DNA of 57,828 nucleotides from a virus (Duplodnaviria > Caudoviricetes), in IMG/VR virus record IMGVR_UViG_3300042355_000871, positions 1 through 57,828 of that record. One strand, given 5' to 3'. Positions within the stretch are counted from its first letter, which is position 1. The number at the start of each line of letters is the position of its first letter. A model generated the notes under the pieces. It did not search any database, was not told the origin of the DNA, and saw only the letters and a program-made list of their open reading frames with translations. Positions 1 to 57,828 of this stretch are shown piece after piece. The translations under genes were made by a program, and so were the position numbers.

Positions 1-843
1 CGGTCGAGCCGAAGGTACTGGCTGGGGAGCTGGGACCGTTGGCTTGACCGACACCGCTTCTGAGGAACCACCGACAGAAGGCTTGATTGCAGTGCCAGCC
101 GACGCTGGGCCGGGCAGCGGCGCCGGCTGGACCGCCTTGCTTGCGATCGGCACGACCGCAGGCTCAGCTTTTGTTAGAACGAGTTCGGGCCGCTCATCGG
201 GGAGCGGGTAGCGTTGCGCCACGGCGAGCACGTCCTTGAATGCAGTCTTGCTCAGAACCCGGTCTGTGCCGACGTTGCCGGGTGGGCGTTCACGCACGAG
301 GCCGATCGCGTCGTCAGCGCAGGCGACGGTCCATGAATAGCCCATCCACAAGCAGGATTCACTGTAGCGGCGTCTCAGCAGGCCCCGCAGCGCTTGCTTA
401 TGCTTGCCGCTTGTTGAGTAGAGCCACGCTCCAAACTGGTCTGCTGCGTCATCGAAGCGATTGGCGTTGACGTGCTTGAGAAGGGTTGAACCGCCGAGGG
501 CGTTGATCCCGCAGTTAAAGGCGAAGCAGACGAGCGCTGAGAACTGGTTTGAGTTGAGCGGGACCGTCACTAAACGCTTGACCGCGGCTTCATACTCAAT
601 GAGCTGATCCGCCAGAAGCGCCCGCGCGCTTGCCTCGTCGCTGAGCCTGTCGGTTGGCAGAACCTCCATGCCGCCGAAAAACTTCGTGCAACCATAGCCA
701 ATGGTCAACATATCGCCAGGGCAGATGTACGGCTCCATTGCCGCACCGCCCGGCGTCAACGGAACGCTACCGTCCTGCGGCCCCCGCTCGTACTCGGTGA
801 GAAGTTCTAGGCCGAACTCGTTCAGCCTTTGATGATCGTTCAT
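1..843 (-). CDS. Endolysin, GH24/T4-lysozyme-like (runs off window start; not in ORF track)
   Basis: Manual translation from ATG 843: MNDHQRLNEFGLELLTEYE...PYICPGDMLTIGYGCT...VPLNSNQFSALVCFAFNCG...STLLKHVN...GLLRRRYSE. GGAG SD upstream. Confidence 0.9.
   Translation of the reverse strand, partial: MNDHQRLNEFGLELLTEYERGPQDGSVPLTPGGAAMEPYICPGDMLTIGYGCTKFFGGMEVLPTDRLSDEASARALLADQLIEYEAAVKRLVTVPLNSNQFSALVCFAFNCGINALGGSTLLKHVNANRFDDAADQFGAWLYSTSGKHKQALRGLLRRRYSESCLWMGYSWTVACADDAIGLVRERPPGNVGTDRVLSKTAFKDVLAVAQRYPLPDERPELVLTKAEPAVVPIASKAVQPAPLPGPASAGTAIKPSVGGSSEAVSVKPTVPAPQPVPSARP
379..479. repeat. 101-bp exact direct repeat with 57728-57828 (circularisation overlap)
   Basis: Base-by-base identity CAGGCCCCGCAG...CGTGCTTGA; first mismatch is g378 vs a57727. 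Confidence 0.95.
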
Positions 844-871
844 TGCGAACAGCTCCCGAAACCCCTAGATT
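843..871 (+). promoter_or_regulatory. Putative sigma70-type promoter for the antisense HNH gene
   Basis: TTGCGA(843-848)-N17-TAGATT(866-871), then a hairpin leader and GGAGG SD before ATG 940. Confidence 0.5.
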
Positions 872-939
872 CGGGACGGTGTGAGGAGCGTTTCAGCCGC
901 TCACTCACACCTAACCGCTGACGCCTTTGTGGAGGCCCC

Positions 940-1623
940 ATGGCTACGTCCCGAGTATGTTCAATTCCTGACTGCGGCAAGCGCCACAAAGCGCGCGGCC
1001 TATGCGGTGCGCACTACGTTCTCTTAAGAAAGTACGGCAGGACGCATACCGTCCTGAAGCGCTACCCGCCAAAATGCCAAGCGCCAGACTGCGATGCTCC
1101 GCATTTTAGCATTGGGTACTGCAAAGCTCACGCTCTCCGAATGAAGAGACACGGAACGCTAGAGTTGAAGAGACGATCCAGCGGAACGGTTAAAGCGTTA
1201 GTAGATGCCGCTCTCGTTGGCCCGATGACCGATGAGTGCATCTTGCTACCCGTAGCCGCTAAAAAGTACGCGAAATTTTTCGATGAGGGGAAGCAAATCT
1301 CAGCGCATAGGTATGTGTGCATTAAAGCGCACGGAGAGCCTACGCCCGACAGAAATTTTGCCGCCCACTCATGCGGACAATCTTGGTGCGTAAACCCACA
1401 ACACATTCGGTGGGCAACGCCGCGCGAAAACACTGATGACAAGTCGGCGCATGGAACGTTGATCGCTGGCGAGCAAAACTACAACGCCAAGTTGAAGGCC
1501 GCTGACGTTATCAAAATTCGAGAAATGCGAGACAAGCCTGCTAAAGAAATCGCTCCACTGTTTGGAGTTCATGCGGCAACAATTCGAGACGTTCTCCGGG
1601 GCAAAACGTGGAAACAGGTTTAG
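940..1623 (+). CDS. Free-standing HNH homing endonuclease (two Cys/His Zn motifs, HNH, C-terminal HTH)
   Basis: CSIPDC...GLCGAHY and CQAPDC...GYCKAH; AHRYVC...AAHSCGQSWCVNPQHIRWATPREN; NAKL...IA..FGV...TIRDV.RGKTW. More AT-rich and antisense to the late operon. Confidence 0.9.
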   Translation: MATSRVCSIPDCGKRHKARGLCGAHYVLLRKYGRTHTVLKRYPPKCQAPDCDAPHFSIGYCKAHALRMKRHGTLELKRRSSGTVKALVDAALVGPMTDECILLPVAAKKYAKFFDEGKQISAHRYVCIKAHGEPTPDRNFAAHSCGQSWCVNPQHIRWATPRENTDDKSAHGTLIAGEQNYNAKLKAADVIKIREMRDKPAKEIAPLFGVHAATIRDVLRGKTWKQV

Positions 1624-3146
1624 TCCGACGATCCAAACGCGACACCGCCACACTCGCCATAAATCTCACCGCGACCATTGAGGCCAATCGTTAACGGGAT
1701 GCGATGCTTTCGTGCATCTTGCGGATCGATTGCCACGTCAATTGCTTGCAAGAGTTCACAGGAAGCGGCGCGGTCATGGTCGCCTGCTAATAGACGAATG
1801 GGCAAGATCGGTTGCCCCGGCTCCCGATTTGTTAAAAAGAATGAGAGCATTTTTTCAGTTGGATAGTTGTGGCCTCTCGGGATGACCACAGAAGCCACGC
1901 CCTCCACTTTGTCGTAGACCTCGACGGCGATCGACCATGACGTGATGTCGGAGATGGTCAGGTCGGACTTCCGGCCTTCAAGCACAGCGGCACGGATTGC
2001 AGCGCCAAGCGCAACCGCCACTTCACAGTCGATGTCGGTCTTGGCTTCCTGCCCGAACACGTCGCGCGCCATCGCCTGCACGGCAGGCATCCGGCTTCCA
2101 CCGCCGACGAGGACCACGTCGTTTAGATCTCGACGAGCGCTGAAATTGGCGTCCTTCCGTGTGGCCTCTGCGATGGCGACGAGGCACGCAGCGCGCATCC
2201 GCTTGAGCAAATCCTGCGAGAGATGTTCGAGCAGCGGACGATCGACAATGTAGTCCATGTGGAGGTCCGTCCCGCCTGGGCTTCGGTCGAAATCCTTGAT
2301 GCGGAACTCCGACTTGACCTTGCGCGAGAGGCGCTTCTTCACGTCCTCTGCTTCCTGAAGAACCAGCGACATCGCCGTGTCATCAACGGCAAGATCCGTT
2401 CCCTCGTGATCCGTCGCCCACTTGTTGACGATGTACCTGCCAAGGATGGCGTCCACATCGCTCCCGCCCGTAATGCTGGAGCCGCCCGTGCCGAGAACCG
2501 TGACGAGGCCAGAGCCTGTCTGGATGATCGACACATCCGTGGTGCCGCCGCCCACATCGAGGACGGCAATGCGACGAACCTTTTTGAAATCGTAGCCATA
2601 TGCGAGCGCTGCTGCGGTCGGCTCGTCCATCAGCTCCACATAGGCAAGGCCAGCCATGCGGCCTGCTTCTTCCACGGCCTTGCGCTGGCTTGGAGAGAAC
2701 GTGGCCGGGACGCAGATCACCGCCGCATCCGGCTTCTCGCCCTTCCACTTTGCCGTCGCCGCATCGAGCAACTTGGCAATGAGCATTGAGCAGATTTCGA
2801 CGGGGCTGTAGGTGTGATTGTCTGGACCCTGATAGTGCAGCGTGCCATCGGGAGCGCCTACCGTCTGGTAGCCCTGATCTTCGTCCGGGTGCCACATTTC
2901 ACCCAGCTTCCGCTTTGCCAGCCTGAAGCAGAAATCGGGGAAACGCTTGCCCGATTCAATGCCGTCAAGGCCGACGAATATCTGGCTTTCTCCCGGCCCT
3001 ACGGCATCGGCAGGGACGATGGTGACGACCGATGGCATGAGCGGTGAGCCATCTACAGAGATGACTTCTGGCACGCGCCCGTTGTACCAGGCGATCGAGC
3101 TGTTGCTCGAACCCAAGTCTAGGCCCACGACTCTAGAGAGTTTCAT
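1620..3146 (-). CDS. Hsp70/DnaK-family ATPase, C-terminally truncated (no helical lid)
   Basis: VGLDLGSSNS, VICVPATF, DEPTAAALAYG, LDVGGGTTDVS, GGSDVD, VVLVGGGSRMPAVQ, AVALGAA; partial beta substrate-binding domain; 508 aa. Confidence 0.93.
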   Translation of the reverse strand: MKLSRVVGLDLGSSNSSIAWYNGRVPEVISVDGSPLMPSVVTIVPADAVGPGESQIFVGLDGIESGKRFPDFCFRLAKRKLGEMWHPDEDQGYQTVGAPDGTLHYQGPDNHTYSPVEICSMLIAKLLDAATAKWKGEKPDAAVICVPATFSPSQRKAVEEAGRMAGLAYVELMDEPTAAALAYGYDFKKVRRIAVLDVGGGTTDVSIIQTGSGLVTVLGTGGSSITGGSDVDAILGRYIVNKWATDHEGTDLAVDDTAMSLVLQEAEDVKKRLSRKVKSEFRIKDFDRSPGGTDLHMDYIVDRPLLEHLSQDLLKRMRAACLVAIAEATRKDANFSARRDLNDVVLVGGGSRMPAVQAMARDVFGQEAKTDIDCEVAVALGAAIRAAVLEGRKSDLTISDITSWSIAVEVYDKVEGVASVVIPRGHNYPTEKMLSFFLTNREPGQPILPIRLLAGDHDRAASCELLQAIDVAIDPQDARKHRIPLTIGLNGRGEIYGECGGVAFGSSD

Positions 3147-4375
3147 TCTGCGGCCACTCCCATTGCGAGGGTGTCAATTGTCGAAGTCGGCCCGATGACA
3201 AGCAGGCGCTCGGTCTTGTCGGCCCGGCGCTGATGTTGAGCCGCCAGCCCGCCCAGACGTGAGCGGCGCTCCTGATCCGTCATCTCGGGGACCGGCTCGA
3301 CCAGAACGATGGGCTCCGGTTCTGGCTCCGGCGTGGTATTCGATACGGGTGTATCGATTACCGTATCGATTACCGTATCGATTGGCTGAGCCTCTACGGG
3401 CGGGGCCGAATAGGCAGCAACCGCAGCGTTTGTCTCAGCGATGATCCGCGCCCGCTCCTGCTGGTGACGCAGCTCCGCCAGTTCATCCGTCCACTCCCGA
3501 TCGCGCTTGGCGTCCGTCGCACTGATGTCGGTGATGAGCGCCCACAGGGACAGGGACCGCGCGCTTTCCAGAACGCACAGCATGATGATCAGCCACAGCC
3601 ACGCCCACCATGCCGCAGTAGCCTTGTCAGCGTTCTCGATCTGTAGGAGCCGCTTGTCAGTGTTGGCCTGCTGTACGGGGCTCGCTTGGCCCGCCATGAG
3701 GCCATCCTCACGGGTCTTGAGAGTGGCAATCTGGCGGCTCAGCTTCTCGGCATACGAGCGCATCGCTTTTTCAGTGAGAACGTCTCTGATCGAGTCGATT
3801 CTGCCGTAGTACTCCCCCCTTGCGACGAGTAGGGTCTGTGCTTGGGCGATGCCCTCAGGCGATTGCGCCGTCATTAATTCGCGCTCGCCTTCCAGCTTGG
3901 CGATTTCCGTCCTGACACGCTCAAGCTCTGCGCCGGTCCCGCCGATGGCTGCTTCCTGCGCCGTCGCCAGTGTTGCCGCTTCCTCGCCGGCAAGCTCAGC
4001 CTCTGCTGCAAGCCTGCTGGATGAGACAGCGAACCGTTCCGGCCAGACGACCTTCGCCCCATTCTCCGCATTGTGTACGCCGATCGCGGCCAAGCCGAGA
4101 AAGATGAAAGAGCCCGCCACTTTGCGCCACATCGTGGATGCCGTGAGCATCCTGATGAACGCCACGGTCGCGAGCAGTTCAGCGCCGAGGACCGCGAAAA
4201 CCAGCGCGATGATTGGCAGCGCAGAAAGCCATGACCAGTGGGCAGTTGCGACGACGCCAGTGACACTCAGCGAGGCGAGGCCAAACGTGATGATGATGAC
4301 GGCCAGCAACGCGCCCTTGCGGGTCGCGTCTGCCTCGTTCTTAAATTCGAGGAAAGTGTCCAGAAACTTGCCCAT
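3143..4375 (-). CDS. Multi-pass membrane protein with coiled coil and possible degenerate peptidoglycan-binding motif
   Basis: Three N-terminal hydrophobic segments, coiled coil, AQAQTLLVARGEYYGRIDSIRDVLTEKAMRSY, fourth TM, Pro-rich tail. ATGA overlap with Hsp70. Confidence 0.75.
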   Translation of the reverse strand: MGKFLDTFLEFKNEADATRKGALLAVIIITFGLASLSVTGVVATAHWSWLSALPIIALVFAVLGAELLATVAFIRMLTASTMWRKVAGSFIFLGLAAIGVHNAENGAKVVWPERFAVSSSRLAAEAELAGEEAATLATAQEAAIGGTGAELERVRTEIAKLEGERELMTAQSPEGIAQAQTLLVARGEYYGRIDSIRDVLTEKAMRSYAEKLSRQIATLKTREDGLMAGQASPVQQANTDKRLLQIENADKATAAWWAWLWLIIMLCVLESARSLSLWALITDISATDAKRDREWTDELAELRHQQERARIIAETNAAVAAYSAPPVEAQPIDTVIDTVIDTPVSNTTPEPEPEPIVLVEPVPEMTDQERRSRLGGLAAQHQRRADKTERLLVIGPTSTIDTLAMGVAAE

Positions 4376-4394
4376 GCCCTGCCCCTGTGTTGCG

Positions 4395-4823
4395 CTAAGC
4401 GCGTTCTGTGATCCAGAAGATCAGCAGCGCGCTCAGGATGGTCAGCGCGAAGCCGACCACGTAGCGGATGAACTCCTGCCGCGTGCGCTTGCTTTCCTCG
4501 GCAGCGCGCTCGTGCTGGTGCAGAAGCATCATCTCGACACGGCTGATTATGGCCGCTGACTGCGCATCGTTTGCCGTTTTCACCAAGTCAGAAACGCCGT
4601 TCATTGCGTCACGCAATGCCATCTCCCATTCACGCTTCAACTCTTTCAGGTCTTCGCCCGAAACCGATCGCTCAAGCTCTTTGAGGAACGTGTCGAACGC
4701 CGCCTCGAACCGCGTTCTCAAAACCGCCAGATCGCGCTCGGCGTTGCCAATGCGATCAAGGCGCGCAAATGCATCGCGCTGCCGCTCGATCTCTGCGATC
4801 TCGCGGTGAAATATCTCGGTCAT
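4395..4823 (-). CDS. Coiled-coil protein with C-terminal membrane anchor
   Basis: Charged heptad-like helix followed by YVVGFALTILSALLIFWI. Confidence 0.7.
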   Translation of the reverse strand: MTEIFHREIAEIERQRDAFARLDRIGNAERDLAVLRTRFEAAFDTFLKELERSVSGEDLKELKREWEMALRDAMNGVSDLVKTANDAQSAAIISRVEMMLLHQHERAAEESKRTRQEFIRYVVGFALTILSALLIFWITERA

Positions 4824-4846
4824 TGCCCGCCCCGTAGCTCAGTCCC

Positions 4847-5563
4847 TCAATCACCGCGTCGCGTCAGCAGCCCAAGCAGACGGTCGATCGATGCCTCTCG
4901 CGGATTAGCCTGATCCGTCAGCATGTGCTCACGACGCAGCCGCGCCTTCTCAACGTTCAGTTGCTCACTCAAGTGACGCTGGCGTGTCGCTGACAGAACC
5001 TGGATGACCGCCACTGCTTCCGCCTCGTCCTGCTCGAAAGCATCGAGAAGCATGTCGCCGGTCACGTCATCATAGCCCTCACCGACAGGCCCATAGTCCG
5101 ACATGAGCGCATCAGGCGCGGGAAGGAGCGGGGCCTCTGAGAACGCCGACCTGTCCCGTGCTTTCAGTTCTGCAAGCTCTGCACGGAGGGCTGCGAGTTC
5201 AGCGTCGCGTGGGTCTGGCGCTGCCTCGATTGCGACAGGTTCAGGCTCGGCTATCTTACCACTGTTGTAAGATACGGGCTCTGGCTCAGGCTCGACAACC
5301 GGCGCGGGAGTTTCGACCGGAACAGCGCTCGCGCTCTCCAGAAACGCAATGACTTCCTCTGCTGTACGGCAGGCGATGGAGCATGTGCGCCCTGATGGAG
5401 TTGTGCCGGCTGCACTAAAGAAAGCTCCATGCCATTCCACGAACGGGCGCGGCTGAAAGTTCGCCATCGACGGCGTCCAATCACGCTCCCAGAACAGCGC
5501 GCACATCTCGTTGGCCAGCCGCTCCATCGCGGTTGGTTCTGCCGTCTTGCGTTCGGGTTTCAT
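4847..5563 (-). CDS. Hypothetical acidic protein
   Basis: 238-aa ORF abutting the upstream stop (TAA ATG); phage-like gene packing. Confidence 0.65.
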   Translation of the reverse strand: MKPERKTAEPTAMERLANEMCALFWERDWTPSMANFQPRPFVEWHGAFFSAAGTTPSGRTCSIACRTAEEVIAFLESASAVPVETPAPVVEPEPEPVSYNSGKIAEPEPVAIEAAPDPRDAELAALRAELAELKARDRSAFSEAPLLPAPDALMSDYGPVGEGYDDVTGDMLLDAFEQDEAEAVAVIQVLSATRQRHLSEQLNVEKARLRREHMLTDQANPREASIDRLLGLLTRRGD

Positions 5564-5881
5564 TTACGCGGCTTCCTCGTCGAACGGCAGAGGCTTGATC
5601 TCTTCATCGTGCCACGCATCGATCTGCGCCTTGAGCGCGTCGATGTTGACCGCCGTGCCGATGAGGACGACCATCTGCTCCTTGGTGAGAGACGCGAATG
5701 GCGTGAAGTTGTCAGGGTCCGCTGCACCCAGTGCGGTCTCGCCGCCGATCACGAAGGACTTCTCGTTCGGTGCTGTCCCGCGTGTGCCGGTGAGCTGATA
5801 GCCGATGGACTTGACCACATCGGTCAGCCCGTCCTCGTCAGCGACTTTGGCGGTGTGGAATTTCCATGCCCATGTGGTCAT
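5564..5881 (-). CDS. Putative tail fibre assembly/accessory protein
   Basis: Directly downstream of the fibre gene; AGGAG SD; DPDNFTPFASLTKEQMV motif as in fibre-adjacent small proteins. Confidence 0.6.
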   Translation of the reverse strand: MTTWAWKFHTAKVADEDGLTDVVKSIGYQLTGTRGTAPNEKSFVIGGETALGAADPDNFTPFASLTKEQMVVLIGTAVNIDALKAQIDAWHDEEIKPLPFDEEAA

Positions 5882-5912
5882 TGTTCTAGCTCCTTGAGGC
5901 GTTGGTTGAGGG

Positions 5913-8174
5913 TTAGGTTGCAGTCGTGACAGCGGTCCAACCTGTTGATCCGTTGGTGTTCACGTACATCCGCGTCGATGTGCTCGACCCGTCCGAACGC
6001 ATGTAGAGCGAGCCCTGCGCCGCGCTGAGCGTTGGCGCACCTGAACCGAAGAACACGCCAAAGTTCGCCGTGCTGCTGACCATGATGCCCGCGCCTGCGG
6101 TGCCGCCTGCGGGGATGGCTGTGGCGGACATGGCCGTTATAGAAGGCGTGCCAGCGATTGCAGATGCCGACACGGTAAAAACCGCCGAGTTGCTGACACG
6201 CATTGCGAACTGGTTCGCCGTGCGGTTGTATTCAATGTAATCGTTGCTATCGTAAACGAGATAGCCAACGCCCGCGCTTAGCTGAATATTGAGATTGGCG
6301 TCACCAAACGCCACTGTTCCAGAGAATGTCGGGCTCCCCGCCACCGTCCCGCTCAGCGTCGGAGACGAGATGGTCTTGTTGGTGAGCGTGTCAGTGCTGG
6401 AAATGGTGGGGATGGCAACGCCGCCGAAGGTCAGCGCGGTCCCCGACAACGCGATTGTGCCAACGGTCCCGCCTGAGCGCGAAATAGATATTGCGGTCTG
6501 CGAAAACACATCCGCGTCTGTCCGCGTCTGCAATCCGAACGCGCCGCCATCGTTGATGAAAGACCAGCGCTTGGCGTCTGACCCGGCATTCGTCTCATAG
6601 AAGTCAAGGCGTGGCTCGGTTGTGCTGATTGTAATTGATGTCGTGCCGGTGAAGGTCACGTCGCCCGAAAAAGTTGGCGTCCCCGCCACCGTCCCGCTCA
6701 GCGTCGGGCTGGTGAGGGTCTTGTTCGTAAGCGTCGATGTGCTGGAAATGGTGGGGACGGCTACGCCGCCAGAAGTCGGTGCGACAGTAAAATCCATCAC
6801 TCGGCTTGAGTTGACGGTAAAAACAGAGCCAACAGCGATGTTATCGTAGAGGAAGAAATTTTGAGCGTCGTCAGAGCCGATTGATCGACCAAAGCTATAA
6901 GCGAGCCCCGCAGCCGCCGTGTGAACCGAGATTACTGACTGCGTCGCCCCACGCACGACCGGGGAAGCGGTGAACGTCCAGTTGCCGCTTGCTGTCGGGC
7001 TACCCGCGACCGTCCCTGACAGCGTCGGGCTGGAGAGGGTCTTGTTCGTGAGGGTGTCGGTGGAGGAGATGGTGGGGATGGCGACGCCGCCCAGCGTTGC
7101 TCCGCCACCATTCGGGTTGAGGTTGATTGCGACGTTGGTGGCGTAACTGGTCCAGTCTCGCGCCTGCATCCAGACCTGCCCGGTCGCGTTGCTGGTGCCA
7201 ACGTCAAGACCATAACCCGCTGAACCAACGTTAGAAGCGCCGACGCGCAGGATGATGTCAGTGAGAGAGCTTCCGCTTGCTGCGGGTGACGCTCCGGTTG
7301 AGACTTGCGTGATGCGCTGATGTCCGCCAGCAAATGTGTAGCTTCCACTCAGCGTCGGGCTACCCGCGACCGTCCCTGACAGCGTCGGAGACGAGAGGGT
7401 TTTGTTGGTGAGGGTGTCGGTGGAGCTTCGGCTCACAATTGGAGAGCCCGCAAGGTTTACAGTTGCAGAGTCGAAAAACCATACGTTAGAATTGTAGTCG
7501 TATCCAAATTCGTCGGACGTTGAGTACGAGCCACTGTCATACGGGACGAATGCGAATGCCGTTCCAGCGCCCTGAAAATAAGCGCCCATCTGGTTGTTTG
7601 TTACAGTTGAGTTGGCGATATGGAGCGCAACGCCGCCAGACGCAACGCTAGAGCCGATATTCACTTGCTGCTGAAGTGTCTGAATGCCGCTCCACGTCGC
7701 CGCCCCCGCCACAGTCCCGCTCAGCGTCGGGGAGCTGATTGCCGGTGATGTGAGCGTCTTGTTCGTCAGCGTCTGCGAGCCCGTCAGCGTCACGTAATCC
7801 GTGAGCGTCGAGAACCCCAGCGTCGTGCGCTGAGCCGCAGCATCCGCATCATCCAGAAGCGCCCTGCCCGCCGCCGTCGATGTGACCAGCGAGAACGTAT
7901 CCGCAGCCGTCGAGTACATCATCGAACCGGCAGCAGAGAAATCCAGCGCCGCTATCGCCGTGATGGTCGCGTCAGTTGCAGAGACGCCGAGCGCTGTTCT
8001 CGCCCCCGATGCTGTGGTGGCGCCGGTTCCGCCTGCCGAGATGGGTCGGGCCGCATTCAAATCTGTGACCAGGTCATCACAAAAGGTGTTGTAGGAGCTA
8101 GATGAAACCGGGGTGCCAGTGACGGCAGTTGTTCCACCTGGCTTGCTGTAAACGCCGCTGCCGTCTCGACTCAA
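5913..8174 (-). CDS. Tail fibre protein with five TLTNKTL-SPTLSGTVAG repeats
   Basis: Probable TTG start at 8174 after GGAGG; N-terminal SRDGSGVYS anchor; S/T/G-rich; C-terminal GSGAPT...GSLYMRSDG...MYVN..G.TGW. Confidence 0.85.
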   Translation of the reverse strand: MSRDGSGVYSKPGGTTAVTGTPVSSSSYNTFCDDLVTDLNAARPISAGGTGATTASGARTALGVSATDATITAIAALDFSAAGSMMYSTAADTFSLVTSTAAGRALLDDADAAAQRTTLGFSTLTDYVTLTGSQTLTNKTLTSPAISSPTLSGTVAGAATWSGIQTLQQQVNIGSSVASGGVALHIANSTVTNNQMGAYFQGAGTAFAFVPYDSGSYSTSDEFGYDYNSNVWFFDSATVNLAGSPIVSRSSTDTLTNKTLSSPTLSGTVAGSPTLSGSYTFAGGHQRITQVSTGASPAASGSSLTDIILRVGASNVGSAGYGLDVGTSNATGQVWMQARDWTSYATNVAINLNPNGGGATLGGVAIPTISSTDTLTNKTLSSPTLSGTVAGSPTASGNWTFTASPVVRGATQSVISVHTAAAGLAYSFGRSIGSDDAQNFFLYDNIAVGSVFTVNSSRVMDFTVAPTSGGVAVPTISSTSTLTNKTLTSPTLSGTVAGTPTFSGDVTFTGTTSITISTTEPRLDFYETNAGSDAKRWSFINDGGAFGLQTRTDADVFSQTAISISRSGGTVGTIALSGTALTFGGVAIPTISSTDTLTNKTISSPTLSGTVAGSPTFSGTVAFGDANLNIQLSAGVGYLVYDSNDYIEYNRTANQFAMRVSNSAVFTVSASAIAGTPSITAMSATAIPAGGTAGAGIMVSSTANFGVFFGSGAPTLSAAQGSLYMRSDGSSTSTRMYVNTNGSTGWTAVTTAT

Positions 8175-8276
8175 GAGAGCCTCCATAGTTGCAGGAAGTC
8201 GTTCGCGCCTCGGATGAGGGCGGCTGTTAATCTTTATGAACGGTGGTAAGGTCTGCGCCCGGTTAGGAGACGCAGG

Positions 8277-8450
8277 ATGGTTGCTCTAGGCGCGATGCTG
8301 TTGGCGTTCGCTGCGATTGTTGGTGCAGGTTTCAGCCTGTTTGCGGGAGGCGCATGGGGCTGGGTCGCCCTCGCGCTGTTCCTGGCGTCTATGGTTTTGG
8401 AGGGCGTTGGTTTCGCCTTGGCCGGGATGGAGGAAGCGGCGGAGGAGTAG
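8277..8450 (+). CDS. Small two-TM membrane protein, antisense (not in ORF track)
   Basis: AGGAG SD, ATG 8277; MVALGAMLLAFAAIVGAGFSLFAGGAWGWVALALFLASMVLEGVGFALAGMEEAAEE*, 57 aa. Confidence 0.55.
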   Translation: MVALGAMLLAFAAIVGAGFSLFAGGAWGWVALALFLASMVLEGVGFALAGMEEAAEE

Positions 8451-11400
8451 TCGGCTTTTTCCGCGGCGACAGCTTTGGAGGCGGCTTCTTCTGGTTGGCG
8501 AAATAGTCGCGCAGGATTGCAAGTTCTTCCTCTGCCTTCGGGACGTTCGCGCGCTTGCTTGCATACTTCGACGTCATGACGCCGATGCCGGTTCCGATAC
8601 CAGCGCCGATGCCAAGCATCATGAGCCCCTTGGCCTGAGCATACTGGTCTTCAAGCTCCTGCACGCGAGCGTAGTTTTCTTCGCTCTTATCGTTCTTGAG
8701 ATTTTCGTAAGCTGTATTCAGCTTTTCCTTGATCATCTCTGCGTTCTGGCCGGCAAGCACTGCCTCGGTCACCGCGCTGCCGCCAATAAGTGCATCCATC
8801 GCCCCGACTTTGCGGCCAATGAACTTGTCAGGGAACAGACCAGATGGAGGCATTACGTCCTTGAGCGGGCGGGCAATCCACGTACCGTCACGCCTCGTCT
8901 CAAAGGGAACCTTGGTCTTCGATCCGCCACGCTGCCAGAACTCGTTGACGTTGGTTGCGCGCTTCCTGATCTCGGCCCGATCCTGCACAGTTTTCGGAGG
9001 AGATATCGGCGCGTTGTTCAGCAGCGCATCGGCCTTCTTGATGGCGTTCTTTGCTGTGAACTTGGAGACGGTCGTTCCGCCAACGCGGAACAGCTTCGCA
9101 CCAGTGGCGCCGGCGATACCACCAAGCAACGGAGCGTAGTCACGGAAGGCCAGTTGCTCGTCAGTCGGTCGCGTGCGCTCAAAAGCAGCGTCTGCCTTAA
9201 GCTTGTCGCGCTCGCCTTCCAGCGTGGCAAGACGCTCGCGAGCCGTCTTCAGGCTTGCGTTGAGTTCGTCCTTGCGGCCACGAATAGCCGCCTTGGTGAT
9301 GTCGCCAAGCGTGCCATCAATGCCAGTCGGGCCAAGGTCGAAGCCTTCGCTGTCAAGCTGCGCCTGGATTTCCTTGTTCGTGCCGTCCGAGAAAATCTTG
9401 AGCGCGCCTTCAAAGTCTGCGATCTGTCCAAGCTCACGTTCAATGAGCATGTCATTGTCGGCAATCTTCTGAGCCGTCTCAGGCGTCTGAGGGACAGCCT
9501 CTCCAGCCATCCCGCCTGCGATAGCGCCGATCGCTCCACCGGCCACGGTACGGCCAATGCCAGATGTGGGGGAACGCCCCATAACTCCCTGCGGCTTGGG
9601 GCTTGAAGCAGAAAGGCGGGTTCCGCCGCCGACACCGAACATGCCTGCCTGTTCAGGGCGCCTGCGCGTTACCGGGACGGCAGTTGTGGGTGGACCTTTG
9701 ACTGGAGCACGCCCGCTTTTGAGGGCGGGTTTAGGCTTTGTGTCGCGACGGTTAACCTTCTCAAGGAAGGCCGCATGTCCGTCTTCTACTTTTTGGGCGA
9801 GGGCTTGGAACTGCTTCCGCGCATCGGCGAGACTATCACGACGGGCTCGAGCGGTATCCCAAGCTTTTCGAGCTGCGCCCGAGTAGCCAGCCGGTGCCGA
9901 TCTTCTGGCAAGATCTCGCTGTGCTGTACTTTTGGATATCCCGGCTGCTTTGGCGAAGTCATCGGTGATCCTTTCAGAAATGGCCTCAATTCGGCCAGCG
10001 TAGTCACCGCCCTCAGTATAGACCGATTTGTAATCGTGCGTGAAGATTGTGGGTGAGCCGTACTTATCCGCCCCAATAGCCCCGTTGAAGGCAGCGTCCA
10101 GTTGCTTCAGGGAGATGCCGCGCGGCATCTCTCCGTCGAAGTTAGGGTTAATGTCGAACTGGTAGCCGTTCGGGTAGCGGTTGTAGCTGAACGTGTGGCC
10201 CTCGGCATTCAGGGCCTTTGACAATGCGCGAAGGTCGGCAGGGCTCATGCGCTCGACCGTTGGCACGAACATTGACAGGCCGCGAATATAGCCCTCGCGA
10301 ACGGCCTCGCCAGCGTCTGCGCCAACCGCAAGCACTTGCGACACAGCCATTGCGGCCTGGCGAAGATCCTCGCCCGCGACAGCGTTGAAGTCCGCGATTT
10401 CGCTGTCCGTCAATCCTTTTAGCGGGATACGAATGTTAGGCGACAGATCGCCCTCAAACGAACCGCCAACGTCGAGCGGGTTTTCCTGCGTCGGGTGGTC
10501 GATGCGCGTGATGTCTTCGGTCTTGTTCATGCGACCAGTAATGGCCTTGGTCAGTTTCTCCCACGGCTGATCTCCTCTAGCGCTCTCGTAGAGCCCGCTT
10601 AGAATCGGCTTCAAATACTCCCGCTGGGTGAGTTCATCGCCCTCCGCCACAGCGCGGTCAAAGCGCTCACGCGCGGCCTTCCCGACCGGCGTGAGCTTCG
10701 TGCCAAACTCAATCGTGGCCTTGGGCGCTGCCCGCCACGGCCCTGCTGTGCGACGCAAGGCATCAGCAAAACCTGGATGCATTAGCGCTTCACGAGTGAT
10801 CTTTTGACCATCAATGCCGGGGATACCGGCGTTGTTCAGCTTGTTGATGATCCCGTCCCAAACCTGATGGTAGGCGTCTCCGGTGGCTGCACCGCTGGTT
10901 TGCGAGCGGAGGTGAACCCACGCCGGCGCCTGAAAGTTCCAGCTCTGAAGATTAAACGGCGGAGCATTCGCCATTTGCGGGTTTGCCGCCTTCATTGCCT
11001 CGGTGATCTGGCCGCTGTGGCGCTCGTTGTACAGGTCGCGCAGCTTGTTGAAATAGATCGCCATCGGCTCGTGAAGCGACTGGTTCGACGACATGACGGT
11101 GTCGTCGATGCCGAACATCTTGCCGACCCACACGTCGTTGACGCTGATCGGGAACCTTGTCGGAACGCCGCCGGTCAGGGCGAGCGTGTCCGAGAAGTGT
11201 CCTGTCTTGTTGCCCGGTAGAGCAGACGTTCCGAGGTCTTTGCGCGTAAGGGCCTGACTGACGGCTGATGGTTGCGTCAGATCAACATCGATAGGCTTGC
11301 CCTGCATGTTGCGCGAGATGGCCGCGAGCGTGCGCTCAAGATTCTCGTCTGGTTTTGCGCGAGCCGACGTGGCACCGACAACGTCCATCGAGTGAATAAA

Positions 11401-14400
11401 CTCTTTGGCCGTGAGGTCGGGGAGATTGTTCCCGAATGCCTCGCCCGATAGTTCGTACCAGAGCATGTCGCGATACGGCAGGCGCATCGCAGCATCCCAC
11501 TGCTCGGCAGGGAATGTCGGCACAACGCCATGCTTGCTTGCCGCATTCTTTGCGGCCTGCGAACTGGCCTCGACCGACTGGCGCCACAGATCCGCCAGTT
11601 CGTCGTCCGTGACATCGAAGCCGGGGCCCTTCGCCGCAAGAAACTCTGGCGAGAGGTCTGTCCAGTTTCCGCCGCCCGGAGCGCCAGGCGTATACGTGCC
11701 GCCAACAACTCGCTCGGCTTCTGGCACGATGACATTCAAGCGCTCCGCTGTGGCGGCGCCGCTGACGCGCGTATCTGCGCGGGCAGCGGCAATTGCCGCC
11801 TGAGTTGGGGTCGGCAGAGATGGTGCTATTGGTTTGCCGCGCTGAATGATTTCAGACAGCGGCCTGTTTCCCGGCTCATACTTTGCTCCCTGCGGAGCTT
11901 TGGGACGGCCTGCAATCGATCCCTGATCCGCCCCACGCACCGGAGGCGGCTTGACGCGCCCAGCACCACGCATGGAGTTGGCGAGGCGAGGACCGTACTT
12001 CCCACCGAGAGCCAGACCCATGCCGCCTAGCGCGCCAGCCTGCGGATCTTCCTGGTTGGCGAACGAGCCGCCGACTGAGCCGAAGCCAGCTAGGGCTACA
12101 TCCTGCTTGAGATTGTCGGCGATGCCGCTTGCGCGAGGCCCACTCACACCAGCTAGAAGCTTGGAGCTTTGTGTTTCGGAGGGGTCGAACTTGGCGAACT
12201 TGCCTCGGATGTTGGAGGGGTCGAAGATAATAAAGCTATCGCCGTCGCCTTCATGGGCATTTCGATAAACAATACTGTCGTAGCCCTTGTCTTGAATGGC
12301 CTTCTTGATGTCGCCCGCAGTAATATCCCACGCTGGTTTGTTGATTTCAATTGGATCTGGCAAGGTCGCTAGCTGATAGCGGAGAGAACCAACCGACCAG
12401 TTGCCGGGGTCTTGAAGGCGGAGCGGATTGCGAGCGCGAGCATACACAGGAAGAACGGCTGCGCCTTCGTGAAACTCTTCGCCAAGTCGTTTAGCTACGC
12501 CAGTAGTTTTGACGATGTTATTCGCCTGCGCTACATTTCCGAGATGGACCCCAAGGGGCTCATCACCTGATCGCGACAGGTTCGCGTTGAACTCATCGAA
12601 ATCTGCGCGCGTCCCATGATACAGCGGCGTATCGACATCAAACCCCTGCTCTCTCGCTCTCTGCATTCGAGAGGGCTCATCCATAGGAAGGGACTTCCCT
12701 CCGAAGCCGTTCTGCGCGGGACGATTGGCGTTGGCTTCTTTGATCTTGCTGACGAGCGTGTTGATGCCAACGCGCTTGCCGTCCAAGAGGAAGACCTTCC
12801 TGTCCTCGCCCTGAACGCCATTGCGCCGGCTCACCTCAAACTGGACCGATACTTTGCCAGCGGCGGTGTCCAGCGTGTCCGTCTCATTCAGGCGCCCAAG
12901 CTGATCAATCTCTGCTTGGGCTGGATCGGCGCGACGACCTCCGAAGCCCATCCTCACTGGCGGTGGCCTTGAAGCGCCAGAAGCGGGAGGCGGGGTCATG
13001 GGCGTGGAGCCCCTCGCGAGACGGTTGCCGAGAACGCCGCCGCCGATGCCGCCGATGCCTGCGCCAAACAGCGCGTTCATGAGCTGCTGGTTCTCGTCCT
13101 CCGCAGGAGCCATCGCCCCAAGGACGCCGCCAGCGACGATGCCAGTGCCGGTCGCAGACGCCGACGATGTCGTGCCGGGCGGGTTGCCTCTGGGGCCGCG
13201 CGTGCGCCCCGGAGACGGAGGCGGTGCAGCAGCCGCAGCAGGTTGAGCGGGAGGGATCAGGCCCTTCTCAGCCATGCGCGCTTCAACGCGGCGGATGACC
13301 TCATTCAGATTGCCCTCGGTCATCGGCTTGCCAATGAGCGGGATCAGCGCGCGGTTCACTTCCTCATCGTAGACGCCAGGATAGCGGAGACGCTGGTAGA
13401 TGTCCTTCGCCGTGCGTGCGATCGGCTTGACCGCCACATCGTTCACAAGGCCCGGCAGTGAGAACTGATTGCCAGAGGTTTCGACACGGTCCAGAACGCG
13501 CGTGATGGCGTCCTCGCCTTCCATGCCAGCGTCACGGATTGCCGCCTGACGCATGGCGGTGTCAGACCCACCCGCAACGCGACGGCCCCACTCACGGTTT
13601 GCGCCGAGCCTGCGGATAGTCTCCTCGAACGTGTCAGCAGCCTTCTGGCTACCAAGCGCCGTCGCCATGTTCTTGAGCGCCTTGTCCTTCAGGAGCTTCG
13701 TCAGCGCGCTCTGGTTGTTGGTCTCGATCATATCCTCGATGTTGCGGGCAACACCCATCGCAAGGGCTTCGACCTCGCCCGCAGTCCAAGGCGATCCGTT
13801 GCGGCCTTTGGACATGTCGCGCCGAAGTTCCCACGTTTTCTGGTTCAGCGCCTTAGTGCCGACCTCGAAGGCATCTTCCAGCCGTTTGACATCCTCAAAC
13901 ACACCAAGCGCGTTGCCATACTCTCCGCCAGTGGCCTGGCTGACGCTGTCGGCAAAGTTGCGCTTCGTGCCGCCAACAATGCGGGCCGTGTCCGAACCGA
14001 ATCCGGCGTCCGCGATGACATCGTCAAAGGCGCGCTTCGTGTAGTCCAGCGCCATCGTGGTCGGAATGGCTGTGCCGCGAACGGGATCGGCCATGTAGTC
14101 GTCGATCGATTTGACCGCGTCCCTAGCGCGGTTCCACTCCATCATTGACCGTTCATCAGCCCCGCGCGCCGCACGCGCCTGAAGATCAGCCGCTACTGAA
14201 GCGAGGTTGTTGCGAGCAGACTGGAGAGCCTTCTGCCCGCTCGGCGTGTTCAGAACCGGGACGATTTCGTTGGCGAAGACACGCGGATCGACAGGGGTGG
14301 CATAGGCATTGTCATAGGCTGGGGCCGCTTCAGTGCGGAGACGGGTTTCCAGCTCGTCCAGCGTGGCAACGGCGTTGTCTGCCTTCTGGCCCGTCGCGCG

Positions 14401-15948
14401 TGTTGCGCCGCGAGTAATGCGGGGAGACAGCTTGTCAGCGTTCTGGTTCACAACGCCAATCAGCGCCTCTTGCAGCGGCCCCGGAGCAGCGCCGCCGGCC
14501 ATCTGGAGGCCACGCAGGTTCGCGCCTGACGAGTTGTCCGTCATCGCCGCAAGTTCGCCGGATGTCTCGTAGACGCCGCTGTCGCCACGACGGGCAAGCC
14601 TCGCCTGGACTTTGCGGATGTCTTCTACCGTCACGCCGTCCGCTTCCATCTTCTTCATGAAGATGTCGTCGGCGCGCTGTTCTGCACGGGAGCGGGCTGG
14701 AACGGGCTGCGGTGCGCTTGCCGTGACCACTGGTGCGTTTGGCGGTGTCGGGGGCACAGGCTGGGCCGCGACGGTTTGCGGCTGTGTGGGGGCTTGCTGT
14801 GCGGTTTGCGTTGCAGCAACGGCAGAAGCCACGGGAGGCATCTGCCGGGATGGTTGGCGCAGGTTAACGCCACCAGCATTGGTAGGCGTTGTGGGAGCAT
14901 CAAGCGCCTTAAGGGCGCGCGGGACGGCGCGAGCAGCTTCAATGCTAACGTAATTGAGCGGGTCAGCAGCGCCCTGCGTACCGGCCATGTTTCGGTCAGA
15001 CCCCGCAGGCGCTGCGCCTGCGCTCATTCCGTAGGCCAGAGCCGCGTTCTCACCAGTCTCAACGCCAACGCCACGAAGCGTGCGCGACATCCCCGGAACG
15101 GTCGCTAAACTCTCGCTGAGTGCTTTACCCCCTTTGAGGATCGGCGCTCCAAATCCGGTAAACACGGATGCAAGATTGCCCGTAACATCAGCAGCCATTT
15201 CGCCCGGTGTAGTGGCAGCGGGTATCGGAAGGCTGGGGAGAATATCGCCAACGGCCTGCTGGTTCTGGACGTAGCCGCCCTGCTGCGCAGCATCTGCGAC
15301 ACGCTGCGTGATATCGCCGTATTCGCCGCCAGCAAGCGCGCCCTGCATCGACGGGTCAAAACCAGCACCATAGGCATTGGCAGTGCTGAGGCCCAATTGG
15401 CCGAGCGTGTTGGCAACGCCAATGTTGGAGTTAACGAACGCACCAGTAGCGCGGCCCGCAAATCGATCCGGTCGCTCCTGGTTCAGTTCAAGCGGTCCAT
15501 CTGGCCCCGTGTTCTTGAACGGGATCGGGGATGCCGCGTTCATCAGCGCAAGTTCTTCGTTGTACTTGTTGACGCGCTGCGCTTCATCACGCTCTGGCTG
15601 CGTTGCCCTGATCTGTGCGGGCGACATGACGGGACCGCGAACAGGCGGGGGCTTCATCCGCGTCGGCTGGCCTGATGTCAGCGTGCGAGCGTCAGGACGC
15701 AGCGGGGACAGCATCGGATCGGTCTTGGGCTTGCGAGCGTACATGTCATCGAACGCCTGACCGTCGCCCCACGGCGTTGCGTCGGGCTGGGACATGGGCG
15801 CCGGTTTTGCGATTGCCGCGGCAGGCTGAACAAGGCCGCGCTTCATCGCCTCTTCGTATGCCGCCTTCTTGTCGGGCGGAAGCAGGCCGCGCTTGTAGGC
15901 TTCCGCCAGCGCATCGGCCTTGCTAATCGAGGTATTTTCCGGAACCAT
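8389..15948 (-). CDS. Giant (2519 aa) internal virion/ejection polyvalent protein with ART-like, HhH-glycosylase-like and PG-binding domains
   Basis: Last of three ejection-position genes. LYHGT...GVHLG...LPVYAR.RNPL...GYDSIVY...FIIFDPSNIRGKFAKFDP; LWYE...ATSAR...GNKTGHF...SVNDVWV; EIQAQLDSEGFDLGPTGIDGTLGDITKAAI. Confidence 0.85.
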   Translation of the reverse strand: MVPENTSISKADALAEAYKRGLLPPDKKAAYEEAMKRGLVQPAAAIAKPAPMSQPDATPWGDGQAFDDMYARKPKTDPMLSPLRPDARTLTSGQPTRMKPPPVRGPVMSPAQIRATQPERDEAQRVNKYNEELALMNAASPIPFKNTGPDGPLELNQERPDRFAGRATGAFVNSNIGVANTLGQLGLSTANAYGAGFDPSMQGALAGGEYGDITQRVADAAQQGGYVQNQQAVGDILPSLPIPAATTPGEMAADVTGNLASVFTGFGAPILKGGKALSESLATVPGMSRTLRGVGVETGENAALAYGMSAGAAPAGSDRNMAGTQGAADPLNYVSIEAARAVPRALKALDAPTTPTNAGGVNLRQPSRQMPPVASAVAATQTAQQAPTQPQTVAAQPVPPTPPNAPVVTASAPQPVPARSRAEQRADDIFMKKMEADGVTVEDIRKVQARLARRGDSGVYETSGELAAMTDNSSGANLRGLQMAGGAAPGPLQEALIGVVNQNADKLSPRITRGATRATGQKADNAVATLDELETRLRTEAAPAYDNAYATPVDPRVFANEIVPVLNTPSGQKALQSARNNLASVAADLQARAARGADERSMMEWNRARDAVKSIDDYMADPVRGTAIPTTMALDYTKRAFDDVIADAGFGSDTARIVGGTKRNFADSVSQATGGEYGNALGVFEDVKRLEDAFEVGTKALNQKTWELRRDMSKGRNGSPWTAGEVEALAMGVARNIEDMIETNNQSALTKLLKDKALKNMATALGSQKAADTFEETIRRLGANREWGRRVAGGSDTAMRQAAIRDAGMEGEDAITRVLDRVETSGNQFSLPGLVNDVAVKPIARTAKDIYQRLRYPGVYDEEVNRALIPLIGKPMTEGNLNEVIRRVEARMAEKGLIPPAQPAAAAAPPPSPGRTRGPRGNPPGTTSSASATGTGIVAGGVLGAMAPAEDENQQLMNALFGAGIGGIGGGVLGNRLARGSTPMTPPPASGASRPPPVRMGFGGRRADPAQAEIDQLGRLNETDTLDTAAGKVSVQFEVSRRNGVQGEDRKVFLLDGKRVGINTLVSKIKEANANRPAQNGFGGKSLPMDEPSRMQRAREQGFDVDTPLYHGTRADFDEFNANLSRSGDEPLGVHLGNVAQANNIVKTTGVAKRLGEEFHEGAAVLPVYARARNPLRLQDPGNWSVGSLRYQLATLPDPIEINKPAWDITAGDIKKAIQDKGYDSIVYRNAHEGDGDSFIIFDPSNIRGKFAKFDPSETQSSKLLAGVSGPRASGIADNLKQDVALAGFGSVGGSFANQEDPQAGALGGMGLALGGKYGPRLANSMRGAGRVKPPPVRGADQGSIAGRPKAPQGAKYEPGNRPLSEIIQRGKPIAPSLPTPTQAAIAAARADTRVSGAATAERLNVIVPEAERVVGGTYTPGAPGGGNWTDLSPEFLAAKGPGFDVTDDELADLWRQSVEASSQAAKNAASKHGVVPTFPAEQWDAAMRLPYRDMLWYELSGEAFGNNLPDLTAKEFIHSMDVVGATSARAKPDENLERTLAAISRNMQGKPIDVDLTQPSAVSQALTRKDLGTSALPGNKTGHFSDTLALTGGVPTRFPISVNDVWVGKMFGIDDTVMSSNQSLHEPMAIYFNKLRDLYNERHSGQITEAMKAANPQMANAPPFNLQSWNFQAPAWVHLRSQTSGAATGDAYHQVWDGIINKLNNAGIPGIDGQKITREALMHPGFADALRRTAGPWRAAPKATIEFGTKLTPVGKAARERFDRAVAEGDELTQREYLKPILSGLYESARGDQPWEKLTKAITGRMNKTEDITRIDHPTQENPLDVGGSFEGDLSPNIRIPLKGLTDSEIADFNAVAGEDLRQAAMAVSQVLAVGADAGEAVREGYIRGLSMFVPTVERMSPADLRALSKALNAEGHTFSYNRYPNGYQFDINPNFDGEMPRGISLKQLDAAFNGAIGADKYGSPTIFTHDYKSVYTEGGDYAGRIEAISERITDDFAKAAGISKSTAQRDLARRSAPAGYSGAARKAWDTARARRDSLADARKQFQALAQKVEDGHAAFLEKVNRRDTKPKPALKSGRAPVKGPPTTAVPVTRRRPEQAGMFGVGGGTRLSASSPKPQGVMGRSPTSGIGRTVAGGAIGAIAGGMAGEAVPQTPETAQKIADNDMLIERELGQIADFEGALKIFSDGTNKEIQAQLDSEGFDLGPTGIDGTLGDITKAAIRGRKDELNASLKTARERLATLEGERDKLKADAAFERTRPTDEQLAFRDYAPLLGGIAGATGAKLFRVGGTTVSKFTAKNAIKKADALLNNAPISPPKTVQDRAEIRKRATNVNEFWQRGGSKTKVPFETRRDGTWIARPLKDVMPPSGLFPDKFIGRKVGAMDALIGGSAVTEAVLAGQNAEMIKEKLNTAYENLKNDKSEENYARVQELEDQYAQAKGLMMLGIGAGIGTGIGVMTSKYASKRANVPKAEEELAILRDYFANQKKPPPKLSPRKKPTTPPPLPPSRPRRNQRPPKP

Positions 15949-17538
15949 TTAGTTCAGCCCCAGCAAAGCGCGGATTTCATCATCGCTCGCATCAGATGCG
16001 GTCGCGCCAGTTGGCGCTTGCGGCAGAGCCGCCTGAACACGCTTGCCAATGAATGAGTTGACCGGAGGCCCCTTGCCCATCTTGACGGCAAGCCAGTCAT
16101 CAAAGGCCGGGACTGCTTTCACCTTGCCCGACTGCGGATCAAACAGGCTGTTTTCCTGCTTGTAGATGTTCCACATCGCGTCGGCTTTCTGCTTCGATTG
16201 CGGATCTCGCGGGTCAATGCTTCGCGTCAGGAAGTTGACGTACTGCTGGCCGCGCTGCTGCAACGCTACAGCTTGCTCGGTCGCCAGCTTGTTGGACTGC
16301 GGGGTGTTGTTCACGTTCACAACCGAGTTCTTGAACATCGTGACATCGGCGTCTGAGTTGCCGCCCGAACCAGGCCGGCGAATGAGCGGCGCAATTGTAT
16401 CGGTCAGTTTTTTGGCTTCCGACGTTCGGGTGCTACCCGCCTGCATCAGATCATTGAAGAAGCCAGCGCCTTGAAGCCAGTCGTCACCTTTGACGACGTC
16501 CATGAACTGTGTGGAGGCACCTGCGATCGTGTCCAGATCGCCCTGACGCGCCTTCACTTCATCAAGCTCAGTCATGCCCTTATTGTAGATTGTCGCAAGC
16601 TGCGAGCCGTCGAAGATTGCATCGCCTGAAGCTTCGGCTTCAGCAGCAGTCCTCTTCAAATCAAGCTCTTGGCCTGCAATGCGCTCGTTCGCCTTGTTGC
16701 CGCGCACAGTCTCGCCGAGCACCCTTTCGCGGTATTCGTCATCTGTCTCATCGCGACCTTGGCGATAATCGAATTCGGTGTTCCAGCGTTGGTCGCCAAC
16801 CGCATCGCGACCACGCGCGTAGTTCCTCTCGTCAGCAGCAAGCGCATCCGCACTGCGCTGACGCTGCTCGCCCTTCACAGCCGCAGCCGCTTCCATCGGG
16901 TTCATGCCCATAGCGATCATGGCGCGAACCTGCGCGGCGTCTGATCCCGCCTGTTGCTGCTGCGGCGTGAAGCCGCCACGCGCTGCCATCGGCGCTGCGG
17001 AGACCTGCGGCTGCATCGCGCCTGCGGGCGGCGTTGCCTGTCCGAGAGCGGCCATGCCGGGGTCTGGGATTGACCACCGAGGGGGGCGCGGCGTCATCGC
17101 GCCGGGCATGGCCTGGGGCTGCGCCGGTGCGACTGACGGGGCGGCTGCGGGTTGCGGCGCCTTCGGCATTAGCGCGCCCAGACCACCCTGAGGTGTCTGC
17201 CGTGGAGCGGATTGTGACGGCATAGGCGCGGCTGATGCATCCGAACCAGATGGCGCTGGGCTTTCCGGGTAAGCCATCGCCGCGGCATCGCCGGGGAACA
17301 TCTGGCTGACGAACAGGTCCGCGATCCGGTCCTGATTGCTCTTGTAGGCGTCCCCCGCCTTGTTGGCCTTCTTCATGGCCTGACGGGCGATGAGCGCCTT
17401 GCCGATCTGTGCTATACCCTCGGGAAGTGATTTGGGTCCGGTCTCAAGCGCGCCCTGCTGGAGAGCCTCCGCAATGTTGCGGCGCTGCTTCAGGCGGTCT
17501 AGCTCGGGGTCGTAGCCTTGGTATCCAGCGTAGGCCAT
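15949..17538 (-). CDS. Internal virion/DNA ejection protein
   Basis: Position between the pilot-like and giant genes; Q/A/P-rich, helical; GSGGNSDADV motif typical of podoviral ejection proteins. Confidence 0.7.
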   Translation of the reverse strand: MAYAGYQGYDPELDRLKQRRNIAEALQQGALETGPKSLPEGIAQIGKALIARQAMKKANKAGDAYKSNQDRIADLFVSQMFPGDAAAMAYPESPAPSGSDASAAPMPSQSAPRQTPQGGLGALMPKAPQPAAAPSVAPAQPQAMPGAMTPRPPRWSIPDPGMAALGQATPPAGAMQPQVSAAPMAARGGFTPQQQQAGSDAAQVRAMIAMGMNPMEAAAAVKGEQRQRSADALAADERNYARGRDAVGDQRWNTEFDYRQGRDETDDEYRERVLGETVRGNKANERIAGQELDLKRTAAEAEASGDAIFDGSQLATIYNKGMTELDEVKARQGDLDTIAGASTQFMDVVKGDDWLQGAGFFNDLMQAGSTRTSEAKKLTDTIAPLIRRPGSGGNSDADVTMFKNSVVNVNNTPQSNKLATEQAVALQQRGQQYVNFLTRSIDPRDPQSKQKADAMWNIYKQENSLFDPQSGKVKAVPAFDDWLAVKMGKGPPVNSFIGKRVQAALPQAPTGATASDASDDEIRALLGLN

Positions 17539-17569
17539 GTGGCTGTTGAACCTTCAGGAAGGGTCGAGA

Positions 17570-17869
17570 ATGAAAAGTGTTGTGGTCGTTCTGGCGCTTG
17601 GTGCGCTTGTGTCGTGTTCGTCAGCGCCGCCGAAGAGCTTTCCGCTTCCCGATGGTCGCGCCGGCTACACGGCTCACTGTGGCGGATACGGATACAGCAT
17701 GGCGGATTGCTACGTGGTCGCCGGCAATTTCTGCGGTGGGCGTTATGAAGTCATCGGAGAAGATCAGGCTTCGCGAACCTACGGATCAGGCGGCAACATC
17801 GGAACAAGCACGACGCGCAGCATAATCTTCACTTGCGAAGTTGCGGCCCCTAAACCCGCATCTCAGTGA
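17570..17869 (+). CDS. Lipoprotein, antisense moron-like (possible superinfection exclusion)
   Basis: MKSVVVVLALGALVSC lipobox; four further Cys; opposite strand inside the virion operon. Confidence 0.7.
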   Translation: MKSVVVVLALGALVSCSSAPPKSFPLPDGRAGYTAHCGGYGYSMADCYVVAGNFCGGRYEVIGEDQASRTYGSGGNIGTSTTRSIIFTCEVAAPKPASQ

Positions 17870-20800
17870 GCGCTTCCAGCCCCAGCATGTGGTAGTAAAC
17901 GGCCTTGCCGTTCGGGGTCTCAACAACCGCTTCAGGATGTGTCTGCTCCACTTCCTGCGCCATGACGCCAACATGCTTTAGCTCGGTCGCGTCCTCGGTC
18001 TTGTAGCGGAACTCGTAGATGTTGTGGCCGTTGATCTCACCGATCTTGCGGATGTCCTTCTTGAGTCGGCGGTCAGAGGTATTCGGCTGCGGCACGAACG
18101 GATTTGCCATGATGCCCGCAGCGCCCAGCCCTGCCACGCCGCCGATCATGGCGTTATATTGCGCCATCTTCTGCGCGTAGTTCGCCTGCTGGTTCTGGAA
18201 TGCCTGCTGCTGGATACCGGCAACGTCAGTCGTCTGCATCCGGTCAGGCTGCGAGATGGCGAAGTTCGGCGTCTGAACCTGCGAGCCTGAGAGCAGCGCC
18301 GCAATCTCGTTGAGCGGCTGGTTGCGTAGCGCCATCTGCTCCTGAAGCTGAGCCGCGCGCTGGCGGTCCTGCGCATCGAGCATGTTGGTGATCTGCGCAT
18401 AGCGGTTGTTGGCAATGGTGTCGTTCCTCGCCTGAACAGCCTGCTGGTTCGCGAAAGTTTGCGAGGCGTTCGAGTTGTTGAACCCCGCCGCGTTCGTCCT
18501 GTTCGCGAGATCCTGGCTGCGGAGGTCGTTGTTCATGCCCGTGCGCTGGACTTGATTGGCCCACTCTGCCGCGCTCGCCTGATTGTTGAAGCCTGCCGCA
18601 GCCAGCGCATCCGCGATCGATCGCATGCGGTTCTGGTTGGCGAAGTCAACCGTGGCGAACTGGTCCGCGCGAGCCGCGGCGTTCTGCTGGTTGTTGTACG
18701 CCGTCCGGTTAAACTGGTCGGCATTCTGCATGCCCGTGACATTGTTGTTGAACCCAAGACGGTTCTGCATGTCAGCATTGGCCTGCGTCCGGTTCGCGTT
18801 GTTGAACCCGGTGCGCGTCAGTTGGTCGGCTGCGGTCTGGCCAGCCATCTGGTTGTTGTAGCTGGTCCGCTGGAACTGATCTGCGTTCTGTTGGCCGACA
18901 GCGTTGTTGTAGAATCCTGCCGCAGCGAGCGCATCGGCATTGCCCATCGCACGGTTGCGGTTGTTGAAGTCAGCCGTCGAGACCTGATCAGCACGCTCCA
19001 GTCCGAGCGCCTGATTGTTGAAGCCGAGGCGCTCAAGCTGGGCTGCATCCTGCGCGCCCGTCGCCTGATTGTTGAACCCGGCCCGCGCCATCGCATCCGC
19101 GTTTGCTCGCGCTGCGTTCTGGTTGTTGAAGTCAGTCGCGGATAGCTGGTTGGCAAACTCCTGACCCGCGTACTGGTTATTCATGCCGAGACGGGCAAGC
19201 TGATCAGCGTTGTACGCACTGGCTGCGTTATTGTTGAACCCAGCAAAGGACAGGCGATCCGCATTTCTCTGCGAAGCATTCTGGTTGTTGAACTGCGCTG
19301 TCGAGACCTGATCGGCTCTCTCTTGTGCCGAGAGCTGGTTGTTCATGTTCAGGGTGTTGAACTGGTCTGCCCTGTCTGCGCGCATCGCATCGTTGTTGAA
19401 GCCCGTCATGGCGAGGGCGTTGGAAATCCGCTGCGATGCGTTCTGATTGTTGAAGCCCGCGATCTGTGCGCGGTCCTGCAAGCCCTGCGATGCAATCTGG
19501 TTGTTGAACTGAGCAGCCGCCATAGCCTCACCAGAACGCAGGCCCACGTTCTGGTTGTTGAACTGCGCCGCGTTGAACTGGTCCGCGCGTTCCTGCCCGG
19601 TAAGCTGGTTGTTGTAGCCGATCTGGCTGTTGGCGTTGTCGAAGGTCTGCTGGCGCGCTGAGTTTCCGAACGCTGCCGCATCGCGGTTGAGTCCGGTGAT
19701 GCGGGACTGCTCCTGCCCTGCATTCAGGATGGCTGCGATGCGCGCATCATTGGCCATCCGGCTGTTCTCATCGAGCGCACGGTCGCGGCCCGTACCCTCC
19801 CGAATGCCTCGGTTCGCAAGGTTGCTCTCAAGACGATCGCGCTGGCGATCAAGCTCAGGGTTGAGCCTCGCCATGAGGGCTTCCTCATAGCGTCTCGAAT
19901 CTCCGACCTCGTAGCCCGTCTGGAGGCCGGCATTGCCGCTCTGACGCGCATAGGACGGACCAGCGCCAATGTCTGTGTAGGAGCCGCCAGAGCCAGCCTG
20001 CACGCCCTGATAGTTCGGAGCACCGCCAATGTCGGTATACTGCGCCGTCTCGTTGACGCGGCCAGAGGCTTGACCGGCGCCTGCGCGGGCATAGCTCGGG
20101 CCACCGCCAATGTCGTTGTAGCCCTGCGCCTGTCCCGCGCGCTCGTAATCTGCGCCTGCGCCAGCGCGAGCAAAGCTAGGCCCACCGCCGACATTGCTGT
20201 AGCCCTGCTGCCCGCCTATGCGCTCGTAGGCGCCGCCCTGTCCCGCCCGGCCATAGGCTGGCCCGCCGGCTATGTCGGCATAGCCCTGACGATCCGCAGA
20301 GAGCTGATAGCCCTGCCCCGCACCCATCGCCTGATAGTTCGCGCCGGGGCCAGCATCGGCATAGCCCTGCCCCTCACCCATGCGCTCGTAGCCCTGCGCC
20401 GCACCCATACGCTCGGCTTGCAGCGAGCCGCCCACGTCCTGATAGCCGCCGCCCTGACCAACACGACCATAGCCGGGGCCAGCGCCCATCTGTTCGTATT
20501 GCGGGAGATTGCCGATGTTCTCGAACTGCGGGCCGTTGAGGTCGCCGCTGTACTGGCTCGGCTGCAAGGAACTGCGATCTGACCACGATTGGATGTTGCC
20601 CGTGTCCAGCGGACGCGAGAGCAGATCACCCGCACGCTGGGCCTGATCAGCGCCAAGGTTGGCGAGTGTGAGGTTGCCGCGGTAGTTGGCATCACGCAGC
20701 GCCTGCGCCTGCGGCGACAGGGTCGTGGTCGCCGTGTACTGCGGGAGGTTGTAATACTGGCCGCTGTTCGGATCCTGCCAGCCATAGGTGCCTGTCTGGC

Positions 20801-20942
20801 TGTAGGTAAGCGAGCCATCGGGGCCGACCTGGTTGACCTGACCCATAGCCGTGTTGGCCAGAGCAGTGTTGACAGACTGATTGGTCTGGGCTGATGCGAC
20901 CTTGATCGGATCGGGGGCTTGCGGCGCGCTTGGCTTACTCAC
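17850..20942 (-). CDS. DNA pilot/ejection-type protein with two repeat arrays and C-terminal S74-type autocleaving chaperone domain
   Basis: N-terminal MSKPSAPQAPDP; 9-aa G/Y repeats; 18-aa FNNQ repeats; C-terminal SDRRLKKDI...YEFRYK...GVMAQEVE...P.AV....G..V.Y. Confidence 0.85.
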   Translation of the reverse strand: MSKPSAPQAPDPIKVASAQTNQSVNTALANTAMGQVNQVGPDGSLTYSQTGTYGWQDPNSGQYYNLPQYTATTTLSPQAQALRDANYRGNLTLANLGADQAQRAGDLLSRPLDTGNIQSWSDRSSLQPSQYSGDLNGPQFENIGNLPQYEQMGAGPGYGRVGQGGGYQDVGGSLQAERMGAAQGYERMGEGQGYADAGPGANYQAMGAGQGYQLSADRQGYADIAGGPAYGRAGQGGAYERIGGQQGYSNVGGGPSFARAGAGADYERAGQAQGYNDIGGGPSYARAGAGQASGRVNETAQYTDIGGAPNYQGVQAGSGGSYTDIGAGPSYARQSGNAGLQTGYEVGDSRRYEEALMARLNPELDRQRDRLESNLANRGIREGTGRDRALDENSRMANDARIAAILNAGQEQSRITGLNRDAAAFGNSARQQTFDNANSQIGYNNQLTGQERADQFNAAQFNNQNVGLRSGEAMAAAQFNNQIASQGLQDRAQIAGFNNQNASQRISNALAMTGFNNDAMRADRADQFNTLNMNNQLSAQERADQVSTAQFNNQNASQRNADRLSFAGFNNNAASAYNADQLARLGMNNQYAGQEFANQLSATDFNNQNAARANADAMARAGFNNQATGAQDAAQLERLGFNNQALGLERADQVSTADFNNRNRAMGNADALAAAGFYNNAVGQQNADQFQRTSYNNQMAGQTAADQLTRTGFNNANRTQANADMQNRLGFNNNVTGMQNADQFNRTAYNNQQNAAARADQFATVDFANQNRMRSIADALAAAGFNNQASAAEWANQVQRTGMNNDLRSQDLANRTNAAGFNNSNASQTFANQQAVQARNDTIANNRYAQITNMLDAQDRQRAAQLQEQMALRNQPLNEIAALLSGSQVQTPNFAISQPDRMQTTDVAGIQQQAFQNQQANYAQKMAQYNAMIGGVAGLGAAGIMANPFVPQPNTSDRRLKKDIRKIGEINGHNIYEFRYKTEDATELKHVGVMAQEVEQTHPEAVVETPNGKAVYYHMLGLEALTEMRV
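18384..19679 (-). repeat. About 24 tandem 54-bp (18-aa) degenerate coding repeats, consensus xxGFNNQxxxQxxADQxx
   Basis: Gapless 18-residue period from AAAFGNSARQQTFDNANS to AAGFNNSNASQTFANQQA, plus one degenerate unit. Confidence 0.9.
19908..20561 (-). repeat. About 24 tandem 27-bp (9-aa) degenerate coding repeats, consensus GxGYxxxGx
   Basis: PSQYSGDLN, GPQFENIGN, LPQYEQMGA, GPGYGRVGQ ... GPSYARQSG; one unit is 11 aa. Confidence 0.85.
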
Positions 20943-20945
20943 GGG

Positions 20946-21389
20946 CTATGATCCTTCAGGTCCAAGGTAGAACTGGCCGGCTCGCCACTGCTCAGCCGTT
21001 AGTGTCCAGACGACACCGTTCTCGTCCCGACCGAAAAGGCGCGGGATGTCGATCCGGTCAAATCCGTAGCGCTTGAGCTGCCGATGCAGCCGCGTGTTGT
21101 GTTCGCTGTTGCGCGTCACGATCATCTGGCAACCAATGCCATCGAAGGCGTAGGCGAACAGCTCGTGCAGTATCTCGCGCGTCATCCACTTCGGCGTGGT
21201 CGATGCGCCAGAGAACTCGATCGTCCCCGCATGGGGATTCCACTCGTGCCAGGCCCAGCCCGCGACCAGCCTGCCGTCGTTGTCGATGACGCCAACGCAG
21301 CGAGAAGCGCCAAACCCTTGTGGGCAATTCGGCACAAGCGCAGAGACGAACCTCTCCACGTCCGCGTCATGGCCATAGAGCAGCCGCAT
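20946..21389 (-). CDS. GNAT-fold virion-associated protein
   Basis: Between the tail nozzle and ejection genes; W.TR..L..LFAYAF...GC...N......LKRYGF......RLFGR. Confidence 0.7.
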   Translation of the reverse strand: MRLLYGHDADVERFVSALVPNCPQGFGASRCVGVIDNDGRLVAGWAWHEWNPHAGTIEFSGASTTPKWMTREILHELFAYAFDGIGCQMIVTRNSEHNTRLHRQLKRYGFDRIDIPRLFGRDENGVVWTLTAEQWRAGQFYLGPEGS

Positions 21390-22972
21390 CAGACGACCGT
21401 CCCGCCTCCGTTGACGGTTAGGTGAAACACCATCAGCTCGGCATCAGGCACGGGCGTTGTCCCGCATGTGATCTGAACCTGCGGCGCGTGGCTGGAGCCT
21501 GCCCCATTGACGCTGACCCAGCGCGTCGTCGTGGTGGTTGCTTCGGTCGATCCATCCCACAGGACCGTATCCCAGAGGCCGCTGTCCCACGTCGATACTG
21601 TGGTGTCCGAAACGCTCGACGGAGGGCTGGGGAATGACTGGCCGTAATCGACGCTGCACGATAGCTGCGGGGTGAACGGAACCGACGAACGAAACACCGC
21701 CCTTGCCTGCATCGCCGTCTTGAAGGCTCCAGGCGCACCAAGGTCCGAGAAGTGCCATGCGACCTTGGCGGTATAGACCGCGCCGTCGTCATTGCCCTCG
21801 GACTGCATGATGTAGACCTTGCCCGCAGTCGAGCCGAAGTAAATCGTCTCATTGTGGTTGGCGAAACAACGGGCCGCAATGCCCGTCCATCTCGCCCACG
21901 CACCCGTCTCAAGGTTGACCACGAAGCACTGCGCCGCGGTCGTGCTGTCAACAACCGGGTTGGTGATGACCGCCATGTTCTTCTGCGGCCAGCGTTCGAT
22001 CTCCCACGGCAGGCTGATCCGGGCGAGAGCCTCGTCCTGCCAGTCCCTCTGGATCGGCAGCGACACCGCCGCCAGCGAGAGGGCTATGGCATCCTTCTGC
22101 AACACCGCGCTCAACGGGATGAGGCCGTCCGTCGTGGCGATGATGAGGTCGCCGCCCGAACGCATGAAAGCACTCTTGCCGAGCGGCACACCACCGATAT
22201 CGTAGCGACCATTCAGCGACCAGTTGGCAGCGCCTGGATCATCGCCCGAATAAATCGCAACCTCGCCCTTGTCGGAGACAAACACGCAGTAGTCGTCAAT
22301 GCCATCGCCCGCATCGGTTGACCACGTCGCGCCGAACAACAGCGAACCGCCGCGCTGGAAAACACCGCGCAGCGACATGTCACTGGCAGCACCGCCGATC
22401 GAATCGACGGGCAGATACCATGCGACCATCGTGCCGGTCTGGACGAAATAGAGCCGGTTCTTGAAGGCCCAGACAGCGCTCAGCGTGGAGGTCGTGACAC
22501 CCGTGATGGCCGGCGTCGATACGCCCGTGATAGCCGCCCACGTCGATCCGTCGTAAAGCCGCGCACTGTCGGTTCCGTTGACGGCGTACATGTAACTGCC
22601 GCCGCCCGTCTCCATCTGCTGGACCGAGTAGAAGCCGCTGGTCTGGCCCGTGACGCCGGTCGAAGGCGTCGAAGTTATGTCGTAGATTTTCGAGGCGTCC
22701 GCTGCGAACAGCTTCGAGACGCCGCTGATCCTGTAAGTGAACAGGCTGAGGACCGTGTCCGCGCCAACGTCAGCAAATTCCTGAAACCCGCCACGCACCG
22801 TGATGCCCGATTGCGTCGGTATCCAGTTGTCCATGACGATGGCAGCGCCTTGCAGATTGCCCGCAAGGTTGGTGTTCGTGACCCAACCCTTCGTTGGCGA
22901 TCGGAATGCCTGCATCTGCATCCGCGCCTGTGCCTGCGGGGGCGCTGCCTGCCTGCGGAATGCCCGTCTCAT
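21389..22972 (-). CDS. Tail tubular/nozzle (P22 gp10/T7 gp12-like) protein
   Basis: 527-aa beta-rich protein after the adaptor; WDSGLWDTVLWD motif. Confidence 0.75.
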   Translation of the reverse strand: MRRAFRRQAAPPQAQARMQMQAFRSPTKGWVTNTNLAGNLQGAAIVMDNWIPTQSGITVRGGFQEFADVGADTVLSLFTYRISGVSKLFAADASKIYDITSTPSTGVTGQTSGFYSVQQMETGGGSYMYAVNGTDSARLYDGSTWAAITGVSTPAITGVTTSTLSAVWAFKNRLYFVQTGTMVAWYLPVDSIGGAASDMSLRGVFQRGGSLLFGATWSTDAGDGIDDYCVFVSDKGEVAIYSGDDPGAANWSLNGRYDIGGVPLGKSAFMRSGGDLIIATTDGLIPLSAVLQKDAIALSLAAVSLPIQRDWQDEALARISLPWEIERWPQKNMAVITNPVVDSTTAAQCFVVNLETGAWARWTGIAARCFANHNETIYFGSTAGKVYIMQSEGNDDGAVYTAKVAWHFSDLGAPGAFKTAMQARAVFRSSVPFTPQLSCSVDYGQSFPSPPSSVSDTTVSTWDSGLWDTVLWDGSTEATTTTTRWVSVNGAGSSHAPQVQITCGTTPVPDAELMVFHLTVNGGGTVV

Positions 22973-23670
22973 GTGCCGCCCGGTACGTTGCCAGGGTAGG
23001 CATAGCGGATGCCGCGCGTGCCTCTTGCCGTACCCTGAACCAGAATGGTCGCGCCCTTGTCGCGCGCGATCAGCTTCTCCTTCAGGACTTCGTAGTCGTC
23101 CATCTCCTGCGCGTAGGGCTGACCCTTGGCCTGCTTCCAGCGGTAGATGATGCCGAGCTTGAGCAGGCGCTCATCCAGCCGGAAGTTGTCCGTGTCCGTT
23201 GCGAAGATGTTGGTGTTCGAGCCAGCGGCAGGATCAACATAGAGGTTGGACTGGTAGAAGTACCGGCAGGTGATGCCGGTGCCGGGAGCAGAGCGGATGT
23301 GCAGTTGCCCGCCATAGATGATCCACTCACCCGGAACCGGATCAAGGCCCTGCTCGATGTGCGAGAGCCAGACGTTCTCATCCACCACCTTGCAGAGCGG
23401 ACGATCATTGTCAGACGACCAGATTTCGCTGGTGTCCGGCATCCAGTCATAGTCGCTCGGGAGGCTGAAGTCTTCCGTCGTCCCATCGCCCGTCAGCGTC
23501 GCAAGGGTCTTGAGCAACTGCCATGTGTGAGCCTTGGAGATCGTGTTGGCGACATCGTTCGCGACCGCCTTCAGTTCGACATGCTCACGCACGGTAGACG
23601 CCATGACTGCATCGGGGACGGATACCCCGATGAAGCTACAGGCGTACTGTATCGCTGACAAAACGGTCAT
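22969..23670 (-). CDS. Head-tail adaptor (tail tubular protein A-like)
   Basis: HTWQLL...FSLPSDY...LLKLGIIYRWKQAKG..Y; synteny. Confidence 0.75.
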   Translation of the reverse strand: MTVLSAIQYACSFIGVSVPDAVMASTVREHVELKAVANDVANTISKAHTWQLLKTLATLTGDGTTEDFSLPSDYDWMPDTSEIWSSDNDRPLCKVVDENVWLSHIEQGLDPVPGEWIIYGGQLHIRSAPGTGITCRYFYQSNLYVDPAAGSNTNIFATDTDNFRLDERLLKLGIIYRWKQAKGQPYAQEMDDYEVLKEKLIARDKGATILVQGTARGTRGIRYAYPGNVPGGT

Positions 23671-23679
23671 CGCCGGTCC

Positions 23680-24483
23680 TTATGCTGCGATCTGGCTTGC
23701 GGCCTTCATTTTGCGATCCGCCTCAACCGCCATCTCGACCAGCTTGGCGTGGCCGCAACGATTGTGCGGCGCCTCTCCGGTCGCGTCGGTCAGATAGGCG
23801 CGCAGCGAGTCGTCATCGAAGGAATCGAATGTGGCGTAGACCGGATCGTGGTCCTGCGCGGGCGCCGCTGCCTTCTTAGGTGCAACAGGGGCCTTGCTCG
23901 ATGTCGCCGTCAGGAGCTGAGCCATCTGCGCCTTCAGTTCATCAACCTGCGCCTGCATGGCGGCTTTCTCCATCTCGTGCTGGGCATCGACAGCCGCACC
24001 GGCAGCGCGCTGGAGGTAGACCGCAGCCTGCTGACGGAGGCTGACGAGATCGCGGCCCAGCTTGGTGTTGATGTCCACCGCAGCCAGTTGCTCAGCCGTC
24101 AGGATGTTGATGGCCTTGAGTTCCAGGCGGCGCGCGTCAGTGAGGAACGGAAGCTCAGAGATCGGCGTGCCGTTGACGACATGCTCGTTGCCTGCCTTGA
24201 ACGCCTCGTAAGCGGCCTTGAAATCCGGGTGGTCCTTCCACTTGGGCCAGTAGCGCGACTGGTCCTCGCGATTGACGATCGGGCGGTCGGAACGGTCGGA
24301 TGCCGGCGCATGCAGTTCGGACTTCGTGTTGCCCGCCCACTGGATGCGGATCATCTCGACGTCGTCATAGATAGGCCGACCAGCCGAAGCGGTCTTGCCG
24401 TCGTTGATCTGGACGCCGTTGTAGAAGCTGACGACAGCCTGCGTGTGGATGATGCCACCAGCCTGGTCGATGTTCATGGACAT
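23680..24483 (-). CDS. Conserved head-region protein
   Basis: GTPISELPFL...LKAINILTAEQLA HhH-like segment plus coiled coil; lies after the capsid genes. Confidence 0.65.
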   Translation of the reverse strand: MSMNIDQAGGIIHTQAVVSFYNGVQINDGKTASAGRPIYDDVEMIRIQWAGNTKSELHAPASDRSDRPIVNREDQSRYWPKWKDHPDFKAAYEAFKAGNEHVVNGTPISELPFLTDARRLELKAINILTAEQLAAVDINTKLGRDLVSLRQQAAVYLQRAAGAAVDAQHEMEKAAMQAQVDELKAQMAQLLTATSSKAPVAPKKAAAPAQDHDPVYATFDSFDDDSLRAYLTDATGEAPHNRCGHAKLVEMAVEADRKMKAASQIAA

Positions 24484-24509
24484 TGGTTTCTCCGTCTGAG
24501 GGATTGTGA

Positions 24510-25064
24510 TTAGCGACGTGCAAATTGCAGCAGCGTCATCGACTCTTGGTAATGCGCGTAGTTCTCGGTGCGCGATTGGCTCAGCACGTAGCCATGCGGC
24601 GCAAATGCTTCGACGTATTCGGACGGTTCGCGGTTAAAGACGGGCGGATCACCCTCGCGCCGCCACTCCCGGCCCATCATCTCACTGACGCAGACAACCG
24701 GAGCTTTGATCTTGCCAAGCAGCGCGTCCAGTTCCTCGTCAGGGACATGCATCAGGACAGTATGGAACAGGTACACGTCGCCCTGCGGTAGCTCGTCCTG
24801 CACCACCTCGAATGCGTGGAGAGGGTTTCTCTCGATCGCCTCGGCAATGCTCCGCTCGTTCAGGTCGAGGCCAAGGTAGGCATGGCGATCGAAGGCGCAG
24901 GCCAGCCGTCCCGGCCCGCATCCGATCTCGACCACGAAGCCATGAGAGGCCACGTCAGCAAGATACGGCAGCAGCCACGCGCCTTCGGGATTAGCCTTGC
25001 CTGCCGGCGTGATGTGGCGAACGCCGTTCTGTGTCCGCCAGAAGTCCGAGGCTAGTTGAACCAT
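24510..25064 (-). CDS. Class I SAM-dependent methyltransferase
   Basis: VVEIGCGPGR, YLGLDLN, FHTVLMHVPDEE. Confidence 0.85.
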   Translation of the reverse strand: MVQLASDFWRTQNGVRHITPAGKANPEGAWLLPYLADVASHGFVVEIGCGPGRLACAFDRHAYLGLDLNERSIAEAIERNPLHAFEVVQDELPQGDVYLFHTVLMHVPDEELDALLGKIKAPVVCVSEMMGREWRREGDPPVFNREPSEYVEAFAPHGYVLSQSRTENYAHYQESMTLLQFARR

Positions 25065-26428
25065 AACGATGTCTCATGTGGACGCGGCTGGCCGTGAAAG
25101 AACACCACCCGCGCATCGTCAGGCACGCCGTCCCGGCATTGCGCCTTCCAGCTCACCAACTGGCCCGGCACGATATCCTGCAACCGGATCGCCATCGGCA
25201 TCTGCTGCGTGATCCATGCCTGATCGCCACGCGGATCGTCGGTCGGACAGCCAGCGTCCTGCCATGCCTGCCAGATGTGATCCGCCTCGCCTGCCGTCCA
25301 TGACATGATGCCTGAGCCCATCTGGCCCGGTTGCCAAACGTCACGCAGGCCAGCGAACGGGCCGTCATAGTCCATGAGGTCGGTCAGATCCCCGGTGATG
25401 ACGGTGTCCAGATCGAAGTAGACGCAGCGCTCGCCTTTCGGGAATCGGCCAGGCTCGAACATCTGCATCTTGGCCCACCAGTTCGCAGGACCATCGCGCA
25501 GGACGTGGAACTTGGCCTCGCCCTTGTAATGCCTCGCCACGCCCGACAGGAGCTTCGAGACGTAATCCTCGCCTCGCCCTAGATAGTCGCCCGTCGCAAC
25601 GCAAATCACGTTCAGCGGCTTCGTAGAGGCCCGGCGCGGCCAGTTGGCGACCAGGTTCGACCGCTCCCGCACCATGCTCTGAAGCAGACCGTCGCCGTGG
25701 AAGCTCACCACAGGCTTGTCCGCTTCCAGCGCGAACACTTCCTGCATTTGAAACCAGTCAGTGCATTGCGTCAGGAAATTGTTGTCCGTGACGTAGCCGT
25801 TGATCTCGATCGTTCCCACCGTGCCATCCCTGCTGTCGGGATAGGCGTGGGTCTGGGCGCCGCGATACGAGCTATCCAGCCCGTGCATCTCGAATTTACG
25901 GAACCCCATGTAATGACCGAGGTTGAGCCAGCGGATGCCCATCGTGGTCCCGCCCGCTACCATCGCCGTGCCGCGGGGTAGTGTCTCGCTGATCCCAGGC
26001 GCTCCACTCGGATGCCAGAGGATAACCTTGCTCTTGCTCAGCTTGTCGAAGACGCTCGGATGGCAGGTGGACGCCACGAAGTAGAACACGTCGGGGTGCG
26101 GTTCGATCAGGTCCGCGATGTGCGGTCTGGCATCGAGGAGCCCGCAGGCCCACGGGGTGATGCCCTTGGAGAGAAGGAAGCCCAGCCCTGCATTTGCGGT
26201 GACGATGACGCCATCAAGGTTGCGCCATGTGTCTCCGAGAGAAGGGCCACCGCCCGCAACAGTCAGTGTGTGACCGTGCGGGCGGCAGTGTTGCGGCATA
26301 GGCAGGCCCCGCCCCAGCGCAGAACGGACGTGCTCAAGCATCGTCTCGTCAGGCGTGGATACTTTCGGCGGGACCATCGAGAGGACGCGAGCAGCCGCGC
26401 CCGCGCCTCCGTCAGTCGCTCGCATCAC
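25052..26428 (-). CDS. Fusion of a Maf/MptE-like (DUF115-type) domain and a GT-A glycosyltransferase
   Basis: N-half VAGGGPSL...LDAR...GGTTMG...MGFRKFEMHGLDSS; C-half WWAKMQMF...YFDLDTVITGDL...GDQAWI...VFFHGQPRPH. Confidence 0.8.
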   Translation of the reverse strand: MMRATDGGAGAAARVLSMVPPKVSTPDETMLEHVRSALGRGLPMPQHCRPHGHTLTVAGGGPSLGDTWRNLDGVIVTANAGLGFLLSKGITPWACGLLDARPHIADLIEPHPDVFYFVASTCHPSVFDKLSKSKVILWHPSGAPGISETLPRGTAMVAGGTTMGIRWLNLGHYMGFRKFEMHGLDSSYRGAQTHAYPDSRDGTVGTIEINGYVTDNNFLTQCTDWFQMQEVFALEADKPVVSFHGDGLLQSMVRERSNLVANWPRRASTKPLNVICVATGDYLGRGEDYVSKLLSGVARHYKGEAKFHVLRDGPANWWAKMQMFEPGRFPKGERCVYFDLDTVITGDLTDLMDYDGPFAGLRDVWQPGQMGSGIMSWTAGEADHIWQAWQDAGCPTDDPRGDQAWITQQMPMAIRLQDIVPGQLVSWKAQCRDGVPDDARVVFFHGQPRPHETSLWFN

Positions 26429-26919
26429 GAGATGATCGAGACGCGGTCAGCCGTATATGGTCGGTTCAGTTCAAAGTCAGCAACGCCAGAGCTGGCCACC
26501 GTCGTGCTTGCGCCGAGGGCGCCCCAGACATAGTCACCGGCCACAGACGCATCATCCACCGATCCGGCAGTGCCGGTGATGTAGACACGCCCGTTGTCCG
26601 CGAACGAGGTCAGGCACGAGCCAATGGCCTTGCCGCTGATCTGGAACCAGCCCCAGTACGAGGCCGTCAGGGTTGCCATAGCGACAGCGCAAGAGCCGAT
26701 GGCGTTGGCGGCAAGCCGCGTCACGCTTCCATCGTCCGTGTTGAGCGTCACCCAGTTGCGGATGGCGCACGATGCGACACCCTTCATGTAGACGAACTCG
26801 CCAGCGCCATACGTCTCGTCCTTGCACAAGACGATGGTTCCGGTGTCGTGTTTCTTCGTAGCAGATTTCTCGGCAATCGCCTGGTTGAGCAGGAAGTTGC
26901 CAGCAGGTGTCCAAGTCAT
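26425..26919 (-). CDS. Putative capsid decoration/cement protein
   Basis: Directly after the capsid gene; AGGA SD then ATG 26919; G.GEFVY.KG...WGWFQISG. Confidence 0.7.
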   Translation of the reverse strand: MTWTPAGNFLLNQAIAEKSATKKHDTGTIVLCKDETYGAGEFVYMKGVASCAIRNWVTLNTDDGSVTRLAANAIGSCAVAMATLTASYWGWFQISGKAIGSCLTSFADNGRVYITGTAGSVDDASVAGDYVWGALGASTTVASSGVADFELNRPYTADRVSIIS

Positions 26920-26957
26920 TGGAGTTTTCCTATTGGATTGTTGTGAAGGCGACCAAG

Positions 26958-26993
26958 TCCAGCGGCTCACCCATCTAAGGACAAGCCGCTGGA
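26958..26993 (-). promoter_or_regulatory. Stem-loop after the capsid gene (no U-tract; attenuator or RNA-stability element)
   Basis: TCCAGCGGCT...AGCCGCTGGA inverted repeat. Confidence 0.45.
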
Positions 26994-27019
26994 AGGGTCA
27001 GTTGCTCAGGTCAGGTCGA

Positions 27020-27831
27020 TCAGGGGCTGGAATCGTACAGCTTGGCAGTGTGGACGGGGTTCTTGAGAACCAGTTCGCCCATGAAGCCAATGTGCTGGAC
27101 CACAGCGTCCTGGTTGATCGGCATCTGCTTGCCACCGAACCGCTCGAAGTTGCGGTCCTTGTTGTAGTAGAAATGCAGATCCTTCATCGAGATGAAGTAG
27201 CTCGCGTCGTCCGGCATGGCCGTACCGACACCGCCTTCGAGAACCACGTCGATCGACTTGCCAGCCCCATAATATTTCATGGCGCTGAAACCGCCTTTTC
27301 CAAGGCCGTTCTCGTCGTTGATGCGCTGGATGGCCGAGAGGGCCGCATCATACGCCTGATAGTGCTGCGTCGAGCAGGTGATCAGGTCGGGGCCGCGTTG
27401 ACCGCGCGAGCGTGCGAACACGACGTGGTTGAACAGCGGACGCACCGTGGTCGAAGTGACCGCAGTAATCGCCGTGCCGGCAACCGTGATCGAGTTGGCG
27501 TTGTAGGTCGTCGTCCGCCATTGGGTGTTGCTTACCCGGCTGATGCCGCCATACGTGCCGGTCGAGGTCGTGGTCGGAATGGCAAGCTGGAGCCCGCCGA
27601 TCTGGTTGTCCGAAGAGCCAGCAGAGTGGATGTCCTCGCAGAAGCGATCCTGCAATTCCATCTCGGCAGCTTCCATGTGCATCTCGAACACGTTTTCGAG
27701 TTGCCCTTCTCCGCTGTTCTGAAGGATTTCCTGACCCGTCAGCATGATCGAGACCGCGCCCAATTTCGGCGTGAACTCGGCATCGTTGAACAGATCGACC
27801 GGCGACGGGGCAAGAAATTGAGCACCATTGT
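27020..27831 (-). CDS. Major capsid protein, exon 2
   Basis: Frame is open upstream of the track ORF: (Y)NGAQFLAPSPVDLFNDAEFTPKLGAVSIMLTGQE...TGTYGGISR...PINQDA. Confidence 0.88.
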
Positions 27832-28012
27832 CAGTTTTGTTATCGCGAAGCGTTTAAGCCGCGCTTCTGCATCTTCCGCTCGTTGATGCAGCTCAGACTA
27901 TATCATCACCGTTGTTCCGGTGTCGGGCGCTCGTGGGCGGGTTATTCTTTCGTCACCGCCTAGTCGTTGCACCTTCCGCAGCCCTGACCTCTTGCGAGGC
28001 TACATCTGCGGC

Positions 28013-28041
28013 TTGGCTCAGGATTATCAATGCAGTACAAT
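28013..28041 (+). promoter_or_regulatory. Putative antisense promoter for the intron HNH gene, inside the ribozyme core
   Basis: TTGGCT(28013-18)-N17-TACAAT(28036-41). Confidence 0.55.
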
Positions 28042-28114
28042 AAGATTGGTTCTTGGTACTGCGAAGCGTTGGTTTTCCCTGAGTTCACCCGATTATTCGA
28101 TTCGGAGTTTTCCG

Positions 28115-28864
28115 TTGCCAAAGGTTCTGAAGACGTGTGTTCGGTGTGGCGTCGAGTTTTCGATCTTTCCGTCCCGAGAGCGCTGGCAAGCAGCGAGAGG
28201 CGTCGAGATCAAGTTTTGCTCCCGCAAATGTACCGCCGAAGCAAGGTCTGCTGGAGAGATCGGATCGCGCAAGCGAGAGGGAGGCGAACTCCCATGCTCG
28301 ACCTGCGGAACGCCGGTCTATCTGAAGCAGTACAAGCTCAAGCGCGACACCCTGCATTTCTGTTCGCAGGGGTGCAGGATCAAGGCGATTTCCGAGAACC
28401 GAATTGATCGCAAGTTCGATCAGATTGCCGAGAAGAAGAGGACCGGCGCGTGGTTTTCCTGCTGCATATGCAGCAAGAAGAAGTACCAGCGCATCTCCTA
28501 CATTAACCGGAACGTGAACAAGACTTGCGGCAGTCGATCCTGCTTTTCGGCCTATCTGCGAAGCCTCTGGAGCCTGCCTCCGTGCTCTGATGAGGAGCGC
28601 CGGAAATCAGGCAGTAGGGGTCCGCGACCGAAGAGGGTATCCAATTTCACCGCCAAGCAGCGGCTAAACTGGCTGGAAGACGCCTGCGCTCGGTGCGGAA
28701 CATCCGACAACCTGGCGCTAGACCACATTCTTGCAGTCAGTTGCGGTGGCAAGTCGGAGCGAGAGAACGCTCAAACCCTTTGTCAGCCATGCAACAACTG
28801 GAAGATGAAACACATCGATAAGCCCTTGGCGCGGGCTTGGAACAAACTCCAAAAAGCGGCTTAG
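28115..28864 (+). CDS. Intron-encoded HNH homing endonuclease with three N-terminal CxxC...(F)CSxxC Zn modules, antisense to the intron
   Basis: GGAG SD then TTG 28115 (MPKVLKTCVRCG); CARCG...LALDHI...GG....NAQTLCQPCN. Confidence 0.88.
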   Translation: MPKVLKTCVRCGVEFSIFPSRERWQAARGVEIKFCSRKCTAEARSAGEIGSRKREGGELPCSTCGTPVYLKQYKLKRDTLHFCSQGCRIKAISENRIDRKFDQIAEKKRTGAWFSCCICSKKKYQRISYINRNVNKTCGSRSCFSAYLRSLWSLPPCSDEERRKSGSRGPRPKRVSNFTAKQRLNWLEDACARCGTSDNLALDHILAVSCGGKSERENAQTLCQPCNNWKMKHIDKPLARAWNKLQKAA

Positions 28865-28886
28865 TGGATGGTGGATTCCACGGTTA

Positions 28887-29085
28887 ACCGAACATACGAG
28901 CCCGATTCGTTGTAGAGCTGACGGATGCGGATCGTCGGGCCGCTGTAGGCTTTCCATCCGCCCTTGCTCTTCATGGTGTAGAGGATGGCGTTGGCGTTGG
29001 AGACAAGGTCTTGATATCCGGGGGACCGGAACTCAAGGGCGAGCGAGAACGCTTCCCCGAGTTTTTCTACGCTTGATAGTGGCAC
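28887..29085 (-). CDS. Major capsid protein, exon 1
   Basis: AAGGA SD and GTG start after the scaffold; ...YQDLVSNANAIL...YSGPTIR...LYNESGSYVR. Confidence 0.88.
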
Positions 29086-29103
29086 GACAAATGGTCCTTG
29101 TGA

Positions 29104-30363
29104 TTAGGCGATGCCTAGCTTGCTGAACGCAGCCGTGATGGCATCGCGTGCTGATGAGGGGACTGGCCGTCTCACGGCAGGGTTTGAGCCTGAACCGGGT
29201 GCGCCAGTAATGGATGCTTGACCGCGTCGGGTTTGAGCCACGAGGTCGGGCGCCGGAATATCCGGCGCGGGGGGCGAGAGCGACGGAGCGGGGTTGAGCC
29301 GCTCGACCTTCTCGTAAGCTTTCTGCAACCGGGCCATTGGTTCAAGGTCCGGTGCAAATCTCGGGTTGTGCAGTTCTGTCTCGATGTCTCTTGCAAGCTC
29401 ATCAAAGCGGGGATGAGCCTTCGAGAACTCTGCAACCTGGTTCTGGATGGAAGATGAGCGCTGCTCCATTTCTTCCTGCTGACGCCGCTGCTGGGCCGTC
29501 TCATAGGCCGCAAGGCGTCTCTCTGTTTCTTCCAGCCTGCGCTGGAGGTCGGTGTTCTCGGTGTCGAAGGCTGTGTCCGGTTCAACCTCGTCCACGATCT
29601 GCTTGGCGAACTGGTAGAGGCTCTCATAGCCCTGGTTCTTGACCAGCCGCTCGATGCCCGCGGGCATGTTCGTGGCAAGCAGGCGATCGAACTCGACGTA
29701 GTTCTTCAGCGTCTCCTTGAGAGGAGCCCTGTAGGTCTCCTGCGAGAGCCGGTCATACTCGGCAAGCTCGTTCCAGCGCTCAGCGCCTTCCCGATGCTTG
29801 ACCAGCCCGGCGCTGAGTTCGTCGTGCATCCTGACGACTTCAGCACGCAGAGGCTCAGGGGCTGCATCCCATGTCGATTTGGCCTCGGCAGACATGCGCT
29901 GCGGGGGCTGATACCTGCTCGGTGCGGTCGGTGTCGGCGTTGCAGGCGGTGTTGCTACAGTTGCTGCATCTGCGACAGGTGGCGCTGCCTTTGCAGCCTC
30001 CATGTTCGCACGGCGCGTCTCCCAGCCCTTGGCCGTGCGCTCGGATGCTTCAGATCGCGCCGTTGCATCACGCGCCTGCTTCTCGGCTGCACTCTTGGCA
30101 TTGGCGACCAGCTTCTCGTCTGCACCGGGTCCATCACGCAGGACAGCCGCTGCACGCTCCGTTTCGGTCGGCGGGCGAGCCTCGACCGTGTTGAAGGCGC
30201 TGCGGATGGCGTCGCTGATCGATGGCGACTTGTCAGCCTTGGCCGGCGCGGATGACTTGCCCTCGGATGCAGCCGGGGCTGTCGAAGGTCCGCTGCTTGT
30301 GGAAGGTGCAGATGCAGGTTCGCTGCCGCCCGTTTGAGGGGCGCTAGAAAGGTCGTCGGCCAT
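29104..30363 (-). CDS. Capsid scaffolding protein
   Basis: Low-complexity N-terminus, long charged helices, FSKAHPRFDEL, LQKAYEK; immediately before the capsid gene. Confidence 0.8.
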   Translation of the reverse strand: MADDLSSAPQTGGSEPASAPSTSSGPSTAPAASEGKSSAPAKADKSPSISDAIRSAFNTVEARPPTETERAAAVLRDGPGADEKLVANAKSAAEKQARDATARSEASERTAKGWETRRANMEAAKAAPPVADAATVATPPATPTPTAPSRYQPPQRMSAEAKSTWDAAPEPLRAEVVRMHDELSAGLVKHREGAERWNELAEYDRLSQETYRAPLKETLKNYVEFDRLLATNMPAGIERLVKNQGYESLYQFAKQIVDEVEPDTAFDTENTDLQRRLEETERRLAAYETAQQRRQQEEMEQRSSSIQNQVAEFSKAHPRFDELARDIETELHNPRFAPDLEPMARLQKAYEKVERLNPAPSLSPPAPDIPAPDLVAQTRRGQASITGAPGSGSNPAVRRPVPSSARDAITAAFSKLGIA

Positions 30364-30387
30364 GTGTAGCTCCGTCTGAGGGAGGGG

Positions 30388-30600
30388 TTAGTTAGGTCGG
30401 CCCGAAGGCAACCATTCGTCGAGAACTCTGGTGAGACGCTCGCACTGGCATTCGATGCCGTGCAGTTCGAGTTGGACAGCGTGGATCAGGCAGTCAGCCG
30501 CGAAGCTCGCAATCGTGCTTTCCGGCATCAGTGTGTCACGCAGCCTGGCGATGGCTTCGAGTTCGTCGTCATTGAACGTCAGAGTGATGCGCTTGCTCAC
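30388..30600 (-). CDS. Small protein, possible ribbon-helix-helix
   Basis: GTGA overlap start; KRITLTFNDDELEAIARL. Confidence 0.45.
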   Translation of the reverse strand: MSKRITLTFNDDELEAIARLRDTLMPESTIASFAADCLIHAVQLELHGIECQCERLTRVLDEWLPSGRPN

Positions 30601-31133
30601 TTGATGACACCGAAGGGCGTTGCAGCCTGCTTGGCTCTGGCCCGGTAATTGGCGACGGTTCCGCCCTCGTTGAAGACGATGTTGTTGGCCTTGGCGACGG
30701 CTTCCTTGATGGCCTTGCGGTCGGGCTTGGGCTTCTTGAGCGGGGCAGGCTTGTCGTTGCCCATCTCCACCATGCCGCGGGCTTTGTACTCCCGGCGCAA
30801 CTTGGACTTGCTGGTGAAGTGGATGCCGCTCGCCTGACACTGGACGCCGTTCAGCCCGCCGATGCTCTCCAGGTTGTCGCTGATGATGCCGATGCCCGCA
30901 TACTCGTGGGCAAGGTCGAACTGCTCAGGCATACAGTTGTGCGGCCAGTGCGAGGTCTCGTGCATCCCGCCGCAGGTCTTGCAGGCCATGAACTGTCCCG
31001 AGCGCGGCCCACTGAGATAGTCGTCGTAATGCGCGGTCGGATCATACTTTGGCTCAGCCGCCGAGGCGGCAACCTGCGAGGCTTCCACCAGCTTGTTGGT
31101 TTCCTTGCAAATACGATAGACAGTCTTGGTCAT
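30597..31133 (-). CDS. Conserved protein preceding the scaffold
   Basis: CKTCGGMH...WPHNC; G..FTSKSKLRREYKARGMVEMGND. Confidence 0.7.
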   Translation of the reverse strand: MTKTVYRICKETNKLVEASQVAASAAEPKYDPTAHYDDYLSGPRSGQFMACKTCGGMHETSHWPHNCMPEQFDLAHEYAGIGIISDNLESIGGLNGVQCQASGIHFTSKSKLRREYKARGMVEMGNDKPAPLKKPKPDRKAIKEAVAKANNIVFNEGGTVANYRARAKQAATPFGVIK

Positions 31134-31441
31134 CAGAACGTCCCGCGTCTGTAAGTGAACTCCACGCCCCGCTTGGTCGGGTCCAGGTTCTTGCCTTGCA
31201 ACAGGGCCTCTGCGTCGTGGTCGATCAGGTGGTCGTTGACACTGATGCGCTTGGCCCTGCGCTTGGGCGGCTCGTCCAGAACCGGCGCCCGTGTGCAGGC
31301 ATTCAGCACCCAGCCATAGAGCAGCGCCAGATATGCGCCCGCCGTCTCGTCCTCGTTCGGTGGCCGTGCCTCATCGATCCCGTTGGCATTGAGCCGGGCT
31401 GCGATGGCGTAGAACTCGGAGCGGTCCCAGCCGTCAGCCAT
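31133..31441 (-). CDS. Hypothetical protein
   Basis: Tightly packed ORF with TGATG overlap. Confidence 0.55.
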   Translation of the reverse strand: MADGWDRSEFYAIAARLNANGIDEARPPNEDETAGAYLALLYGWVLNACTRAPVLDEPPKRRAKRISVNDHLIDHDAEALLQGKNLDPTKRGVEFTYRRGTF

Positions 31442-31444
31442 CAG

Positions 31445-32101
31445 TTACGCCGCCAGAAGCAGCAGGATGATTGCATCGTCATAGTCGCGTATGTCCTGCC
31501 TGATCCGTTCCGCCAGTGCGCGGGCTTCTTCCCTCGCCTTGCGGTCGGCCTCGATCAGCGCCTTGCGTTCGCGCCGGGCCTTGAAGTCTATCAGCGACGG
31601 CCTGGTCAGGACGGGCTTGGGATAGTCCAGAAGCGCCGTAATGGCCTTCAGCCTCGCCTGGCTGATCTCAATCGCGATCTGTGCCGGCGCTTCTTCCGGC
31701 TCAGTTCCAAGCGCCCTTGAAATAGCGTGGCGTCGGTTTGCCCTGTCTGCTTCCTGCCTGCGTGCGGCTTCCTGCCGGTTGGCGTCCTCTTCCGCCCACC
31801 TGCGGCGAAGCTCTGCCATGTCCTCGACAATGGGCGCCTTGCGGCGTGTCCATCCATCGTGGCCGTCAATCTGTTGTGTCGGCTCGTCAGCCGTTCCCGT
31901 GAAGGTGAGGTCTGCCGTGAACGTCGAGGTTCCGGCGAACGCACCAGAGATAGCCCCAGCCGGAAGATCCAGCGTTCCCGTCCATGAGGACGAGCCCGCA
32001 AAGCTGCCAGACATCGCGTTAGGGTCGGTTGCAGTTTCCTGCCCGCCCATCGCTTTGAAGTAGAGTGCTTTCCAGTAGTCGGCTGAGAAGAAATTGGCCA
32101 T
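31445..32101 (-). CDS. Hypothetical protein (beta-repeat N-terminus, charged C-terminus)
   Basis: SGSFAGSSS repeats shared with the upstream gene; ends DDAIILLLLAA. Confidence 0.65.
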   Translation of the reverse strand: MANFFSADYWKALYFKAMGGQETATDPNAMSGSFAGSSSWTGTLDLPAGAISGAFAGTSTFTADLTFTGTADEPTQQIDGHDGWTRRKAPIVEDMAELRRRWAEEDANRQEAARRQEADRANRRHAISRALGTEPEEAPAQIAIEISQARLKAITALLDYPKPVLTRPSLIDFKARRERKALIEADRKAREEARALAERIRQDIRDYDDAIILLLLAA

Positions 32102-32907
32102 CAGTCGAGGTCGTAGGTTATGGCGGTTCGATTGCCGTCCGTGTCCACGCTTGCCACGATGCGGTTTGCGCCATCAGCCACCGCGTTCCGTATGGTGATG
32201 GTCGCCGTCCCGCCGCCGCTGATCTTGCCCGCCGTCGCCGCCGTCACCAGACGCAGCGCCTGCCGAAGCGTCATTCCCGTTTCGATGTCTTCCTGATCCA
32301 GCAAATAGGACGAGAACCCTTGCGCCTCCAGCGTGACAGGCGGTGCGAATGAGCCCGACATGGAGCCCGTCGCGTACCGGATCGCCTCGAAGCTTGCGAC
32401 ACCTGCAAACGCGCCCACGATGTTGCCCTTGGCGAGTACAGCGCCGGAGAAGGCAGCGACACCTGCGAACGTGCCAACCGCACCCAGCGCCGCCGTGACG
32501 TTGCCTGCGAAGGTTCCGACACCAGCAAACGAACCGATGCCCGAGACGACAAGCTGACCCGTGCCGGCGAAAGCTGCAACGCTCGCAAAGGTCGCTGCAA
32601 GGTTCCGGCCCGCAGCGATGGACGCCGTGAACGCTGCAAGCCCGTTGGCCGTCGAGTGCGCTGAAATCCCGCCCGCCGTGCGCGGCATCAGCCAGCCGCG
32701 GGCGCCGTAGCCTCCAGGTATCGACGCCAGTTCGTAAGCGTCGGTTGAGTATTCCGTAATCGCTATGTTACGCAGCGCGCCGTTGCGGCCCCAATTGGCG
32801 CGCGTATTGACCTGCGCCGATCCTACGCCAGACGCATGGGCCGTTGAGGTTCCGCCAAGCCAGCGGCCCGGACCTTTGTTGAGGACGCTGTAATTGCCCC
32901 AGAGCAT
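32101..32907 (-). CDS. Putative virion accessory/fibre protein with GxFAGVAxF repeats
   Basis: About five 19-aa repeats; C-terminal TLRQALRL..A..AGKISG...R.......D.DGNRT. Confidence 0.65.
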   Translation of the reverse strand: MLWGNYSVLNKGPGRWLGGTSTAHASGVGSAQVNTRANWGRNGALRNIAITEYSTDAYELASIPGGYGARGWLMPRTAGGISAHSTANGLAAFTASIAAGRNLAATFASVAAFAGTGQLVVSGIGSFAGVGTFAGNVTAALGAVGTFAGVAAFSGAVLAKGNIVGAFAGVASFEAIRYATGSMSGSFAPPVTLEAQGFSSYLLDQEDIETGMTLRQALRLVTAATAGKISGGGTATITIRNAVADGANRIVASVDTDGNRTAITYDLD

Positions 32908-32908
32908 A

Positions 32909-34069
32909 TCAGCTCCAACCGAAGTCGAGCGCTCCAAAAAACGAGCTGTTGTTCGGAATGGCCGAGCCCGCGTAGATCATCCACGCGAGGCACGCCCCGT
33001 CATAGACCCTCGGCATAGAGGGAAGCTGGTTCACCAGATCGCGCTCTGAGGCCACGCCCAGCGTCGTGATCGGCAGCGTCAGCAGCGGCTTGGCGAAGCA
33101 CAGGTTGTAGACGCCAGTGGTCACGCCCGCGCTCGCAAGGATGATGTTCTGGATCGTCCTGATCCCCGCATCACCGCCAGCCAGCGGGAAGAACGGCCCG
33201 AACTTGCCCGAGCCCGTGCCTGAGTAGGGAACGCCAAGCAGCGGCGAAGTTGCGTTGTTGGTCGGCAGCGCGGGCGAGGATGGCGTGGTACGTGAGCCCG
33301 TGCCTGCGCTGTTGGTATAGGTGAGCTGGAACGTTCCCGTTCCCGCCGTGCCCGCCGTCGAGGCCACCAGAAACGCTTGCACCCCTGCCCCATCCGAATA
33401 GCGCGGCAGGCGAACCGTCATCGTGTTCGTGCCGGAGCCTGCATCTGTGAACGCAATTGCCGTCGTCGCGACCGCGTTCGTCAGGGACGTGGCAAGGCGC
33501 GAGGTCGTCGCAGAGACGCGGATCGTCCAGTAGATCGTGCCCGCCACAAGGCCCGTGGGAAGCGCGCCCGTCGTCGTGAAGCTGACAGGGGTGAGATCGG
33601 CATAGTCCGCCACCGTGGTCATCAGCAGGCCAGACGAGGACGAGAACGTCACGTTTTCCGTGTTCACCAGCGTCTTCGTGCCGACCGTGGAAATAGTCGC
33701 GTTGGTCAGCGTGGCGTAGCTCAGAAGGTCCACGAGCATCATCACGCACGGCACAGTCGTCGCCGCAGCTGTGAAGGCAGAGGCGTTGAGCAGCACCTTG
33801 TAGTCCGTCGCGCTCGCGCCGATGTTGCCGCCGTGCTGAATGCCGCCATGCGTCGTGCCGATATCGTAGAGCGGCTTCTGAACCAGCGTTGTACCAGAGC
33901 CCAGCGCCGTGTTTGCAACCGGATTGCCAGCGCCGCCTGCAAGGCATTGCCATGTGCCAGCCACAACCGTGCCGCCCGTCGCGTGGTTCTTGTTCCAATC
34001 CGCGCGGAAGAACTTCCCCGAGTTGGAGACGTTCGTCACGAGGTTATCGAGCGAGGAAAAGCCAGCCAT
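32909..34069 (-). CDS. Putative structural protein (paralogue of 34070-34933) with inserted beta domain
   Basis: LPRYSDGAGV, LTYTNSAG...RT, GPFFPLAGGDAGIRTI, KPL; insertion LPTGLVAGTIYW...RLATS. Confidence 0.7.
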   Translation of the reverse strand: MAGFSSLDNLVTNVSNSGKFFRADWNKNHATGGTVVAGTWQCLAGGAGNPVANTALGSGTTLVQKPLYDIGTTHGGIQHGGNIGASATDYKVLLNASAFTAAATTVPCVMMLVDLLSYATLTNATISTVGTKTLVNTENVTFSSSSGLLMTTVADYADLTPVSFTTTGALPTGLVAGTIYWTIRVSATTSRLATSLTNAVATTAIAFTDAGSGTNTMTVRLPRYSDGAGVQAFLVASTAGTAGTGTFQLTYTNSAGTGSRTTPSSPALPTNNATSPLLGVPYSGTGSGKFGPFFPLAGGDAGIRTIQNIILASAGVTTGVYNLCFAKPLLTLPITTLGVASERDLVNQLPSMPRVYDGACLAWMIYAGSAIPNNSSFFGALDFGWS

Positions 34070-34933
34070 CTAGTTCCACACCGTTTCGATTGTGCCCATG
34101 ATCTGCGCACCCGACAGCGTCCCGCTCGGGTAGCAGATCAGATTGAGGTAAGCGTCGCTCTTGATCTCAGCCAACTGGACGCCGTCGAGGATCATGTCGC
34201 GCTCAACCGGCGCCGTGATGTCGTGAACCGCGAACGAAGCCAGCGGCTTGACCAGAACCAGCGTGATCAGCCCCACGTCGCCCGTCAGGAACGTGCAGCT
34301 CTCGATTGATCGCACGCCACTGTCACCAGCCTGAAGCGGGATGAATGGCCCGGCGCATCCAAGCGTGGCCGGCGCCGTCGAGATGATCGTTCCGTTCACC
34401 GTCTGGGTGTTGCAAGTGACCGTCGCGCTTGTCCGTCCCGCAACGCCGTTCGAATTGGTATACGTGACAAAGAAGCTGACCCCGCCAATCTGCGAGGCGA
34501 CTTCCACCGCCATGATCTTAACGCCCGCCCCGGTCGGATACCGTGGCAACGCATCGCCAACGATCATCGACTGAGCGTCCGTGACACTCATATCCACGAA
34601 GGGGTAATACAGCAGGTAATCACACAGGATGCAGGGCAGCGGGACCGCAGTCGTCGTCACCGTCATCGCCAATATGCGGCGCAGGTGCTTCGTGTACGTC
34701 CCGCCCGGCGTCGCGCCGTGGAACAGCCCGCCGTCAGCCGATTGCGTCAGCGCCTTACCGATCAGCGGCGCCGCAGCGTAGAAGTTCGGCACCGGATTGC
34801 CCGGCGACATCGAGAGATCGAACCAGATGCCCGAGCCCGTCGTCTGGGTCGGGACTTTCCGCCATCCGAACAGCGTGGCCTGTCCAGCCTCTTCGGCGTC
34901 AATCAGCTCCCTGAACGAGCGGAACGCGGTCAT
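34070..34933 (-). CDS. Putative structural protein (paralogue of 32909-34069)
   Basis: LPRYPTGAGV, VTYTNSNG..GRT, GPFIPLQAGDSGVRSI, LVKPL. Confidence 0.7.
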   Translation of the reverse strand: MTAFRSFRELIDAEEAGQATLFGWRKVPTQTTGSGIWFDLSMSPGNPVPNFYAAAPLIGKALTQSADGGLFHGATPGGTYTKHLRRILAMTVTTTAVPLPCILCDYLLYYPFVDMSVTDAQSMIVGDALPRYPTGAGVKIMAVEVASQIGGVSFFVTYTNSNGVAGRTSATVTCNTQTVNGTIISTAPATLGCAGPFIPLQAGDSGVRSIESCTFLTGDVGLITLVLVKPLASFAVHDITAPVERDMILDGVQLAEIKSDAYLNLICYPSGTLSGAQIMGTIETVWN

Positions 34934-35094
34934 GGCGCGGGCTCAGGTTCGGGCTCGGGTGGAGGCTCAGGCGGAGGCTCGTCCTCGCTCACCACGTCAG
35001 CAGAGGAGACACAGGCACAAGCCTTCCACGCTTGATTATCTTCAACCCTCGTGAGGAGCCCGCACTGGGTGCATGTGTGCCGATAGATAATCAT
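34930..35094 (-). CDS. Small Cys-rich hypothetical protein
   Basis: MIIYRHTCTQCG...ACAC; overlapping start and stop codons on both sides. Confidence 0.5.
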   Translation of the reverse strand: MIIYRHTCTQCGLLTRVEDNQAWKACACVSSADVVSEDEPPPEPPPEPEPEPAP

Positions 35095-35534
35095 CAGTCC
35101 TCGGTGCCGTCCAGGTCGCCTGCGCCAAACTGCGGCTGAATGCCTGAGCTGATCGCCAGCGAAGCCGACAGCGCGCCGCGGTAGAGAACCTTGCCCGTGC
35201 CACTCGATGCCGTGCCAATCGCGAAGTATGTCGCCGTTTCGGAACCGCCCGTGCATTGCGGGAACTGCACAAGCGCAGCGTTGGTCACGGCGTTGCCCGA
35301 CACCGTCCAGCCAGCGCCAGAGCGTGCGACAGCGACCCGCGCATAGCTCGTGTAAGCGCATTCATTCGTGGTCTGGGTTCCAGCTTCGCCCGGATCGCCC
35401 GTATGAAGCGACACATAGAGCGAGCCCGCCGTAGCTGACGGTTGCAGGCCCGATGCGTCACCAATGAGCGCCGCTGCGGTGTTATTGAAGATCAGCAAAA
35501 GGAGGTCGTTCTCGAAGGTGTTCGACTTGCTCAT
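35094..35534 (-). CDS. Putative virion fibre/decoration protein
   Basis: MSKSNTFENDLL...LYVSLHTGDPGEAG....E..Y..YARVAV...I..GI.P.F..G.L. Confidence 0.7.
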   Translation of the reverse strand: MSKSNTFENDLLLLIFNNTAAALIGDASGLQPSATAGSLYVSLHTGDPGEAGTQTTNECAYTSYARVAVARSGAGWTVSGNAVTNAALVQFPQCTGGSETATYFAIGTASSGTGKVLYRGALSASLAISSGIQPQFGAGDLDGTED

Positions 35535-38035
35535 TGAATGCCGACTGGCCGTCCCTCTGAGTTGAACTTGATGGTCTTGGGTCTGGACATGCTCTCAGCC
35601 AGCGCCTGCTGAGCCTGCGCGACCGTCTCAAGCCCTTGGCTCAGGCTTGCGAGGACAGCGTTCATCGCCTCATCGCGCTTCGATGACTTGGCCTCGCCCT
35701 CAGCCCTGTATGAAGTCTCGCGGCCCTCGCGCTCGTATTCCTTGGCTTCGAACTGCGCCTGCTGCTCTTGCTTCTCGCGCTTGGCCTCGTCAGCCTGCTC
35801 AGCCATCGAGATGATCTTCAGGCGCTCAGTGTCCATCGCAATGCGCGCCATCATCAGGTCGATCTGGCGCATCATCGCGTCATGCTCGGCCTTGCGTGCG
35901 GCCTCGGCGTTCTTGCGGTCCTCGTCCTGCATCTTCAACGTGCGGTCTTCCATCGCCTGCTGGCGCTTGATCATCTCGTCCTGGCGCTTGCGGTCAGCTT
36001 CCTGCATCTGACGCATGGCGTCCTGCTCAGCCTTCATGCCCTCGGCTTCCAGAGCCTTCGCAGCCTGCGCCATCTTGGCGTCACGCTCGGCCTTGCGGTC
36101 CTCAAGCTCCATCGCCTTGGCCTGCATGCCCTGCTCGATCGCCTTGGCCTCCATCTCGGCCTTCTGCGCTTCAGGGCTCGGCGGGCGAGGCTCGCTCGAC
36201 TTCTTGGTCATCATCTCCACGAAGTCGTCGATCGCCTGCTCCATCTGACGGCCCGCACGGAACGGGGCCAGCATGAACTTGAGCATCTCGCCTGCGAAGT
36301 CCGCAGCCTCGGGAGCCTGTGCAAGCAACGGGGCGAGCGCATTGGTCGTCTGGGCAAATGCCGCTGAGAACTCGTTGCGCGCCTGCTTCTCGGCGTTCTC
36401 GTCCGGCTGGATGGTCGAGTCCGTCGCAATCATCAGGGTGAACGGGCGGATCTTCTGGTTCCGCAGGAGGCCGACCACCTTCTCGATCGTGACAACCTCA
36501 GCGACTTCCTTCTTGTGCTTCTCGATAAGCTGCTGCTTGGCCTGCTCGATCTGCTGGGGATCAGGCGGGGGCTGGCCTTGGGCAACCGCTTGCTGCGCCT
36601 GGCTGATCGCCTGCTGTATCTCCTGCTGCATCGCCTGCTGGTGCTGCGCGAGCACGTCAGCCTGCTTGGGCAGATCCTCGATCTGGCTCATCTCCATGAG
36701 CGTCTGAGGCGCGAAAACCTCAGCCATGATCTCGCCAGCGATGTTCAGCGCGCCATCCGCAATGCGGACCATCTCGCCCTGACGGTCACGGATGCGGATC
36801 GAGCCGTATTGGCTCTTGAGCTGCTGCGCTCCCAGCGTCTCCGCAGCATCGGTCGTGCCGCGCATGATGTCGGAGATGCCGCTGATCTGGTAGACGTCAT
36901 CGATCAACTGCCGGCGCAGCCCGACCAGTTCCTTGACCGTCTGGGCGACTTCCTGAACCGGAAGCCAGACAATGGCGTCCCTCAGAGCAGCGGGACCGCC
37001 CATCTGCGACATGCCCGGCAGCGGGACCATGACGCGGCGGTTCTCGCCCGTGTTCAGTTGCCTGATCGCAAGCTCGACGGCTGCACCGATATCCTCAGCG
37101 CCCGATGCATAGAAGCCCACCAGACGGAGGCTCTCGGACAGCGCACTGATGCGGGCCGTGAGTTCGTTGATCTCTTCGAGCTGATCCCGGTAGAAGCTCG
37201 CGTCCGGCACAGGCACGAGGCTGTCAGGCTCAAGCGTCCCGTAGCTTGGCCGCGGGCATGGCCAGAAGCCCTCGATGCTCAGGTGCGGCGGGGCAATGTC
37301 CAGCACTTCAGGCGCATGGGGATGAACCCAGACCACCAGGTTCTTCGCCTTGTGCCATAGCTCCCAGACACGCGCCTTCTTCTCGATCTTGTACTCGTCG
37401 GCGGTGTCCTCGCTATCGACATAGGCAATGTTCTGCCATGCCTCTCCGAAGCGCTCCTCGCCCTTGGCCTTGGTCAGCCACGTCCCGCGCGCTACCCAGC
37501 CATTCTCCGACCAGATGCGTGACGGCTCATGCAGGAAGTCCCTGCGATGCACCCACTCGTATCGGACGCATTCCTTGATCCCATCGCCCTTGGGATAGGT
37601 CTCATACCGGAGCCACATCTGGCCGCGGCCCGTGAGCGCCAGGTCATCACGGACACGCTTCAGGGTGTCATGCACCTGCTCGCCATCAAATGACGCGATC
37701 AGGGCGCGTTCCAGCATCTCGCCGGTCTTGCGGGCAACAGCGCGATTGCTGTCCTTGAACCTCTGCACCACCACAGGCTGAGGCGCTCTGGCATAGATCG
37801 AAGGCTTCAGGACTTCGAGGTTCGCATAAAGCATCTGAAACTCACGGTCGCCGCCTGACTTGAGGCGGGCGCCGCTCGCGTAGTCCTTGGCGATGTTGTC
37901 ACAGGTCTTGTGCCACTCGTCGAAGACCTTCTCGGCCCCCGCGATCATGTCCTGCCACGGCTTGGCATCGCGGGACTGCTCTGCGTCTTCGGGAGCGTCC
38001 TCCGGTGCTGCTGGGGCGTTGTCGTCTACCATCAC
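35531..38035 (-). CDS. Portal protein (P22-like, long C-terminal barrel)
   Basis: Follows the terminase; LKPSIYARAPQP, FWPCPRP, YQISGISDIMRG, ETLGAQQLK; coiled-coil tail. Confidence 0.88.
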   Translation of the reverse strand: MMVDDNAPAAPEDAPEDAEQSRDAKPWQDMIAGAEKVFDEWHKTCDNIAKDYASGARLKSGGDREFQMLYANLEVLKPSIYARAPQPVVVQRFKDSNRAVARKTGEMLERALIASFDGEQVHDTLKRVRDDLALTGRGQMWLRYETYPKGDGIKECVRYEWVHRRDFLHEPSRIWSENGWVARGTWLTKAKGEERFGEAWQNIAYVDSEDTADEYKIEKKARVWELWHKAKNLVVWVHPHAPEVLDIAPPHLSIEGFWPCPRPSYGTLEPDSLVPVPDASFYRDQLEEINELTARISALSESLRLVGFYASGAEDIGAAVELAIRQLNTGENRRVMVPLPGMSQMGGPAALRDAIVWLPVQEVAQTVKELVGLRRQLIDDVYQISGISDIMRGTTDAAETLGAQQLKSQYGSIRIRDRQGEMVRIADGALNIAGEIMAEVFAPQTLMEMSQIEDLPKQADVLAQHQQAMQQEIQQAISQAQQAVAQGQPPPDPQQIEQAKQQLIEKHKKEVAEVVTIEKVVGLLRNQKIRPFTLMIATDSTIQPDENAEKQARNEFSAAFAQTTNALAPLLAQAPEAADFAGEMLKFMLAPFRAGRQMEQAIDDFVEMMTKKSSEPRPPSPEAQKAEMEAKAIEQGMQAKAMELEDRKAERDAKMAQAAKALEAEGMKAEQDAMRQMQEADRKRQDEMIKRQQAMEDRTLKMQDEDRKNAEAARKAEHDAMMRQIDLMMARIAMDTERLKIISMAEQADEAKREKQEQQAQFEAKEYEREGRETSYRAEGEAKSSKRDEAMNAVLASLSQGLETVAQAQQALAESMSRPKTIKFNSEGRPVGIQ

Positions 38036-39519
38036 CAGTTCTTCCGTTTGTTGCTCACTGGCGTCGGCGCACCGGGCAGGTAAATCTGGCCAACCTTGGC
38101 CGTGGGCTTGGGCTTCTCAGGCTCGATCGCCTTGCCGGCCTGCATCCTGTCGAGGAGCTGACCTACGAGGCCCAGAGCATCGACAGCATCGTCATGGACC
38201 CCGACCGGGAAGCTCAGCATCTCCGAGACGAGGTCTGCCCTCCACGGTGCATCAGCACGCATGTAGAGGCCCAGCATGGCCATGCGGCCCCGTATGGACT
38301 GAGCCCTCACAGCCTTGTCGCCCCGTGTGGGGAAGCTCTCGCGATGGACGTAGGCCTTGCGCTCAAGCATCCGCTTCAGCAGGAACGGGCCGACACCGGA
38401 CTTGATCTGACCGCCCTCTTCAGCCCAGCCGAGGGGCTTCCACTTGAGGACCAGGTCACAGAAGGCATCGACCCAGACATCGGACGAGGATTGCCCGCGC
38501 CAGAGGTCGAGCAGGTACATGCGGTTCTCAGGGTCAATCCCGACAACGGCGTGGACCGTGTAGTCGCCCCCGTTAGCCGTGACCGCGTAGTCAGATCCGC
38601 CGTAGACCTTGAGCGTTGCCCGGTCGGGCAGGACGTTGACCGTCTTGAGCCATTCGGCTTTGAAGTAGTCTCCCTCTTCGGGGACGGGACGCTGTTGGTA
38701 GAGCGCTGACCAGTCGCGTGGGCCGACCGCCAGCTTTATCCGCTCCAGCGCGTTGATGTCGTACTGCTCAGGCCACAGCGCATTGCCATCGTCCGAGATG
38801 GCCGGGAGGTTTACCACCCTCCAGTTCTCGTGGGCGTGGTCCTTGAGCAACCAGCCCGAAAGGTCGTCCTCATGCCAGCGGGTCTGGATGATCACGATTT
38901 TGCCGCCAGGCATCAGGCGGGTGTAGGCCGTGGACGTGTACCAGTCCTTGATCTTCTTGCGGATGGTCTCGCTGTCCGCGTCCTCGCGGTTCTTGATCGG
39001 GTCATCGATCAGCAGCAGGTGAGCGCCGCGGCCCGTCAGTGGACCGCCAACACCTACCGCAAAGTATGCCCCGTTCTGGCCCGTGGTGAATGAATCATCC
39101 GGGTTGCCCTGAACGTGGAAGCGCTTGACCGCCGTTGAGTCCGCCTTGATCGAGACGCCTGGGAAGACCTGGGCAAAGGCCGGGTCTGCAATCTGGTTCC
39201 TGACCTTCCGCCCGAAATCGTCTGCCAGTTCCTGCGTGTGGCTGGCCGCGATGACGTAGTGGTCAGGGTTCCTGCCCAGATACCATGCCGGGAAGTTCTC
39301 GGATGCCGTGTGGCTCTTTCCATGACGCGGCGGGAGGAACAGCATCAGCCGATCGCTATCGCCCCGCTCCAGCGCTTCCAGTTCCCTGGCAATCAGCCTG
39401 ATGTGGTCGGGGTAGCGATAGCCGGCCCACTGGTAGGCCGAGTAAGCCGTCAGCCGTGAGAAGGCGAAGTCCTCGGGGCTAGGAGTTTGCGAGGTACGCT
39501 GCTGCGACCGCTGCATCAC
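38032..39519 (-). CDS. terL: Terminase large subunit
   Basis: LPPRHGKS Walker A, TGRGAHLLLIDDP Walker B, QTRWHEDD, nuclease SD...GDY, FP.G.HDD.VDA. Confidence 0.95.
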   Translation of the reverse strand: MMQRSQQRTSQTPSPEDFAFSRLTAYSAYQWAGYRYPDHIRLIARELEALERGDSDRLMLFLPPRHGKSHTASENFPAWYLGRNPDHYVIAASHTQELADDFGRKVRNQIADPAFAQVFPGVSIKADSTAVKRFHVQGNPDDSFTTGQNGAYFAVGVGGPLTGRGAHLLLIDDPIKNREDADSETIRKKIKDWYTSTAYTRLMPGGKIVIIQTRWHEDDLSGWLLKDHAHENWRVVNLPAISDDGNALWPEQYDINALERIKLAVGPRDWSALYQQRPVPEEGDYFKAEWLKTVNVLPDRATLKVYGGSDYAVTANGGDYTVHAVVGIDPENRMYLLDLWRGQSSSDVWVDAFCDLVLKWKPLGWAEEGGQIKSGVGPFLLKRMLERKAYVHRESFPTRGDKAVRAQSIRGRMAMLGLYMRADAPWRADLVSEMLSFPVGVHDDAVDALGLVGQLLDRMQAGKAIEPEKPKPTAKVGQIYLPGAPTPVSNKRKNW

Positions 39520-39799
39520 GCTGACCCTTGCTCACGAACGGCATGTCGGGGTCTTCCCCAACTGGCTGGGTTGCCTTTCCATAGGCGCGGTCGAGGATTT
39601 CCTTGGCCGCTGCGATCTGGGCCTGCTCGCTCTCGGCGCTCTTCATCAGCACGGCGAGAACCTTCAGGGCTTCGGGGCCGTGCTTGCGTGCAGCAGCCTT
39701 GATCTCAGCCGTCGCCTTGTTGAGTGAACCCGGTGGCCTGCCCCTTCCGGCACTGCCTTTATTCTTGCCTATTTTATTTGTTCCGGCTCCATCGCCCAT
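39479..39799 (-). CDS. terS: Terminase small subunit
   Basis: GRPPGSLNK...AAAKEILDRAYGKA; directly upstream of terL. Confidence 0.75.
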   Translation of the reverse strand: MGDGAGTNKIGKNKGSAGRGRPPGSLNKATAEIKAAARKHGPEALKVLAVLMKSAESEQAQIAAAKEILDRAYGKATQPVGEDPDMPFVSKGQRDAAVAAAYLANS

Positions 39800-39837
39800 T
39801 GTGTTCGTCCTTAGCGGTCTGAGCGCCTGTGGATAAT

Positions 39838-40035
39838 TTAGGCTACGTAGTCTGTGCCGTCCGTGTTGATCAGGACGGCTGGCAGTCCACCGGACACGAC
39901 CAGCGTGATGGCCTGGCCTAGAGTGGCGTTGGGGGTCATGACGGGGGCAGCAGCAGCTACAGAGCTTTGAAGCTGGGTGACTGGACGCCCGCCACTAGCG
40001 AGGATGACGACGGGAATGCCGGGATTGCTTGCCAT
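39838..40035 (-). CDS. Small hypothetical protein with PVxxxxxGG repeats
   Basis: GIPVVILASGGRPV...AITLVVSGGLPAVL. Confidence 0.55.
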   Translation of the reverse strand: MASNPGIPVVILASGGRPVTQLQSSVAAAAPVMTPNATLGQAITLVVSGGLPAVLINTDGTDYVA

Positions 40036-40293
40036 GTCAGCTATCCAGCCAGTGGATGAGTTTCGAACAGAGTTCGATGAATGCGGCGAGCATGAGCTGC
40101 CTCATGGGGTGCGGGAGCGTCAGCCAAACTGACCGCCTCCCCTTTAGAACTTGTCGGCTATTCCAACTCTCGCAGCATCCGCTTGAGCCTTGCGCCTCGG
40201 ATTGCCGCGATGAAGGATGCCCGAAGGAACAGCAGCGCCAGGATTCCGCAGGCTGCTGTCAGGGCTATGATGGTCTGGTCGTCGGTCACGCCG

Positions 40294-40506
40294 TCAATCA
40301 TCGTCTTCGTCAGGCTTGTAATCGCCGCACCAACTGGTGCGCAGCGTCACGGGCCAAATTGCAAGATTATCATCTGATGTTTCGTCATTTGGACGAGGGG
40401 CATAACGGCAGCAATCACCACCCTCTTCCTCATACCCGTCTATGGAACCTGGGTTGCGCCAGTAAAAACACGTCCCGCAACGTTTTCCGCGCTGAGGTAA
40501 GGCCAT
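40294..40506 (-). CDS. Small Cys-rich hypothetical protein
   Basis: CGTCFYW...GDCCRYAP...WP......WCGDY. Confidence 0.6.
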   Translation of the reverse strand: MALPQRGKRCGTCFYWRNPGSIDGYEEEGGDCCRYAPRPNDETSDDNLAIWPVTLRTSWCGDYKPDEDDD

Positions 40507-40839
40507 CTAGGCAGGCTCTGCGTTTGCTGGCGGCTCTGCCGGCGCGGGCTTCACGGGCTGTTTCAGCTCGCCCATTGATCGCTTGAACTCGACCCAGTCA
40601 GCGCCGGGAAGCGTCGGGATTGGCGGAAGCGGCCCGACAGGGGCCACGGGTACGTCATAGACCTTCGCCAGAGCCTCGTAGCGCGCGATCTGGCGCTGTA
40701 GGGCCTTCATGGTGTCCGCTACCTGAGCACGGGCATAGGCGACCCTCTTGCGGCGCGTGATGCGCCAGGCTCTCAGGAACGGATTGGCGCGGGGTTGCCG
40801 CCCCCGGTTGGGGTTCTTGAAACTCAGGCGCTTGATCAT
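40507..40839 (-). CDS. Hypothetical basic protein
   Basis: Packed ORF at the start of the late operon. Confidence 0.5.
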   Translation of the reverse strand: MIKRLSFKNPNRGRQPRANPFLRAWRITRRKRVAYARAQVADTMKALQRQIARYEALAKVYDVPVAPVGPLPPIPTLPGADWVEFKRSMGELKQPVKPAPAEPPANAEPA

Positions 40840-40843
40840 GGGC

Positions 40844-41440
40844 CTACCGCTTCAGTGTCGCTTTGCGCGGTGCAGCGCGGGGCGGCGGGGTTGTGGATGG
40901 CGGCGGGCTGGACGATGCAGCCGCAACCTTGAGCCGGGGCGCGACGGGTTCGGTGCGCTTGGGCGGGCTGGTTATGTCGCTCCACGCCTCCGCGATCGGG
41001 CGCTTGGTCTGGAGGTTCAACGTCGGGGCTCTGTTGACCTCGACGTTAATGGAACGGATGCCCTCTTTATCCCCAACGATCCGGTGTCCGATCCATAGGC
41101 GTATCGAGGCGATGTTGCCGCTGATCACGCACTTGGCGTCGGGCCAAGTTGGGGTGACTTCCACTCTCAGGCCGGGGTAAATCTCTGCGTATTCACGGGC
41201 AACAGCGTGCCGGGCCAGTTCTTCAAGGTGCGCTTCAGCCTCTTCGGCGCCCATCTTGGAAACGTCCACGCCTTTGACGGCCTGGATTGCTGCCTGCCTC
41301 AAGCGTTCGTCCGTGAAATCGTTGGAGCGGACGACACCGACGGGCTCGACGCGGTTCTTTGAGAAGAAATAGGCCCCTGCCGCGATAGCCGCAGTCAGGG
41401 CCAGCAAGATCCACGCAAAGTCTGCGAAGGATAGGGACAT
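40844..41440 (-). CDS. N-terminally membrane-anchored hypothetical protein
   Basis: FAWILLALTAAIAAGAYFF; first gene after the late leader. Confidence 0.6.
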   Translation of the reverse strand: MSLSFADFAWILLALTAAIAAGAYFFSKNRVEPVGVVRSNDFTDERLRQAAIQAVKGVDVSKMGAEEAEAHLEELARHAVAREYAEIYPGLRVEVTPTWPDAKCVISGNIASIRLWIGHRIVGDKEGIRSINVEVNRAPTLNLQTKRPIAEAWSDITSPPKRTEPVAPRLKVAAASSSPPPSTTPPPRAAPRKATLKR

Positions 41441-41608
41441 GGGAGAAGCCCCCTTCTCCGATTTTGGGCAATATTTCGGGAACGCGAATTAACGGGGCGA
41501 CCTGATCGGCCTTCCGCAATTCGGGTGGTTGGCGGGCGAGCGCCATTCATACCAACTGCCCCGCTGCATTTGTGTCTGCTTCGCGGCGAAAACACAACCC
41601 CTAGTCGA

Positions 41609-42316
41609 TTACGCGGCTTTCACCACGTCACCGATCGCCATCGTCGTCGGAGACGAGCGCCCGAACAGGGTCAACAGCACCTGAACGTCCAGATTGGTGC
41701 TGCCGATAACCTCGCCCTTGTGGCCGGCGAACGGGCCTTCCTCGATGCGGACAACGTCGCCCACGTCATAGGCCGGGTGCATCCGCATGTACTTTGCGGC
41801 GCCTACCCGCACCGCTTCCAGATCGGCAAGGAGCGTCTGGACGCCGCCCCGCTTGACCTTGCCGTCCTGCTCGTAGCTTGCCGCCCACGGTATCTGACGC
41901 GGGACACCAGCGTGCTTGACGAAGCCATGAACCAACCCGAACCGGGTCAGCTCGTGAAACTGGATCGGCGCCGTGCCGGGAAATCCGACCATGACCAGCC
42001 CGTGGCAAATTGGTGAGCGCCAGCGGAATACCTTGCCGCGCCGAACCTTGTGCTTTGCCACGGTCGGGATTGCAGCAGGGACGCTGCACAGGTCTAGAAC
42101 CTGGATGACCCGCTCTTCCCTGTTCGACTCGACACAAAGGCCATACCACCGGAGGTTTTCCGGCTCGATGACAGCGCGCGTGACCAGCGTCTGGGGCCGG
42201 ATGACCTCTTCCTGCCCCGTGAGCCGGATCGCTGGGCCTGACGCCCTCGCCACGGCTTTGCGCTGGATGCGCCGGGCGCGCTTGGAATAGGCCCGCTCGA
42301 TGTGTTCGCGTGTCAT
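41609..42316 (-). CDS. NusG-family transcription antitermination factor
   Basis: NGN start RWYGLCVESNREE; KOW VGDVVRIEEGPFAGHKG...V.VLLTLFGR. Occupies the late-antiterminator position. Confidence 0.9.
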   Translation of the reverse strand: MTREHIERAYSKRARRIQRKAVARASGPAIRLTGQEEVIRPQTLVTRAVIEPENLRWYGLCVESNREERVIQVLDLCSVPAAIPTVAKHKVRRGKVFRWRSPICHGLVMVGFPGTAPIQFHELTRFGLVHGFVKHAGVPRQIPWAASYEQDGKVKRGGVQTLLADLEAVRVGAAKYMRMHPAYDVGDVVRIEEGPFAGHKGEVIGSTNLDVQVLLTLFGRSSPTTMAIGDVVKAA

Positions 42317-42462
42317 CGTCTGCGCCTTTCATGTCCGATTGATCCAAGTGCGAGTAGCCCCAACGCCAGCAGGCCGAAGCCTGCGAGCATCACGTTGGAT
42401 GGCTGAGGCATGGCGGTAAACGTCGCCGCTAGGCCGAGGATTGTGAGTGCTGCTATCCTCAT
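42313..42462 (-). CDS. Small two-TM protein
   Basis: MRIAALTILGLAATF...VMLAGFGLLALGLLALG. Confidence 0.45.
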   Translation of the reverse strand: MRIAALTILGLAATFTAMPQPSNVMLAGFGLLALGLLALGSIGHERRRR

Positions 42463-42663
42463 GAGTTTCTGCTCCCGTGCTTGATGCCCCACCATGCAAG
42501 CCAGCCGATCAGCGGAAGCGCGACGACGACCCCCACGATCAGGGCGAGTTGTTCGGCGCTCATTGCTTGCGCCCCCATCCGAATACGAAGCTGAGCGCCG
42601 GGAGCGCGAGGCATATGCCCAGCAGCACGAGGCAGACGTAAAAGCCCTGCGAGATCCAATCCA

Positions 42664-43446
42664 TCAGGCGTCCTCCGTCTCGCGCTTGAAGATGCCCCAC
42701 GGGTTGAACTTCTGGCGGTCATGCACGGCCTTGGGGTCGTACCAGTCGTGAGCCTTGGCGAGTGCGTCAGCTTCGGGGTTGGTCGGCGGCTGATCGACTA
42801 CAGGCGCGTATCCCTCGGTCTGGGGCTCGTTCCATTGCGGCTGGATGGGCTCGCAGGTTTCTTGATCCAGCTCGATGAACTCGGGCTCAGGCGGAACGTC
42901 AGCAGTCAGCTCTATGGCTGCGGCTCGTTCAAGCTCCTCAGCGAACTCGCTGGCGACGTCGGGCTCGTCCTCGGGAGTGGGCGCAGCCAAGCTGACGCGA
43001 TACGCGATGATGTCGTCGTCTCTGCGGTAGTTCGACCATTGCCATTGATCGAACAGAACGTAGGGATTGGCGAACGTCCCAGCGTGGAATTGCTCAAGCT
43101 TCCCAGAACGTGTCACGACACACACGAGCGCGGCAGGATCAACCGGACACTCCCCGCCCTCCCACTTCGTGAAGCCCTCCGGTATGTCCACCCCGGCCTG
43201 CATCTCGGGCTCTAGCTCCCAGCCTTCGTCGGTGTTGATGATGGGGGCGGCGTGGTCGGGCTCGTCGTTCGAGACGGTAATCAGCACCTCGCCGGGCTGA
43301 AGCGCGGCAATGGCAAGGTCGAGGTCGTCAAGCTCTTGCTCCACGCGGAGACGGTATTCTTCCCGCTCCTTGATTGCCTCGGCAACCTCATCGAGGACTT
43401 CTTCTTTCCGGTCTCTGCGCTCTTTCAGTTCATCGATTAGTGTCAT
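42664..43446 (-). CDS. Hypothetical acidic protein
   Basis: N-terminal coiled coil; W.GGECPV...DDIIAYRV module. Confidence 0.65.
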   Translation of the reverse strand: MTLIDELKERRDRKEEVLDEVAEAIKEREEYRLRVEQELDDLDLAIAALQPGEVLITVSNDEPDHAAPIINTDEGWELEPEMQAGVDIPEGFTKWEGGECPVDPAALVCVVTRSGKLEQFHAGTFANPYVLFDQWQWSNYRRDDDIIAYRVSLAAPTPEDEPDVASEFAEELERAAAIELTADVPPEPEFIELDQETCEPIQPQWNEPQTEGYAPVVDQPPTNPEADALAKAHDWYDPKAVHDRQKFNPWGIFKRETEDA

Positions 43447-43474
43447 GTGTGGTCCCTTTGATTGTGTGTGAACG

Positions 43475-43735
43475 CTACGCCCGCTTGCGCGGAAAGATCT
43501 GGTCCTGCGTCCATGCGTATGCCTTGGGCGCGGGCTGCTCTGGTGACTGGCGATCGGTGAGCGTCAGGAGCTTGCGAGCGCAGGACGGGCAGTAGGTTTT
43601 GCCCTCCGTCGGCTCTGAGCACTCGTAAGCGCTGCCGTGCCGGTAGCTGACCTTCTTGCAGAACTGGTTCGGCTCCCTCGGCTTGTTCGTCCAGCGTTCG
43701 ACGTTGCGGGGCTTGGGGTAATATACGGATGACAT
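43475..43735 (-). CDS. Small Zn-finger protein, possibly GcrA C-terminal-like
   Basis: QFC...YECSEPTEGKTYCPSC. Confidence 0.45.
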   Translation of the reverse strand: MSSVYYPKPRNVERWTNKPREPNQFCKKVSYRHGSAYECSEPTEGKTYCPSCARKLLTLTDRQSPEQPAPKAYAWTQDQIFPRKRA

Positions 43736-44301
43736 TACGCGGCCCCCTCACTCTCGCATGACCAGACTTCGCTCTGGCGCTGGATGTCTGCCGGCCAGCC
43801 CGTGCTGTCGGTGAAGCTGCGCTCGATGAACAGGACGCGGTTCGTGGGCTGTGCCGTGAAGCGTCCGTTGCGGAGCGCTAGGAACATGAACTCTTTCGAC
43901 TGCTCAGGCTCTGCGCTGAAGCCGTCGTTGAGCGGGCAGGCTGTGAACAGGTATTCGCCTAGATGCTCGGCAGGTCCGCACTTGGCGCGGGCTTCAAGGC
44001 CGCTCAGATAGGTGTAACGCACGAGCGAGAACTGGTCGCCGTAGCAGTCCCAATGCTGGCTTTCCTCTAACAGCCAGTCCTCAGCGTCAACGTGTTGAGC
44101 CAGCGCATGAAGCGGCACGTCACGGACTACGGCGCCGCACTCCAGCATGACGTGAGCGCCCCATGCGCGTCCGGGATAAGCGCGAAGGCCGAACCAAACA
44201 GCGGGCTCTGTTCCGGTCTGCTCGCCAGTGCGGACAAAGCTGCGCTCTACGTGGCAGTAGATGTGCTGGGGGAGGCTTCCAGATCCGGTGCAGAGGGTCA
44301 T
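43735..44301 (-). CDS. Conserved phage hypothetical protein
   Basis: WDC...GEYLFT...L.NGRFTAQPTNR; ATGA-coupled start at 44301. Confidence 0.65.
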   Translation of the reverse strand: MTLCTGSGSLPQHIYCHVERSFVRTGEQTGTEPAVWFGLRAYPGRAWGAHVMLECGAVVRDVPLHALAQHVDAEDWLLEESQHWDCYGDQFSLVRYTYLSGLEARAKCGPAEHLGEYLFTACPLNDGFSAEPEQSKEFMFLALRNGRFTAQPTNRVLFIERSFTDSTGWPADIQRQSEVWSCESEGAA

Positions 44302-44777
44302 GCTGCCACCAGTTCGCCGTCGAGAGCGTGCCACGACATCAGATCGATCGACGCCACGACGACATCCGGCTTTGCGATCTGCATCGGAGGCGGCGGGGTC
44401 CAATCCGAGGACGCGCCCGCGGGCTTGGACACCATCTTGCCGACGCGCCTGCTGACCAGTTCACCGATCCGCGCCCGGCATTCGGTCAGGCGTGCAGCCA
44501 GCTTGGCGTCTTCCGGTTCTCGCAGAGACACCTTGCGATCCGCAAAGAGCACCGTGGTATGATCGCGGTCCCCGAAGTGACGGGCTATGACGGGATAGCT
44601 TGCGCCGGTGAGTTCCCGCGCCAGCTTCATGGCCTCCTGTCGCGGTCCCGAAAACATCCGCTTGCGGCACGCGCCTTCCAGCACGTCCACCGTCAGGCCG
44701 TTCATCTCTGCCACGACGGTTTTCACCTCGTGGATCTTCGCTTTGAATGTTGTTGTTCCCAGCCCAAACATGGTCAT
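44298..44777 (-). CDS. DnaA domain IV (C-terminal HTH)-like protein
   Basis: PRQEAMKLARELTGASYPVIARHFGDRDHTTVLFA.RKV. Confidence 0.88.
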   Translation of the reverse strand: MTMFGLGTTTFKAKIHEVKTVVAEMNGLTVDVLEGACRKRMFSGPRQEAMKLARELTGASYPVIARHFGDRDHTTVLFADRKVSLREPEDAKLAARLTECRARIGELVSRRVGKMVSKPAGASSDWTPPPPMQIAKPDVVVASIDLMSWHALDGELVAA

Positions 44778-45463
44778 GCCTCCCCTGCGGCGCGGGCGAA
44801 TGTGTTCGGCCCTTCGATCTCAAAAATCTCGCGGCGGACGCGCTCCTGTTCGATGCGCAGTCCCTCGATCTGTTCTTCGCGGTCGGCATCCATCAGGTGA
44901 CGAACCGCGAAGGTGAAATCGCCGCCCTCAAGCACGGCCAATTCGCGGTAAAGCTGCGACAGCCGCGTGTGCTTGCCCTTGTTCATGTCCCACTCCATCA
45001 AGCCGTTTCGGATCATTCGTCGCGTTTCCGTTGGGCCGCGGATCGCGTCCACCAGTTCGCCCGCTGCGGGCCACCAGTGATGTGCATCGCGCGGCTTCGG
45101 GACTTCCGCCCACGTTGAAATCGCCCGCTCCACGAGGTCTGCCGGGTACTTGCTCAGGGCCGCGACGTAGACCCGCAGCACGTTGTCCGTGCGCAGGTCC
45201 GCCATGCCGGATTGCTTCTTCGTGGCGATCCAAAGGACGCTCAGCCAGGCTTTGAGTAGGTCCGGGTCTGCGGGCTGGCATGCGAGGTCAAACGCCTCCC
45301 GCAGCGGCGCGAGCGCGCGTCGGTCCGGTATGTTCGATGATGTCGGGACGAGCCTGTCGTCCATCCAGATTAGCGAGTGCTCGATCAAGGATGTCCTCAG
45401 ACGGTCCTCGACCTCGATAGGCTTGGCCTCGTCCAGCAGGGCTGGAACGCTCGTGTCCGCCAT
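44774..45463 (-). CDS. Replication-region hypothetical protein
   Basis: Downstream of the initiator; Y..AL..YP.D.V......W...WWP...EL. Confidence 0.6.
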   Translation of the reverse strand: MADTSVPALLDEAKPIEVEDRLRTSLIEHSLIWMDDRLVPTSSNIPDRRALAPLREAFDLACQPADPDLLKAWLSVLWIATKKQSGMADLRTDNVLRVYVAALSKYPADLVERAISTWAEVPKPRDAHHWWPAAGELVDAIRGPTETRRMIRNGLMEWDMNKGKHTRLSQLYRELAVLEGGDFTFAVRHLMDADREEQIEGLRIEQERVRREIFEIEGPNTFARAAGEA

Positions 45464-46175
45464 TGATGATCTCCGGTTCTGGATTCGGGCGCAGGCGCTC
45501 GTCGCGGGCCTGCAAAATTGGCTTTTCGAAGTAGGCGATGTTCACGCGTTCGCCGCGGCGATGCAGGCTTTCGGCGGCTTTCATGATGCCGTTCCGAACG
45601 TCGTCCATCGTGCAGGTTGGGCCACCGTTCGGCTTCAGAAGGCGAACGATTGGGGCCAGGACCATCGGTCCCGCTGTTTGCACGAGCGATCCGTTAGCCC
45701 ACTTCCGGCAAGCGGCTTCGAGTTGGTCGAGGTCGCTTCCGTCAACGTTCGAAAAATCAAACGCGGGCGCCGTTATCAGATCATCTCTTACTTCTGTATC
45801 TGGTTCTGATTTCGCGCGCGTTGTTCTCGCTGGTGTTTCTTCAGCATTGTTTTTGTTAGGTCTGGTCCGATTTTCAGCCTGTTTATCTTGATATGTTCTC
45901 TGCTTTTCGAGCACTTCATCTGCACGAGAATTGGAGATCATCCCGTTTTGAACGTGGAGTTTCCCCATCGCGACCAGTTCGTCGCGGACCTGTTTCCACT
46001 TGCGGACAGAGCAGCCGACATAGCGGGAGATGAAGCCAGGCTCATCGCTGACAGGACCGCCCCGCGTGTACATCAGGTTCAAAACCATGATGTATGCGCC
46101 CTTCAATTCGAGGCTCATTTCCTGAGTGCCTTCGAAGAAGTCGCGGGGGTACATGGGGTAATAGGGAAGGCTCAT
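45288..46175 (-). CDS. Replication initiator, DUF1376/YdaU-like
   Basis: MSLPYYPMYPRDFFEGT..MS.E.KGAY..L...Y...G; internal AT-rich tract near 45770-45910. Confidence 0.85.
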   Translation of the reverse strand: MSLPYYPMYPRDFFEGTQEMSLELKGAYIMVLNLMYTRGGPVSDEPGFISRYVGCSVRKWKQVRDELVAMGKLHVQNGMISNSRADEVLEKQRTYQDKQAENRTRPNKNNAEETPARTTRAKSEPDTEVRDDLITAPAFDFSNVDGSDLDQLEAACRKWANGSLVQTAGPMVLAPIVRLLKPNGGPTCTMDDVRNGIMKAAESLHRRGERVNIAYFEKPILQARDERLRPNPEPEIINGGHERSSPAGRGQAYRGRGPSEDILDRALANLDGRQARPDIIEHTGPTRARAAAGGV

Positions 46176-46504
46176 TCCGCGCCCCCCAGCACCGCGTTGC
46201 TGCGGTACTCCCAAAGCCCATCGACGCCGTCCTCAGTGCGGCGGCGGCTTTCCATCGCCTCCTCGCCGTAGAGCTTGCGGATGTCGCGCAGGCGGGCTGA
46301 GAGGGAGGCTTCCGGGTCGCGCTTGCCGGTCATGGCCTGGATGCGCGTCTGGATCTCTGCGAGCGTGCGCCAGCGGCCATCGGACATGGCTTGCAGGACG
46401 CGGGTGAGCTGTGCGCCGAGGCGCTTTGCGTCGAGGTCAGCGTTGAAGGTGCGACCACCAAAGGCAAAAAGCGGCAGATCGTCAGGGGCTTGCTGCTCGA
46501 TCAT
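46172..46504 (-). CDS. Winged-HTH protein
   Basis: MSDGRWRTLAEI...EASLSARLRDIRK...WEYR. Confidence 0.7.
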   Translation of the reverse strand: MIEQQAPDDLPLFAFGGRTFNADLDAKRLGAQLTRVLQAMSDGRWRTLAEIQTRIQAMTGKRDPEASLSARLRDIRKLYGEEAMESRRRTEDGVDGLWEYRSNAVLGGAE

Positions 46505-46716
46505 TTGCGCTTCACCGGCTTCGGGACGGATCGCGCCTCGGTTTTCGGCCCTGTTTGGAGGCGAGCATCGCCAAGTCCGAGGCTGAGAACCTGGTTGGCG
46601 TGTCGGGCTGTTTCCATGTTCCAGCCGAATGCCGTCGCAAGGTCGTTGATGGTCTTGCATTTGGGATTGTGGGCGATGGCGCGGATTTCGTCGGCGCGAT
46701 CGATGATCTCGCTCAT
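46501..46716 (-). CDS. Small hypothetical (HTH-like) protein
   Basis: GGAG SD; TINDLATAFGW. Confidence 0.55.
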   Translation of the reverse strand: MSEIIDRADEIRAIAHNPKCKTINDLATAFGWNMETARHANQVLSLGLGDARLQTGPKTEARSVPKPVKRK

Positions 46717-47049
46717 GCCAAACGCTCCGCAGCAAACGCCTTGGAACGGTCATCAATTTCGAGAATTATGATGAAGTCGCGTGTCACGTTGCGGAGGTCC
46801 ATTCCGTAAAGACGGCGATGTATTCGCGAGCCCGGCGTTACAGCGCCGGGTTCGTTCGTTTCAGGGTCCGTGTTGAAGGGTCAGCGACGCCGGGTGGGTG
46901 CCGGGGGGCTTGGATCCGGCGTCGCTGTTCGCGCGGGTTTGGGGGACGCGCGAATTGGAATGGGGGTGGACGGACTTGCGCCCAGAACAAAACCGGAACA
47001 ACATGCCACGGGATTGGGATGGAAAGGGGGTTGGGTTTTGGTCAATGCA

Positions 47050-47253
47050 ATGATGGACGGGCCTGTCGATTTCAGCATCGACGGGGACAGGGTTGTCGTC
47101 CGCGGCACCAGCGACGGCGATAAAGTGACGGTGACGCTGCGTATTGCTGACGCGCTGATTTCCGCGCACCGCTTTGAAAAAGCTTATGAAAACCGGACGA
47201 GCGGAGATGTCGTGCAGGTGGACTTCCGAGCGCGTCATGCTGACACCGCCTGA
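47050..47253 (+). CDS. Hypothetical protein, antisense in the early-left operon
   Basis: Globular-looking 67 aa; start uncertain. Confidence 0.35.
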   Translation: MMDGPVDFSIDGDRVVVRGTSDGDKVTVTLRIADALISAHRFEKAYENRTSGDVVQVDFRARHADTA

Positions 47254-47522
47254 CGCTCGCGCGAAACAGAGCGGCGCTGCCCTTCCCTTTTGGCTTTTTC
47301 GGCCAATACCTTACGTTTCTGGGCCGCTGTGATCTGTGCTAGAAGGGCTTCCGTCACATGGAACCCGCGACGGTTGGCAGCTTTCACGAGGCCAGACCAA
47401 TGCTCTGGCGGAACGCGGTTGCGCCTGATCCACTGATGCGCAGTCATGTACTCGACCCCCAGCGCGTCAGCGAAATCGGAGGTCTTTCCCCACAAGGCTA
47501 TGATGTCGGAAACGTTCTTCAT
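47235..47522 (-). CDS. cro: Cro-like HTH repressor
   Basis: IIALWG....FADALGV...TAHQW..RNRVPPEHW; divergent from cI. Confidence 0.8.
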   Translation of the reverse strand: MKNVSDIIALWGKTSDFADALGVEYMTAHQWIRRNRVPPEHWSGLVKAANRRGFHVTEALLAQITAAQKRKVLAEKAKREGQRRSVSRERQAVSA

Positions 47523-47528
47523 GTGCCG

Positions 47529-47592
47529 ACCATACATAACGTATTCGGGCTGTCAATACGACACGTATGGAGGAGAGTGCTACACTCTGTAT
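47529..47592. promoter_or_regulatory. Immunity switch: three ATAC-N5-GTAT operators and divergent promoters
   Basis: Operators at 47532-44, 47556-68 and 47580-92 (one mismatch). Minus-strand TTGACA-N16-TATGGT; plus-strand -10 TACACT at 47581. Confidence 0.8.
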
Positions 47593-47593
47593 T

Positions 47594-47944
47594 ATGGCGA
47601 CAGATGCAGAAATAGGCGCACGGCTGGCGCAGGCGCGCGAAGCGAAGAAGCTCTCGCGTGAGCAGCTAGCGGAGCGCGTTGGTTTCTCGCTCGCAACGGT
47701 CCAGCATCACGAGAACGGCGTTCGTGGCATCCGCAGGCCAGCCGCCGAAACCTACCGCAAAGTATTGCGCTTCTCTATGGAATGGCTCTACTCAGGCGTT
47801 GGCGACCCGACCGAAGGGCCAGGAGCCGATCCGCATACCGCCGAGCTTGTCAGCATTATGCCCAAGCTCGATGAAGCGCGCAGAACCCAGCTAACCGAAT
47901 ACGCACGGTTTCTGGCGAACCAGCGCAAGGCCGACAAAAGCTAA
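47594..47944 (+). CDS. cI: XRE-family CI-like repressor (no S24 peptidase domain)
   Basis: IGARLAQAREAKKLSREQLAERVG....VQHHENG.R...EWLYSG.G. Confidence 0.85.
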   Translation: MATDAEIGARLAQAREAKKLSREQLAERVGFSLATVQHHENGVRGIRRPAAETYRKVLRFSMEWLYSGVGDPTEGPGADPHTAELVSIMPKLDEARRTQLTEYARFLANQRKADKS

Positions 47945-47972
47945 CAGCCGATTTCCCGGCGTTAGGCATTTT
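47941..47972 (+). terminator. Putative terminator after the repressor
   Basis: CTAAC(A)GCCG-loop-CGGCGTTAG followed by GCATTTT. Confidence 0.45.
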
Positions 47973-47986
47973 CTCGGCCAGAAATC

Positions 47987-48026
47987 ATACAACACGTATT
48001 GACAGGTAAAATACGTTCTGTATTGT
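47987..48026 (+). promoter_or_regulatory. Early rightward promoter with two ATAC-N5-GTAT operators
   Basis: TTGACA(47999-48004)-N16-TATTGT(48021-26); operators at 47987-99 and 48011-23. Confidence 0.85.
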
Positions 48027-48049
48027 CCTCTCCATAGACGGAGAGACAC

Positions 48050-48409
48050 ATGACCTACTCAGCCGACGAACTAGTCCAGATGGCGCTGACCTTCACGCGC
48101 CGCACCAGCGAGGCGCTTGCCGCGCTTGAGCTGCCCTCCCGCACTGACGGCGAGATGTTCGAGGGGATGCTGGACCAAGTCGCCGACAACCTGATGGTCT
48201 GCGAGCACTCGTGGGACTTGTTCGCCAGCACAGCGCGCGAAGAGTTCTTCGGCTCCGACGCATGCGCAACTGATCGCAAGCGCTGGCGCAATCTGGCCTC
48301 CGACGCTCGCGAGCAACTGGACCGCTCATGGGCTGCTGAGTGCGAGGCCGATCGTGCGGACTACTACAACGATCTGGCCCGTGACGAGCGTCTCATGGGT
48401 GCAGCATGA
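48050..48409 (+). CDS. Hypothetical early protein
   Basis: GGAG SD; first gene after the promoter. Confidence 0.7.
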   Translation: MTYSADELVQMALTFTRRTSEALAALELPSRTDGEMFEGMLDQVADNLMVCEHSWDLFASTAREEFFGSDACATDRKRWRNLASDAREQLDRSWAAECEADRADYYNDLARDERLMGAA

Positions 48410-48579
48410 GCTTCGATCTCACACAACATCTCGCCCGCTCCGCAGAGGTCACCGCGTTCGACCTCACCGCGCATTTGAAGCCGCGCCAGACAATCAACCT
48501 TGTGCGGACGACGTGCGCAGTGAAGCGCCGCCCTCTGAGCGAGGATCGCACATTTCAAACAAAGGGACTGAAATCATGA
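48406..48579 (+). CDS. Small protein paralogous to 50745-50909 (not in ORF track)
   Basis: MSFDLTQHLARSAEVTAFDLTAHLKPRQTINLVRTTC...; ATGA overlaps at both ends. Confidence 0.65.
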   Translation: MSFDLTQHLARSAEVTAFDLTAHLKPRQTINLVRTTCAVKRRPLSEDRTFQTKGLKS

Positions 48580-49469
48580 CCGCACTAGCACGCCAGGAAC
48601 AACGGATGACGTCTCTGGAGGAGATGCAGGCGTTCGCGGAGGCCGCCGTGCGCTCCAAGTTCTACGGCTTCAAGACAGCCGATGAAATGCTTCCGCTGAT
48701 GATCATTGCGCAGAGCGAGGGTCGCTCGTTTGCCTCGGTCGTGCAGGAATACGACATCATCAGCGGCAAGCCCTCACTCAAGGCCGAAGCCATGCTGGCG
48801 CGGTTCCAGAAGTCTGGCGGGCATATCCAGTGGACGGAGCTTTCGGACGCCCGCTGCGCTGCGATTTTCTCCCATCCCCAATGCTCGCCTGTTGAGATCG
48901 ATTGGGACATGCGGCGGGCTCAGCAGGCTCAGATCAAAAACCATATGTGGGCGAAATATCCCCGCAACATGCTCAAGGCGCGCGTCATCAGCGACGGAGT
49001 GCGGACAGCATTCCCGGCCTGCCTTGGCGGAATGTACACGCCAGAAGAGGTCAGCGAATTTGCACCCGCGCGCCCGCAAGTCTCTCCCCCGCCGGCGCGC
49101 GGTCAACTGGCAGCTCCCGATGAGCCTGGACAGGCGGAAACGCATCGGGAGCTGCCCTCTCTCAAGCACAGCTTCACGGGCGACAGTGAAAGCGACGGCC
49201 TGCCCAAAGGCAAGTCTGCACATGCAGCGCGCAAGAATGGCGATTGGCAGCGTGTCTCGGAACGTCTGGACGAGGAGCTGAAGGACTGCGCCACGAAGGC
49301 CGAAGCGACGATGTGGTGGGAGAAGGTCCGCACCACGGACGAAGAGTATCAGGCGCTCCCGCAGGACTGGCGCAAGACCTACCGCGACGAACACTACCTG
49401 CCGGTTCTGGCTGGCCTCGATGACGAAGCCGAGGTGGTCGAGTGGGAAGAAGCTGGGGCTCGCGGCTGA
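48576..49469 (+). CDS. RecT/Redbeta-like single-strand annealing protein
   Basis: II.GKPSL.A..M...WAKYPRNMLKAR.IS...R..FP..L.GMYTPEE. Confidence 0.8.
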   Translation: MTALARQEQRMTSLEEMQAFAEAAVRSKFYGFKTADEMLPLMIIAQSEGRSFASVVQEYDIISGKPSLKAEAMLARFQKSGGHIQWTELSDARCAAIFSHPQCSPVEIDWDMRRAQQAQIKNHMWAKYPRNMLKARVISDGVRTAFPACLGGMYTPEEVSEFAPARPQVSPPPARGQLAAPDEPGQAETHRELPSLKHSFTGDSESDGLPKGKSAHAARKNGDWQRVSERLDEELKDCATKAEATMWWEKVRTTDEEYQALPQDWRKTYRDEHYLPVLAGLDDEAEVVEWEEAGARG

Positions 49470-49861
49470 TGGGTCGGGCGCTTCTGGTCCTGCACAATGA
49501 CGCAATGCGCGCCAAGGCGATCGACTGGATACGTCGAGCGCCAGCGGAAACCCGTGTCACGTTCCAAGGCCCGAAGCGCACGCTGGATCAGAACTCGCGT
49601 CTTTGGGCAATGCTCACAGAGCTTTCCACGCAGCTTCTCTGGCACGGACAGCGCCTGTCTACGGAAGATTGGAAGCAGGTGATGCTCGCATCTCTGAAGC
49701 AGGAAATGCGCATCGTGCCGAACATTCACGGCGACGGCTTCGTCCAGCTTGGCCGGTCATCGTCCGATCTGTCGAAGGACGAGATGACAGACCTGATGAC
49801 GATCATTGAAGCGTTCGCGGCTCGCTATGGCGTCAAGATGAAGGAGCCTGCCGATGCTTGA
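49469..49861 (+). CDS. ninB: NinB-family recombination protein
   Basis: KRTLDQNSRLWAML...EDWK...G.SSS.LSK.EM.DL...IEAF.A..GV. Confidence 0.9.
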   Translation: MGRALLVLHNDAMRAKAIDWIRRAPAETRVTFQGPKRTLDQNSRLWAMLTELSTQLLWHGQRLSTEDWKQVMLASLKQEMRIVPNIHGDGFVQLGRSSSDLSKDEMTDLMTIIEAFAARYGVKMKEPADA

Positions 49862-50264
49862 TCTTCCCAAGCCAGAGCGCCGCCGCAGCTTCACACCCAA
49901 GCAGCGCAACATGGTCGCCACTCGCCAGGATTGGCTGTGCAACGTCTGCAAGGTGGATCTGTGCGGGATCGCTTTCGATATCGACCACATCCAGCGCATC
50001 GATGCGCTAGGCAAACACGAGCCGGAAAACTGGCAGGCGCTGTGCAAACCTTGCCACGCTGACAAGACGCGCGTGGACAATCGCGAGGCGAAAAAGGGCC
50101 GTCGCATCCGTCAGGAGAACAAGCCCCGCGTCACGAAGGCAATCCCCTCTCGCGGCTTCGGTCGGATGCCGGAAAGCCGCTCGCCGTCGAGATGGCAAAG
50201 CGCAGGCTTCAGCGAGACGCTGCGCAAACGAATGAACGGTAAAGTTGAAAGGGTTGAGACATGA
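49854..50264 (+). CDS. HNH endonuclease
   Basis: CNVC...DIDHI.....GKH...NWQALCKPCH..KT. Confidence 0.88.
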   Translation: MLDLPKPERRRSFTPKQRNMVATRQDWLCNVCKVDLCGIAFDIDHIQRIDALGKHEPENWQALCKPCHADKTRVDNREAKKGRRIRQENKPRVTKAIPSRGFGRMPESRSPSRWQSAGFSETLRKRMNGKVERVET

Positions 50265-50473
50265 CCGAACGCAAAATCATCACCGAATACGTCCACCCGC
50301 CAATCCCGATGCGCAACAACGACTGGCGCGCGACGCGTGAAGGCGATGACGAGGATTACATTGTCGGATGGGGCTCCACCGAACAGGACGCCATTGACGA
50401 TCTGATCGCTGAAGAGGGCGCAGCGCAGGACGAGGCGGAAGCCCGTGCGGCGCGGAAGGCGGTGTCGGCATGA
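50261..50473 (+). CDS. Hypothetical protein
   Basis: PPIP.R..DW.A...G.G.TE..AI.DL; ATGA-coupled. Confidence 0.65.
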   Translation: MTERKIITEYVHPPIPMRNNDWRATREGDDEDYIVGWGSTEQDAIDDLIAEEGAAQDEAEARAARKAVSA

Positions 50474-50748
50474 ACCTGATTGATGAAATCAACGAGACGG
50501 CAGACTTGCTTGATCTGTCTGCTGACGTGATCGAACGCCTGATCGGCACGCTTGAACGGATTGCAGGCGAAGCGCCGGCCAAAGAGCCGAGCGATGGCCC
50601 GACCGTCGCCTGGCCCCCAAACTGGTCCGACGATCTGCGGGACACCGTCAACGACATGATCCAGCAGGCATTCAACGAAGGCCACACCCGCGCCTTGTGG
50701 GAGCTTGGGCAGATCGCAGACAAAGCATTGAAGACGGTGACGGAATGA
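50470..50748 (+). CDS. Hypothetical protein
   Basis: ATGA-coupled. Confidence 0.6.
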   Translation: MNLIDEINETADLLDLSADVIERLIGTLERIAGEAPAKEPSDGPTVAWPPNWSDDLRDTVNDMIQQAFNEGHTRALWELGQIADKALKTVTE

Positions 50749-50909
50749 TCGCGCAGCTCCAATCCCTCACCCGCCCCGCCTTCGCGCTCACGGAGCACCT
50801 AGCCCGCAGCGCCGAGGTGTCGGCGTTCGACCTCACCGACCACATGCGCAAGCGCCAGCCAATCAACGTGGTGCGCTCGACGTGCAAGCTGCTGCGGAGG
50901 CCGATATGA
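50745..50909 (+). CDS. Small protein paralogous to 48406-48579
   Basis: FALTEHLARSAEVSAFDLTDHMRKRQPINVVRSTC. Confidence 0.65.
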   Translation: MIAQLQSLTRPAFALTEHLARSAEVSAFDLTDHMRKRQPINVVRSTCKLLRRPI

Positions 50910-51235
50910 GCAACATGAACACGCTGATTGCCGACCTAGAGGCCATCCCGCTTGCGGACATGACGGAGCGGGACCAGCTAACATTTGCTGCCGCAATCGG
51001 ACATTTGCGCCGCTTGTCTGATCGCGTTCACACGCTGGAAATTCGCCTGCATGGCGCCGCGCAAGCCGAAGGTGCCGCAACATTGCTTGAAGAAACCGTT
51101 GCGACGTTTCTCGACGCTTACACGGCGTTCAACAACGACGAGCTTGACGAGGTGTCTATGAACGACGCCGAGCACGAAATGAAGCTTGCAATGTACGCAT
51201 TTCGCGAGACCCGCACGCTCAAGGGTGCCGCATGA
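50906..51235 (+). CDS. Hypothetical protein
   Basis: GGAGG SD; ATGA-coupled. Confidence 0.6.
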   Translation: MSNMNTLIADLEAIPLADMTERDQLTFAAAIGHLRRLSDRVHTLEIRLHGAAQAEGAATLLEETVATFLDAYTAFNNDELDEVSMNDAEHEMKLAMYAFRETRTLKGAA

Positions 51236-51414
51236 CCGCCACCATTCACCAACTCCGCCCCCACGCGCCCATCGCCATCCCCGCCGACACCATCCGCGCC
51301 GACTGCGAGCGCCTGATGCGCCGGCTGGTGCGTGACGGCCGCACGCCGGAGGCCGAGTTGCGGCTGCTGGCTGATCTGCTGGACCACATCATTGTGCGCG
51401 TGGAGGAGGCATGA
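51232..51414 (+). CDS. Hypothetical protein
   Basis: ATGA-coupled. Confidence 0.55.
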   Translation: MTATIHQLRPHAPIAIPADTIRADCERLMRRLVRDGRTPEAELRLLADLLDHIIVRVEEA

Positions 51415-51995
51415 CCCCCGACGACATGCTGGCCCGCTATGAGGTTCCGCTAATCGACTATCCCGCAAAGCAGTTTGCCGAGAAGGCGCGGCAATTGTCG
51501 GTCAGGATTTGCGATAAGCAGCACGCGGTGCAGCTTGTTCGGTTGTGGCATAGCCGCTTGCCCAAAACGCAACAGGGTCCGTGGGTTTGCGCGTTCTCTG
51601 CGGAGTATGCGGGACGCTCTTACGCGGTCGCGTTGTGGAACAATCCCAGCGCCCGCAACCTGCCGGAAGACTGGCTTGAACTGCGCCGCCTCGCGGCCTC
51701 GCCTGACGCGCCCCGCAACACCTGCTCATTCATGCTTGCGCGCATGGCCGAATGGTTTCGCGTTAACCGGCCCGATGTGTCGCGGCTTATCAGCTATCAA
51801 GACACGGCAGTCCATCACGGCACAATCTACAAAGCGGCCAATTGGCAATCTGCCTGGGTGACGAAGTCGCGCGTGCGCGACAGGTCAAAGCCGCGCGTTG
51901 GAACGCGGCGGGACTACCGCTCCAATCTCAACGGCGTTGATGCAGACGCATCCGAAAAGGTGCGGTGGGAATTTACATTGAAGGCAGCAGCATGA
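51411..51995 (+). CDS. Mom-like GNAT-fold DNA modification protein
   Basis: WHSRLP...AVALW.NP.AR...LELRRLA....PRNTCSF.LA...RLISYQD...H.GTIYKAANW. Confidence 0.8.
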   Translation: MTPDDMLARYEVPLIDYPAKQFAEKARQLSVRICDKQHAVQLVRLWHSRLPKTQQGPWVCAFSAEYAGRSYAVALWNNPSARNLPEDWLELRRLAASPDAPRNTCSFMLARMAEWFRVNRPDVSRLISYQDTAVHHGTIYKAANWQSAWVTKSRVRDRSKPRVGTRRDYRSNLNGVDADASEKVRWEFTLKAAA

Positions 51996-52111
51996 CCCCC
52001 GACGAAATCGACCGCCTCTATCAATCCGTGATGCTCGCCGCGCCGATGGCGTTGCTTGGCGTGGTGATGTTCATGGCGGTGTGGCTTTGGCCTGTGGGAG
52101 GGAAGAGATGA
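51992..52111 (+). CDS. Small single-TM protein
   Basis: MTPDEIDRLYQSVMLAAPMALLGVVMFMAVWLWPVGGKR; ATGA overlaps at both ends. Confidence 0.5.
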   Translation: MTPDEIDRLYQSVMLAAPMALLGVVMFMAVWLWPVGGKR

Positions 52112-52894
52112 GTGAGCTAGACCCCCGCGCGCTGGAGGCGGCTGCAAGGGTAATCTATCACGGCACGCCGATGACCCCGCGCGCTGCGCTTCTTGACGTG
52201 CTGTCAGGCCGCGCTGGCTGCGTCTCTTTCTTCCGCCCCGATGACGTGGAGGCAGTGGAGGCTGTGTGTCCTCGCGTGATGTTTCGACAACGGCGCTTTC
52301 AGCTTCTGGATGGAAGCACTCAGGCGCGGCGAGGAATGGGACGACAAGCCGCGAGACTGGACGCCGTACTATCGGTGGCTAGAGCCACGGCTGCACGTCG
52401 CGGGCCGATGGGCGGTCATACCGGACATGCCGGGAGCGCCGTCCCAGCTCAACGACAGCCTGCTGGCCGACTGGCCCTATGGCACAAAGCTGGGCGTCCC
52501 GCTCTGGCATATGGACGGCCCGCTGGATCGGCTGGGGCGCCTCTGCGAGCGATACGACACGGTTGCGCTGGGATGGATCGGAGACCCGAAACGGGAGCCG
52601 GTCGGCTGCGACAGATATCAGCGGCGCATGGACGAGGTCGCCAGACTGTTCGGCAACCGCTGGCCCAACACGCACATGATGCGCGGCATCAAGGTCGCGT
52701 TTGACTACCCCTTCATCAGCGCCGACGCCACGAGCCTTGCGCAGAACGGACACCGCTATGACAGCCCAATTGATACAGCCTGCGGCGACCAGTGGCGAGG
52801 CCGACGCGCCTACGCGGACAAGCTCGAAAGGCGTCGTCCCGAACATCACAGGTCTTACCGGCGTGACCGAGTTGTTGAGCGCGAAACACTATGA
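52108..52894 (+). CDS. TGT/DpdA-like (deazaguanine transglycosylase-fold) protein split by a +1 frameshift at 52282-52287
   Basis: First frame YHGTPMTP...CVSF.RP...VMF; +1 frame DNGAFSFW...AVIPD...PLWHM...HMMRG...YPFISADATS. Junction ATG TTT CGA C. Confidence 0.7.
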
Positions 52895-53189
52895 CCCGAT
52901 CATGAACGAAGGTCTACACGCTCACGTCTGGACGGTGACGGCTTACTGGCGGTCAGAGAACTTTCGCGACGGAAGAATGCTCAAGGGCGCTCTGCGCACA
53001 TTGCTTGATGCTCTGCCGGACGCTGACGGGATATTGCCGCCTGAGTTGTGGTCGGGCGAGGCCATCGCACAGCGCGTCCTGCTGCTTGCGGAATGTGTTG
53101 GCGCAAGCGTGACCCGCCCCGAAGGCTTTGAAGCATGGTCCGCCATGATCGACGCCGCCCCTCCAGCAGCACAGGAGCCGCGCCCATGA
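52833..53189 (+). CDS. QueD/6-pyruvoyl-tetrahydropterin-synthase-like T-fold protein (start uncertain)
   Basis: LSAKH...GLHAHVWTV resembles QueD FxAAH...LHGH; SGEAIA resembles the T/SxExxA motif. Candidate GTG at 52863. Confidence 0.55.
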   Translation, partial: VVPNITGLTGVTELLSAKHYDPIMNEGLHAHVWTVTAYWRSENFRDGRMLKGALRTLLDALPDADGILPPELWSGEAIAQRVLLLAECVGASVTRPEGFEAWSAMIDAAPPAAQEPRP

Positions 53190-53527
53190 GCACGAGTGAA
53201 CTGGTGGAGAGGCTGCGGGAAGGCGTTCCGTTCGAGCCTCGCGGAACTTTTAGCGGAAAGCTGATGTTTGAAGCAGCCGCCCGGCTCGATGAGCTGGAGC
53301 GGGAGAACGCGAGGCTTCAGAAAGAGCGGGACTACGCCGTCAAGTGGGGCAATGCGTCCGTTGAAAGCGTACAAGAAGCGATGTGGCGCTATCAAGATGC
53401 GCTGCGTGCTGTGTTCGCTCGCCTCGATCATCCCGGCAATGCCGATCAGCGCGTGCAATACTTTCTGCGCTGGCCCGAAATCAAAGAAGCCCGCGCAACA
53501 CTAGCAGCACAGGAGCCGCGCCCATGA
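53165..53527 (+). repeat. 25-bp exact direct repeat at gene junctions (53165-53189; 53503-53527)
   Basis: AGCAGCACAGGAGCCGCGCCCATGA, containing the SD and ATGA overlap. Confidence 0.9.
53186..53527 (+). CDS. Hypothetical protein (ELVERLR...EAAARLDELERE type)
   Basis: Shares N-terminal, middle and C-terminal blocks with 53758-54195. Confidence 0.65.
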   Translation: MSTSELVERLREGVPFEPRGTFSGKLMFEAAARLDELERENARLQKERDYAVKWGNASVESVQEAMWRYQDALRAVFARLDHPGNADQRVQYFLRWPEIKEARATLAAQEPRP

Positions 53528-53739
53528 TGCCCGAAATGACCGACTTCGAAGTTTTGAAAAAGCTTCTTGAATATCGCATCACGCTGAGACGGCGCGGCGG
53601 CAACGAGCCGGACTTTACGCACTACCTGCTTTCCATTGAGCGCGGCGATGGGATGAAAAGCGTGCAAATCGATAAATCGCAATGGGACACGCCAGCCGCA
53701 GCGCACGCCATGCGCCTGTTGTTGCACACCGTTGAGTGA
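53524..53739 (+). CDS. Hypothetical protein
   Basis: Starts in the repeated SD/ATGA junction. Confidence 0.55.
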   Translation: MMPEMTDFEVLKKLLEYRITLRRRGGNEPDFTHYLLSIERGDGMKSVQIDKSQWDTPAAAHAMRLLLHTVE

Positions 53740-53757
53740 AATGAAGGACCCCCGCCC

Positions 53758-54195
53758 ATGAGCACGACGAGTGAGATTGTGGAGAGGCTGCGCAAGCGGA
53801 CAATCGCTCTTGAGCATCCGCTGCACCGGGAGGTATTTCAGTATGTAGCCAGTCCGCTTTGCACTGAAGCCGCTGATCGTCTCGACGAGCTGGAGCGGGA
53901 GAATGCGAGGCTGCGCCAGCCCGAATGGTTTTACCATGCGCTTGATGGAGAAACCGGCGCTGCCGATATCGAGAGTATCATCGACGACATGGACATGAAT
54001 GGCGTCATGCAAGTGTGCGGCGCGCGTCAGGTCTGGCGCAAATGGGTCGCGCGCAAATGCCTGACGGTTGATAGTGGCGGCGAACCGGATGAGGTGAGTT
54101 ACGAAACGTTCGAAACGCCGGAGGAAGCCGAACGCTGCTGGCCTGAAAGCCTTTCCAAAGCCCGCGCAGCACTAGCGGGGAGCGGGGAGAAGTGA
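53758..54195 (+). CDS. Hypothetical protein (EIVERLR...EAADRLDELERE type)
   Basis: AAGGA SD; blocks paralogous to 53186-53527. Confidence 0.65.
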   Translation: MSTTSEIVERLRKRTIALEHPLHREVFQYVASPLCTEAADRLDELERENARLRQPEWFYHALDGETGAADIESIIDDMDMNGVMQVCGARQVWRKWVARKCLTVDSGGEPDEVSYETFETPEEAERCWPESLSKARAALAGSGEK

Positions 54196-54404
54196 GCACG
54201 TTCGCGCTCAATCGACGCCAGGCTGCCGAGTTCGTCGGGGTATCCCCCACGACATTCGACAAGCTCGTTGAGCGCGGACACATGCCCAAGGCCCGCCAGT
54301 ATCCCGAAACGCGCCGCATGTTCTGGCTGCGATCTGAGCTTGAGGAGACCCTTAACGAATTGCCAACGGTCGAGGCCAATCCTTATGCCGGGGTTCGCAT
54401 TTGA
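54192..54404 (+). CDS. xis: Excisionase (AlpA/HTH-type)
   Basis: LNRRQAAEFVGVSPTTFDKLV..G.MP...W...EL; directly before the integrase. Confidence 0.85.
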   Translation: MSTFALNRRQAAEFVGVSPTTFDKLVERGHMPKARQYPETRRMFWLRSELEETLNELPTVEANPYAGVRI

Positions 54405-54412
54405 GGCCGGGC

Positions 54413-55477
54413 ATGGCGTCGATAGAATGGAAAGGCATCACGCGCGACGTGAGCCGACACGGCAAGGTGCGCTGGTATTTCAGGGCGCCGGGAAAGCCCC
54501 GCGTCAGGCTGCAAGGCGAGCCCGGCAGCGAAGAGTTCGCCCTAGCCTACTTTGCCGCCCGCAATGGGGAGGCCATCCCTGCCCCACGCCAGACAGGGCC
54601 GCGACGGGGGACATTCGGCTATATCGTGCGCCATTACCTGACGAGCCGCGATTTCAAGGCGCTGGACCGCAAGCTGACGCAGCGACCGCGTGAACGGCTG
54701 CTTGAGGCGCTGGACGAGAAGATAGGCCACCTGCCCGCGATGATCGACCCGATGACGATCCGGCTGGGGGTGAAGACGCGGACCTATGCGCAGGGCAAGG
54801 ATTTTCTTGCCGCGTTGCGCGCCGTGTACCGGCTGGCCTGCGATGACGGGCTGGTCCCGTCAGATCCAACGGCAGGCATCAGGCGCAAGCCCAACGTCAC
54901 GGAAGGCCACAGGACGTGGACGGCTGAGGATTGCAAGGCGTATGAGGAAAAGCACCCGCTAGGAACGCAGGCGCGGACGGCTTACGCCATCGGGCTGTAC
55001 ACGGCTCAGCGCATATCGGACGCCGTGAAGATCGGCAGGCCGCACGAACGGGACGGGCGCTTGCGCTTTGTCCAGGCGAAGAACGCAGGGCGCCGGCCAG
55101 TGTCGATCGACGTTCCCATAGCTCCGCCATTGCGTGCCGCGCTGGACGCATGGCAGGGCAAGGGCCTGACGTGGCTGGAAACGGCCTACGGCCAGCCCTT
55201 CGCCACCGGAAAGGGCCTACAGAACAAGTTTCGGGAATGGTGCCGGGAGGCAGGGGTTCACCCTGATTGCAGCTTCCACGGGCTTCGGAAGGCCACAGCG
55301 GCGCGAATGGCCGAGGCAGGCTGCACGCCACATCAGATCATGGCGGTACTCGGCCACAGCACACACCAGCAGGCCGCAACCTACACCGCGAAGGCTCAGC
55401 GGGCCGGTCTGGCAGACGATGCAATGGGGGCTGTTTTTGGCACTCAAACGATACCGTTTAAGCGGCGGAACTTATGA
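54413..55477 (+). CDS. int: Tyrosine integrase
   Basis: Arm domain RHGKVRWYFR...PGSEEF..AY; catalytic R (AQRISD), K (QAKN), FHGLRK, LGH, Y (TYT). Confidence 0.95.
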   Translation: MASIEWKGITRDVSRHGKVRWYFRAPGKPRVRLQGEPGSEEFALAYFAARNGEAIPAPRQTGPRRGTFGYIVRHYLTSRDFKALDRKLTQRPRERLLEALDEKIGHLPAMIDPMTIRLGVKTRTYAQGKDFLAALRAVYRLACDDGLVPSDPTAGIRRKPNVTEGHRTWTAEDCKAYEEKHPLGTQARTAYAIGLYTAQRISDAVKIGRPHERDGRLRFVQAKNAGRRPVSIDVPIAPPLRAALDAWQGKGLTWLETAYGQPFATGKGLQNKFREWCREAGVHPDCSFHGLRKATAARMAEAGCTPHQIMAVLGHSTHQQAATYTAKAQRAGLADDAMGAVFGTQTIPFKRRNL

Positions 55478-56028
55478 CAAGGCTTAAGCACATTTCCCGC
55501 GACATCGACCGACATGGCCGCGTGCGTTACTACCTGCGCAGGCCAGACACGCGACGGGTTCGCATCAGGGAAGAGCTGGGAACCCCCGAGTTTTTGGCGG
55601 CGTATGAAGCCATTCTCTCCGGTCACAAACCCGCGCCGAAGCCTCATAGCCGAAAACCAAAGAAGCTGAAGAAAGACCCGAAGGCCGGGCTCGTCTACTT
55701 TGTGCAAAACGGAAAAGCGGTGAAAATTGGCTTCACCAACAACCTCAAGCTGCGGCTCAAGCACATCCAGCTAGGGTCACACCGAAAGATTGAGCTTCTC
55801 AGGACCATTCCAGGCGACGAAAACACCGAGCGCGAAATCCATTGGCAGTTTGGGCGCTACCGGATTCGGGGCGAATGGTTTTGGCTAAAGCCCGACCTAC
55901 AAGAGTTCATCCAAGGGCTTCATTTGTCGCCCCCGATTGTCGCACCTGAGTCCGCGTCCGCTAAGTCGTTGGATTATAACGAGAAAAAAGCCCCGCTGGC
56001 AGTCCCTAGGGGAAAGGACAAAGCGTGA
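55474..56028 (+). CDS. Integrase arm-like domain fused to a GIY-YIG (T5orf172/MUG113-like) nuclease
   Basis: DRHGRVRYYLRR...LGTPEFLAAY then VYFVQ....VKIGFT.N...RL..IQ.G...E..IH..F..YRIRGEWF. Confidence 0.85.
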   Translation: MTRLKHISRDIDRHGRVRYYLRRPDTRRVRIREELGTPEFLAAYEAILSGHKPAPKPHSRKPKKLKKDPKAGLVYFVQNGKAVKIGFTNNLKLRLKHIQLGSHRKIELLRTIPGDENTEREIHWQFGRYRIRGEWFWLKPDLQEFIQGLHLSPPIVAPESASAKSLDYNEKKAPLAVPRGKDKA

Positions 56029-56108
56029 CGGATCAAGGCGCTATTGGCAAGGTGCGACATTTCCTGCGCCGTGATGATTCAAGGCGTTGCGATGCGGTCT
56101 GTCGCACC
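55924..56108. other. attP: 17-bp tRNA 3'-end core (55997-56013) with four TGTCGC(A/C)CC arm-type sites
   Basis: Reverse complement of the core is TCCCCTAGGGACTGCCA (T-stem 3' side, acceptor strand, G, CCA; tRNA-Glu-like). Arm sites at 55925, 55938, 56051 (inverted) and 56100. Confidence 0.8.
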
Positions 56109-56372
56109 CGGCTCCCTGACATGCACGACCACTCGGGTCTCGGGAACCCACCTGCTGCCCGCCTGTACGTAACAGGTCCAGTCCCGCCACTCGTAAGCGA
56201 AGCCTGACCTGTGCCACCGCGTATGGCAGTCCTGAGCCATCCCGGTGAGCCAGAGCGCAGACCCAACAGCCCCGGCGACGACAATCGCGAGGAGCGAAAG
56301 CGTCGCCGGGGATAGGGGTATCGTTATTCGCCTAGACGTTGAAGCGGCGCGCAAAGTACGGCCAGGCCACAA
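56079..56372 (-). CDS. Possible single-TM protein, last gene of the late operon (start uncertain)
   Basis: Hydrophobic LSLLAIVVAGAVGSALWL, then C...C.V...RWVP. Confidence 0.35.
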   Translation of the reverse strand: MWPGRTLRAASTSRRITIPLSPATLSLLAIVVAGAVGSALWLTGMAQDCHTRWHRSGFAYEWRDWTCYVQAGSRWVPETRVVVHVREPGATDRIATP

Positions 56373-56613
56373 CGCCGACAGCGATCAGGATCAGCCAGTT
56401 CTTCAGGCCAGCGAGGAACGGAACCGGCTCGAAGTTCGGCAGGATGATCGACGTAACGGCGAGCGCCACGAGGATGCACCAGAGCAATGCCCTGAGCTTG
56501 CGCCACATCAATTTCGCATCGATGTCGGGAACAGAGATTTGAGTAGTCGCCACGGCTGTAGTCTCCTTCAGAAATGCGCCGAAGCGCGGGTTAAACCTTG
56601 CAGATGCTGACAT
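56332..56613 (-). CDS. Two-TM membrane protein (holin candidate)
   Basis: LLWCILVALAVTSIIL and WLILIAVGVVAW; lies in the lysis cluster. Confidence 0.55.
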   Translation of the reverse strand: MSASARFNPRFGAFLKETTAVATTQISVPDIDAKLMWRKLRALLWCILVALAVTSIILPNFEPVPFLAGLKNWLILIAVGVVAWPYFARRFNV

Positions 56614-56866
56614 CGAAACCGGCAGGGCGCAGATGCTCGCAAGCGCACCAGAGCTGATGGTTGTGATCCCCCACCTGCTCTGCCGTTTCCAACGTCAGGA
56701 TGTCGTTGCGCGAGATCAGGATGGCCTTGCCTGTCGAGCAGAGCGCCTCTTTCCAGATCGCGCCGTCAGTCGCGGTAATGAGCGTCCGGGAGGGTCGCGC
56801 GTCCGTTTGACACGACGCTAACAGAGGTATGCTCACGCACAGCGTCAGCCTCAGCAATGACTGCAT
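56591..56866 (-). CDS. Outer-membrane lipoprotein, o-spanin (Rz1-like)
   Basis: MQSLLRLTLCVSIPLLASC lipobox; overlaps the 3' end of the i-spanin gene in another frame; C.....I.IS..D.LT.ET..QV..HN.....C. Confidence 0.75.
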   Translation of the reverse strand: MQSLLRLTLCVSIPLLASCQTDARPSRTLITATDGAIWKEALCSTGKAILISRNDILTLETAEQVGDHNHQLWCACEHLRPAGFDVSICKV

Positions 56867-57074
56867 CGGTATTCTCCTGAATGTTGGTGACAACTTCACG
56901 CTCGACTTCGGCGGCTTCCTTGTCTCGCTTGGCGCCCTCTTCCTTGCGCCCGCGATGCTCTGCCCGCATGTCCACGAACTTCAGGAAGATGATGGCTGCG
57001 AGAGCCCACAGCACCCAATCTGGGATGCGCTTGAGAAAGCCCCAGATGCCAGTCCCGATCGCTGCGAGGTTCAT
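56766..57074 (-). CDS. i-spanin (Rz-like)
   Basis: N-terminal TM then coiled coil; ATGA overlap with the endolysin stop. Confidence 0.7.
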   Translation of the reverse strand: MNLAAIGTGIWGFLKRIPDWVLWALAAIIFLKFVDMRAEHRGRKEEGAKRDKEAAEVEREVVTNIQENTDAVIAEADAVREHTSVSVVSNGRATLPDAHYRD

Positions 57075-57828
57075 TTCAGGTCCGTCTTCGCTTTGCGCTG
57101 CCCGTACTTGTAAAGCGCAAACCCGATGACCACGACGACGAGCCACGTCAGCAGTTCGCGGTTGCCTTCGTTGTTGATCCACTCACTGACGCCACGCGGC
57201 AGGAAGTTCGTGGTGCCTACAGCGGTCACCGCCAAACCCCAGAAGCGTTTGCTTAACACCATGTCCTTGGGCTCGATCGAAGCTGGCGCTGCATCCTTCG
57301 GGAGCGGGGGCGGCTTGACGGCCTCCGCAGAAGCAGGAGCCGGTCCAGCCTTGGTCGGCTGGGGAGCCGGGACAGGAGGCTTGACCGGCGCCGCTTCTGA
57401 GGAACCACCGACAGAAGGTTTTGGAACCGGGGGCTGCACGGGTTGGGCAGGTGCAGCCCCGGCCCCATTGCCGCGCGCCTCAATCACAGAGGTCGCAGGC
57501 GCAGCTTTGATGGGGGCGGAGAGGACAAGCTCTGGCTCGTCCAGAGGCGGGAGACTGTAGCGCTGCGCCACAGACAGCACGTCCTTGAACTGTGTCTTTG
57601 AGAGTACGCGGTCTGTTCCGACATTGCCGGGTGGGCGCTCGCGCACGAGAGCGACAGCATCGTCAGCGCAGGCGACAGACCATGAATAGCCCATCCACAA
57701 GCAGGCTTCACTGTAGCGGCGTCTCAACAGGCCCCGCAGCGCTTGCTTATGCTTGCCGCTTGTTGAGTAGAGCCACGCTCCAAACTGGTCTGCTGCGTCA
57801 TCGAAGCGATTGGCGTTGACGTGCTTGA
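57071..57828 (-). CDS. Endolysin 3' part (continues from 843-379 on the circle): Pro-rich linker plus membrane-associated C-terminal domain
   Basis: KHVNANRFDDAADQFGAW...GLLRRRYSE, linker, SKRFWG...LLTWLVVVVIGFALYKYG. The joined ORF is 373 aa. Confidence 0.88.
   Translation of the reverse strand, partial: KHVNANRFDDAADQFGAWLYSTSGKHKQALRGLLRRRYSEACLWMGYSWSVACADDAVALVRERPPGNVGTDRVLSKTQFKDVLSVAQRYSLPPLDEPELVLSAPIKAAPATSVIEARGNGAGAAPAQPVQPPVPKPSVGGSSEAAPVKPPVPAPQPTKAGPAPASAEAVKPPPLPKDAAPASIEPKDMVLSKRFWGLAVTAVGTTNFLPRGVSEWINNEGNRELLTWLVVVVIGFALYKYGQRKAKTDLK

Follow-up and report, generated by a model that had tools for sequence, protein, structure and literature searches.

What does a phage-encoded Hsp70 do among genes for membrane proteins and a cell wall hydrolase? 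The question is raised by a virus from lake water (Duplodnaviria; Caudoviricetes), whose IMG/VR record IMGVR_UViG_3300042355_000871 we analyzed over its whole length of 57,828 nucleotides (the window). The first-pass annotation had described a lid-less Hsp70 coupled to a membrane and coiled-coil gene cluster between a tail-fibre gene and an endolysin gene, and every element that it listed is present where it had been placed (Table 1). The cluster is flanked by a tail-fibre gene (5913-8186; phrog tail fibre match) and, on the other side, by the Phage_lysozyme gene. The Hsp70 is best explained as the ATPase of a conserved lysis-accessory module consisting of p142, p410, the Hsp70, and a membrane-anchored endolysin.

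The window sequence is circularly permuted, and its break falls inside the endolysin gene. Positions 208-479 and 57557-57828 share 90.5% nucleotide identity, contigs from two other runs extend ~980 nt past window position 1, and the endolysin C-terminus, the spanin genes, and a holin-like gene lie at the other end of the permuted circle (56332-57826).

Table 1. Genes of the module and of the lysis cassette, in window coordinates
Feature	Position	Strand	Basis
Lid-less Hsp70, 508 aa	1620..3146	-	Pfam HSP70 E 5.1e-83, DnaK alignment, clade, dN/dS
p410, 410 aa, four-TM inner-membrane protein	3143..4375	-	Sequence, AF2 model, family profile
p142, 142 aa, coiled coil and extreme C-terminal TM segment (tail-anchored)	4395..4823	-	Sequence; phrog_6701
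p238, 238 aa, acidic soluble protein, no assigned function	4847..5563	-	tblastn synteny
HNH homing-endonuclease gene, an insertion separating Hsp70 from endolysin	940..1623	+	phrog_59 HNH endonuclease E 1e-18
Endolysin N-terminal 281 residues: GH24 lysozyme, mini-domain, start of Pro/Ala linker; runs off contig	1..843	-	Phage_lysozyme E 1.8e-32
Endolysin C-terminal part, second allele overlapping the N-part	57071..57826	-	Translation; nucleotide match to 208-479
i-spanin-like protein: N-terminal TM and coiled coil	56766..57074	-	Architecture alone
o-spanin lipoprotein: signal peptide and lipobox	56591..56899	-	phrog_1275 Rz-like spanin E 3.4e-6; sequence
Candidate holin, 93 aa, two hydrophobic segments	56332..56613	-	Architecture alone

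The Hsp70 and the neighboring membrane proteins

The 508-aa protein matches Pfam HSP70 at 279.7 bits against a cut-off of 20.6, over profile positions 1-475 of 599. Since the match stops there, the helical lid is missing, and in alignment with E. coli DnaK the protein stops near DnaK residue ~497-500, leaving an actin-like ATPase domain, an altered linker, and a beta substrate-binding domain (SBD), in that order. The profile match and the alignment thus bear out an ATPase domain with Hsp70 signatures and no lid, but the substrate domain, which had been called partial, is nearly complete. The changed motifs pointed out earlier (DLGSSNS, GGGTTD, and D-LTIS-D at the linker) are all present in the sequence; however, the first two are restricted to near relatives of this phage and are not family traits, with more distant members carrying canonical GTTNS and GGGTFD.

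Six positions that we take to have catalytic roles (D8, K70, E171, D194, T199, and D201 in DnaK numbering) are invariant in 36 family sequences, and the SBD residue that aligns with DnaK Q433 is conserved in at least 90% of these 36 rows. The arginine equal to DnaK R167 is absent in most family members and is a Glu in the window protein. The family is under purifying selection (dN/dS 0.08-0.17; NBD 0.07-0.11, SBD 0.15-0.21), and from its sequences the Hsp70 looks functional. We detected neither a J domain (PF00226) nor GrpE (PF01025) in the 57.8-kb record at E <= 0.1, in agreement with the first-pass annotation; the J-domain and GrpE control searches found matches in 12 and 14 of 14 genomes. 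The mostly missing arginine and the lack of an encoded J protein bear, unfavorably for a chaperone role, on the trigger for ATP hydrolysis.

At ~31% identity to DnaK sequences, the window Hsp70 scores 284 bits against the DnaK equivalog cut-off of 648 and is also under the NCBIfam HscA cut-off. It belongs to a clade of lid-less Hsp70s of ~490-525 aa found only on phage-sized contigs; the lid is absent from all members, and the clade lies outside DnaK, HscA, and HscC. In a quick tree, a branch with an SH-aLRT value of 99 separates the 25 family rows from the rest, and there is no nesting within DnaK. A separate lid-less phage Hsp70 clade would appear to be new here.

The p410 stop codon overlaps the Hsp70 start (ATGA), as can be read directly in the sequence, and four TM helices are predicted in p410, both as previously described. 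A coiled coil and a PG_binding_1-like element lie between TM3 and TM4, a Pro/Glu-rich linker is also present, and the aligned C-terminal tails share a hydrophobic core that comes after basic residues. The AF2 model is all-helical (pLDDT 70.9), and no Pfam or PHROG family matches p410 above threshold. The PG-binding-like motif noted earlier falls below the Pfam threshold (PG_binding_1; window p410 piece, E 0.071; a 31%-identical homologue, E 0.011), but the p410-family profile retrieves tandem PG_binding_1 proteins that match via the TM3-TM4 region, and 10/10 of the tested matches are PG_binding_1 arrays. From this PG_binding_1-like behavior, we infer a periplasmic location for the region and a cytoplasmic one for the tail.

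The hydrophobic segment of p142 at its extreme C-terminus recurs in its homologues, which upholds the earlier description of a tail-anchored coiled-coil protein. Its family (E 1.2e-5) has no function assigned; homologues occur in 12/12 close loci, a copy in L094 is 42% identical, and L026 encodes an architecturally matching analogue. In Pfam and PHROG searches, neither p142 nor p410 showed homology to DUF2730 or to any family of holins or antiholins, and p238 had no family match. By tblastn, the C-terminal half of p238 is conserved alongside the module in close relatives, and p238 was undetected in the loci farthest from the window.

Linkage to the endolysin

In 20/20 family contigs, the Hsp70 gene begins where a p410-like multi-TM ORF stops, with a 4-nt overlap in 19 of them and a 7-nt gap in L014. 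All 18 contigs that continue past the Hsp70 have a lysozyme (GH24 endolysin) ORF after it, which abuts the Hsp70 directly in 16 and follows an HNH insertion in 2. The HNH gene of the window, just under the Pfam HNH_3 cut-off (24.4 vs 24.8 bits), is missing at this junction in 16/18 related contigs that read past the Hsp70 and is, by this comparison, an insertion outside the module. The linkage persists where Hsp70 identity to the window is 31-40% and that of p410 ~21-31% (L026, L038, L094, and L095), and in lineages down to 31% identity, the module and endolysin share a strand and their stop and start codons overlap.

Searching from the other side with an endolysin profile, we found 31 loci, 24 of which carry the Hsp70; these are 24/24 of the informative close relatives. 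Of these 24, p410 is present in 23, and the remaining contig begins within the Hsp70. One further locus starts at the endolysin and hence says nothing on the point; the six lacking Hsp70 are the weakest matches, in the catalytic domain only. Among these loci, the extended endolysin was never seen without the module. The observed arrangement is far beyond chance, and on gene order the Hsp70/p410 cluster is evidently part of the lysis cassette. Placing the cluster between tail fibre and endolysin was therefore right about the flanks but understated the connection, as it is welded to the endolysin, with the HNH gene inserted. Membrane-gene linkage conserved down to ~31-40% identity, the separate clade, and purifying selection sustain the earlier proposal of a dedicated envelope-associated ATPase module rather than a captured chaperone, and they speak against a gene nested among host dnaK.

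The endolysin has an unusual architecture, in which the GH24 domain is followed by a conserved mini-domain and a long, disordered Pro/Ala linker, and the chain closes with a weakly hydrophobic helix, a TM helix, and a basic tail; full-length relatives measure 368-501 aa. The C-terminal part in the window runs from the end of the lysozyme domain through the linker and both helices to the basic tail, and its last 75 aa are 100% identical to the L002 endolysin. A C-terminal TM is found in 15/15 complete endolysins of Hsp70-family contigs, and the net charge after the TM is +1 to +5 in 19/20. An N-terminal signal is absent, and the sole membrane determinants are at the extreme C-terminus. Downstream, the start of the i-spanin-like gene overlaps the endolysin stop, and the o-spanin gene overlaps the 3' end of the i-spanin-like gene. 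Neither the i-spanin-like protein nor the candidate holin has a family match; homologues of the former lie downstream of the endolysin in relatives, and both the window and L026 have spanin genes and a two-TM ORF after the endolysin.

Possible roles of the module

We tentatively propose, with somewhat less than even confidence, that the Hsp70 docks at the membrane and serves the C-terminally anchored endolysin as its private chaperone. Since the C-terminal membrane determinants leave the ribosome only after translation ends, the endolysin would be handled post-translationally. The cytoplasmic Hsp70 would capture the finished endolysin, and perhaps tail-anchored p142 too, keep it soluble and non-native, and hand it to the inner membrane at p410. 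p410 would be fixed to the cell wall via its periplasmic PG_binding_1-like element, and the Hsp70 would dock on its cytoplasmic tail, basic and then hydrophobic. The endolysin would then be held by one or both C-terminal helices and the basic tail, and its ~90-130-residue linker would allow it to extend to the wall. Its lysozyme domain may either wait at the cytoplasmic face or pass to the periplasm, and the spanins and the small two-TM protein would complete lysis.

A complex prediction for the Hsp70 with p410 residues 277-410, a check suggested by the first-pass annotation, came out as "weak support" (score 0.47; best of 3 controls 0.00), at a mark reached by 58/80 solved complexes and 2/110 mismatched pairs; scores of 0.60 or below at the mark comprised 7 of the 80 solved complexes and both passing mismatches. 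Contact agreement between runs was at least 39%, and partner pLDDT was at least 41. The prediction used custom alignments, and since Hsp70-peptide complexes are already solved, the pass may reflect what the predictor had already seen. In the available text of the respective sources, E. coli DnaK assists the biogenesis of tail-anchored proteins (PMC6794478, PMC3426401), Ms6 Gp1 is chaperone-like and aids endolysin delivery (as cited in PMC7143992), and the route of C-terminal-TMD endolysins to the wall is stated to be unknown (PMC8943055).

Against a private chaperone, the SBD does not co-vary with the endolysin membrane cassette: in L002 and L003 the NBDs are near-identical and the SBDs are equally distant from the window (71%), yet the endolysin C-termini (100% and 24%) are unrelated. 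Nor does it co-vary with the p410 tail (tail 98% identical, SBD 71%). M4Lys and Enc34 ORF39, C-terminal-TMD endolysins of Chi-like phages, are described in the available text as toxic or lytic alone in E. coli, without a phage Hsp70 (PMC7143992, PMC8943055), so endolysins of this kind can in principle do without a private chaperone, and host DnaK could do the same job. Since a candidate holin is present, lysis could also take the canonical route.

The same linkage evidence would suit a lysis timer or release regulator, in which the Hsp70, p142, and p410 keep either the anchored endolysin or some hole-forming membrane protein from acting while ATP lasts, or actively release it; this would couple lysis to the energy state of the cell, as an ATP-driven counterpart of antiholins or the Mu "releasin." The cytoplasmic tails of the endolysins are strongly basic, and in Mu basic cytoplasmic residues of the endolysin make release gp25-dependent (PMC9239132, available text); p142 is a membrane-tethered coiled-coil protein, and the ATPase has intact catalytic positions. 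We consider such a regulator unlikely, given a separate holin-like ORF and the lack of DUF2730, holin, or antiholin homology in p142 and p410, although the data do not distinguish holding from delivery. The membrane and PG-binding-like proteins could instead serve the envelope apart from lysis (superinfection exclusion, defence or counter-defence, or wall remodelling in lysogeny), with the module merely carried beside the lysis genes. The phage encodes an integrase and so may be temperate, and the ATPase core has a weak PADLOC match to PDC-M61B (E 7.2e-7, 26 bits), but this match spans the generic actin-like fold only, and an endolysin that keeps to the strand and overlapping codons of the module, and never occurs in extended form without it, makes this role quite improbable.

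It is very improbable that the phage took a general chaperone from a host for the folding of large virion proteins and that the gene lies here only incidentally: the clade stands apart from DnaK, HscA, and HscC, all members lack the lid, J-domain and GrpE genes are absent, and the position between p410 and endolysin is fixed in every contig examined. These points outweigh an Hsp70 fold with intact ATPase positions, very large structural proteins encoded nearby (one of 2519 aa), and the full-length DnaK genes on many viral contigs. Among the roles listed by the first-pass annotation, context favors lysis, and we found nothing for ejection-protein folding, exclusion, or an anti-defence decoy.

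Comparison with known systems

An arrangement kept in distant relatives points to an undescribed chaperone-assisted step in host bursting, and we found nothing in the literature resembling a lysis cassette with an Hsp70, a membrane protein, and an anchored endolysin. The phage Hsp70 shares with bacterial DnaK the ATPase positions, the fold, and the order of the domains up to and including the beta substrate domain. Unlike DnaK, it lacks the lid and ends near DnaK residue ~500, has LTIS for VLLL at the linker and Glu for R167, falls in a separate clade below the DnaK cut-off with no J/GrpE partner encoded, and is welded to membrane-protein and endolysin genes. Gp1 of mycobacteriophage Ms6 is, by its general description, a small protein that is not known to be an ATPase or to be related to Hsp70. 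It is similarly a lysis-cassette product, a chaperone-like helper delivering the endolysin LysA (as cited in the available text of PMC7143992).

E. coli HscC is likewise a specialized Hsp70 encoded next to a tail-anchored membrane partner, its J protein DjlC being described as tail-anchored (PMC6794478, available text). However, the tree does not place HscC nearest to the phage Hsp70, and HscC keeps C-terminal sequence past the beta domain, while the phage partners lack a J domain and sit in a lysis cassette. M4Lys (Salmonella phage BSPM4), Enc34 ORF39 (Hafnia phage), and endolysins of Chi-like phages also have an N-terminal catalytic domain, a linker, and, at the C-terminus, one or two TM helices with a basic end, and the available accounts describe no Hsp70 or p410-like gene in these cassettes (PMC7143992, PMC8943055). 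As far as those accounts go, the Enc34 endolysin is of the PHA02564 type, whereas ours has a GH24 Phage_lysozyme domain, and our linker is much longer.

Phage Mu gp25 (DUF2730), in the available text of PMC9239132, is a membrane-tethered cytoplasmic accessory acting via the basic residues of an anchored endolysin. In contrast, p142 and p410 lack a DUF2730 match, and the Mu endolysin is anchored N-terminally (SAR) with no ATPase involved. Mitochondrial Hsp70 is docked on the TIM23 translocon by Tim44, and here too an Hsp70 is recruited to the tail of a membrane protein for polypeptide handling at the membrane. The TIM23 motor differs in that its partners lack homology to ours and it lies on the side that the chain is entering, whereas the phage Hsp70 is cytoplasmic.

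A lid-less Hsp70 lineage of phages

The 508-aa product of the Hsp70-like gene scored 279.7 bits on the Pfam HSP70 profile (PF00012), above the cut-off of 20.6 and with E 5.1e-83, and its assignment to Hsp70 is secure. Residues 4 to ~496 align with PDB chains of DnaK and mortalin (ends at ~486-497). When aligned with E. coli DnaK, the window protein was found to possess the positions equal to D8, K70, E171, D194, T199 and D201, which we take to have catalytic roles, and the same six ATPase positions are invariant in 36 family sequences. The linker reads LTIS in place of the VLLL of E. coli DnaK in this alignment. The first-pass annotation had also singled out DLGSSNS and GGGTTD as changed key motifs; both are present as it described them, but they are local variants, and distant family members carry the canonical forms. 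Its claim that the lid is missing was confirmed, since the profile match covers positions 1-475 of 599 and the chain stops after a β-sandwich substrate-binding domain (SBD), predicted by sequence alignment to DnaK ~393-500, with the α-helical lid absent beyond a point near DnaK residue ~500. This lid-less size (490-525 aa) is common to all family members listed. The arginine equal to DnaK R167, presumably a J-domain contact, is missing in most family members, and the reported lack of a J-domain or GrpE gene held for the whole record, where PF00226 and PF01025 were absent at E <= 0.1 with positive controls included. Host J-domain proteins and nucleotide-exchange factors may serve the window Hsp70. 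PADLOC returned a single weak match, to the actin-like core of Hsp70 only.

A protein search retrieved 81 clusters with lengths around 490-525 aa, fragments aside, spanning identities of 92% to 38%, followed, after a gap, by ordinary DnaKs of >600 aa and at most 35% identity; no contig with a family member is longer than about 75 kb. To place the family against DnaK, HscA and HscC, a check that the first-pass annotation had proposed, we ran a quick maximum-likelihood search on 52 rows: 25 from the family (the window protein, 20 of its 81 relatives from the protein search and 4 members taken from loci), 19 of 39 DnaK-like matches, 5 full-length DnaKs from viral contigs, and E. coli DnaK, HscA and HscC. 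In this quick tree, in which the family locus L038 and HscC are long branches, the 25 family rows fell outside the DnaK rows, on one side of a branch with an SH-aLRT of 99. HscA and HscC lay on the DnaK side, the exact placement of HscC being unsure. The window protein scored below the equivalog cut-offs for DnaK (NF001413, 284.4 bits vs 648; TIGR02350, 275.6 vs 822.55) and HscA (240 bits vs 620-708), and dN/dS between the window gene and eight relatives was 0.08-0.17. A tblastn search of INPHARED with Hsp70 matched 44 records, all at <60% identity, and found no cultured phage with this clade; among the matches listed (40 rows), identity was 27-45%, or 28-32% for rows covering at least 80% of the query, and the records were mostly megaphages or resembled host DNA. 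Three distant members of the family (P0079, P0054 and P0067), used as queries against viral contigs, gave no match. Separately, most of the 80 IMG/VR loci found by generic Hsp70 motifs (L027-L093) encode DnaK at full length (~600-650 aa), in some cases on contigs of 100-370 kb.

Gene order and the endolysin

Features of the window around the Hsp70 gene, across the record ends and elsewhere
Feature	Position	Strand	Remark
Tail-fibre gene	5913-8186	-	read first on the minus strand
DUF7936 gene	5564-5881	-	after the tail fibre
p238 (acidic soluble protein)	4847-5563	-	
p142 (tail-anchored coiled-coil protein)	4395-4823	-	
p410 (four-TM protein)	3143-4375	-	stop shares ATGA with Hsp70 start
Hsp70-like gene	1620-3146	-	Pfam HSP70
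HNH endonuclease	940-1623	+	between Hsp70 and endolysin
Phage_lysozyme gene	1-843	-	runs off the contig
Endolysin C-terminal part	57071-57826	-	same architecture as relatives' C-terminus
i-spanin-like gene	56766-57074	-	architecture and overlap only
o-spanin lipoprotein	56591-56899	-	phrog_1275 Rz-like spanin, E 3.4e-6
93-aa ORF, candidate holin	56332-56613	-	two hydrophobic segments; no family match
Integrase region	54401-56028	+	tyrosine integrase PF00589, E 5e-13, then 184-aa ORF with integrase-like N-terminus
2519-aa protein	8389-15948	-	no family assigned
1030-aa protein	17850-20942	-	C-terminal Peptidase_S74 chaperone domain
458-aa protein	25052-26428	-	MptE-like domain

The order p142-p410-Hsp70 is kept in all 12 close viral contigs, with p238 upstream in 11 (the twelfth begins inside p142) and the endolysin next in 11 (the twelfth stops inside Hsp70). 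We extended the comparison to 20 family contigs, which span Hsp70 identity down to 31-40% and include the near-identical groups L003/L004 and L009/L010/L011. In every one of them, an ORF for a p410-like multi-TM protein stops where Hsp70 begins, with a 4-nt overlap in 19, and a lysozyme ORF follows Hsp70 in all 18 contigs that read on, directly in 16 and past an HNH gene in 2. Conservation of the gene neighbourhood, a check proposed in the first-pass annotation, thus holds for the linkage to the membrane gene. In the related contig L026, the upstream gene escapes tblastn but shares the p410 architecture, with three TMs followed by a coiled coil and a fourth TM, then a linker that is acidic and Pro-rich and a C-terminal tail that is basic. 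From the other direction, an endolysin-profile search found 31 loci, with Hsp70 in 24 (eight of them contigs new to the set); one starts at the endolysin and is uninformative, and the six without Hsp70 are the weakest matches, in the catalytic domain only. A scan for related phages without the module, using the C-terminus of the 2519-aa protein, found nothing. Judged by gene order, the Hsp70 cluster is part of the phage lysis cassette.

HNH homing-endonuclease genes lie at several module junctions, between Hsp70 and the endolysin in the window, L008 and L023, and in L118 between p410 and Hsp70. In run X3, a single contig connects 842 to 1759, bypassing the HNH gene, with a shorter side of 26 letters only, which is a weak hint of an HNH-free variant in the same habitat.

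The muralytic domain of the endolysin (PF00959) was found at E 1.8e-32 in the window, and at 3.4e-32, 1.8e-17 and 5.4e-21 in L002, L026 and L094, respectively. Full-length relatives are 368-501 aa long and consist of the GH24 domain, a conserved mini-domain of ~50 residues, a disordered Pro/Ala linker of ~90-130 residues and a membrane part, in which a weakly hydrophobic helix rich in Gly/Ala/Ser/Thr precedes a strongly hydrophobic one and a basic tail; the AF2 model of the L002 endolysin has helices at 315-328 and 345-372. By hydropathy, all 15 complete endolysins have an N-terminal catalytic domain and a C-terminal TM with no N-terminal signal. Downstream of the endolysin in the window lie the i-spanin-like and o-spanin genes, which would form a two-component spanin, and the two-TM ORF, and the same set is present in L026.

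The 57,828-bp record is classed as linear in IMG/VR, at a CheckV completeness of 92%. Its ends overlap imperfectly inside the endolysin gene (1-479 vs 57357-57828), at about 90% nucleotide identity (90.5% for 208-479 vs 57557-57828), and contigs of two other runs extend ~980 nt past position 1. We therefore read the record as a permuted circle broken in the endolysin, where two alleles of a polymorphic gene probably interrupted the assembly of a genome that is circular or permuted. Among the matches listed, the stretch was found in 24 lake water metagenome DNA runs of 24 studies and in no RNA run; in four of the lake-water runs at least half of the sampled words are present, and the source may be among these four. 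The integrase region suggests a temperate lifestyle. Host and prophage scans of genome contigs with the p410 profile and Hsp70 yielded no relative, and no prophage was found in species-representative genomes.

The membrane partner and the mosaic substrate domain

p410 has no Pfam or PHROG family, and an exhaustive search with its profile retrieved 123 representatives only at E <= 0.001. The AF2 model is all-helical (pLDDT 70.9) and had no Foldseek match in the PDB at E <= 0.001; the top weak rows, ClyA-type α-pore-forming toxins (E 0.02-0.1, TM <= 0.26), were set aside as generic long helical bundles. ESM Atlas placed p410 and p142 in viral clusters without names only. Between TM3 and TM4 lie a coiled coil and what appears to be a partial, PG_binding_1-like element. 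PF01471 reached 13.7 and 16.3 bits on two divergent members, against a cut-off of 23, over positions 3-37 of 57 (about half the domain), and p410-profile positions ~169-210 retrieve tandem PG_binding_1 proteins, all 10 of those tested being such arrays. From this loop and the charge distribution around the helices, we infer an N-in, C-in topology, which would leave the putative wall-binding loop periplasmic and the C-terminal region cytoplasmic.

The C-terminal region of p410 ends in a conserved tail that is first basic and then hydrophobic, the kind of segment preferred by DnaK. The multimer prediction suggested in the first-pass annotation gave weak support for binding of Hsp70 to p410 277-410, with a score of 0.47 and a best control of 0.00, agreement between runs in at least 39% of contacts and a partner pLDDT of at least 41. 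Of 80 solved complexes, 58 reach the mark it passed, as do 2 of 110 mismatched pairs; at a score of 0.60 or under, only 7 of the 80 do so, along with both passing mismatches. The prediction was run on our own alignments, and its pass may reflect memorised solved Hsp70-peptide complexes.

The SBD (window 1620-1970) is the most divergent, mosaic part of Hsp70, at 62-71% identity to the closest relatives (dS 1.3-1.6), while the ATPase domain (NBD) is 96-99% identical (dS 0.2-0.6); no close match to the SBD turned up in any relative. The C-terminal membrane cassette of the endolysin occurs in at least three unrelated-looking types, exchanged between otherwise near-identical phages (L002 vs L003; window 57071-57300), whose lysozyme domains and Hsp70 NBDs share 95-98% identity. 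We looked for co-variation of the SBD with this cassette or with the p410 tail and saw none. In L112 (3242-5989) and L118, the body of p410 shares 68-74% identity with that of the window, with the p410 tail and Hsp70 (~40%) coming from another lineage, and recombination appears to have broken p410 within its Pro-rich linker. We rejected this tracking of tail type with Hsp70 lineage as a sign of binding because the p410 tail and Hsp70 are adjacent in the DNA.

Possible roles and known systems

E. coli DnaK supports tail-anchored proteins (PMC6794478; PMC3426401), and the catalytic domain of C-terminal-TMD endolysins in Chi-like phages reaches the wall by a route that has no known mechanism (PMC8943055; PMC7143992). 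On these grounds, we tentatively read p142, p410 and Hsp70 as a private, membrane-docked chaperone system for the endolysin, somewhat short of an even chance, in which p410 would be the docking site at the wall and p142 perhaps a further client. Since the membrane determinants of the endolysin lie at its extreme C-terminus, the enzyme must be handled post-translationally, a task that would fall to the module. The lysozyme domain might wait on the cytoplasmic face or pass outward, and the long Pro/Ala linker fits either. On the other hand, the modelled evidence for the Hsp70-p410 interaction is weak, the SBD is divergent and mosaic and does not track the membrane cassette, most family members lack the R167 equivalent, and M4Lys and Enc34 ORF39 function with no Hsp70 from the phage.

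The module could also be a timer of lysis driven by ATP, or a releasin-like regulator comparable to Mu gp25 (PMC9239132); its place in the cassette would suit such a role, but we consider this unlikely. The Mu releasin family DUF2730 had no Pfam match in p142 or p410 at E <= 0.01. We think it rather improbable that the module exports the lysozyme domain by a private route independent of Sec and Tat, with lysis timed by an ATP-dependent chaperone step. Here, p410 would form or gate an inner-membrane conduit, fixed to peptidoglycan by its periplasmic PG_binding_1-like element, and the lid-less Hsp70 on the p410 tail would feed the unfolded lysozyme domain through it, so that the enzyme would end N-terminus-out, held by its C-terminal anchor and reaching the wall via the long Pro/Ala linker. 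We regard an envelope function apart from lysis, set beside the constant lysozyme neighbour, as quite improbable, and a generic folding helper, set beside a clade with one neighbourhood, as very improbable.

Among the papers listed by a search of article main texts, none described a phage lysis cassette with an Hsp70, and what appears to be new is the functional setting of this specialised, lid-less line of Hsp70. For Hsp70 biology, a natural lid-less clade with no J protein and one neighbourhood offers a compact model of specialisation and membrane recruitment. Phage lysis is framed as the work of holins, endolysins, spanins and a few regulators, and an ATP-driven Hsp70 in the lysis cassette would, if true, be a new class of lysis component. 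The export reading, if true, would explain in one lineage how endolysins with a C-terminal anchor get across the membrane. The likeness of the window's enzyme to M4Lys/Enc34-type endolysins is one of architecture only (an N-terminal catalytic domain, one or two C-terminal TMs and no N-terminal signal), with a catalytic domain of the Pfam Phage_lysozyme type here vs the PHA02564 type in that class. In the phages compared here, such an endolysin was never seen apart from a chaperone and a membrane partner that would bind the wall, and this makes these two proteins a concrete candidate machinery.

What the first reader, a model, noticed from the sequence alone, without database searches (positions are those of the whole stretch)
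17850..20942. Mirror-matched 9-aa and 18-aa repeat arrays in a pilot-type protein: a possible antiparallel molecular ruler for a DNA-ejection tube
Seen: about 24 nine-residue G/Y units (N1-N24) precede a short core, and about 24 gapless 18-residue FNNQ units (C1-C24) follow it. Subtypes correspond in reverse order (Ni with C25-i). The five GPx(Y/F)xR units (N4,12,15,18,23) face the five C units carrying E(R/F/W)A(D/N)Q (C21,13,10,7,2). The eight (D/N)(I/V/A)(G/A) units (N2,5,8,11,14,17,20,22) face the eight units with N at position 8, F(N/A)NxN (C23,20,17,14,11,8,5,3). Established: 18 helical residues span about 27 A, similar to 9 extended residues; 18 = 7+11 coiled-coil periodicity; phiX174 H forms an Asn/Gln-lined DNA tube. 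Inference: the extended arm folds back along the helix in register, giving a rod of roughly 60-65 nm. Both arrays would have to expand together, which a single tandem duplication cannot do. Length may be tuned to host envelope thickness.
Basis: partly seen in the sequence, partly recalled or inferred. Interest (0 to 1): 0.88.

Follow-up and report, generated by a model that had tools for sequence, protein, structure and literature searches.

The report
Phage rod protein with mirror-matched repeats
A virion protein of a short-tailed phage carries two different repeat arrays that pair unit for unit in reverse order, most likely folding into a rigid hairpin rod about 70 nm long whose length evolution changes by adding or removing matched units in both arrays.

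Summary
The minus-strand ORF 17850-20942 encodes 1030 aa with 23 nine-residue Gly/Tyr units, a conserved 71-75-aa core and 23-24 gapless 18-residue FNNQ units.

In 172 homologues the N-linker and C-linker lengths co-vary (Pearson 0.95). After phylogenetic contrasts r is 0.985, and a second set of 148 representatives gives 0.99. Lengths run from no arrays to about 480 helix residues, with about 1.7-2 helix residues per arm residue.

A close relative differs from the window protein by +3 and -1 units in both arrays, at mirror positions. A trimer model of the sister protein puts the arm antiparallel in the helix grooves (ipSAE 0.67, best control 0.00). In that model each unit's Tyr sits on an FNN motif.

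The protein has a C-terminal Peptidase_S74 chaperone domain and sits in the ejection-protein slot of a Brucella/Rhizobium-phage-like podovirus.

A DNA-conducting tube and tuning to envelope thickness are not supported. The role (needle or first ejected protein) remains inferred.

The parts
17850..20942 (-). Whole gene, 1030 aa, GTG start: virion protein of PHROG 6121 with paired repeat arrays
   Evidence: phrog_6121 E 2.4e-92
20607..20942 (-). Conserved N-terminal domain, residues 1-112 (helix, beta-hairpins, helix)
   Evidence: AF2 pLDDT 86-92; conserved in 81-97 aligned homologues
19926..20552 (-). N array, residues 131-339: 23 nine-residue Gly/Tyr units with a 27-residue super-period, forming the extended 'arm'
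   Evidence: No secondary structure and pLDDT<50 in the monomer model. The equivalent arm in the sister protein packs on the helices
19683..19907 (-). Conserved core, residues 346-420: helix-turn-helix that reverses the chain (hairpin tip)
   Evidence: AF2 helices 347-377 and 384 onward; found in 178 of 179 proteins by HMM; invariant L375 and G379
18375..19670 (-). C array, residues 425-856: 24 gapless 18-residue FNNQ units with a 54-residue super-period, an alpha-helical shaft
   Evidence: all-helical in AF2, pLDDT 55-75
18153..18359 (-). Conserved C-terminal domain, residues 862-930 (LRNQP-NEI-ALLSGSQV motif, loop, helix)
18078..18152 (-). Gly-rich hydrophobic tail, residues 931-955; the only hydrophobic stretch of the protein, and the expected C-terminus after self-cleavage
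   Evidence: Kyte-Doolittle maximum 1.73 at 931-946; homologues without S74 end just after this tail
17853..18077 (-). Peptidase_S74 intramolecular chaperone domain, residues 956-1030, with the S956-D-R-R-L-K961 motif
   Evidence: Pfam PF13884 E 1.1e-11, 45.3 bits against cut-off 22; PDB profile hits 6f45, 7dc3, 3gud; AF2 pLDDT 86-92
20946..21389 (-). Upstream neighbour, 147 aa, acetyltransferase-like, in the slot of the IVP-A homologue of this phage lineage
   Evidence: phrog_4470 E 6.8e-34; same gene precedes the homologue in Rhizobium phage RHph_Y25; lineage gene order from passages of PMC10386132
21389..22972 (-). 527-aa gene in the nozzle (tubular tail B) position
   Evidence: phrog_5107 E 1.7e-147; follows the adaptor gene
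22969..23670 (-). Adaptor protein gene, 233 aa
   Evidence: Pfam SU10_adaptor E 6.9e-08; phrog_6013 tail protein E 3.5e-46
15949..17538 (-). Downstream 529-aa gene, presumed second ejection-module protein
   Evidence: position only; weak phrog_21397 hit
8389..15948 (-). 2519-aa giant protein with an ART-PolyVal domain, presumed ejected polyvalent protein
   Evidence: Pfam PF18760 E 1.7e-07 at residues 1109-1247

Best explanation
Fold (most of my confidence). The gene encodes a virion protein of the tail-axis/ejection module of a podophage of the Mx8/Brucella-phage lineage. Helped by its C-terminal Peptidase_S74 chaperone, which then cuts itself off at Ser956 (inferred from the family), it folds into a homotrimeric 'trimer of hairpins'.

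- Three long helices, about residues 384-884, form a straight shaft. Their repeat is 18 residues (7+11) and polar.
- The conserved core reverses the chain.
- Each Gly/Tyr-rich N-terminal arm runs back antiparallel in a groove between two helices.
- One 9-residue arm unit pairs with one 18-residue helix unit, about 2.7 nm. The unit's Tyr docks on the helix unit's (F/Y)NN motif.
- This puts the conserved N-terminal domain beside the C-terminal domain and its Gly-rich hydrophobic tail at one end. The conserved hairpin tip lies about 70 nm away.

Evolution. Rod length is a free variable in the family, from none to about 70 nm. It changes only by paired, mirror-positioned gains or losses of whole units in both arrays.

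Function (inferred, less certain). The rod sits on the tail axis and leaves the virion ahead of the DNA, as a needle/plug or as the first ejection protein. I put about 45% on each of these two roles. It would act as a length-set probe or spacer, not as the DNA conduit itself.
For: Sequence anatomy: see the observation check.

Length co-variation, first set.
- In 172 of the 179 proteins in hand (the query P0001 among them; 7 lacked an anchor), N-linker and C-linker lengths were measured between three independent HMM anchors.
- They correlate with Pearson 0.952 and Spearman 0.962, slope 1.68.
- Independent contrasts on a tree of 167 conserved columns give r=0.985 and slope 1.76.
- Of 115 contrasts with change, 108 have the same sign, 5 are opposite and 2 change one side only.
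- Sister pairs differ by 10/18, 8/18, 11/18, 20/36, 30/54, 52/90, 66/126, 75/148 and 173/342 residues.

Replicate set. All 148 new cluster representatives had the anchors: Pearson 0.989, slope 1.70. The populated C classes (-7, 7, 14, 25, 32, 50, 61, 68, 86, 104, 122) step by 7, 11, 14 or 18 residues.

Periods in long homologues. The C period is 18/36/54 in all but one of 50. The N period is 9-11 or multiples of these.

Close relative. L048/L049 encode a 1011-aa protein with 774 identical residues.
- It has 3 extra N units, duplicates of window N7-N9.
- It has 3 extra C units, duplicates of window C16-C18. These are exactly the mirror partners.
- It lacks N15 and one C unit at C8/C9, where the mirror map predicts C10.
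The next best of 204 maps gives 7.
- The two duplications are similarly diverged: third-position identity is 11/27 and 20/54.

Complex model. This used the sister protein P0064, with core plus C array in 3 copies and the N arm in 3 copies as the partner.
- ipSAE was 0.67 in 3 of 3 runs; the best of 3 controls was 0.00.
- The tool's mark was reached by 58 of 80 solved complexes and 2 of 110 mismatched pairs.
- The runs agree in at least 94% of contacts, and partner pLDDT is at least 80.
- The 25 best contact pairs fit C = 473.9 - 1.92 N, r = -0.993.
- Y95, Y104, Y113 and Y122 (spacing 9) touch D291, N273, N255 and N237 (spacing 18).
- P0064 Y122-N237 aligns to window Y331 (unit N23) and N445 (unit C2), so i+j=25.

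Trimer. Peptidase_S74 is present. That all solved examples are trimers is recalled, not tested.

Context. The gene order is adaptor, nozzle-position gene, acetyltransferase-like gene, this gene, a 529-aa gene, a 2519-aa ART-domain protein, then tail fibre. The same order is found in Rhizobium phage RHph_Y25. Passages of PMC10386132 give the lineage order tubeA, tubeB, IVP-A homologue, then further internal virion proteins.
Against: - Three copies were my choice, so the model does not test stoichiometry. It was made on the sister protein with my own alignment, outside the tool's calibration.
- The AF2 monomer of the window protein leaves the N array unstructured (pLDDT<50), with pTM 0.30.
- The motif-free mirror test beats its runner-up only modestly (0.436 against 0.375).
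- Co-variation has exceptions: P0173 against P0151 (146, 0), P0157 against P0138 (32, -18), P0016 against P0014 (40, 0), and 5 of 115 contrasts are opposite. The first two look like domain insertions at the arm base.
- Homologue sets are not random samples. Searches kept only candidates sharing words with the query, and one search listed only the best 150 of 2789.
- No solved structure resembles anything but the S74 domain.
- No experiment places any family member in the virion beyond the 'structural protein' labels of deposited records.
- Nothing tested here separates a needle from an ejection protein.
Confidence: 0.72

Rival explanations
1. One reading: many copies of the helix array form a wide alpha-helical barrel with an Asn/Gln-lined lumen, like the phiX174 H-protein tube, and DNA travels through it. 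The arms would brace the outside.
For: The helix array is polar and rich in Asn and Gln (N2, N3, Q4, Q8 and Q13 are near-invariant). Its lengths change by 7 and 11 residues, as recalled for the H tube. The gene lies in the ejection module. Length co-variation and antiparallel arms fit a braced barrel as well as a trimer.
Against: The Peptidase_S74 domain accompanies trimers in every solved case I recall. A three-copy model is confident and fills the grooves with the arms. Most family members have no array at all (54 of 148 representatives have C=-7), so the array cannot be the essential conduit. Copy numbers above 3 were not modelled, so this is not excluded.
Confidence: 0.1
2. It is an ordinary external tail fibre or receptor-binding fibre, as the automatic name 'tail fiber domain-containing protein' suggests, and the arrays are its shaft.
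For: The S74 chaperone is typical of fibres and spikes. NCBI names genome-encoded members as tail fiber domain-containing proteins. Weak PHROG hits to fibre families cover the S74 part.
Against: The window has a separate tail-fibre gene at 5913-8186. The gene sits between the nozzle-position gene and the giant internal-type protein. Both termini end up at the same end of the rod, and the far tip is the most conserved part, the opposite of a variable receptor-binding tip. 48 of 172 homologues lack S74 altogether.
Confidence: 0.1
3. The two arrays do not touch each other. Each lines a third partner of variable length, and that shared partner makes their lengths track.
For: Co-variation alone cannot tell direct from indirect coupling.
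Against: The model places arm on helix with controls at 0.00. The contacts use the hallmark residues of both units. Rod length does not correlate with the sizes of neighbouring genes (rho 0.25, p 0.15, n=35; -0.08; -0.19, n=62). The mirror order of subtypes and indels is what direct antiparallel pairing predicts.
Confidence: 0.05

Closest known systems
Peptidase_S74 / C-terminal intramolecular chaperone domain proteins (endosialidase, T4-like long tail fibre tip 6f45, GA-1 neck appendage 3gud, MyRF 7dc3)
   Same: The C-terminal domain matches Pfam PF13884 above threshold and carries the S-D-x-R-x-K motif. It follows a long fibrous region.
   Different: The fibrous part here is a helical hairpin rod with a back-folded arm, not a triple beta-helix or a simple fibre. 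The domain is dispensable in the family (48 of 172 lack it). The gene lies in the ejection module.
PHROG 6121 'virion structural protein' (Brucella phages Tb/Pr, Rhizobium phages RHph_Y25/N2/RHEph18, Sulfitobacter phages pCB2047-A/C)
   Same: Same family: N-terminal domain, core, C-terminal domain and S74 all align, with 36-47% identity over the shared parts, and the gene order is the same.
   Different: The cultured phages have 320-340-aa forms with no arrays. The window protein has about 700 extra residues in two arrays and is the second longest form found; only L048/L049 is longer (C=482).
P22 gp26 / SU10 gp18 / Pa223 gp58 tail needles
   Same: These are trimeric coiled-coil rods on the tail axis, encoded just after the hub/nozzle gene and released before DNA (passages of PMC9509320 and of preprint 10.1101/2025.06.11.659172). 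The P22 needle has a polar N/Q core motif (passages of PMC13580157).
   Different: No sequence or fold match. Those needles are 15-26 nm long, have parallel coiled coils and have no back-folded arm. Here an acetyltransferase-like gene lies between the nozzle-position gene and this gene.
T7 gp14 / P22 gp7-type first ejection protein (IVP-B slot)
   Same: Same slot after the IVP-A homologue in this lineage (passages of PMC10386132). It has one hydrophobic segment and is followed by larger internal-type proteins.
   Different: No detectable homology. An S74 domain and a rod of variable length have not been described for those proteins in the texts I saw.
Class I viral fusion proteins after fusion (trimer of hairpins with an extended leash in the coiled-coil grooves). 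This analogy is recalled, not tested.
   Same: A central trimeric coiled coil with an antiparallel outer layer packed in its grooves, and a Gly-rich hydrophobic peptide brought to the same end as the other terminus.
   Different: Unrelated in sequence. Here the outer layer and the core are both tandem arrays with unit-for-unit pairing, and the length varies widely between relatives.
phiX174 H-protein DNA tube (recalled)
   Same: A helical array with 7- and 11-residue arithmetic, rich in Asn and Gln, belonging to a DNA-delivery module.
   Different: H is a ten-helix barrel without a back-folded arm and without an S74 domain. Nothing here indicates more than three chains.

Membership tests
Peptidase_S74 (intramolecular chaperone, PF13884) | Profile match above the curated threshold | tested here: met
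   45.3 bits against cut-off 22, E 1.1e-11, residues 956-1006
Peptidase_S74 (intramolecular chaperone, PF13884) | Serine at the cleavage site with a lysine five residues on (S-D-x-R-x-K) | tested here: met
   S956-D-R-R-L-K961 read. The family profile aligns this motif to SSDRRIKKD of 6f45. The catalytic role of the dyad is recalled.
Peptidase_S74 (intramolecular chaperone, PF13884) | Self-cleavage and release after trimer folding | not testable with these tools
   Indirect only: homologues without S74 end where cleavage would leave the chain
PHROG 6121 virion structural protein | Profile match over N-terminal domain, core and C-terminal part | tested here: met
   E 2.4e-92 in 2 stretches. The three anchors were found in 172 of 179 and 148 of 148 relatives
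P22 gp26-type tail needle | Sequence or fold similarity to a solved needle | tested here: not met
   No Pfam, PHROG or PDB-sequence hit, and no Foldseek hit with E<=0.001
P22 gp26-type tail needle | Gene directly after the hub/nozzle gene; trimeric coiled coil | tested here: inconclusive
   It is one gene further on, after the acetyltransferase-like gene. The trimer is assumed from S74, and the coiled coil is predicted
T7 gp14 / P22 gp7 first ejection protein | Slot after the IVP-A homologue, before larger internal virion proteins | tested here: met
   Gene order; lineage order from passages of PMC10386132
T7 gp14 / P22 gp7 first ejection protein | Homology, and presence inside the head with release on infection | tested here: not met
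   No homology detected. Location and release are not testable here. The sister PHROG 4287 is named 'DNA ejection protein', but it matches only short forms at E 1e-8 to 1e-11, partly through S74
phiX174 H-type DNA tube | Barrel of about ten helices with a lumen wide enough for DNA | not tested
   Only three copies were modelled. S74 points to trimers (recalled).
Length-ruler proteins (phage tape measure, YscP/FliK; recalled) | Protein length sets the length of another structure | not testable with these tools
   No neighbour gene size tracks rod length. Virion dimensions are unknown.

The most novel reading that the evidence does not exclude
The family is a natural, genetically adjustable nano-ruler. 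It is a zipper of specific unit pairs (arm Tyr on helix FNN, with matched subtypes) that can lengthen only by paired, mirror-placed duplications. Podophages use it to set how far their first-released axial rod reaches into or through the host surface, so rod length is a host-adaptation trait comparable to receptor-binding specificity. The 0-70 nm series in nature would then record host surface-layer depth.
Probability: 0.3. Interest if true: 0.85.

Novelty: new variant of a known kind. Interest (0 to 1): 0.75.

Why it matters
Two different tandem arrays in one protein, held to equal unit number and mirror order across hundreds of lineages, are a rare and clean case of structural coupling that can be read from sequence alone. 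Each 9-residue unit must find its 18-residue partner, so evolution has to make two changes for every step in length.

The family offers a graded natural series, from no rod to about 70 nm. Members occur in Rhizobium phages and in Ensifer and Agrobacterium genomes, so the function of an axial rod in short-tailed phages can be tested by length swaps.

It also shows that the S74 chaperone domain serves proteins of the ejection-module slot, not only side fibres. The arm-in-groove zipper, one Tyr per FNN every 2.7 nm, could serve as a design motif for rigid protein rods of set length.

Tried and rejected
1. 'The mirror pairing is a trivial result of two period-3 arrays.' I raised this after and rejected it. 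Other mirror and forward maps in phase with period 3 score much lower. The irregular units, and the indels in the relative, also follow the mirror map.

2. The AF2 monomer of the window protein gives domain limits and helicity. It is uninformative on arm contact.

3. The AF2 monomer of a short form had mean pLDDT 63 and pTM 0.25. That is too poor, so I did not use it for fold search.

4. Fold and sequence searches against structures found little.
   - Foldseek against the PDB gave 0 hits at E<=0.001. The N-terminal domain is only weakly HU/IHF-like (E about 0.2).
   - BFVD returned only unnamed or S74-named relatives.
   - The PDB sequence profile hit S74 only.

5. I asked whether another gene's size tracks rod length in 77 viral loci. 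There was no significant correlation. Gene calls there were my own rough ones.

6. I looked for a fusion link to ejection proteins.
   - MW202675.1 has a 1185-aa 'internal virion protein D' with S74 at residues 277-327 and an SLT domain at 601-694, after an acetyltransferase gene.
   - Salmonella phage 7-11 has a 412-aa 'DNA injection protein' ending in a Gly-rich tail plus S74.
   - My three family anchors are not detectable in either (E about 2).
   - I therefore treat them as analogues showing that S74 occurs in this gene slot, not as members.

7. Block sizes match between arrays (27-33 with 54; 19-22 with 36) in many long homologues but not all. By my reading, it is 13 of the 21 with a clear N period.

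Supplements of the papers were not seen; the figures and supplementary tables of PMC10386132 and the SU10 supplementary tables may say more about these genes.

9. Literature searches found no description of the paired arrays. About 1.7 million PMC articles and all subscription journals were not searched.

Full report
**What is there**

The finding's coordinates are one minus-strand ORF, 17850-20942, of 1030 aa with a GTG start. The window is the whole assembly, a single contig of 57,828 bases.

On the same strand the contig carries, in order:
- terminase;
- portal;
- a capsid-like gene;
- an SU10-type adaptor (22969-23670);
- a 527-aa gene in the nozzle position (21389-22972);
- a 147-aa acetyltransferase-like gene;
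- this gene;
- a 529-aa gene;
- a 2519-aa protein with an ART-PolyVal domain;
- a tail-fibre gene.

The portal is 48.6% identical to that of Rhizobium phage RHph_I3_18 and 38.8% identical to those of the Brucella phages. The phage is therefore a distant member of the lineage that PMC10386132 calls Mx8/Pr. I saw only passages of that paper.

**The protein's parts**

- Pfam finds only Peptidase_S74 at residues 956-1006.
- PHROGs places the protein in family 6121, 'virion structural protein'.
- The AF2 monomer has mean pLDDT 65.7 and pTM 0.30.
  - The N-terminal domain (1-107) is confident.
  - Residues 146-348 have no structure and pLDDT below 50.
  - A helix-turn-helix core begins at residue 347.
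  - An almost unbroken helix runs to residue 884.
  - A further helix covers 907-941.
  - The S74 domain is confident.
- The only hydrophobic stretch is 931-946, just before the S74 serine.

- The N array has 23 clear nine-residue units. The C array has 23-24 gapless 18-residue units.
- Periodicity z-scores run from 7.5 to 18.7. None of 2000 shuffles reached the observed values.
- Both arrays also have a three-unit super-period, 27 and 54 residues.

That super-period made me suspect the mirror pairing was trivial, because any two period-3 arrays can be matched. It is not trivial.
The best of the other 187 rigid maps and label pairings matches 9 of 13.
- A motif-free comparison of unit-unit similarity matrices also ranks mirror-25 first of 28 maps, at both protein and DNA level. 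The margin at protein level is modest, 0.436 against 0.375.

**The decisive test: homologues**

Cultured relatives (Rhizobium, Brucella and Sulfitobacter phages) have 320-340-aa forms that align only to the two ends and the core, so they lack both arrays.

Large-database searches gave 178 homologues of 99-982 aa; with the query P0001 that makes 179 proteins in hand. I measured two lengths between three HMM anchors built from the window protein:
- the N-linker, from the end of the N-terminal domain to the start of the core;
- the C-linker, from the end of the core to the start of the C-terminal domain.

Results:
- In the 172 proteins with all anchors, the two lengths correlate with Pearson 0.952 and Spearman 0.962, slope 1.68. 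They run from (7, -7) to (236, 446) for the window protein.
- Relatedness does not explain this. Independent contrasts give r=0.985. Of 115 contrasts with change, 108 have the same sign. Sister pairs differ by matched amounts such as 10/18, 30/54, 52/90 and 173/342.
- A second, independently drawn set of 148 cluster representatives gives Pearson 0.989.
- The helix side changes in steps of 7, 11, 14 and 18 residues, the arithmetic of coiled coils.
- In long homologues the C period is 18 or a multiple in all but one of 50. The N period is 9-11 or a multiple. The rule is therefore one arm unit per 18-residue helix unit, whatever the arm unit's exact length.
- Exceptions exist (three sister pairs and 5 opposite contrasts). 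Two of them look like domain insertions at the base of the arm.

**A close relative gives the orientation**

Two viral contigs, L048 and L049, encode a 1011-aa protein with 774 residues identical to the window protein. It is preceded by the same 233-, 527- and 141-aa genes and has no S74 domain.

Unit-level alignment gives the same answer at three gap penalties:
- The relative has three extra N units that duplicate window N7-N9.
- It has three extra C units that duplicate window C16-C18. These are exactly the mirror partners.
- It lacks N15 and one C unit at C8/C9, where the mirror map predicts C10.
- The order of the two events is reversed between the arrays.

The next best map gives 7. The duplicated blocks in the two arrays are about equally diverged. 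DNA copies within the arrays are only 60-77% identical. The arrays are therefore old and maintained, not fresh slippage.

**Structure model**

Core plus C array were given in three copies, and the N arm in three copies as the scored partner.
- The score was 0.67 in all three runs, and the best of three controls was 0.00.
- The tool's mark was reached by 58 of 80 solved complexes and 2 of 110 mismatched pairs.
- The runs agree in at least 94% of contacts, and partner pLDDT is at least 80.
- Caveats: I used my own alignment, the job is unlike the calibration, and three copies were my assumption from the S74 domain.

The contacts run antiparallel with 1.92 helix residues per arm residue, r = -0.993. 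Each arm touches two helices. The best-defined contacts are the Tyr that begins each nine-residue unit against the second Asn of each (F/Y)NN motif. These are the most conserved residues of both units in the window protein: Y in 19 of 23 units, N in 20 and 22 of 22.

By alignment, P0064 Y122-N237 is window Y331 (unit N23) and N445 (unit C2).

**Size**

At 1.5 A per helical residue, helix 384-884 is about 75 nm long. The return path is a 31-residue helix plus a 236-residue arm at about 2.9 A per residue, about 73 nm. These figures are inferred.

**What it does**

This part is inferred. Points for an axial protein released first:
- The gene occupies the slot after the IVP-A homologue and before large internal-type proteins.
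- In P22, SU10 and Pa223 a trimeric coiled-coil needle is encoded next to the hub and leaves before the DNA.
- S74-bearing proteins fill this slot in other podophages, once fused to an SLT-domain internal virion protein. My family anchors are absent there, so those are analogues only.
- Mature forms end in a Gly-rich hydrophobic tail.

Points against a DNA tube:
- trimer-type chaperone;
- grooves filled by the arms in the model;
- most members have no array.

Point against tuning to envelope thickness: the 0-70 nm spread among relatives. No neighbouring gene's size tracks rod length.

Whether the rod is an external needle, a plug in the tail channel or an internal ejection protein cannot be settled here.

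**Novelty**

No solved structure or named family covers anything but the S74 domain. Seven full-text searches found no account of the paired arrays, within the limits of that library.

Hairpin rods and leash-in-groove trimers are known kinds. A pair of different tandem arrays kept equal in unit number and mirrored in order appears to be a new variant.

Noticed in passing
window 17537-17869 (+): A 110-aa ORF on the opposite strand, between this gene and the 529-aa gene. It has a lipoprotein-type signal (…LVSC) and a PHROG 5685 match (E 1e-07). It may be a moron, such as a surface or exclusion lipoprotein, inside the ejection module.
   Followed up: no
window 8389-15948 (-): A 2519-aa protein with an ADP-ribosyltransferase domain of polyvalent proteins (PF18760, residues 1109-1247). 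It is a giant, presumably ejected, multi-domain protein.
   Followed up: partly
window 5913-8186 (-): The tail-fibre gene holds 4-6 copies of a repeat of about 345 nt (115 aa), 67-85% identical (families D2 and D4).
   Followed up: no
window 200-479 and 57549-57828; also 20-84 and 57357-57421: The two contig ends share direct repeats that are only 89% identical (D3 and D8). This is not a clean terminal redundancy. They may be paralogous end genes or an assembly of two variants.
   Followed up: no
window 1620-3146 (-): A phage-encoded Hsp70/DnaK-like protein of 508 aa (PF00012, E 5e-83).
   Followed up: no
window 25052-26428 (-): A 458-aa protein with an MptE-like domain and a glycosyltransferase-type PHROG match, inside the structural gene block.
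   Followed up: no
L048 9905-12940; L049 9905-12940: The closest relative of the window protein has even longer arrays (N-linker 254, C-linker 482) and no S74 domain. S74 is absent from 48 of 172 and 9 of 148 family members, which end right after the Gly-rich tail.
   Followed up: yes
L082 8173-11730 (MW202675.1): A 1185-aa protein after an acetyltransferase gene has an internal S74 domain (residues 277-327) followed by an SLT transglycosylase domain (601-694). Self-cleavage there would split one polypeptide into two virion proteins.
   Followed up: partly
window protein residues 1-107: The N-terminal domain model (helix, beta-hairpin arms, helix) gives weak, non-significant Foldseek matches to HU/IHF proteins (E about 0.2).
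   Followed up: no

Follow-up and report, generated by a model that had tools for sequence, protein, structure and literature searches.

In the window (the whole 57,828-nucleotide stretch of viral DNA that was analyzed), the major capsid gene of a freshwater phage lies on the minus strand as two exons, 29085–28887 and 27831–27020, separated by a predicted group I intron at 28886–27832. A gene for an HNH homing endonuclease runs in the opposite direction inside that intron. The features of the locus are:

28887..29085, minus strand: capsid exon 1, with a GTG start at 29085 and 66 codons plus the T of a split Tyr codon (from the open-reading-frame list and the sequence)
27832..28886, minus strand: predicted group I intron of 1055 nt, starting UAACCG and ending ...AAAACUG, with its terminal G at 27832
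27020..27831, minus strand: capsid exon 2, consisting of the second and third bases of the Tyr codon followed by 269 codons and a TGA stop
28115..28864, plus strand: HNH homing-endonuclease gene, with a TTG start, 249 codons, and a TAG stop; antisense and wholly inside the intron
28857..28890, minus strand: predicted P1, in which exon CGGU (28890–28887) pairs with guide GCCG (28860–28857), placing U28887•G28857 at the splice site
28844..28853, minus strand: 5′ strand of the predicted P2 proximal helix, UUUGGAGUUU, within the last HNH codons of the opposite strand
28101..28110, minus strand: 3′ strand of the predicted P2 proximal helix, AAACUCCGAA, whose plus-strand complement contains GGAG (28104–28107) ahead of the HNH start
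27832..28092, minus strand: predicted catalytic core, comprising P3, P4, P5, P6/6a/6b, P7, a P7.1-type hairpin, P8, P9, P9.1, and the terminal G (from the Rfam alignment)
28013..28041, plus strand: weak candidate HNH promoter, TTGGCT-17-TACAAT, lying antisense to P4′/P5/P6 and 74 nt before the TTG

The minus-strand open reading frame 29085..28861 reads ...GSYVR and then LTVESTIH-stop past the junction. Exon 1 ends in GTTCGGT (28893–28887) and exon 2 opens with ACAATGGT at 27831; splicing in silico joins 199 and 812 nt into 1011 nt, in frame, encoding 336 amino acids (...SYVRYNGAQFL... across the joint) that are collinear with the uninterrupted capsid proteins of three deposited phages (343, 336, and 336 aa). 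The exon 1 product is homologous to the N-terminal 66 residues at 21 related loci (60–89% identity), and exon 2 matches phrog_9953, 'major head protein', with an E-value of 1.3e-61 over profile positions 70–326 of 329. Exon 1 by itself gave no match to the phrog_9953 profile; the equivalent exon 1 in the related loci L048, L049, and L051 matches its positions 4–71. The exon 2 product shares 43.7% identity with the Rhizobium phage RHph_I3_18 capsid protein and 34% with Brucella phage major head proteins. By profile match over its full length, the predicted capsid protein is a member of the phrog_9953 major head family, the type of Brucella phage Tb/Pr and Rhizobium phage RHph_I3_18. Purifying selection is evident in both exons, with dN/dS values of 0.16 compared to the related locus L008 and ~0.09 compared to L005. 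The record, which is ~92% complete, holds a single capsid gene. Because there is only this one gene and exon 1 encodes the conserved N-terminal 66 residues, it is reasonable to suppose that all capsid protein would depend on splicing.

The intron edges were set by 20 intron-less alleles (...CGN T/AY..., with the slash at the junction) together with the in-frame join. Both exons are present in 21 related viral contigs, of which 20 are uninterrupted, their exons abutting with exactly one split codon at the predicted junction, and an intron of 1058 nt occupies the identical site in L008. The agreement between the predicted junction and the intron-less alleles is far beyond chance. The preliminary description of this DNA had the capsid frame breaking at 28887 and resuming at 27831, which the sequence and the uninterrupted relatives bear out to the nucleotide, and the joined product that it gave (YVRYNGAQFL, in frame, 336 aa) was reproduced in silico.

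Rfam model RF00028 (Intron_gpI) matches positions 28139–27867 of the minus strand over its full length (1–253), with 53.0 bits and an E-value of 1.1e-10, a small margin of 3 bits above the gathering score of 50 bits. This match is the sole Rfam match in the 57.8-kb window and likewise in a search of the whole-record genome. The introns of related loci fall on both sides of the threshold, at 51.9–77.3 bits for L072, L050, L047, and L046 and at 35.5–48.1 bits for L008 (47.8), L043, L051, L052, L049, and L048. The modest score of the window arises because an insertion of ~730 nt in P2 cannot be aligned by the model.

Eight further complete introns have the window's plan, a capsid intron with an antisense HNH gene in the P2 loop, and the fold was compared across nine complete introns (the window, L008, L032, L046–L049, L051, and L072). 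P1 is short, at 4 base pairs, and its 26-nt loop, L1, contains an inner hairpin (GUGGA...UCCAC) whose arms are retained in L008 with a different loop. Across the nine introns, the exon base at −4 and its guide partner are C-G in three, A-U in one, and G-C in five, and in every intron a U stands before the 5′ splice site in a U•G pair with the guide. All nine also have a 3′-terminal intron G at the frame-restoring position (G27832 in the window), with each join yielding the family consensus, and an in-frame stop 0–8 codons inside the intron. An alternative guide, ACCGAAC (28145–28139), lies by the start of the Rfam model and could form 7 bp with the exon end GUUCGGU. We rejected this candidate because the splice-site U would pair with A instead of G, because the heptamer is the antisense of HNH codons C-V-R-C, and because the pairing is lost in relatives, with 5 bp in L008 and no complement in L046.

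For P2, we used RNAduplex to pair the segment after the guide with the segment before P3 in the nine introns and in 70 non-cognate pairs. The mean pairing energy was −28.7 kcal/mol for cognate segments, compared to −17.3 ± 4.2 kcal/mol for non-cognate segments. For 5 of the 9 introns the cognate partner was top-ranked by row and by column; for L072 it came first in its column and second in its row, and for the other three it came second in both. The helix sequences themselves vary among introns, with complementarity retained. For the core, RNAalifold predicted 55 pairs from the nine introns, 36 of which are changed on both sides in at least one sequence and still paired, and recovered P3, P4, P5, P6, P8, P9, and peripheral helices. 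P7 (GACUA...UAGUC), a pseudoknot that the RNAalifold structure does not contain, is invariant and thus uninformative as to covariation. These comparisons support assignment of the element as a group I catalytic intron with the predicted boundaries and fold. They also agree with what had been proposed initially: a group I intron, for which the covariance-model search returned RF00028 at 53.0 bits; a P3–P9 core at about 27832–28095, in keeping with the Rfam alignment and the 36 of 55 compensated pairs; and a CGGU/GCCG P1 with a U-G pair, which is present and co-varies across the nine introns. An HNH frame had been placed between P1 and P3, reading in the opposite direction; the orientation holds, and the placement can be refined to the terminal loop of P2. 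The antisense HNH gene in a capsid-interrupting group I intron stands as a whole, with the listed length corrected from 314 to 249 aa.

The HNH gene occupies the terminal loop of the long-range P2 pairing, and its product consists of three Cys4 modules followed by an HNH nuclease motif. The protein matches Pfam HNH_5 (E-value 3.4e-9, 36.9 bits; cut-off 27.5) and Pfam HNH (28.5 bits; cut-off 21.4), and a profile of its C-terminus matches the HNH endonuclease of PDB entry 4H9D (E-value 3.9e-9). We found 41 homologues, mostly of ~245 aa. All columns that are invariant among 22 of them are kept in the window: C8, C11, C35, C39, C61, C64, C83, and C87, and further along C191, C194, D203, H204, N218, C223, C226, and N227. 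The dN/dS value of the gene is 0.16 compared to L008. Judged by its sequence, the HNH gene appears to be functional: its nuclease motif retains the catalytic His, the catalytic Asn, and the Cys pairs on either side. The listed open reading frame 27920..28864 (314 aa) is an over-extended version of this gene. We assign the true start to the TTG at 28115, since 16 of the 22 aligned homologues begin at that column and L008 has a GTG at the same codon; a start at 28124 was excluded because the codon there is GTT, which cannot initiate.

Signals for expression from the plus strand were also sought. The TTG is preceded at 7 nt by GGAG (28104–28107), which is complementary to the P2 3′ strand; SD-like tetramers precede the HNH gene in 4 of the 9 introns. 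A promoter-consensus scan of the 2.4-kb region found 3 sites, compared to 0.9 ± 0.9 in shuffled sequences, and promoter-like sites matching at least 9 of 12 positions occur in the equivalent antisense region of only 5 of the 9 introns. The TTGGCT-17-TACAAT site is a weak candidate for the HNH promoter.

The nearest capsid relative of the window, L005, encodes a protein 95% identical to that of the window and has no intron. In the capsid tree, the presence of the intron is patchy, with at least seven changes of intron state. Over the 50 nt 5′ of the insertion site, the window shares 74% identity with L005 (89% overall) and 88% with the intron-bearing L008 (79% overall), a shift in flanking-exon identity that resembles co-conversion and that comes from a single 50-nt bin. 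From these patterns, the intron element looks mobile.

A single HNH protein query confirmed no relative among the viral contigs; the HNH relatives there were recovered by an alignment-based scan. Ten further loci carry the window's HNH family. In 8 of them the ribozyme is on the other strand from the HNH gene and abuts its 5′ end; the 10 represent fewer independent cases, since L050 is a sequence repeat of L032 and L051 closely resembles L052. L053 ends at a contig edge. L071, a Rhodobacterales genome contig with 48% HNH identity, has no group I match at E ≤ 1e-3 and no capsid-like flanks, and appears to carry a free-standing copy or something different. All informative host genes of the HNH-family introns are phrog_9953 capsid genes. 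The position of the HNH gene in the P2 loop and its antisense orientation are identical in the window, L008, L030, L043, L031, and L032. The arrangement is found in two sub-lineages with different insertion sites, in Tyr codons 9 nt apart; HNH identity falls to 31%, and the enzymes of the two sub-lineages differ by one N-terminal Cys4 module. Ribozymes with the same 20-nt core and no HNH homologue interrupt phrog_1328 capsid genes (L029, L034, and L038), a phrog_212 capsid gene (L039), and a DnaB-like helicase gene (L033). Uncultured freshwater and soil-type phages share the window's layout, as does one Sinorhizobium genome contig, and the interrupted capsid arrangement is also present in DNA runs from several separate studies and in many divergent phages. 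Searches of 50,697 deposited phage genomes gave no match to the HNH protein (tblastn, E ≤ 1e-8) or to the 267-nt core (blastn, E ≤ 1e-3), and blastn of the whole 2.3-kb region against deposited phages found only a 57-nt capsid match.

Over 26900–29200, the contigs of metatranscriptome X6 together span the two exons and the greater part of the intron. One of them reads through the 5′ splice site without being spliced, and could be precursor RNA or DNA carry-over. The 28887/27831 joint was absent from the contigs of RNA library X6 and of DNA runs X5, X3, and X4, all of which are assemblies that drop rare forms and so cannot show that a spliced form is missing.

In our view, the only major capsid gene of this phage is very probably interrupted by a mobile group I intron, and other accounts were weighed against this reading. 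One supposes that nothing is spliced and that insertion of an endonuclease cassette has left the capsid gene in two pieces, whose polypeptides are translated separately and assemble together. Genes split by endonuclease insertions are known in phages, and exon 2 does contain an open reading frame with a TTG at 27763. That start would lose 22 conserved residues, however, and no start codon stands at the exon 2 junction; moreover, exon 1 reaches a stop 8 codons past the junction, the break falls within a codon (T/AC), and the intervening DNA fits the group I model, with covariation. We give this account almost no credence. Another possibility is a decayed, non-splicing relic: the phage would be defective or satellite-dependent, its capsid gene a pseudogene, and the HNH gene the only active part. 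Such a relic would fit the missing spliced joint in the X6 RNA-library contigs and the marginal Rfam score (53 bits against a gathering score of 50), and the record is a metagenomic contig, which does not by itself establish that the phage is viable. The low score is nonetheless explained by the ~730-nt P2 insertion, and the retention of 36 of 55 core pairs through double changes, together with co-variation of P1 and P2, argues for continuing selection on the RNA fold. Purifying selection acts on both exons, and the same interruption recurs across studies and divergent phages. Decay is therefore a very improbable explanation.

A third account makes the HNH gene a later, independent invader of an endonuclease-less intron ('collaborative homing'), with an antisense orientation that is accidental and functionless. 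The same-core ribozymes that lack an HNH gene in other host genes indicate that the ribozyme can exist alone, and phage HNH genes commonly move by themselves, an example being the free-standing, oppositely oriented segD by the T4 capsid gene (PMC2988022). Against this origin, the P2-loop position and the antisense orientation are constant at every locus that can be judged, and the existence of two sub-lineages with HNH identity down to 31% implies that any invasion was ancient and that the pair has since moved as a unit. We consider the account very improbable, and it concerns the origin of the arrangement more than it rivals a present-day mechanism.

If the locus is a mobile group I intron, its course may be as follows. 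Late minus-strand transcription would yield capsid pre-mRNA, on which ribosomes translating exon 1 would halt 8 codons into the intron. P1 would pair the exon end CGGU with the guide GCCG, long-range P2 would close a loop of ~730 nt that is the antisense copy of the endonuclease gene, and P3 to P9.1 would build the catalytic core. The RNA would then be cut after U28887 in a guanosine-initiated step and the exons ligated after G27832, creating TAC (Tyr-67) and restoring the 336-aa capsid protein. The endonuclease would be made off the opposite strand with its own signals, namely TTG 28115, GGAG, and possibly a promoter antisense to P4–P6. In co-infecting relatives, the HNH enzyme would cleave capsid alleles that lack the intron, close to the conserved site coding for Y-x-R-Y-x-G-Y, and repair from an intron-bearing genome would copy the intron with some tens of bases of flanking exon. 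It is possible, if doubtful, that the backward orientation is an evolved, conserved design, with an endonuclease cassette sized exactly to the P2 loop, a P2-closing helix whose strands are also the cassette's first and last codons and its ribosome-binding site, and a promoter drawn from the antisense of conserved core elements. If this were true, the nuclease could be made early from host-type signals and be insulated from massive late transcription and translation of the capsid gene, and the complementary RNAs could later interact and tune splicing or nuclease supply. The two sub-lineages would then also be a natural setting in which to ask how finger-like modular arrays direct a homing endonuclease to a new target.

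The layout has one published precedent. In mycobacteriophage LittleE, splicing of an intron in the capsid gene was demonstrated by RT-PCR and N-terminal sequencing, and an endonuclease reading frame lies on the bottom strand; the same paper cites lactococcal phage Tuc2009 as another with an intron in its capsid gene (Pope et al. 2013, PMC3706429). Its authors presume the LittleE intron to be mobile and leave its type open ('most likely a group I'). Like the window, LittleE has the intron in its major capsid subunit gene, with exon 1 ending in U, the intron ending in G, and a bottom-strand endonuclease frame ('transcribed in the leftwards direction'). Going by this description, LittleE is set apart as an 820-bp intron in an actinobacteriophage siphovirus, whereas the window has a 1055-nt intron with a clear Rfam match. 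The LittleE frame is LAGLIDADG-like in the text and HNH in a figure legend, compared to the Cys4-repeat HNH enzyme of the window, and the window differs further in its capsid family (phrog_9953) and in that its splicing is predicted from sequence (PMC3706429). The preliminary description had held that phage group I introns occur mostly in DNA-metabolism genes with sense-strand endonucleases; with LittleE on record, that view overstates the novelty of the window. As a further example of this layout the window is well supported, and it adds some family-level detail.

Other known systems share parts of the plan. The introns of T4 td (I-TevI), the SPO1 DNA polymerase gene (I-HmuI), and the Pf-WMP3 DNA polymerase gene (I-PfoP3I) are, like that of the window, group I introns in essential phage genes; in classical phage introns the endonuclease frame loops out from a peripheral helix and homing is accompanied by co-conversion of flanking exon, and I-HmuI and I-PfoP3I are HNH enzymes, as is that of the window (in part from PMC2988022 and PMC3428280). 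Unlike in the window, the endonuclease gene of these classical introns is, as generally described, co-oriented with the host gene, and the hosts are genes of nucleotide or DNA metabolism, not capsid genes. According to a review of T4 (PMC2988022), every homing endonuclease gene of that phage is co-oriented with its neighbors except free-standing segD. Nuclear rDNA group I introns, such as L2066, are also mobile, can carry an antisense endonuclease gene, and raise the same question of expression, but they are eukaryotic and nucleolar, reside in rRNA genes, and encode His-Cys box enzymes; their endonuclease genes have spliceosomal introns and RNA polymerase II signals, in contrast to the HNH gene in a protein-coding host gene of a bacterial virus (PMC9548176, in part). 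In jumbo phage PhiPA3, gp210 is an intron endonuclease, described in the context of competition between jumbo phages (PMC11620839). The texts of a review of bacterial group I introns (PMC3984707) and a 2025 intron and endonuclease database paper (PMC11835236) do not mention antisense, opposite strand or orientation, or capsid.

The capsid-intron case is not isolated: ribozymes with the same core are also inserted in a helicase gene and in genes of two further capsid families. Because over half of the capsid introns at related loci fall short of the Rfam threshold and gene callers extend the HNH frame through the antisense ribozyme, such introns are probably under-annotated, and capsid genes of metagenomic phages may be miscalled as truncated or split. 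The family provides a comparative system for asking how an antisense endonuclease gene is expressed and how it is made compatible with splicing. For the phage itself, production of the most abundant virion protein would need efficient self-excision of a 1-kb ribozyme, which would put RNA catalysis on the critical path of particle production.

The window, a 57,828-bp virus record with an estimated completeness of ~92%, carries genes on its minus strand from ~1.6 to 47 kb, including the major capsid gene. The ORF at 29085-28861 (-) encodes 66 capsid-like residues (...GSYVR) followed by LTVESTIH and a stop codon, and 27829-27023 (-) codes for 269 residues that match positions 70-326 of the 329-position profile of phrog_9953, the PHROG family 'major head protein' (E 1.3e-61). 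Head-module genes (phrog_25516 and phrog_29386) flank the locus, and among deposited proteins those closest to exon 2 are the capsid proteins from Rhizobium phage RHph_I3_18 (43.7%), Brucella Tb/Pr-type phages (34%), and Microcystis phage Mwe-JY13. Farther downstream, the structural block contains a single 2519-codon ORF at 8389-15948 (-). Joining 29085-28887 to 27831-27020 gives an in-frame sequence of 1011 nt encoding 336 amino acids (...SYVR-Y-NGAQFL...), with the YVRYNGAQFL junction proposed in the preliminary description; the predicted spliced protein aligns end to end with uninterrupted capsid proteins of 343, 336, and 336 residues from three deposited phages. No second capsid gene was found in the record.

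We searched viral contigs with exon 2 and recovered 22 related loci, one of which (L026) has only the C-terminal half, leaving 21. The allele is uninterrupted in 20 of these 21; the exons abut with exactly one codon between them, and the predicted join reads ...CGN T|AY... in 20/20. In exon 2, three of the uninterrupted loci (L005-L007) share 97% identity with the window. The last base of exon 1 is U (28887), a Tyr codon (T|AC) is split at the junction, and the 1055-nt intron, at 28886-27832 (-), has G as its last base. Thus, the intron-less alleles and the in-frame join fix the exon boundaries to the nucleotide. The Rfam group I intron model matches 28139-27867 (-) over its whole length with 53.0 bits (gathering score 50; E 1.1e-10), the sole Rfam match in the window. 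The covariance-model search and the intron-less alleles therefore bear out the earlier proposal that a group I intron splits the capsid gene at 28887/27831.

Intron anatomy was compared across nine complete introns of 851-1058 nt (the window, L008, L032, L046, L047, L048, L049, L051, and L072). In all nine, U precedes the 5' splice site and the final intron base is G, and each join rebuilds the consensus ...Y-x-R-Y-x-G-Y-(D/Q)-x-L.... The exon 1 frame meets a stop codon 0-8 codons past the 5' splice site in 9/9, so ribosomes do not enter the ribozyme. The elements assigned in the window are as follows.

Predicted ribozyme elements of the window intron (minus strand)
28890-28887 with 28860-28857: P1, CGGU/GCCG pairing
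28853-28844 with 28110-28101: P2 proximal helix
28092-27832: core

P1 is local and short, with an exon strand NGGU and a guide GCCN. The U·G pair already proposed for the window is present in every intron, and the pair next to it co-varies (C-G three times, A-U once, and G-C five times). One P2 strand lies right after the guide and the other right before P3; their sequences vary between introns, and complementarity is kept within each (UUUGGAGUUU/AAACUCCGAA in the window, GAGGUUGU/ACAACCUC in L072, GAGAGAA/UUCUCUC in L046, and GGUUAAU/AUUAACC in L048). The mean RNAduplex energy was -28.7 kcal/mol for the nine cognate pairs vs -17.3 ± 4.2 kcal/mol for 70 non-cognate pairs. The cognate partner ranked first in both row and column in 5/9 introns; in L072 it came first by column and second by row, and in the remaining three it was second by either measure. 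The window and L008, which are close relatives, are each the other's better partner. These variable but complementary strands form a long-range P2. For segments from P3 to the 3' end, RNAalifold finds P3, P4, P5, P6/6a/6b, a P7-P3' hairpin, P8, P9, and P9.1, with at least one sequence in which both sides are changed and pairing is kept for 36 of 55 predicted core pairs. The hairpin between P7 and P3' lies where subgroup IA introns have P7.1/P7.2. Scores of six of ten related capsid-intron matches (L008, L043, L048, L049, L051, and L052) were 35.5-48.1 bits, below the gathering score of 50, and default Rfam annotation would overlook these six introns. The low scores are probably caused by the long P2 insertion, which upsets the 5' part of the model; in practice, capsid introns of this antisense-HNH kind often score under the Rfam threshold.

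The ORF on the opposite strand, ending at 28864 (+), encodes an HNH nuclease domain (Pfam HNH_5, E 3.4e-9), in agreement with the preliminary description. Its placement between P1 and P3 can be refined: the gene fills the terminal loop of P2 in antisense orientation. Twenty-two aligned homologues share an 'MPK..TC..CG' N-terminus, and 16/22 start exactly there. The aligned start codon is TTG at 28115 in the window, preceded by GGAG at 28104-28107 (L008 has GTG and keeps GGAG), and this start column makes the gene 28115-28864 (249 codons) rather than the 314-codon ORF from 27920. Longer public calls (homologues P0001, P0002, P0016, and P0018) run on through the antisense of P3/P4 (window 27920-28114 (+)); P0001 is an over-extended call of 314 residues, and the 'PEFTR' peptide, an antisense reading of P3/P4 present in the other three, could serve as a quick protein-database marker for antisense-HNH group I introns. 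P2 pairing takes in the opening and closing codons of the gene. The P2 3' strand is complementary to the GGAG, and the stop codon (TAG, 28862-28864) falls in L1, so that the final HNH codons include both the guide and the P2 5' strand. In the protein, three Cys4 modules are followed by an HNH motif at the C-terminus, with every invariant residue present in the window copy. The C-terminal part matches both the solved HNH nuclease 4H9D and Cas9 HNH domains, the N-terminal repeats weakly match tandem zinc-finger arrays, and dN/dS relative to L008 is 0.16, with dS near saturation.

A sigma-70-like site (TTGGCT-17-TACAAT, 28013-28041 (+)) lies 74 nt upstream of the TTG, antisense to P4'-P6. Promoter-like sites with at least 9/12 matches occur in 5/9 introns, with TTGACT-17-TATAGT in L032 the best of them, and 4/9 introns have SD-like tetramers; as expression signals for the HNH gene, these sites are only suggestive. 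Upstream, >25 kb are free of plus-strand genes, which makes read-through from a neighbor unlikely, and the HNH gene probably has its own promoter. We infer both its expression and the cleavage specificity of its product.

L008, the one interrupted locus among the 21 recovered with exon 2, carries a 1058-nt intron at the window's site, again with an antisense HNH gene (70% protein identity). An exact search with a 20-nt core word identified 17 metagenome contigs. An antisense HNH gene accompanies capsid exons in three of these (L030, L043, and L032) and a Brucella-phage-like exon 2 in L031; the others have a related ribozyme (62-92 bits) but lack an HNH homologue. HNH-less ribozymes lie in or abut phrog_1328 capsid genes (L029:5637-5898, L034:2779-3068, and L038:453-685), a phrog_212 capsid gene (L039:262-506), and a DnaB-like helicase gene (L033:2342-2623). 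A profile of the HNH protein matched 26 viral and 12 genomic loci, 11 substantially, including L008's own contig (L045). In eight of the remaining ten (L046-L052 and, from a Sinorhizobium genome contig, L072), a group I match on the opposite strand adjoins the HNH 5' end; L053 ends at a contig edge and L071 has no group I match. Independent cases are fewer than eight, as L050 repeats the L032 sequence and L051 and L052 are alike. All informative host genes are phrog_9953 capsid genes, with exon 1 at profile positions 4-71 and exon 2 from 69-72. On L071, a Rhodobacterales genome contig, the full-length homologue (2501-3217; 48% identity) has no group I match at E ≤ 1e-3 and no capsid-like flanks, and may be a free-standing endonuclease copy; a serine-recombinase-like ORF is close by on the other strand. 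Antisense-HNH capsid loci often hold additional sense-oriented endonuclease genes, including phrog_374 HNH genes (L048:1258-2037 (-) and L051:594-1367 (-)) and a GIY-YIG-type homing endonuclease (L046:3425-3958 (-)); a sense-oriented HNH-annotated ORF with a LAGLIDADG-like 'LAGIVEGEG' motif is at L038:1794-2333 (+). The L048 capsid frame stops a second time after ...EEIQNSGW, which suggests two interruptions.

The introns occupy two sites. Site A is the first Tyr codon of Y-x-R-Y-x-G-Y, with P1 exon strand C/A-GGU (window, L008, L030, L043, L046, and L047), and site B is the second Tyr codon, 9 nt downstream, with GGGU (L031, L032, L048, L049, L051/L052, and L072). Site-A introns encode HNH proteins of ~249 residues; site-B enzymes align only from residue ~40-53 on, without the first Cys4 module. 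In a maximum-likelihood capsid tree of 30 rows (with L047 on a long branch and L048 filled to just 31%), the window has intron-less L005 as its sister (support 95/88), followed by L008 (intron) and L009 (none). L046 and L051, hosts of site-A and site-B introns, are sisters (100/98), and intron state needs at least seven changes. Over the spliced coding sequence, the window shares 89% identity with L005 and 79% with L008; for the 50 nt immediately 5' of the insertion site, the values are 74% and 88%, respectively. This raised identity to L008, in one 50-nt bin, is the pattern expected of homing with co-conversion of the flanking exon, or of selection for P1 pairing. Judged from these comparisons, the element looks mobile. 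The intron-bearing form also occurs in DNA runs of other studies (one 20-kb contig in X5; contigs over both splice sites in X3).

Among contigs from one metatranscriptome run (X6), whose sample also has a DNA run, no exon 1/exon 2 joint is reported, and one contig spans the 5' splice site unspliced, which may represent precursor RNA or DNA in the library. Because contigs lose minority forms, this result does not bear on splicing. X6 contigs break ~17-30 nt inside exon 2 by the 3' splice site (window 27677-27815, where one short contig folds back at 27677-27706) and a second time within the HNH gene (28346-28516). The same sample's DNA contig is continuous, and these breaks may be assembly artefacts.

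The pairing of capsid host gene and antisense endonuclease highlighted in the preliminary description has an experimentally supported precedent: according to Pope et al., 2013 (PMC3706429), mycobacteriophage LittleE has a spliced intron in its major capsid gene with an endonuclease ORF on the bottom strand and, as in the window, an exon 1 ending in U and an intron ending in G. The same source cites a capsid-gene intron in lactococcal phage Tuc2009. A T4 review (PMC2988022) describes all homing endonuclease genes of that phage as oriented like their neighbors, the exception being free-standing segD beside the capsid gene. Nuclear rDNA group I introns provide documented cases of antisense endonuclease genes (PMC9548176). 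In the main text of the full-text literature searched, we found no description of an antisense HNH gene in P2 of a phage capsid intron or of the present intron family; the main texts of a bacterial intron review (PMC3984707) and a 2025 intron database paper (PMC11835236) do not mention endonuclease orientation or capsid genes. The HNH family and ribozyme core are absent from all deposited phage genomes in the collection searched.

Thus, the finding is real and precisely described and its original interpretation stands, as a case of an already known kind: a mobile group I intron that interrupts a phage capsid gene and carries its endonuclease gene in antisense. What is new is the location of that gene in the P2 loop, where the closing helix co-varies and overlaps the gene ends and ribosome-binding site, together with two putative homing sites separated by 9 nt and the occurrence of related ribozymes in other capsid families; by sequence relationship, one ribozyme lineage has spread over unrelated phage genes.
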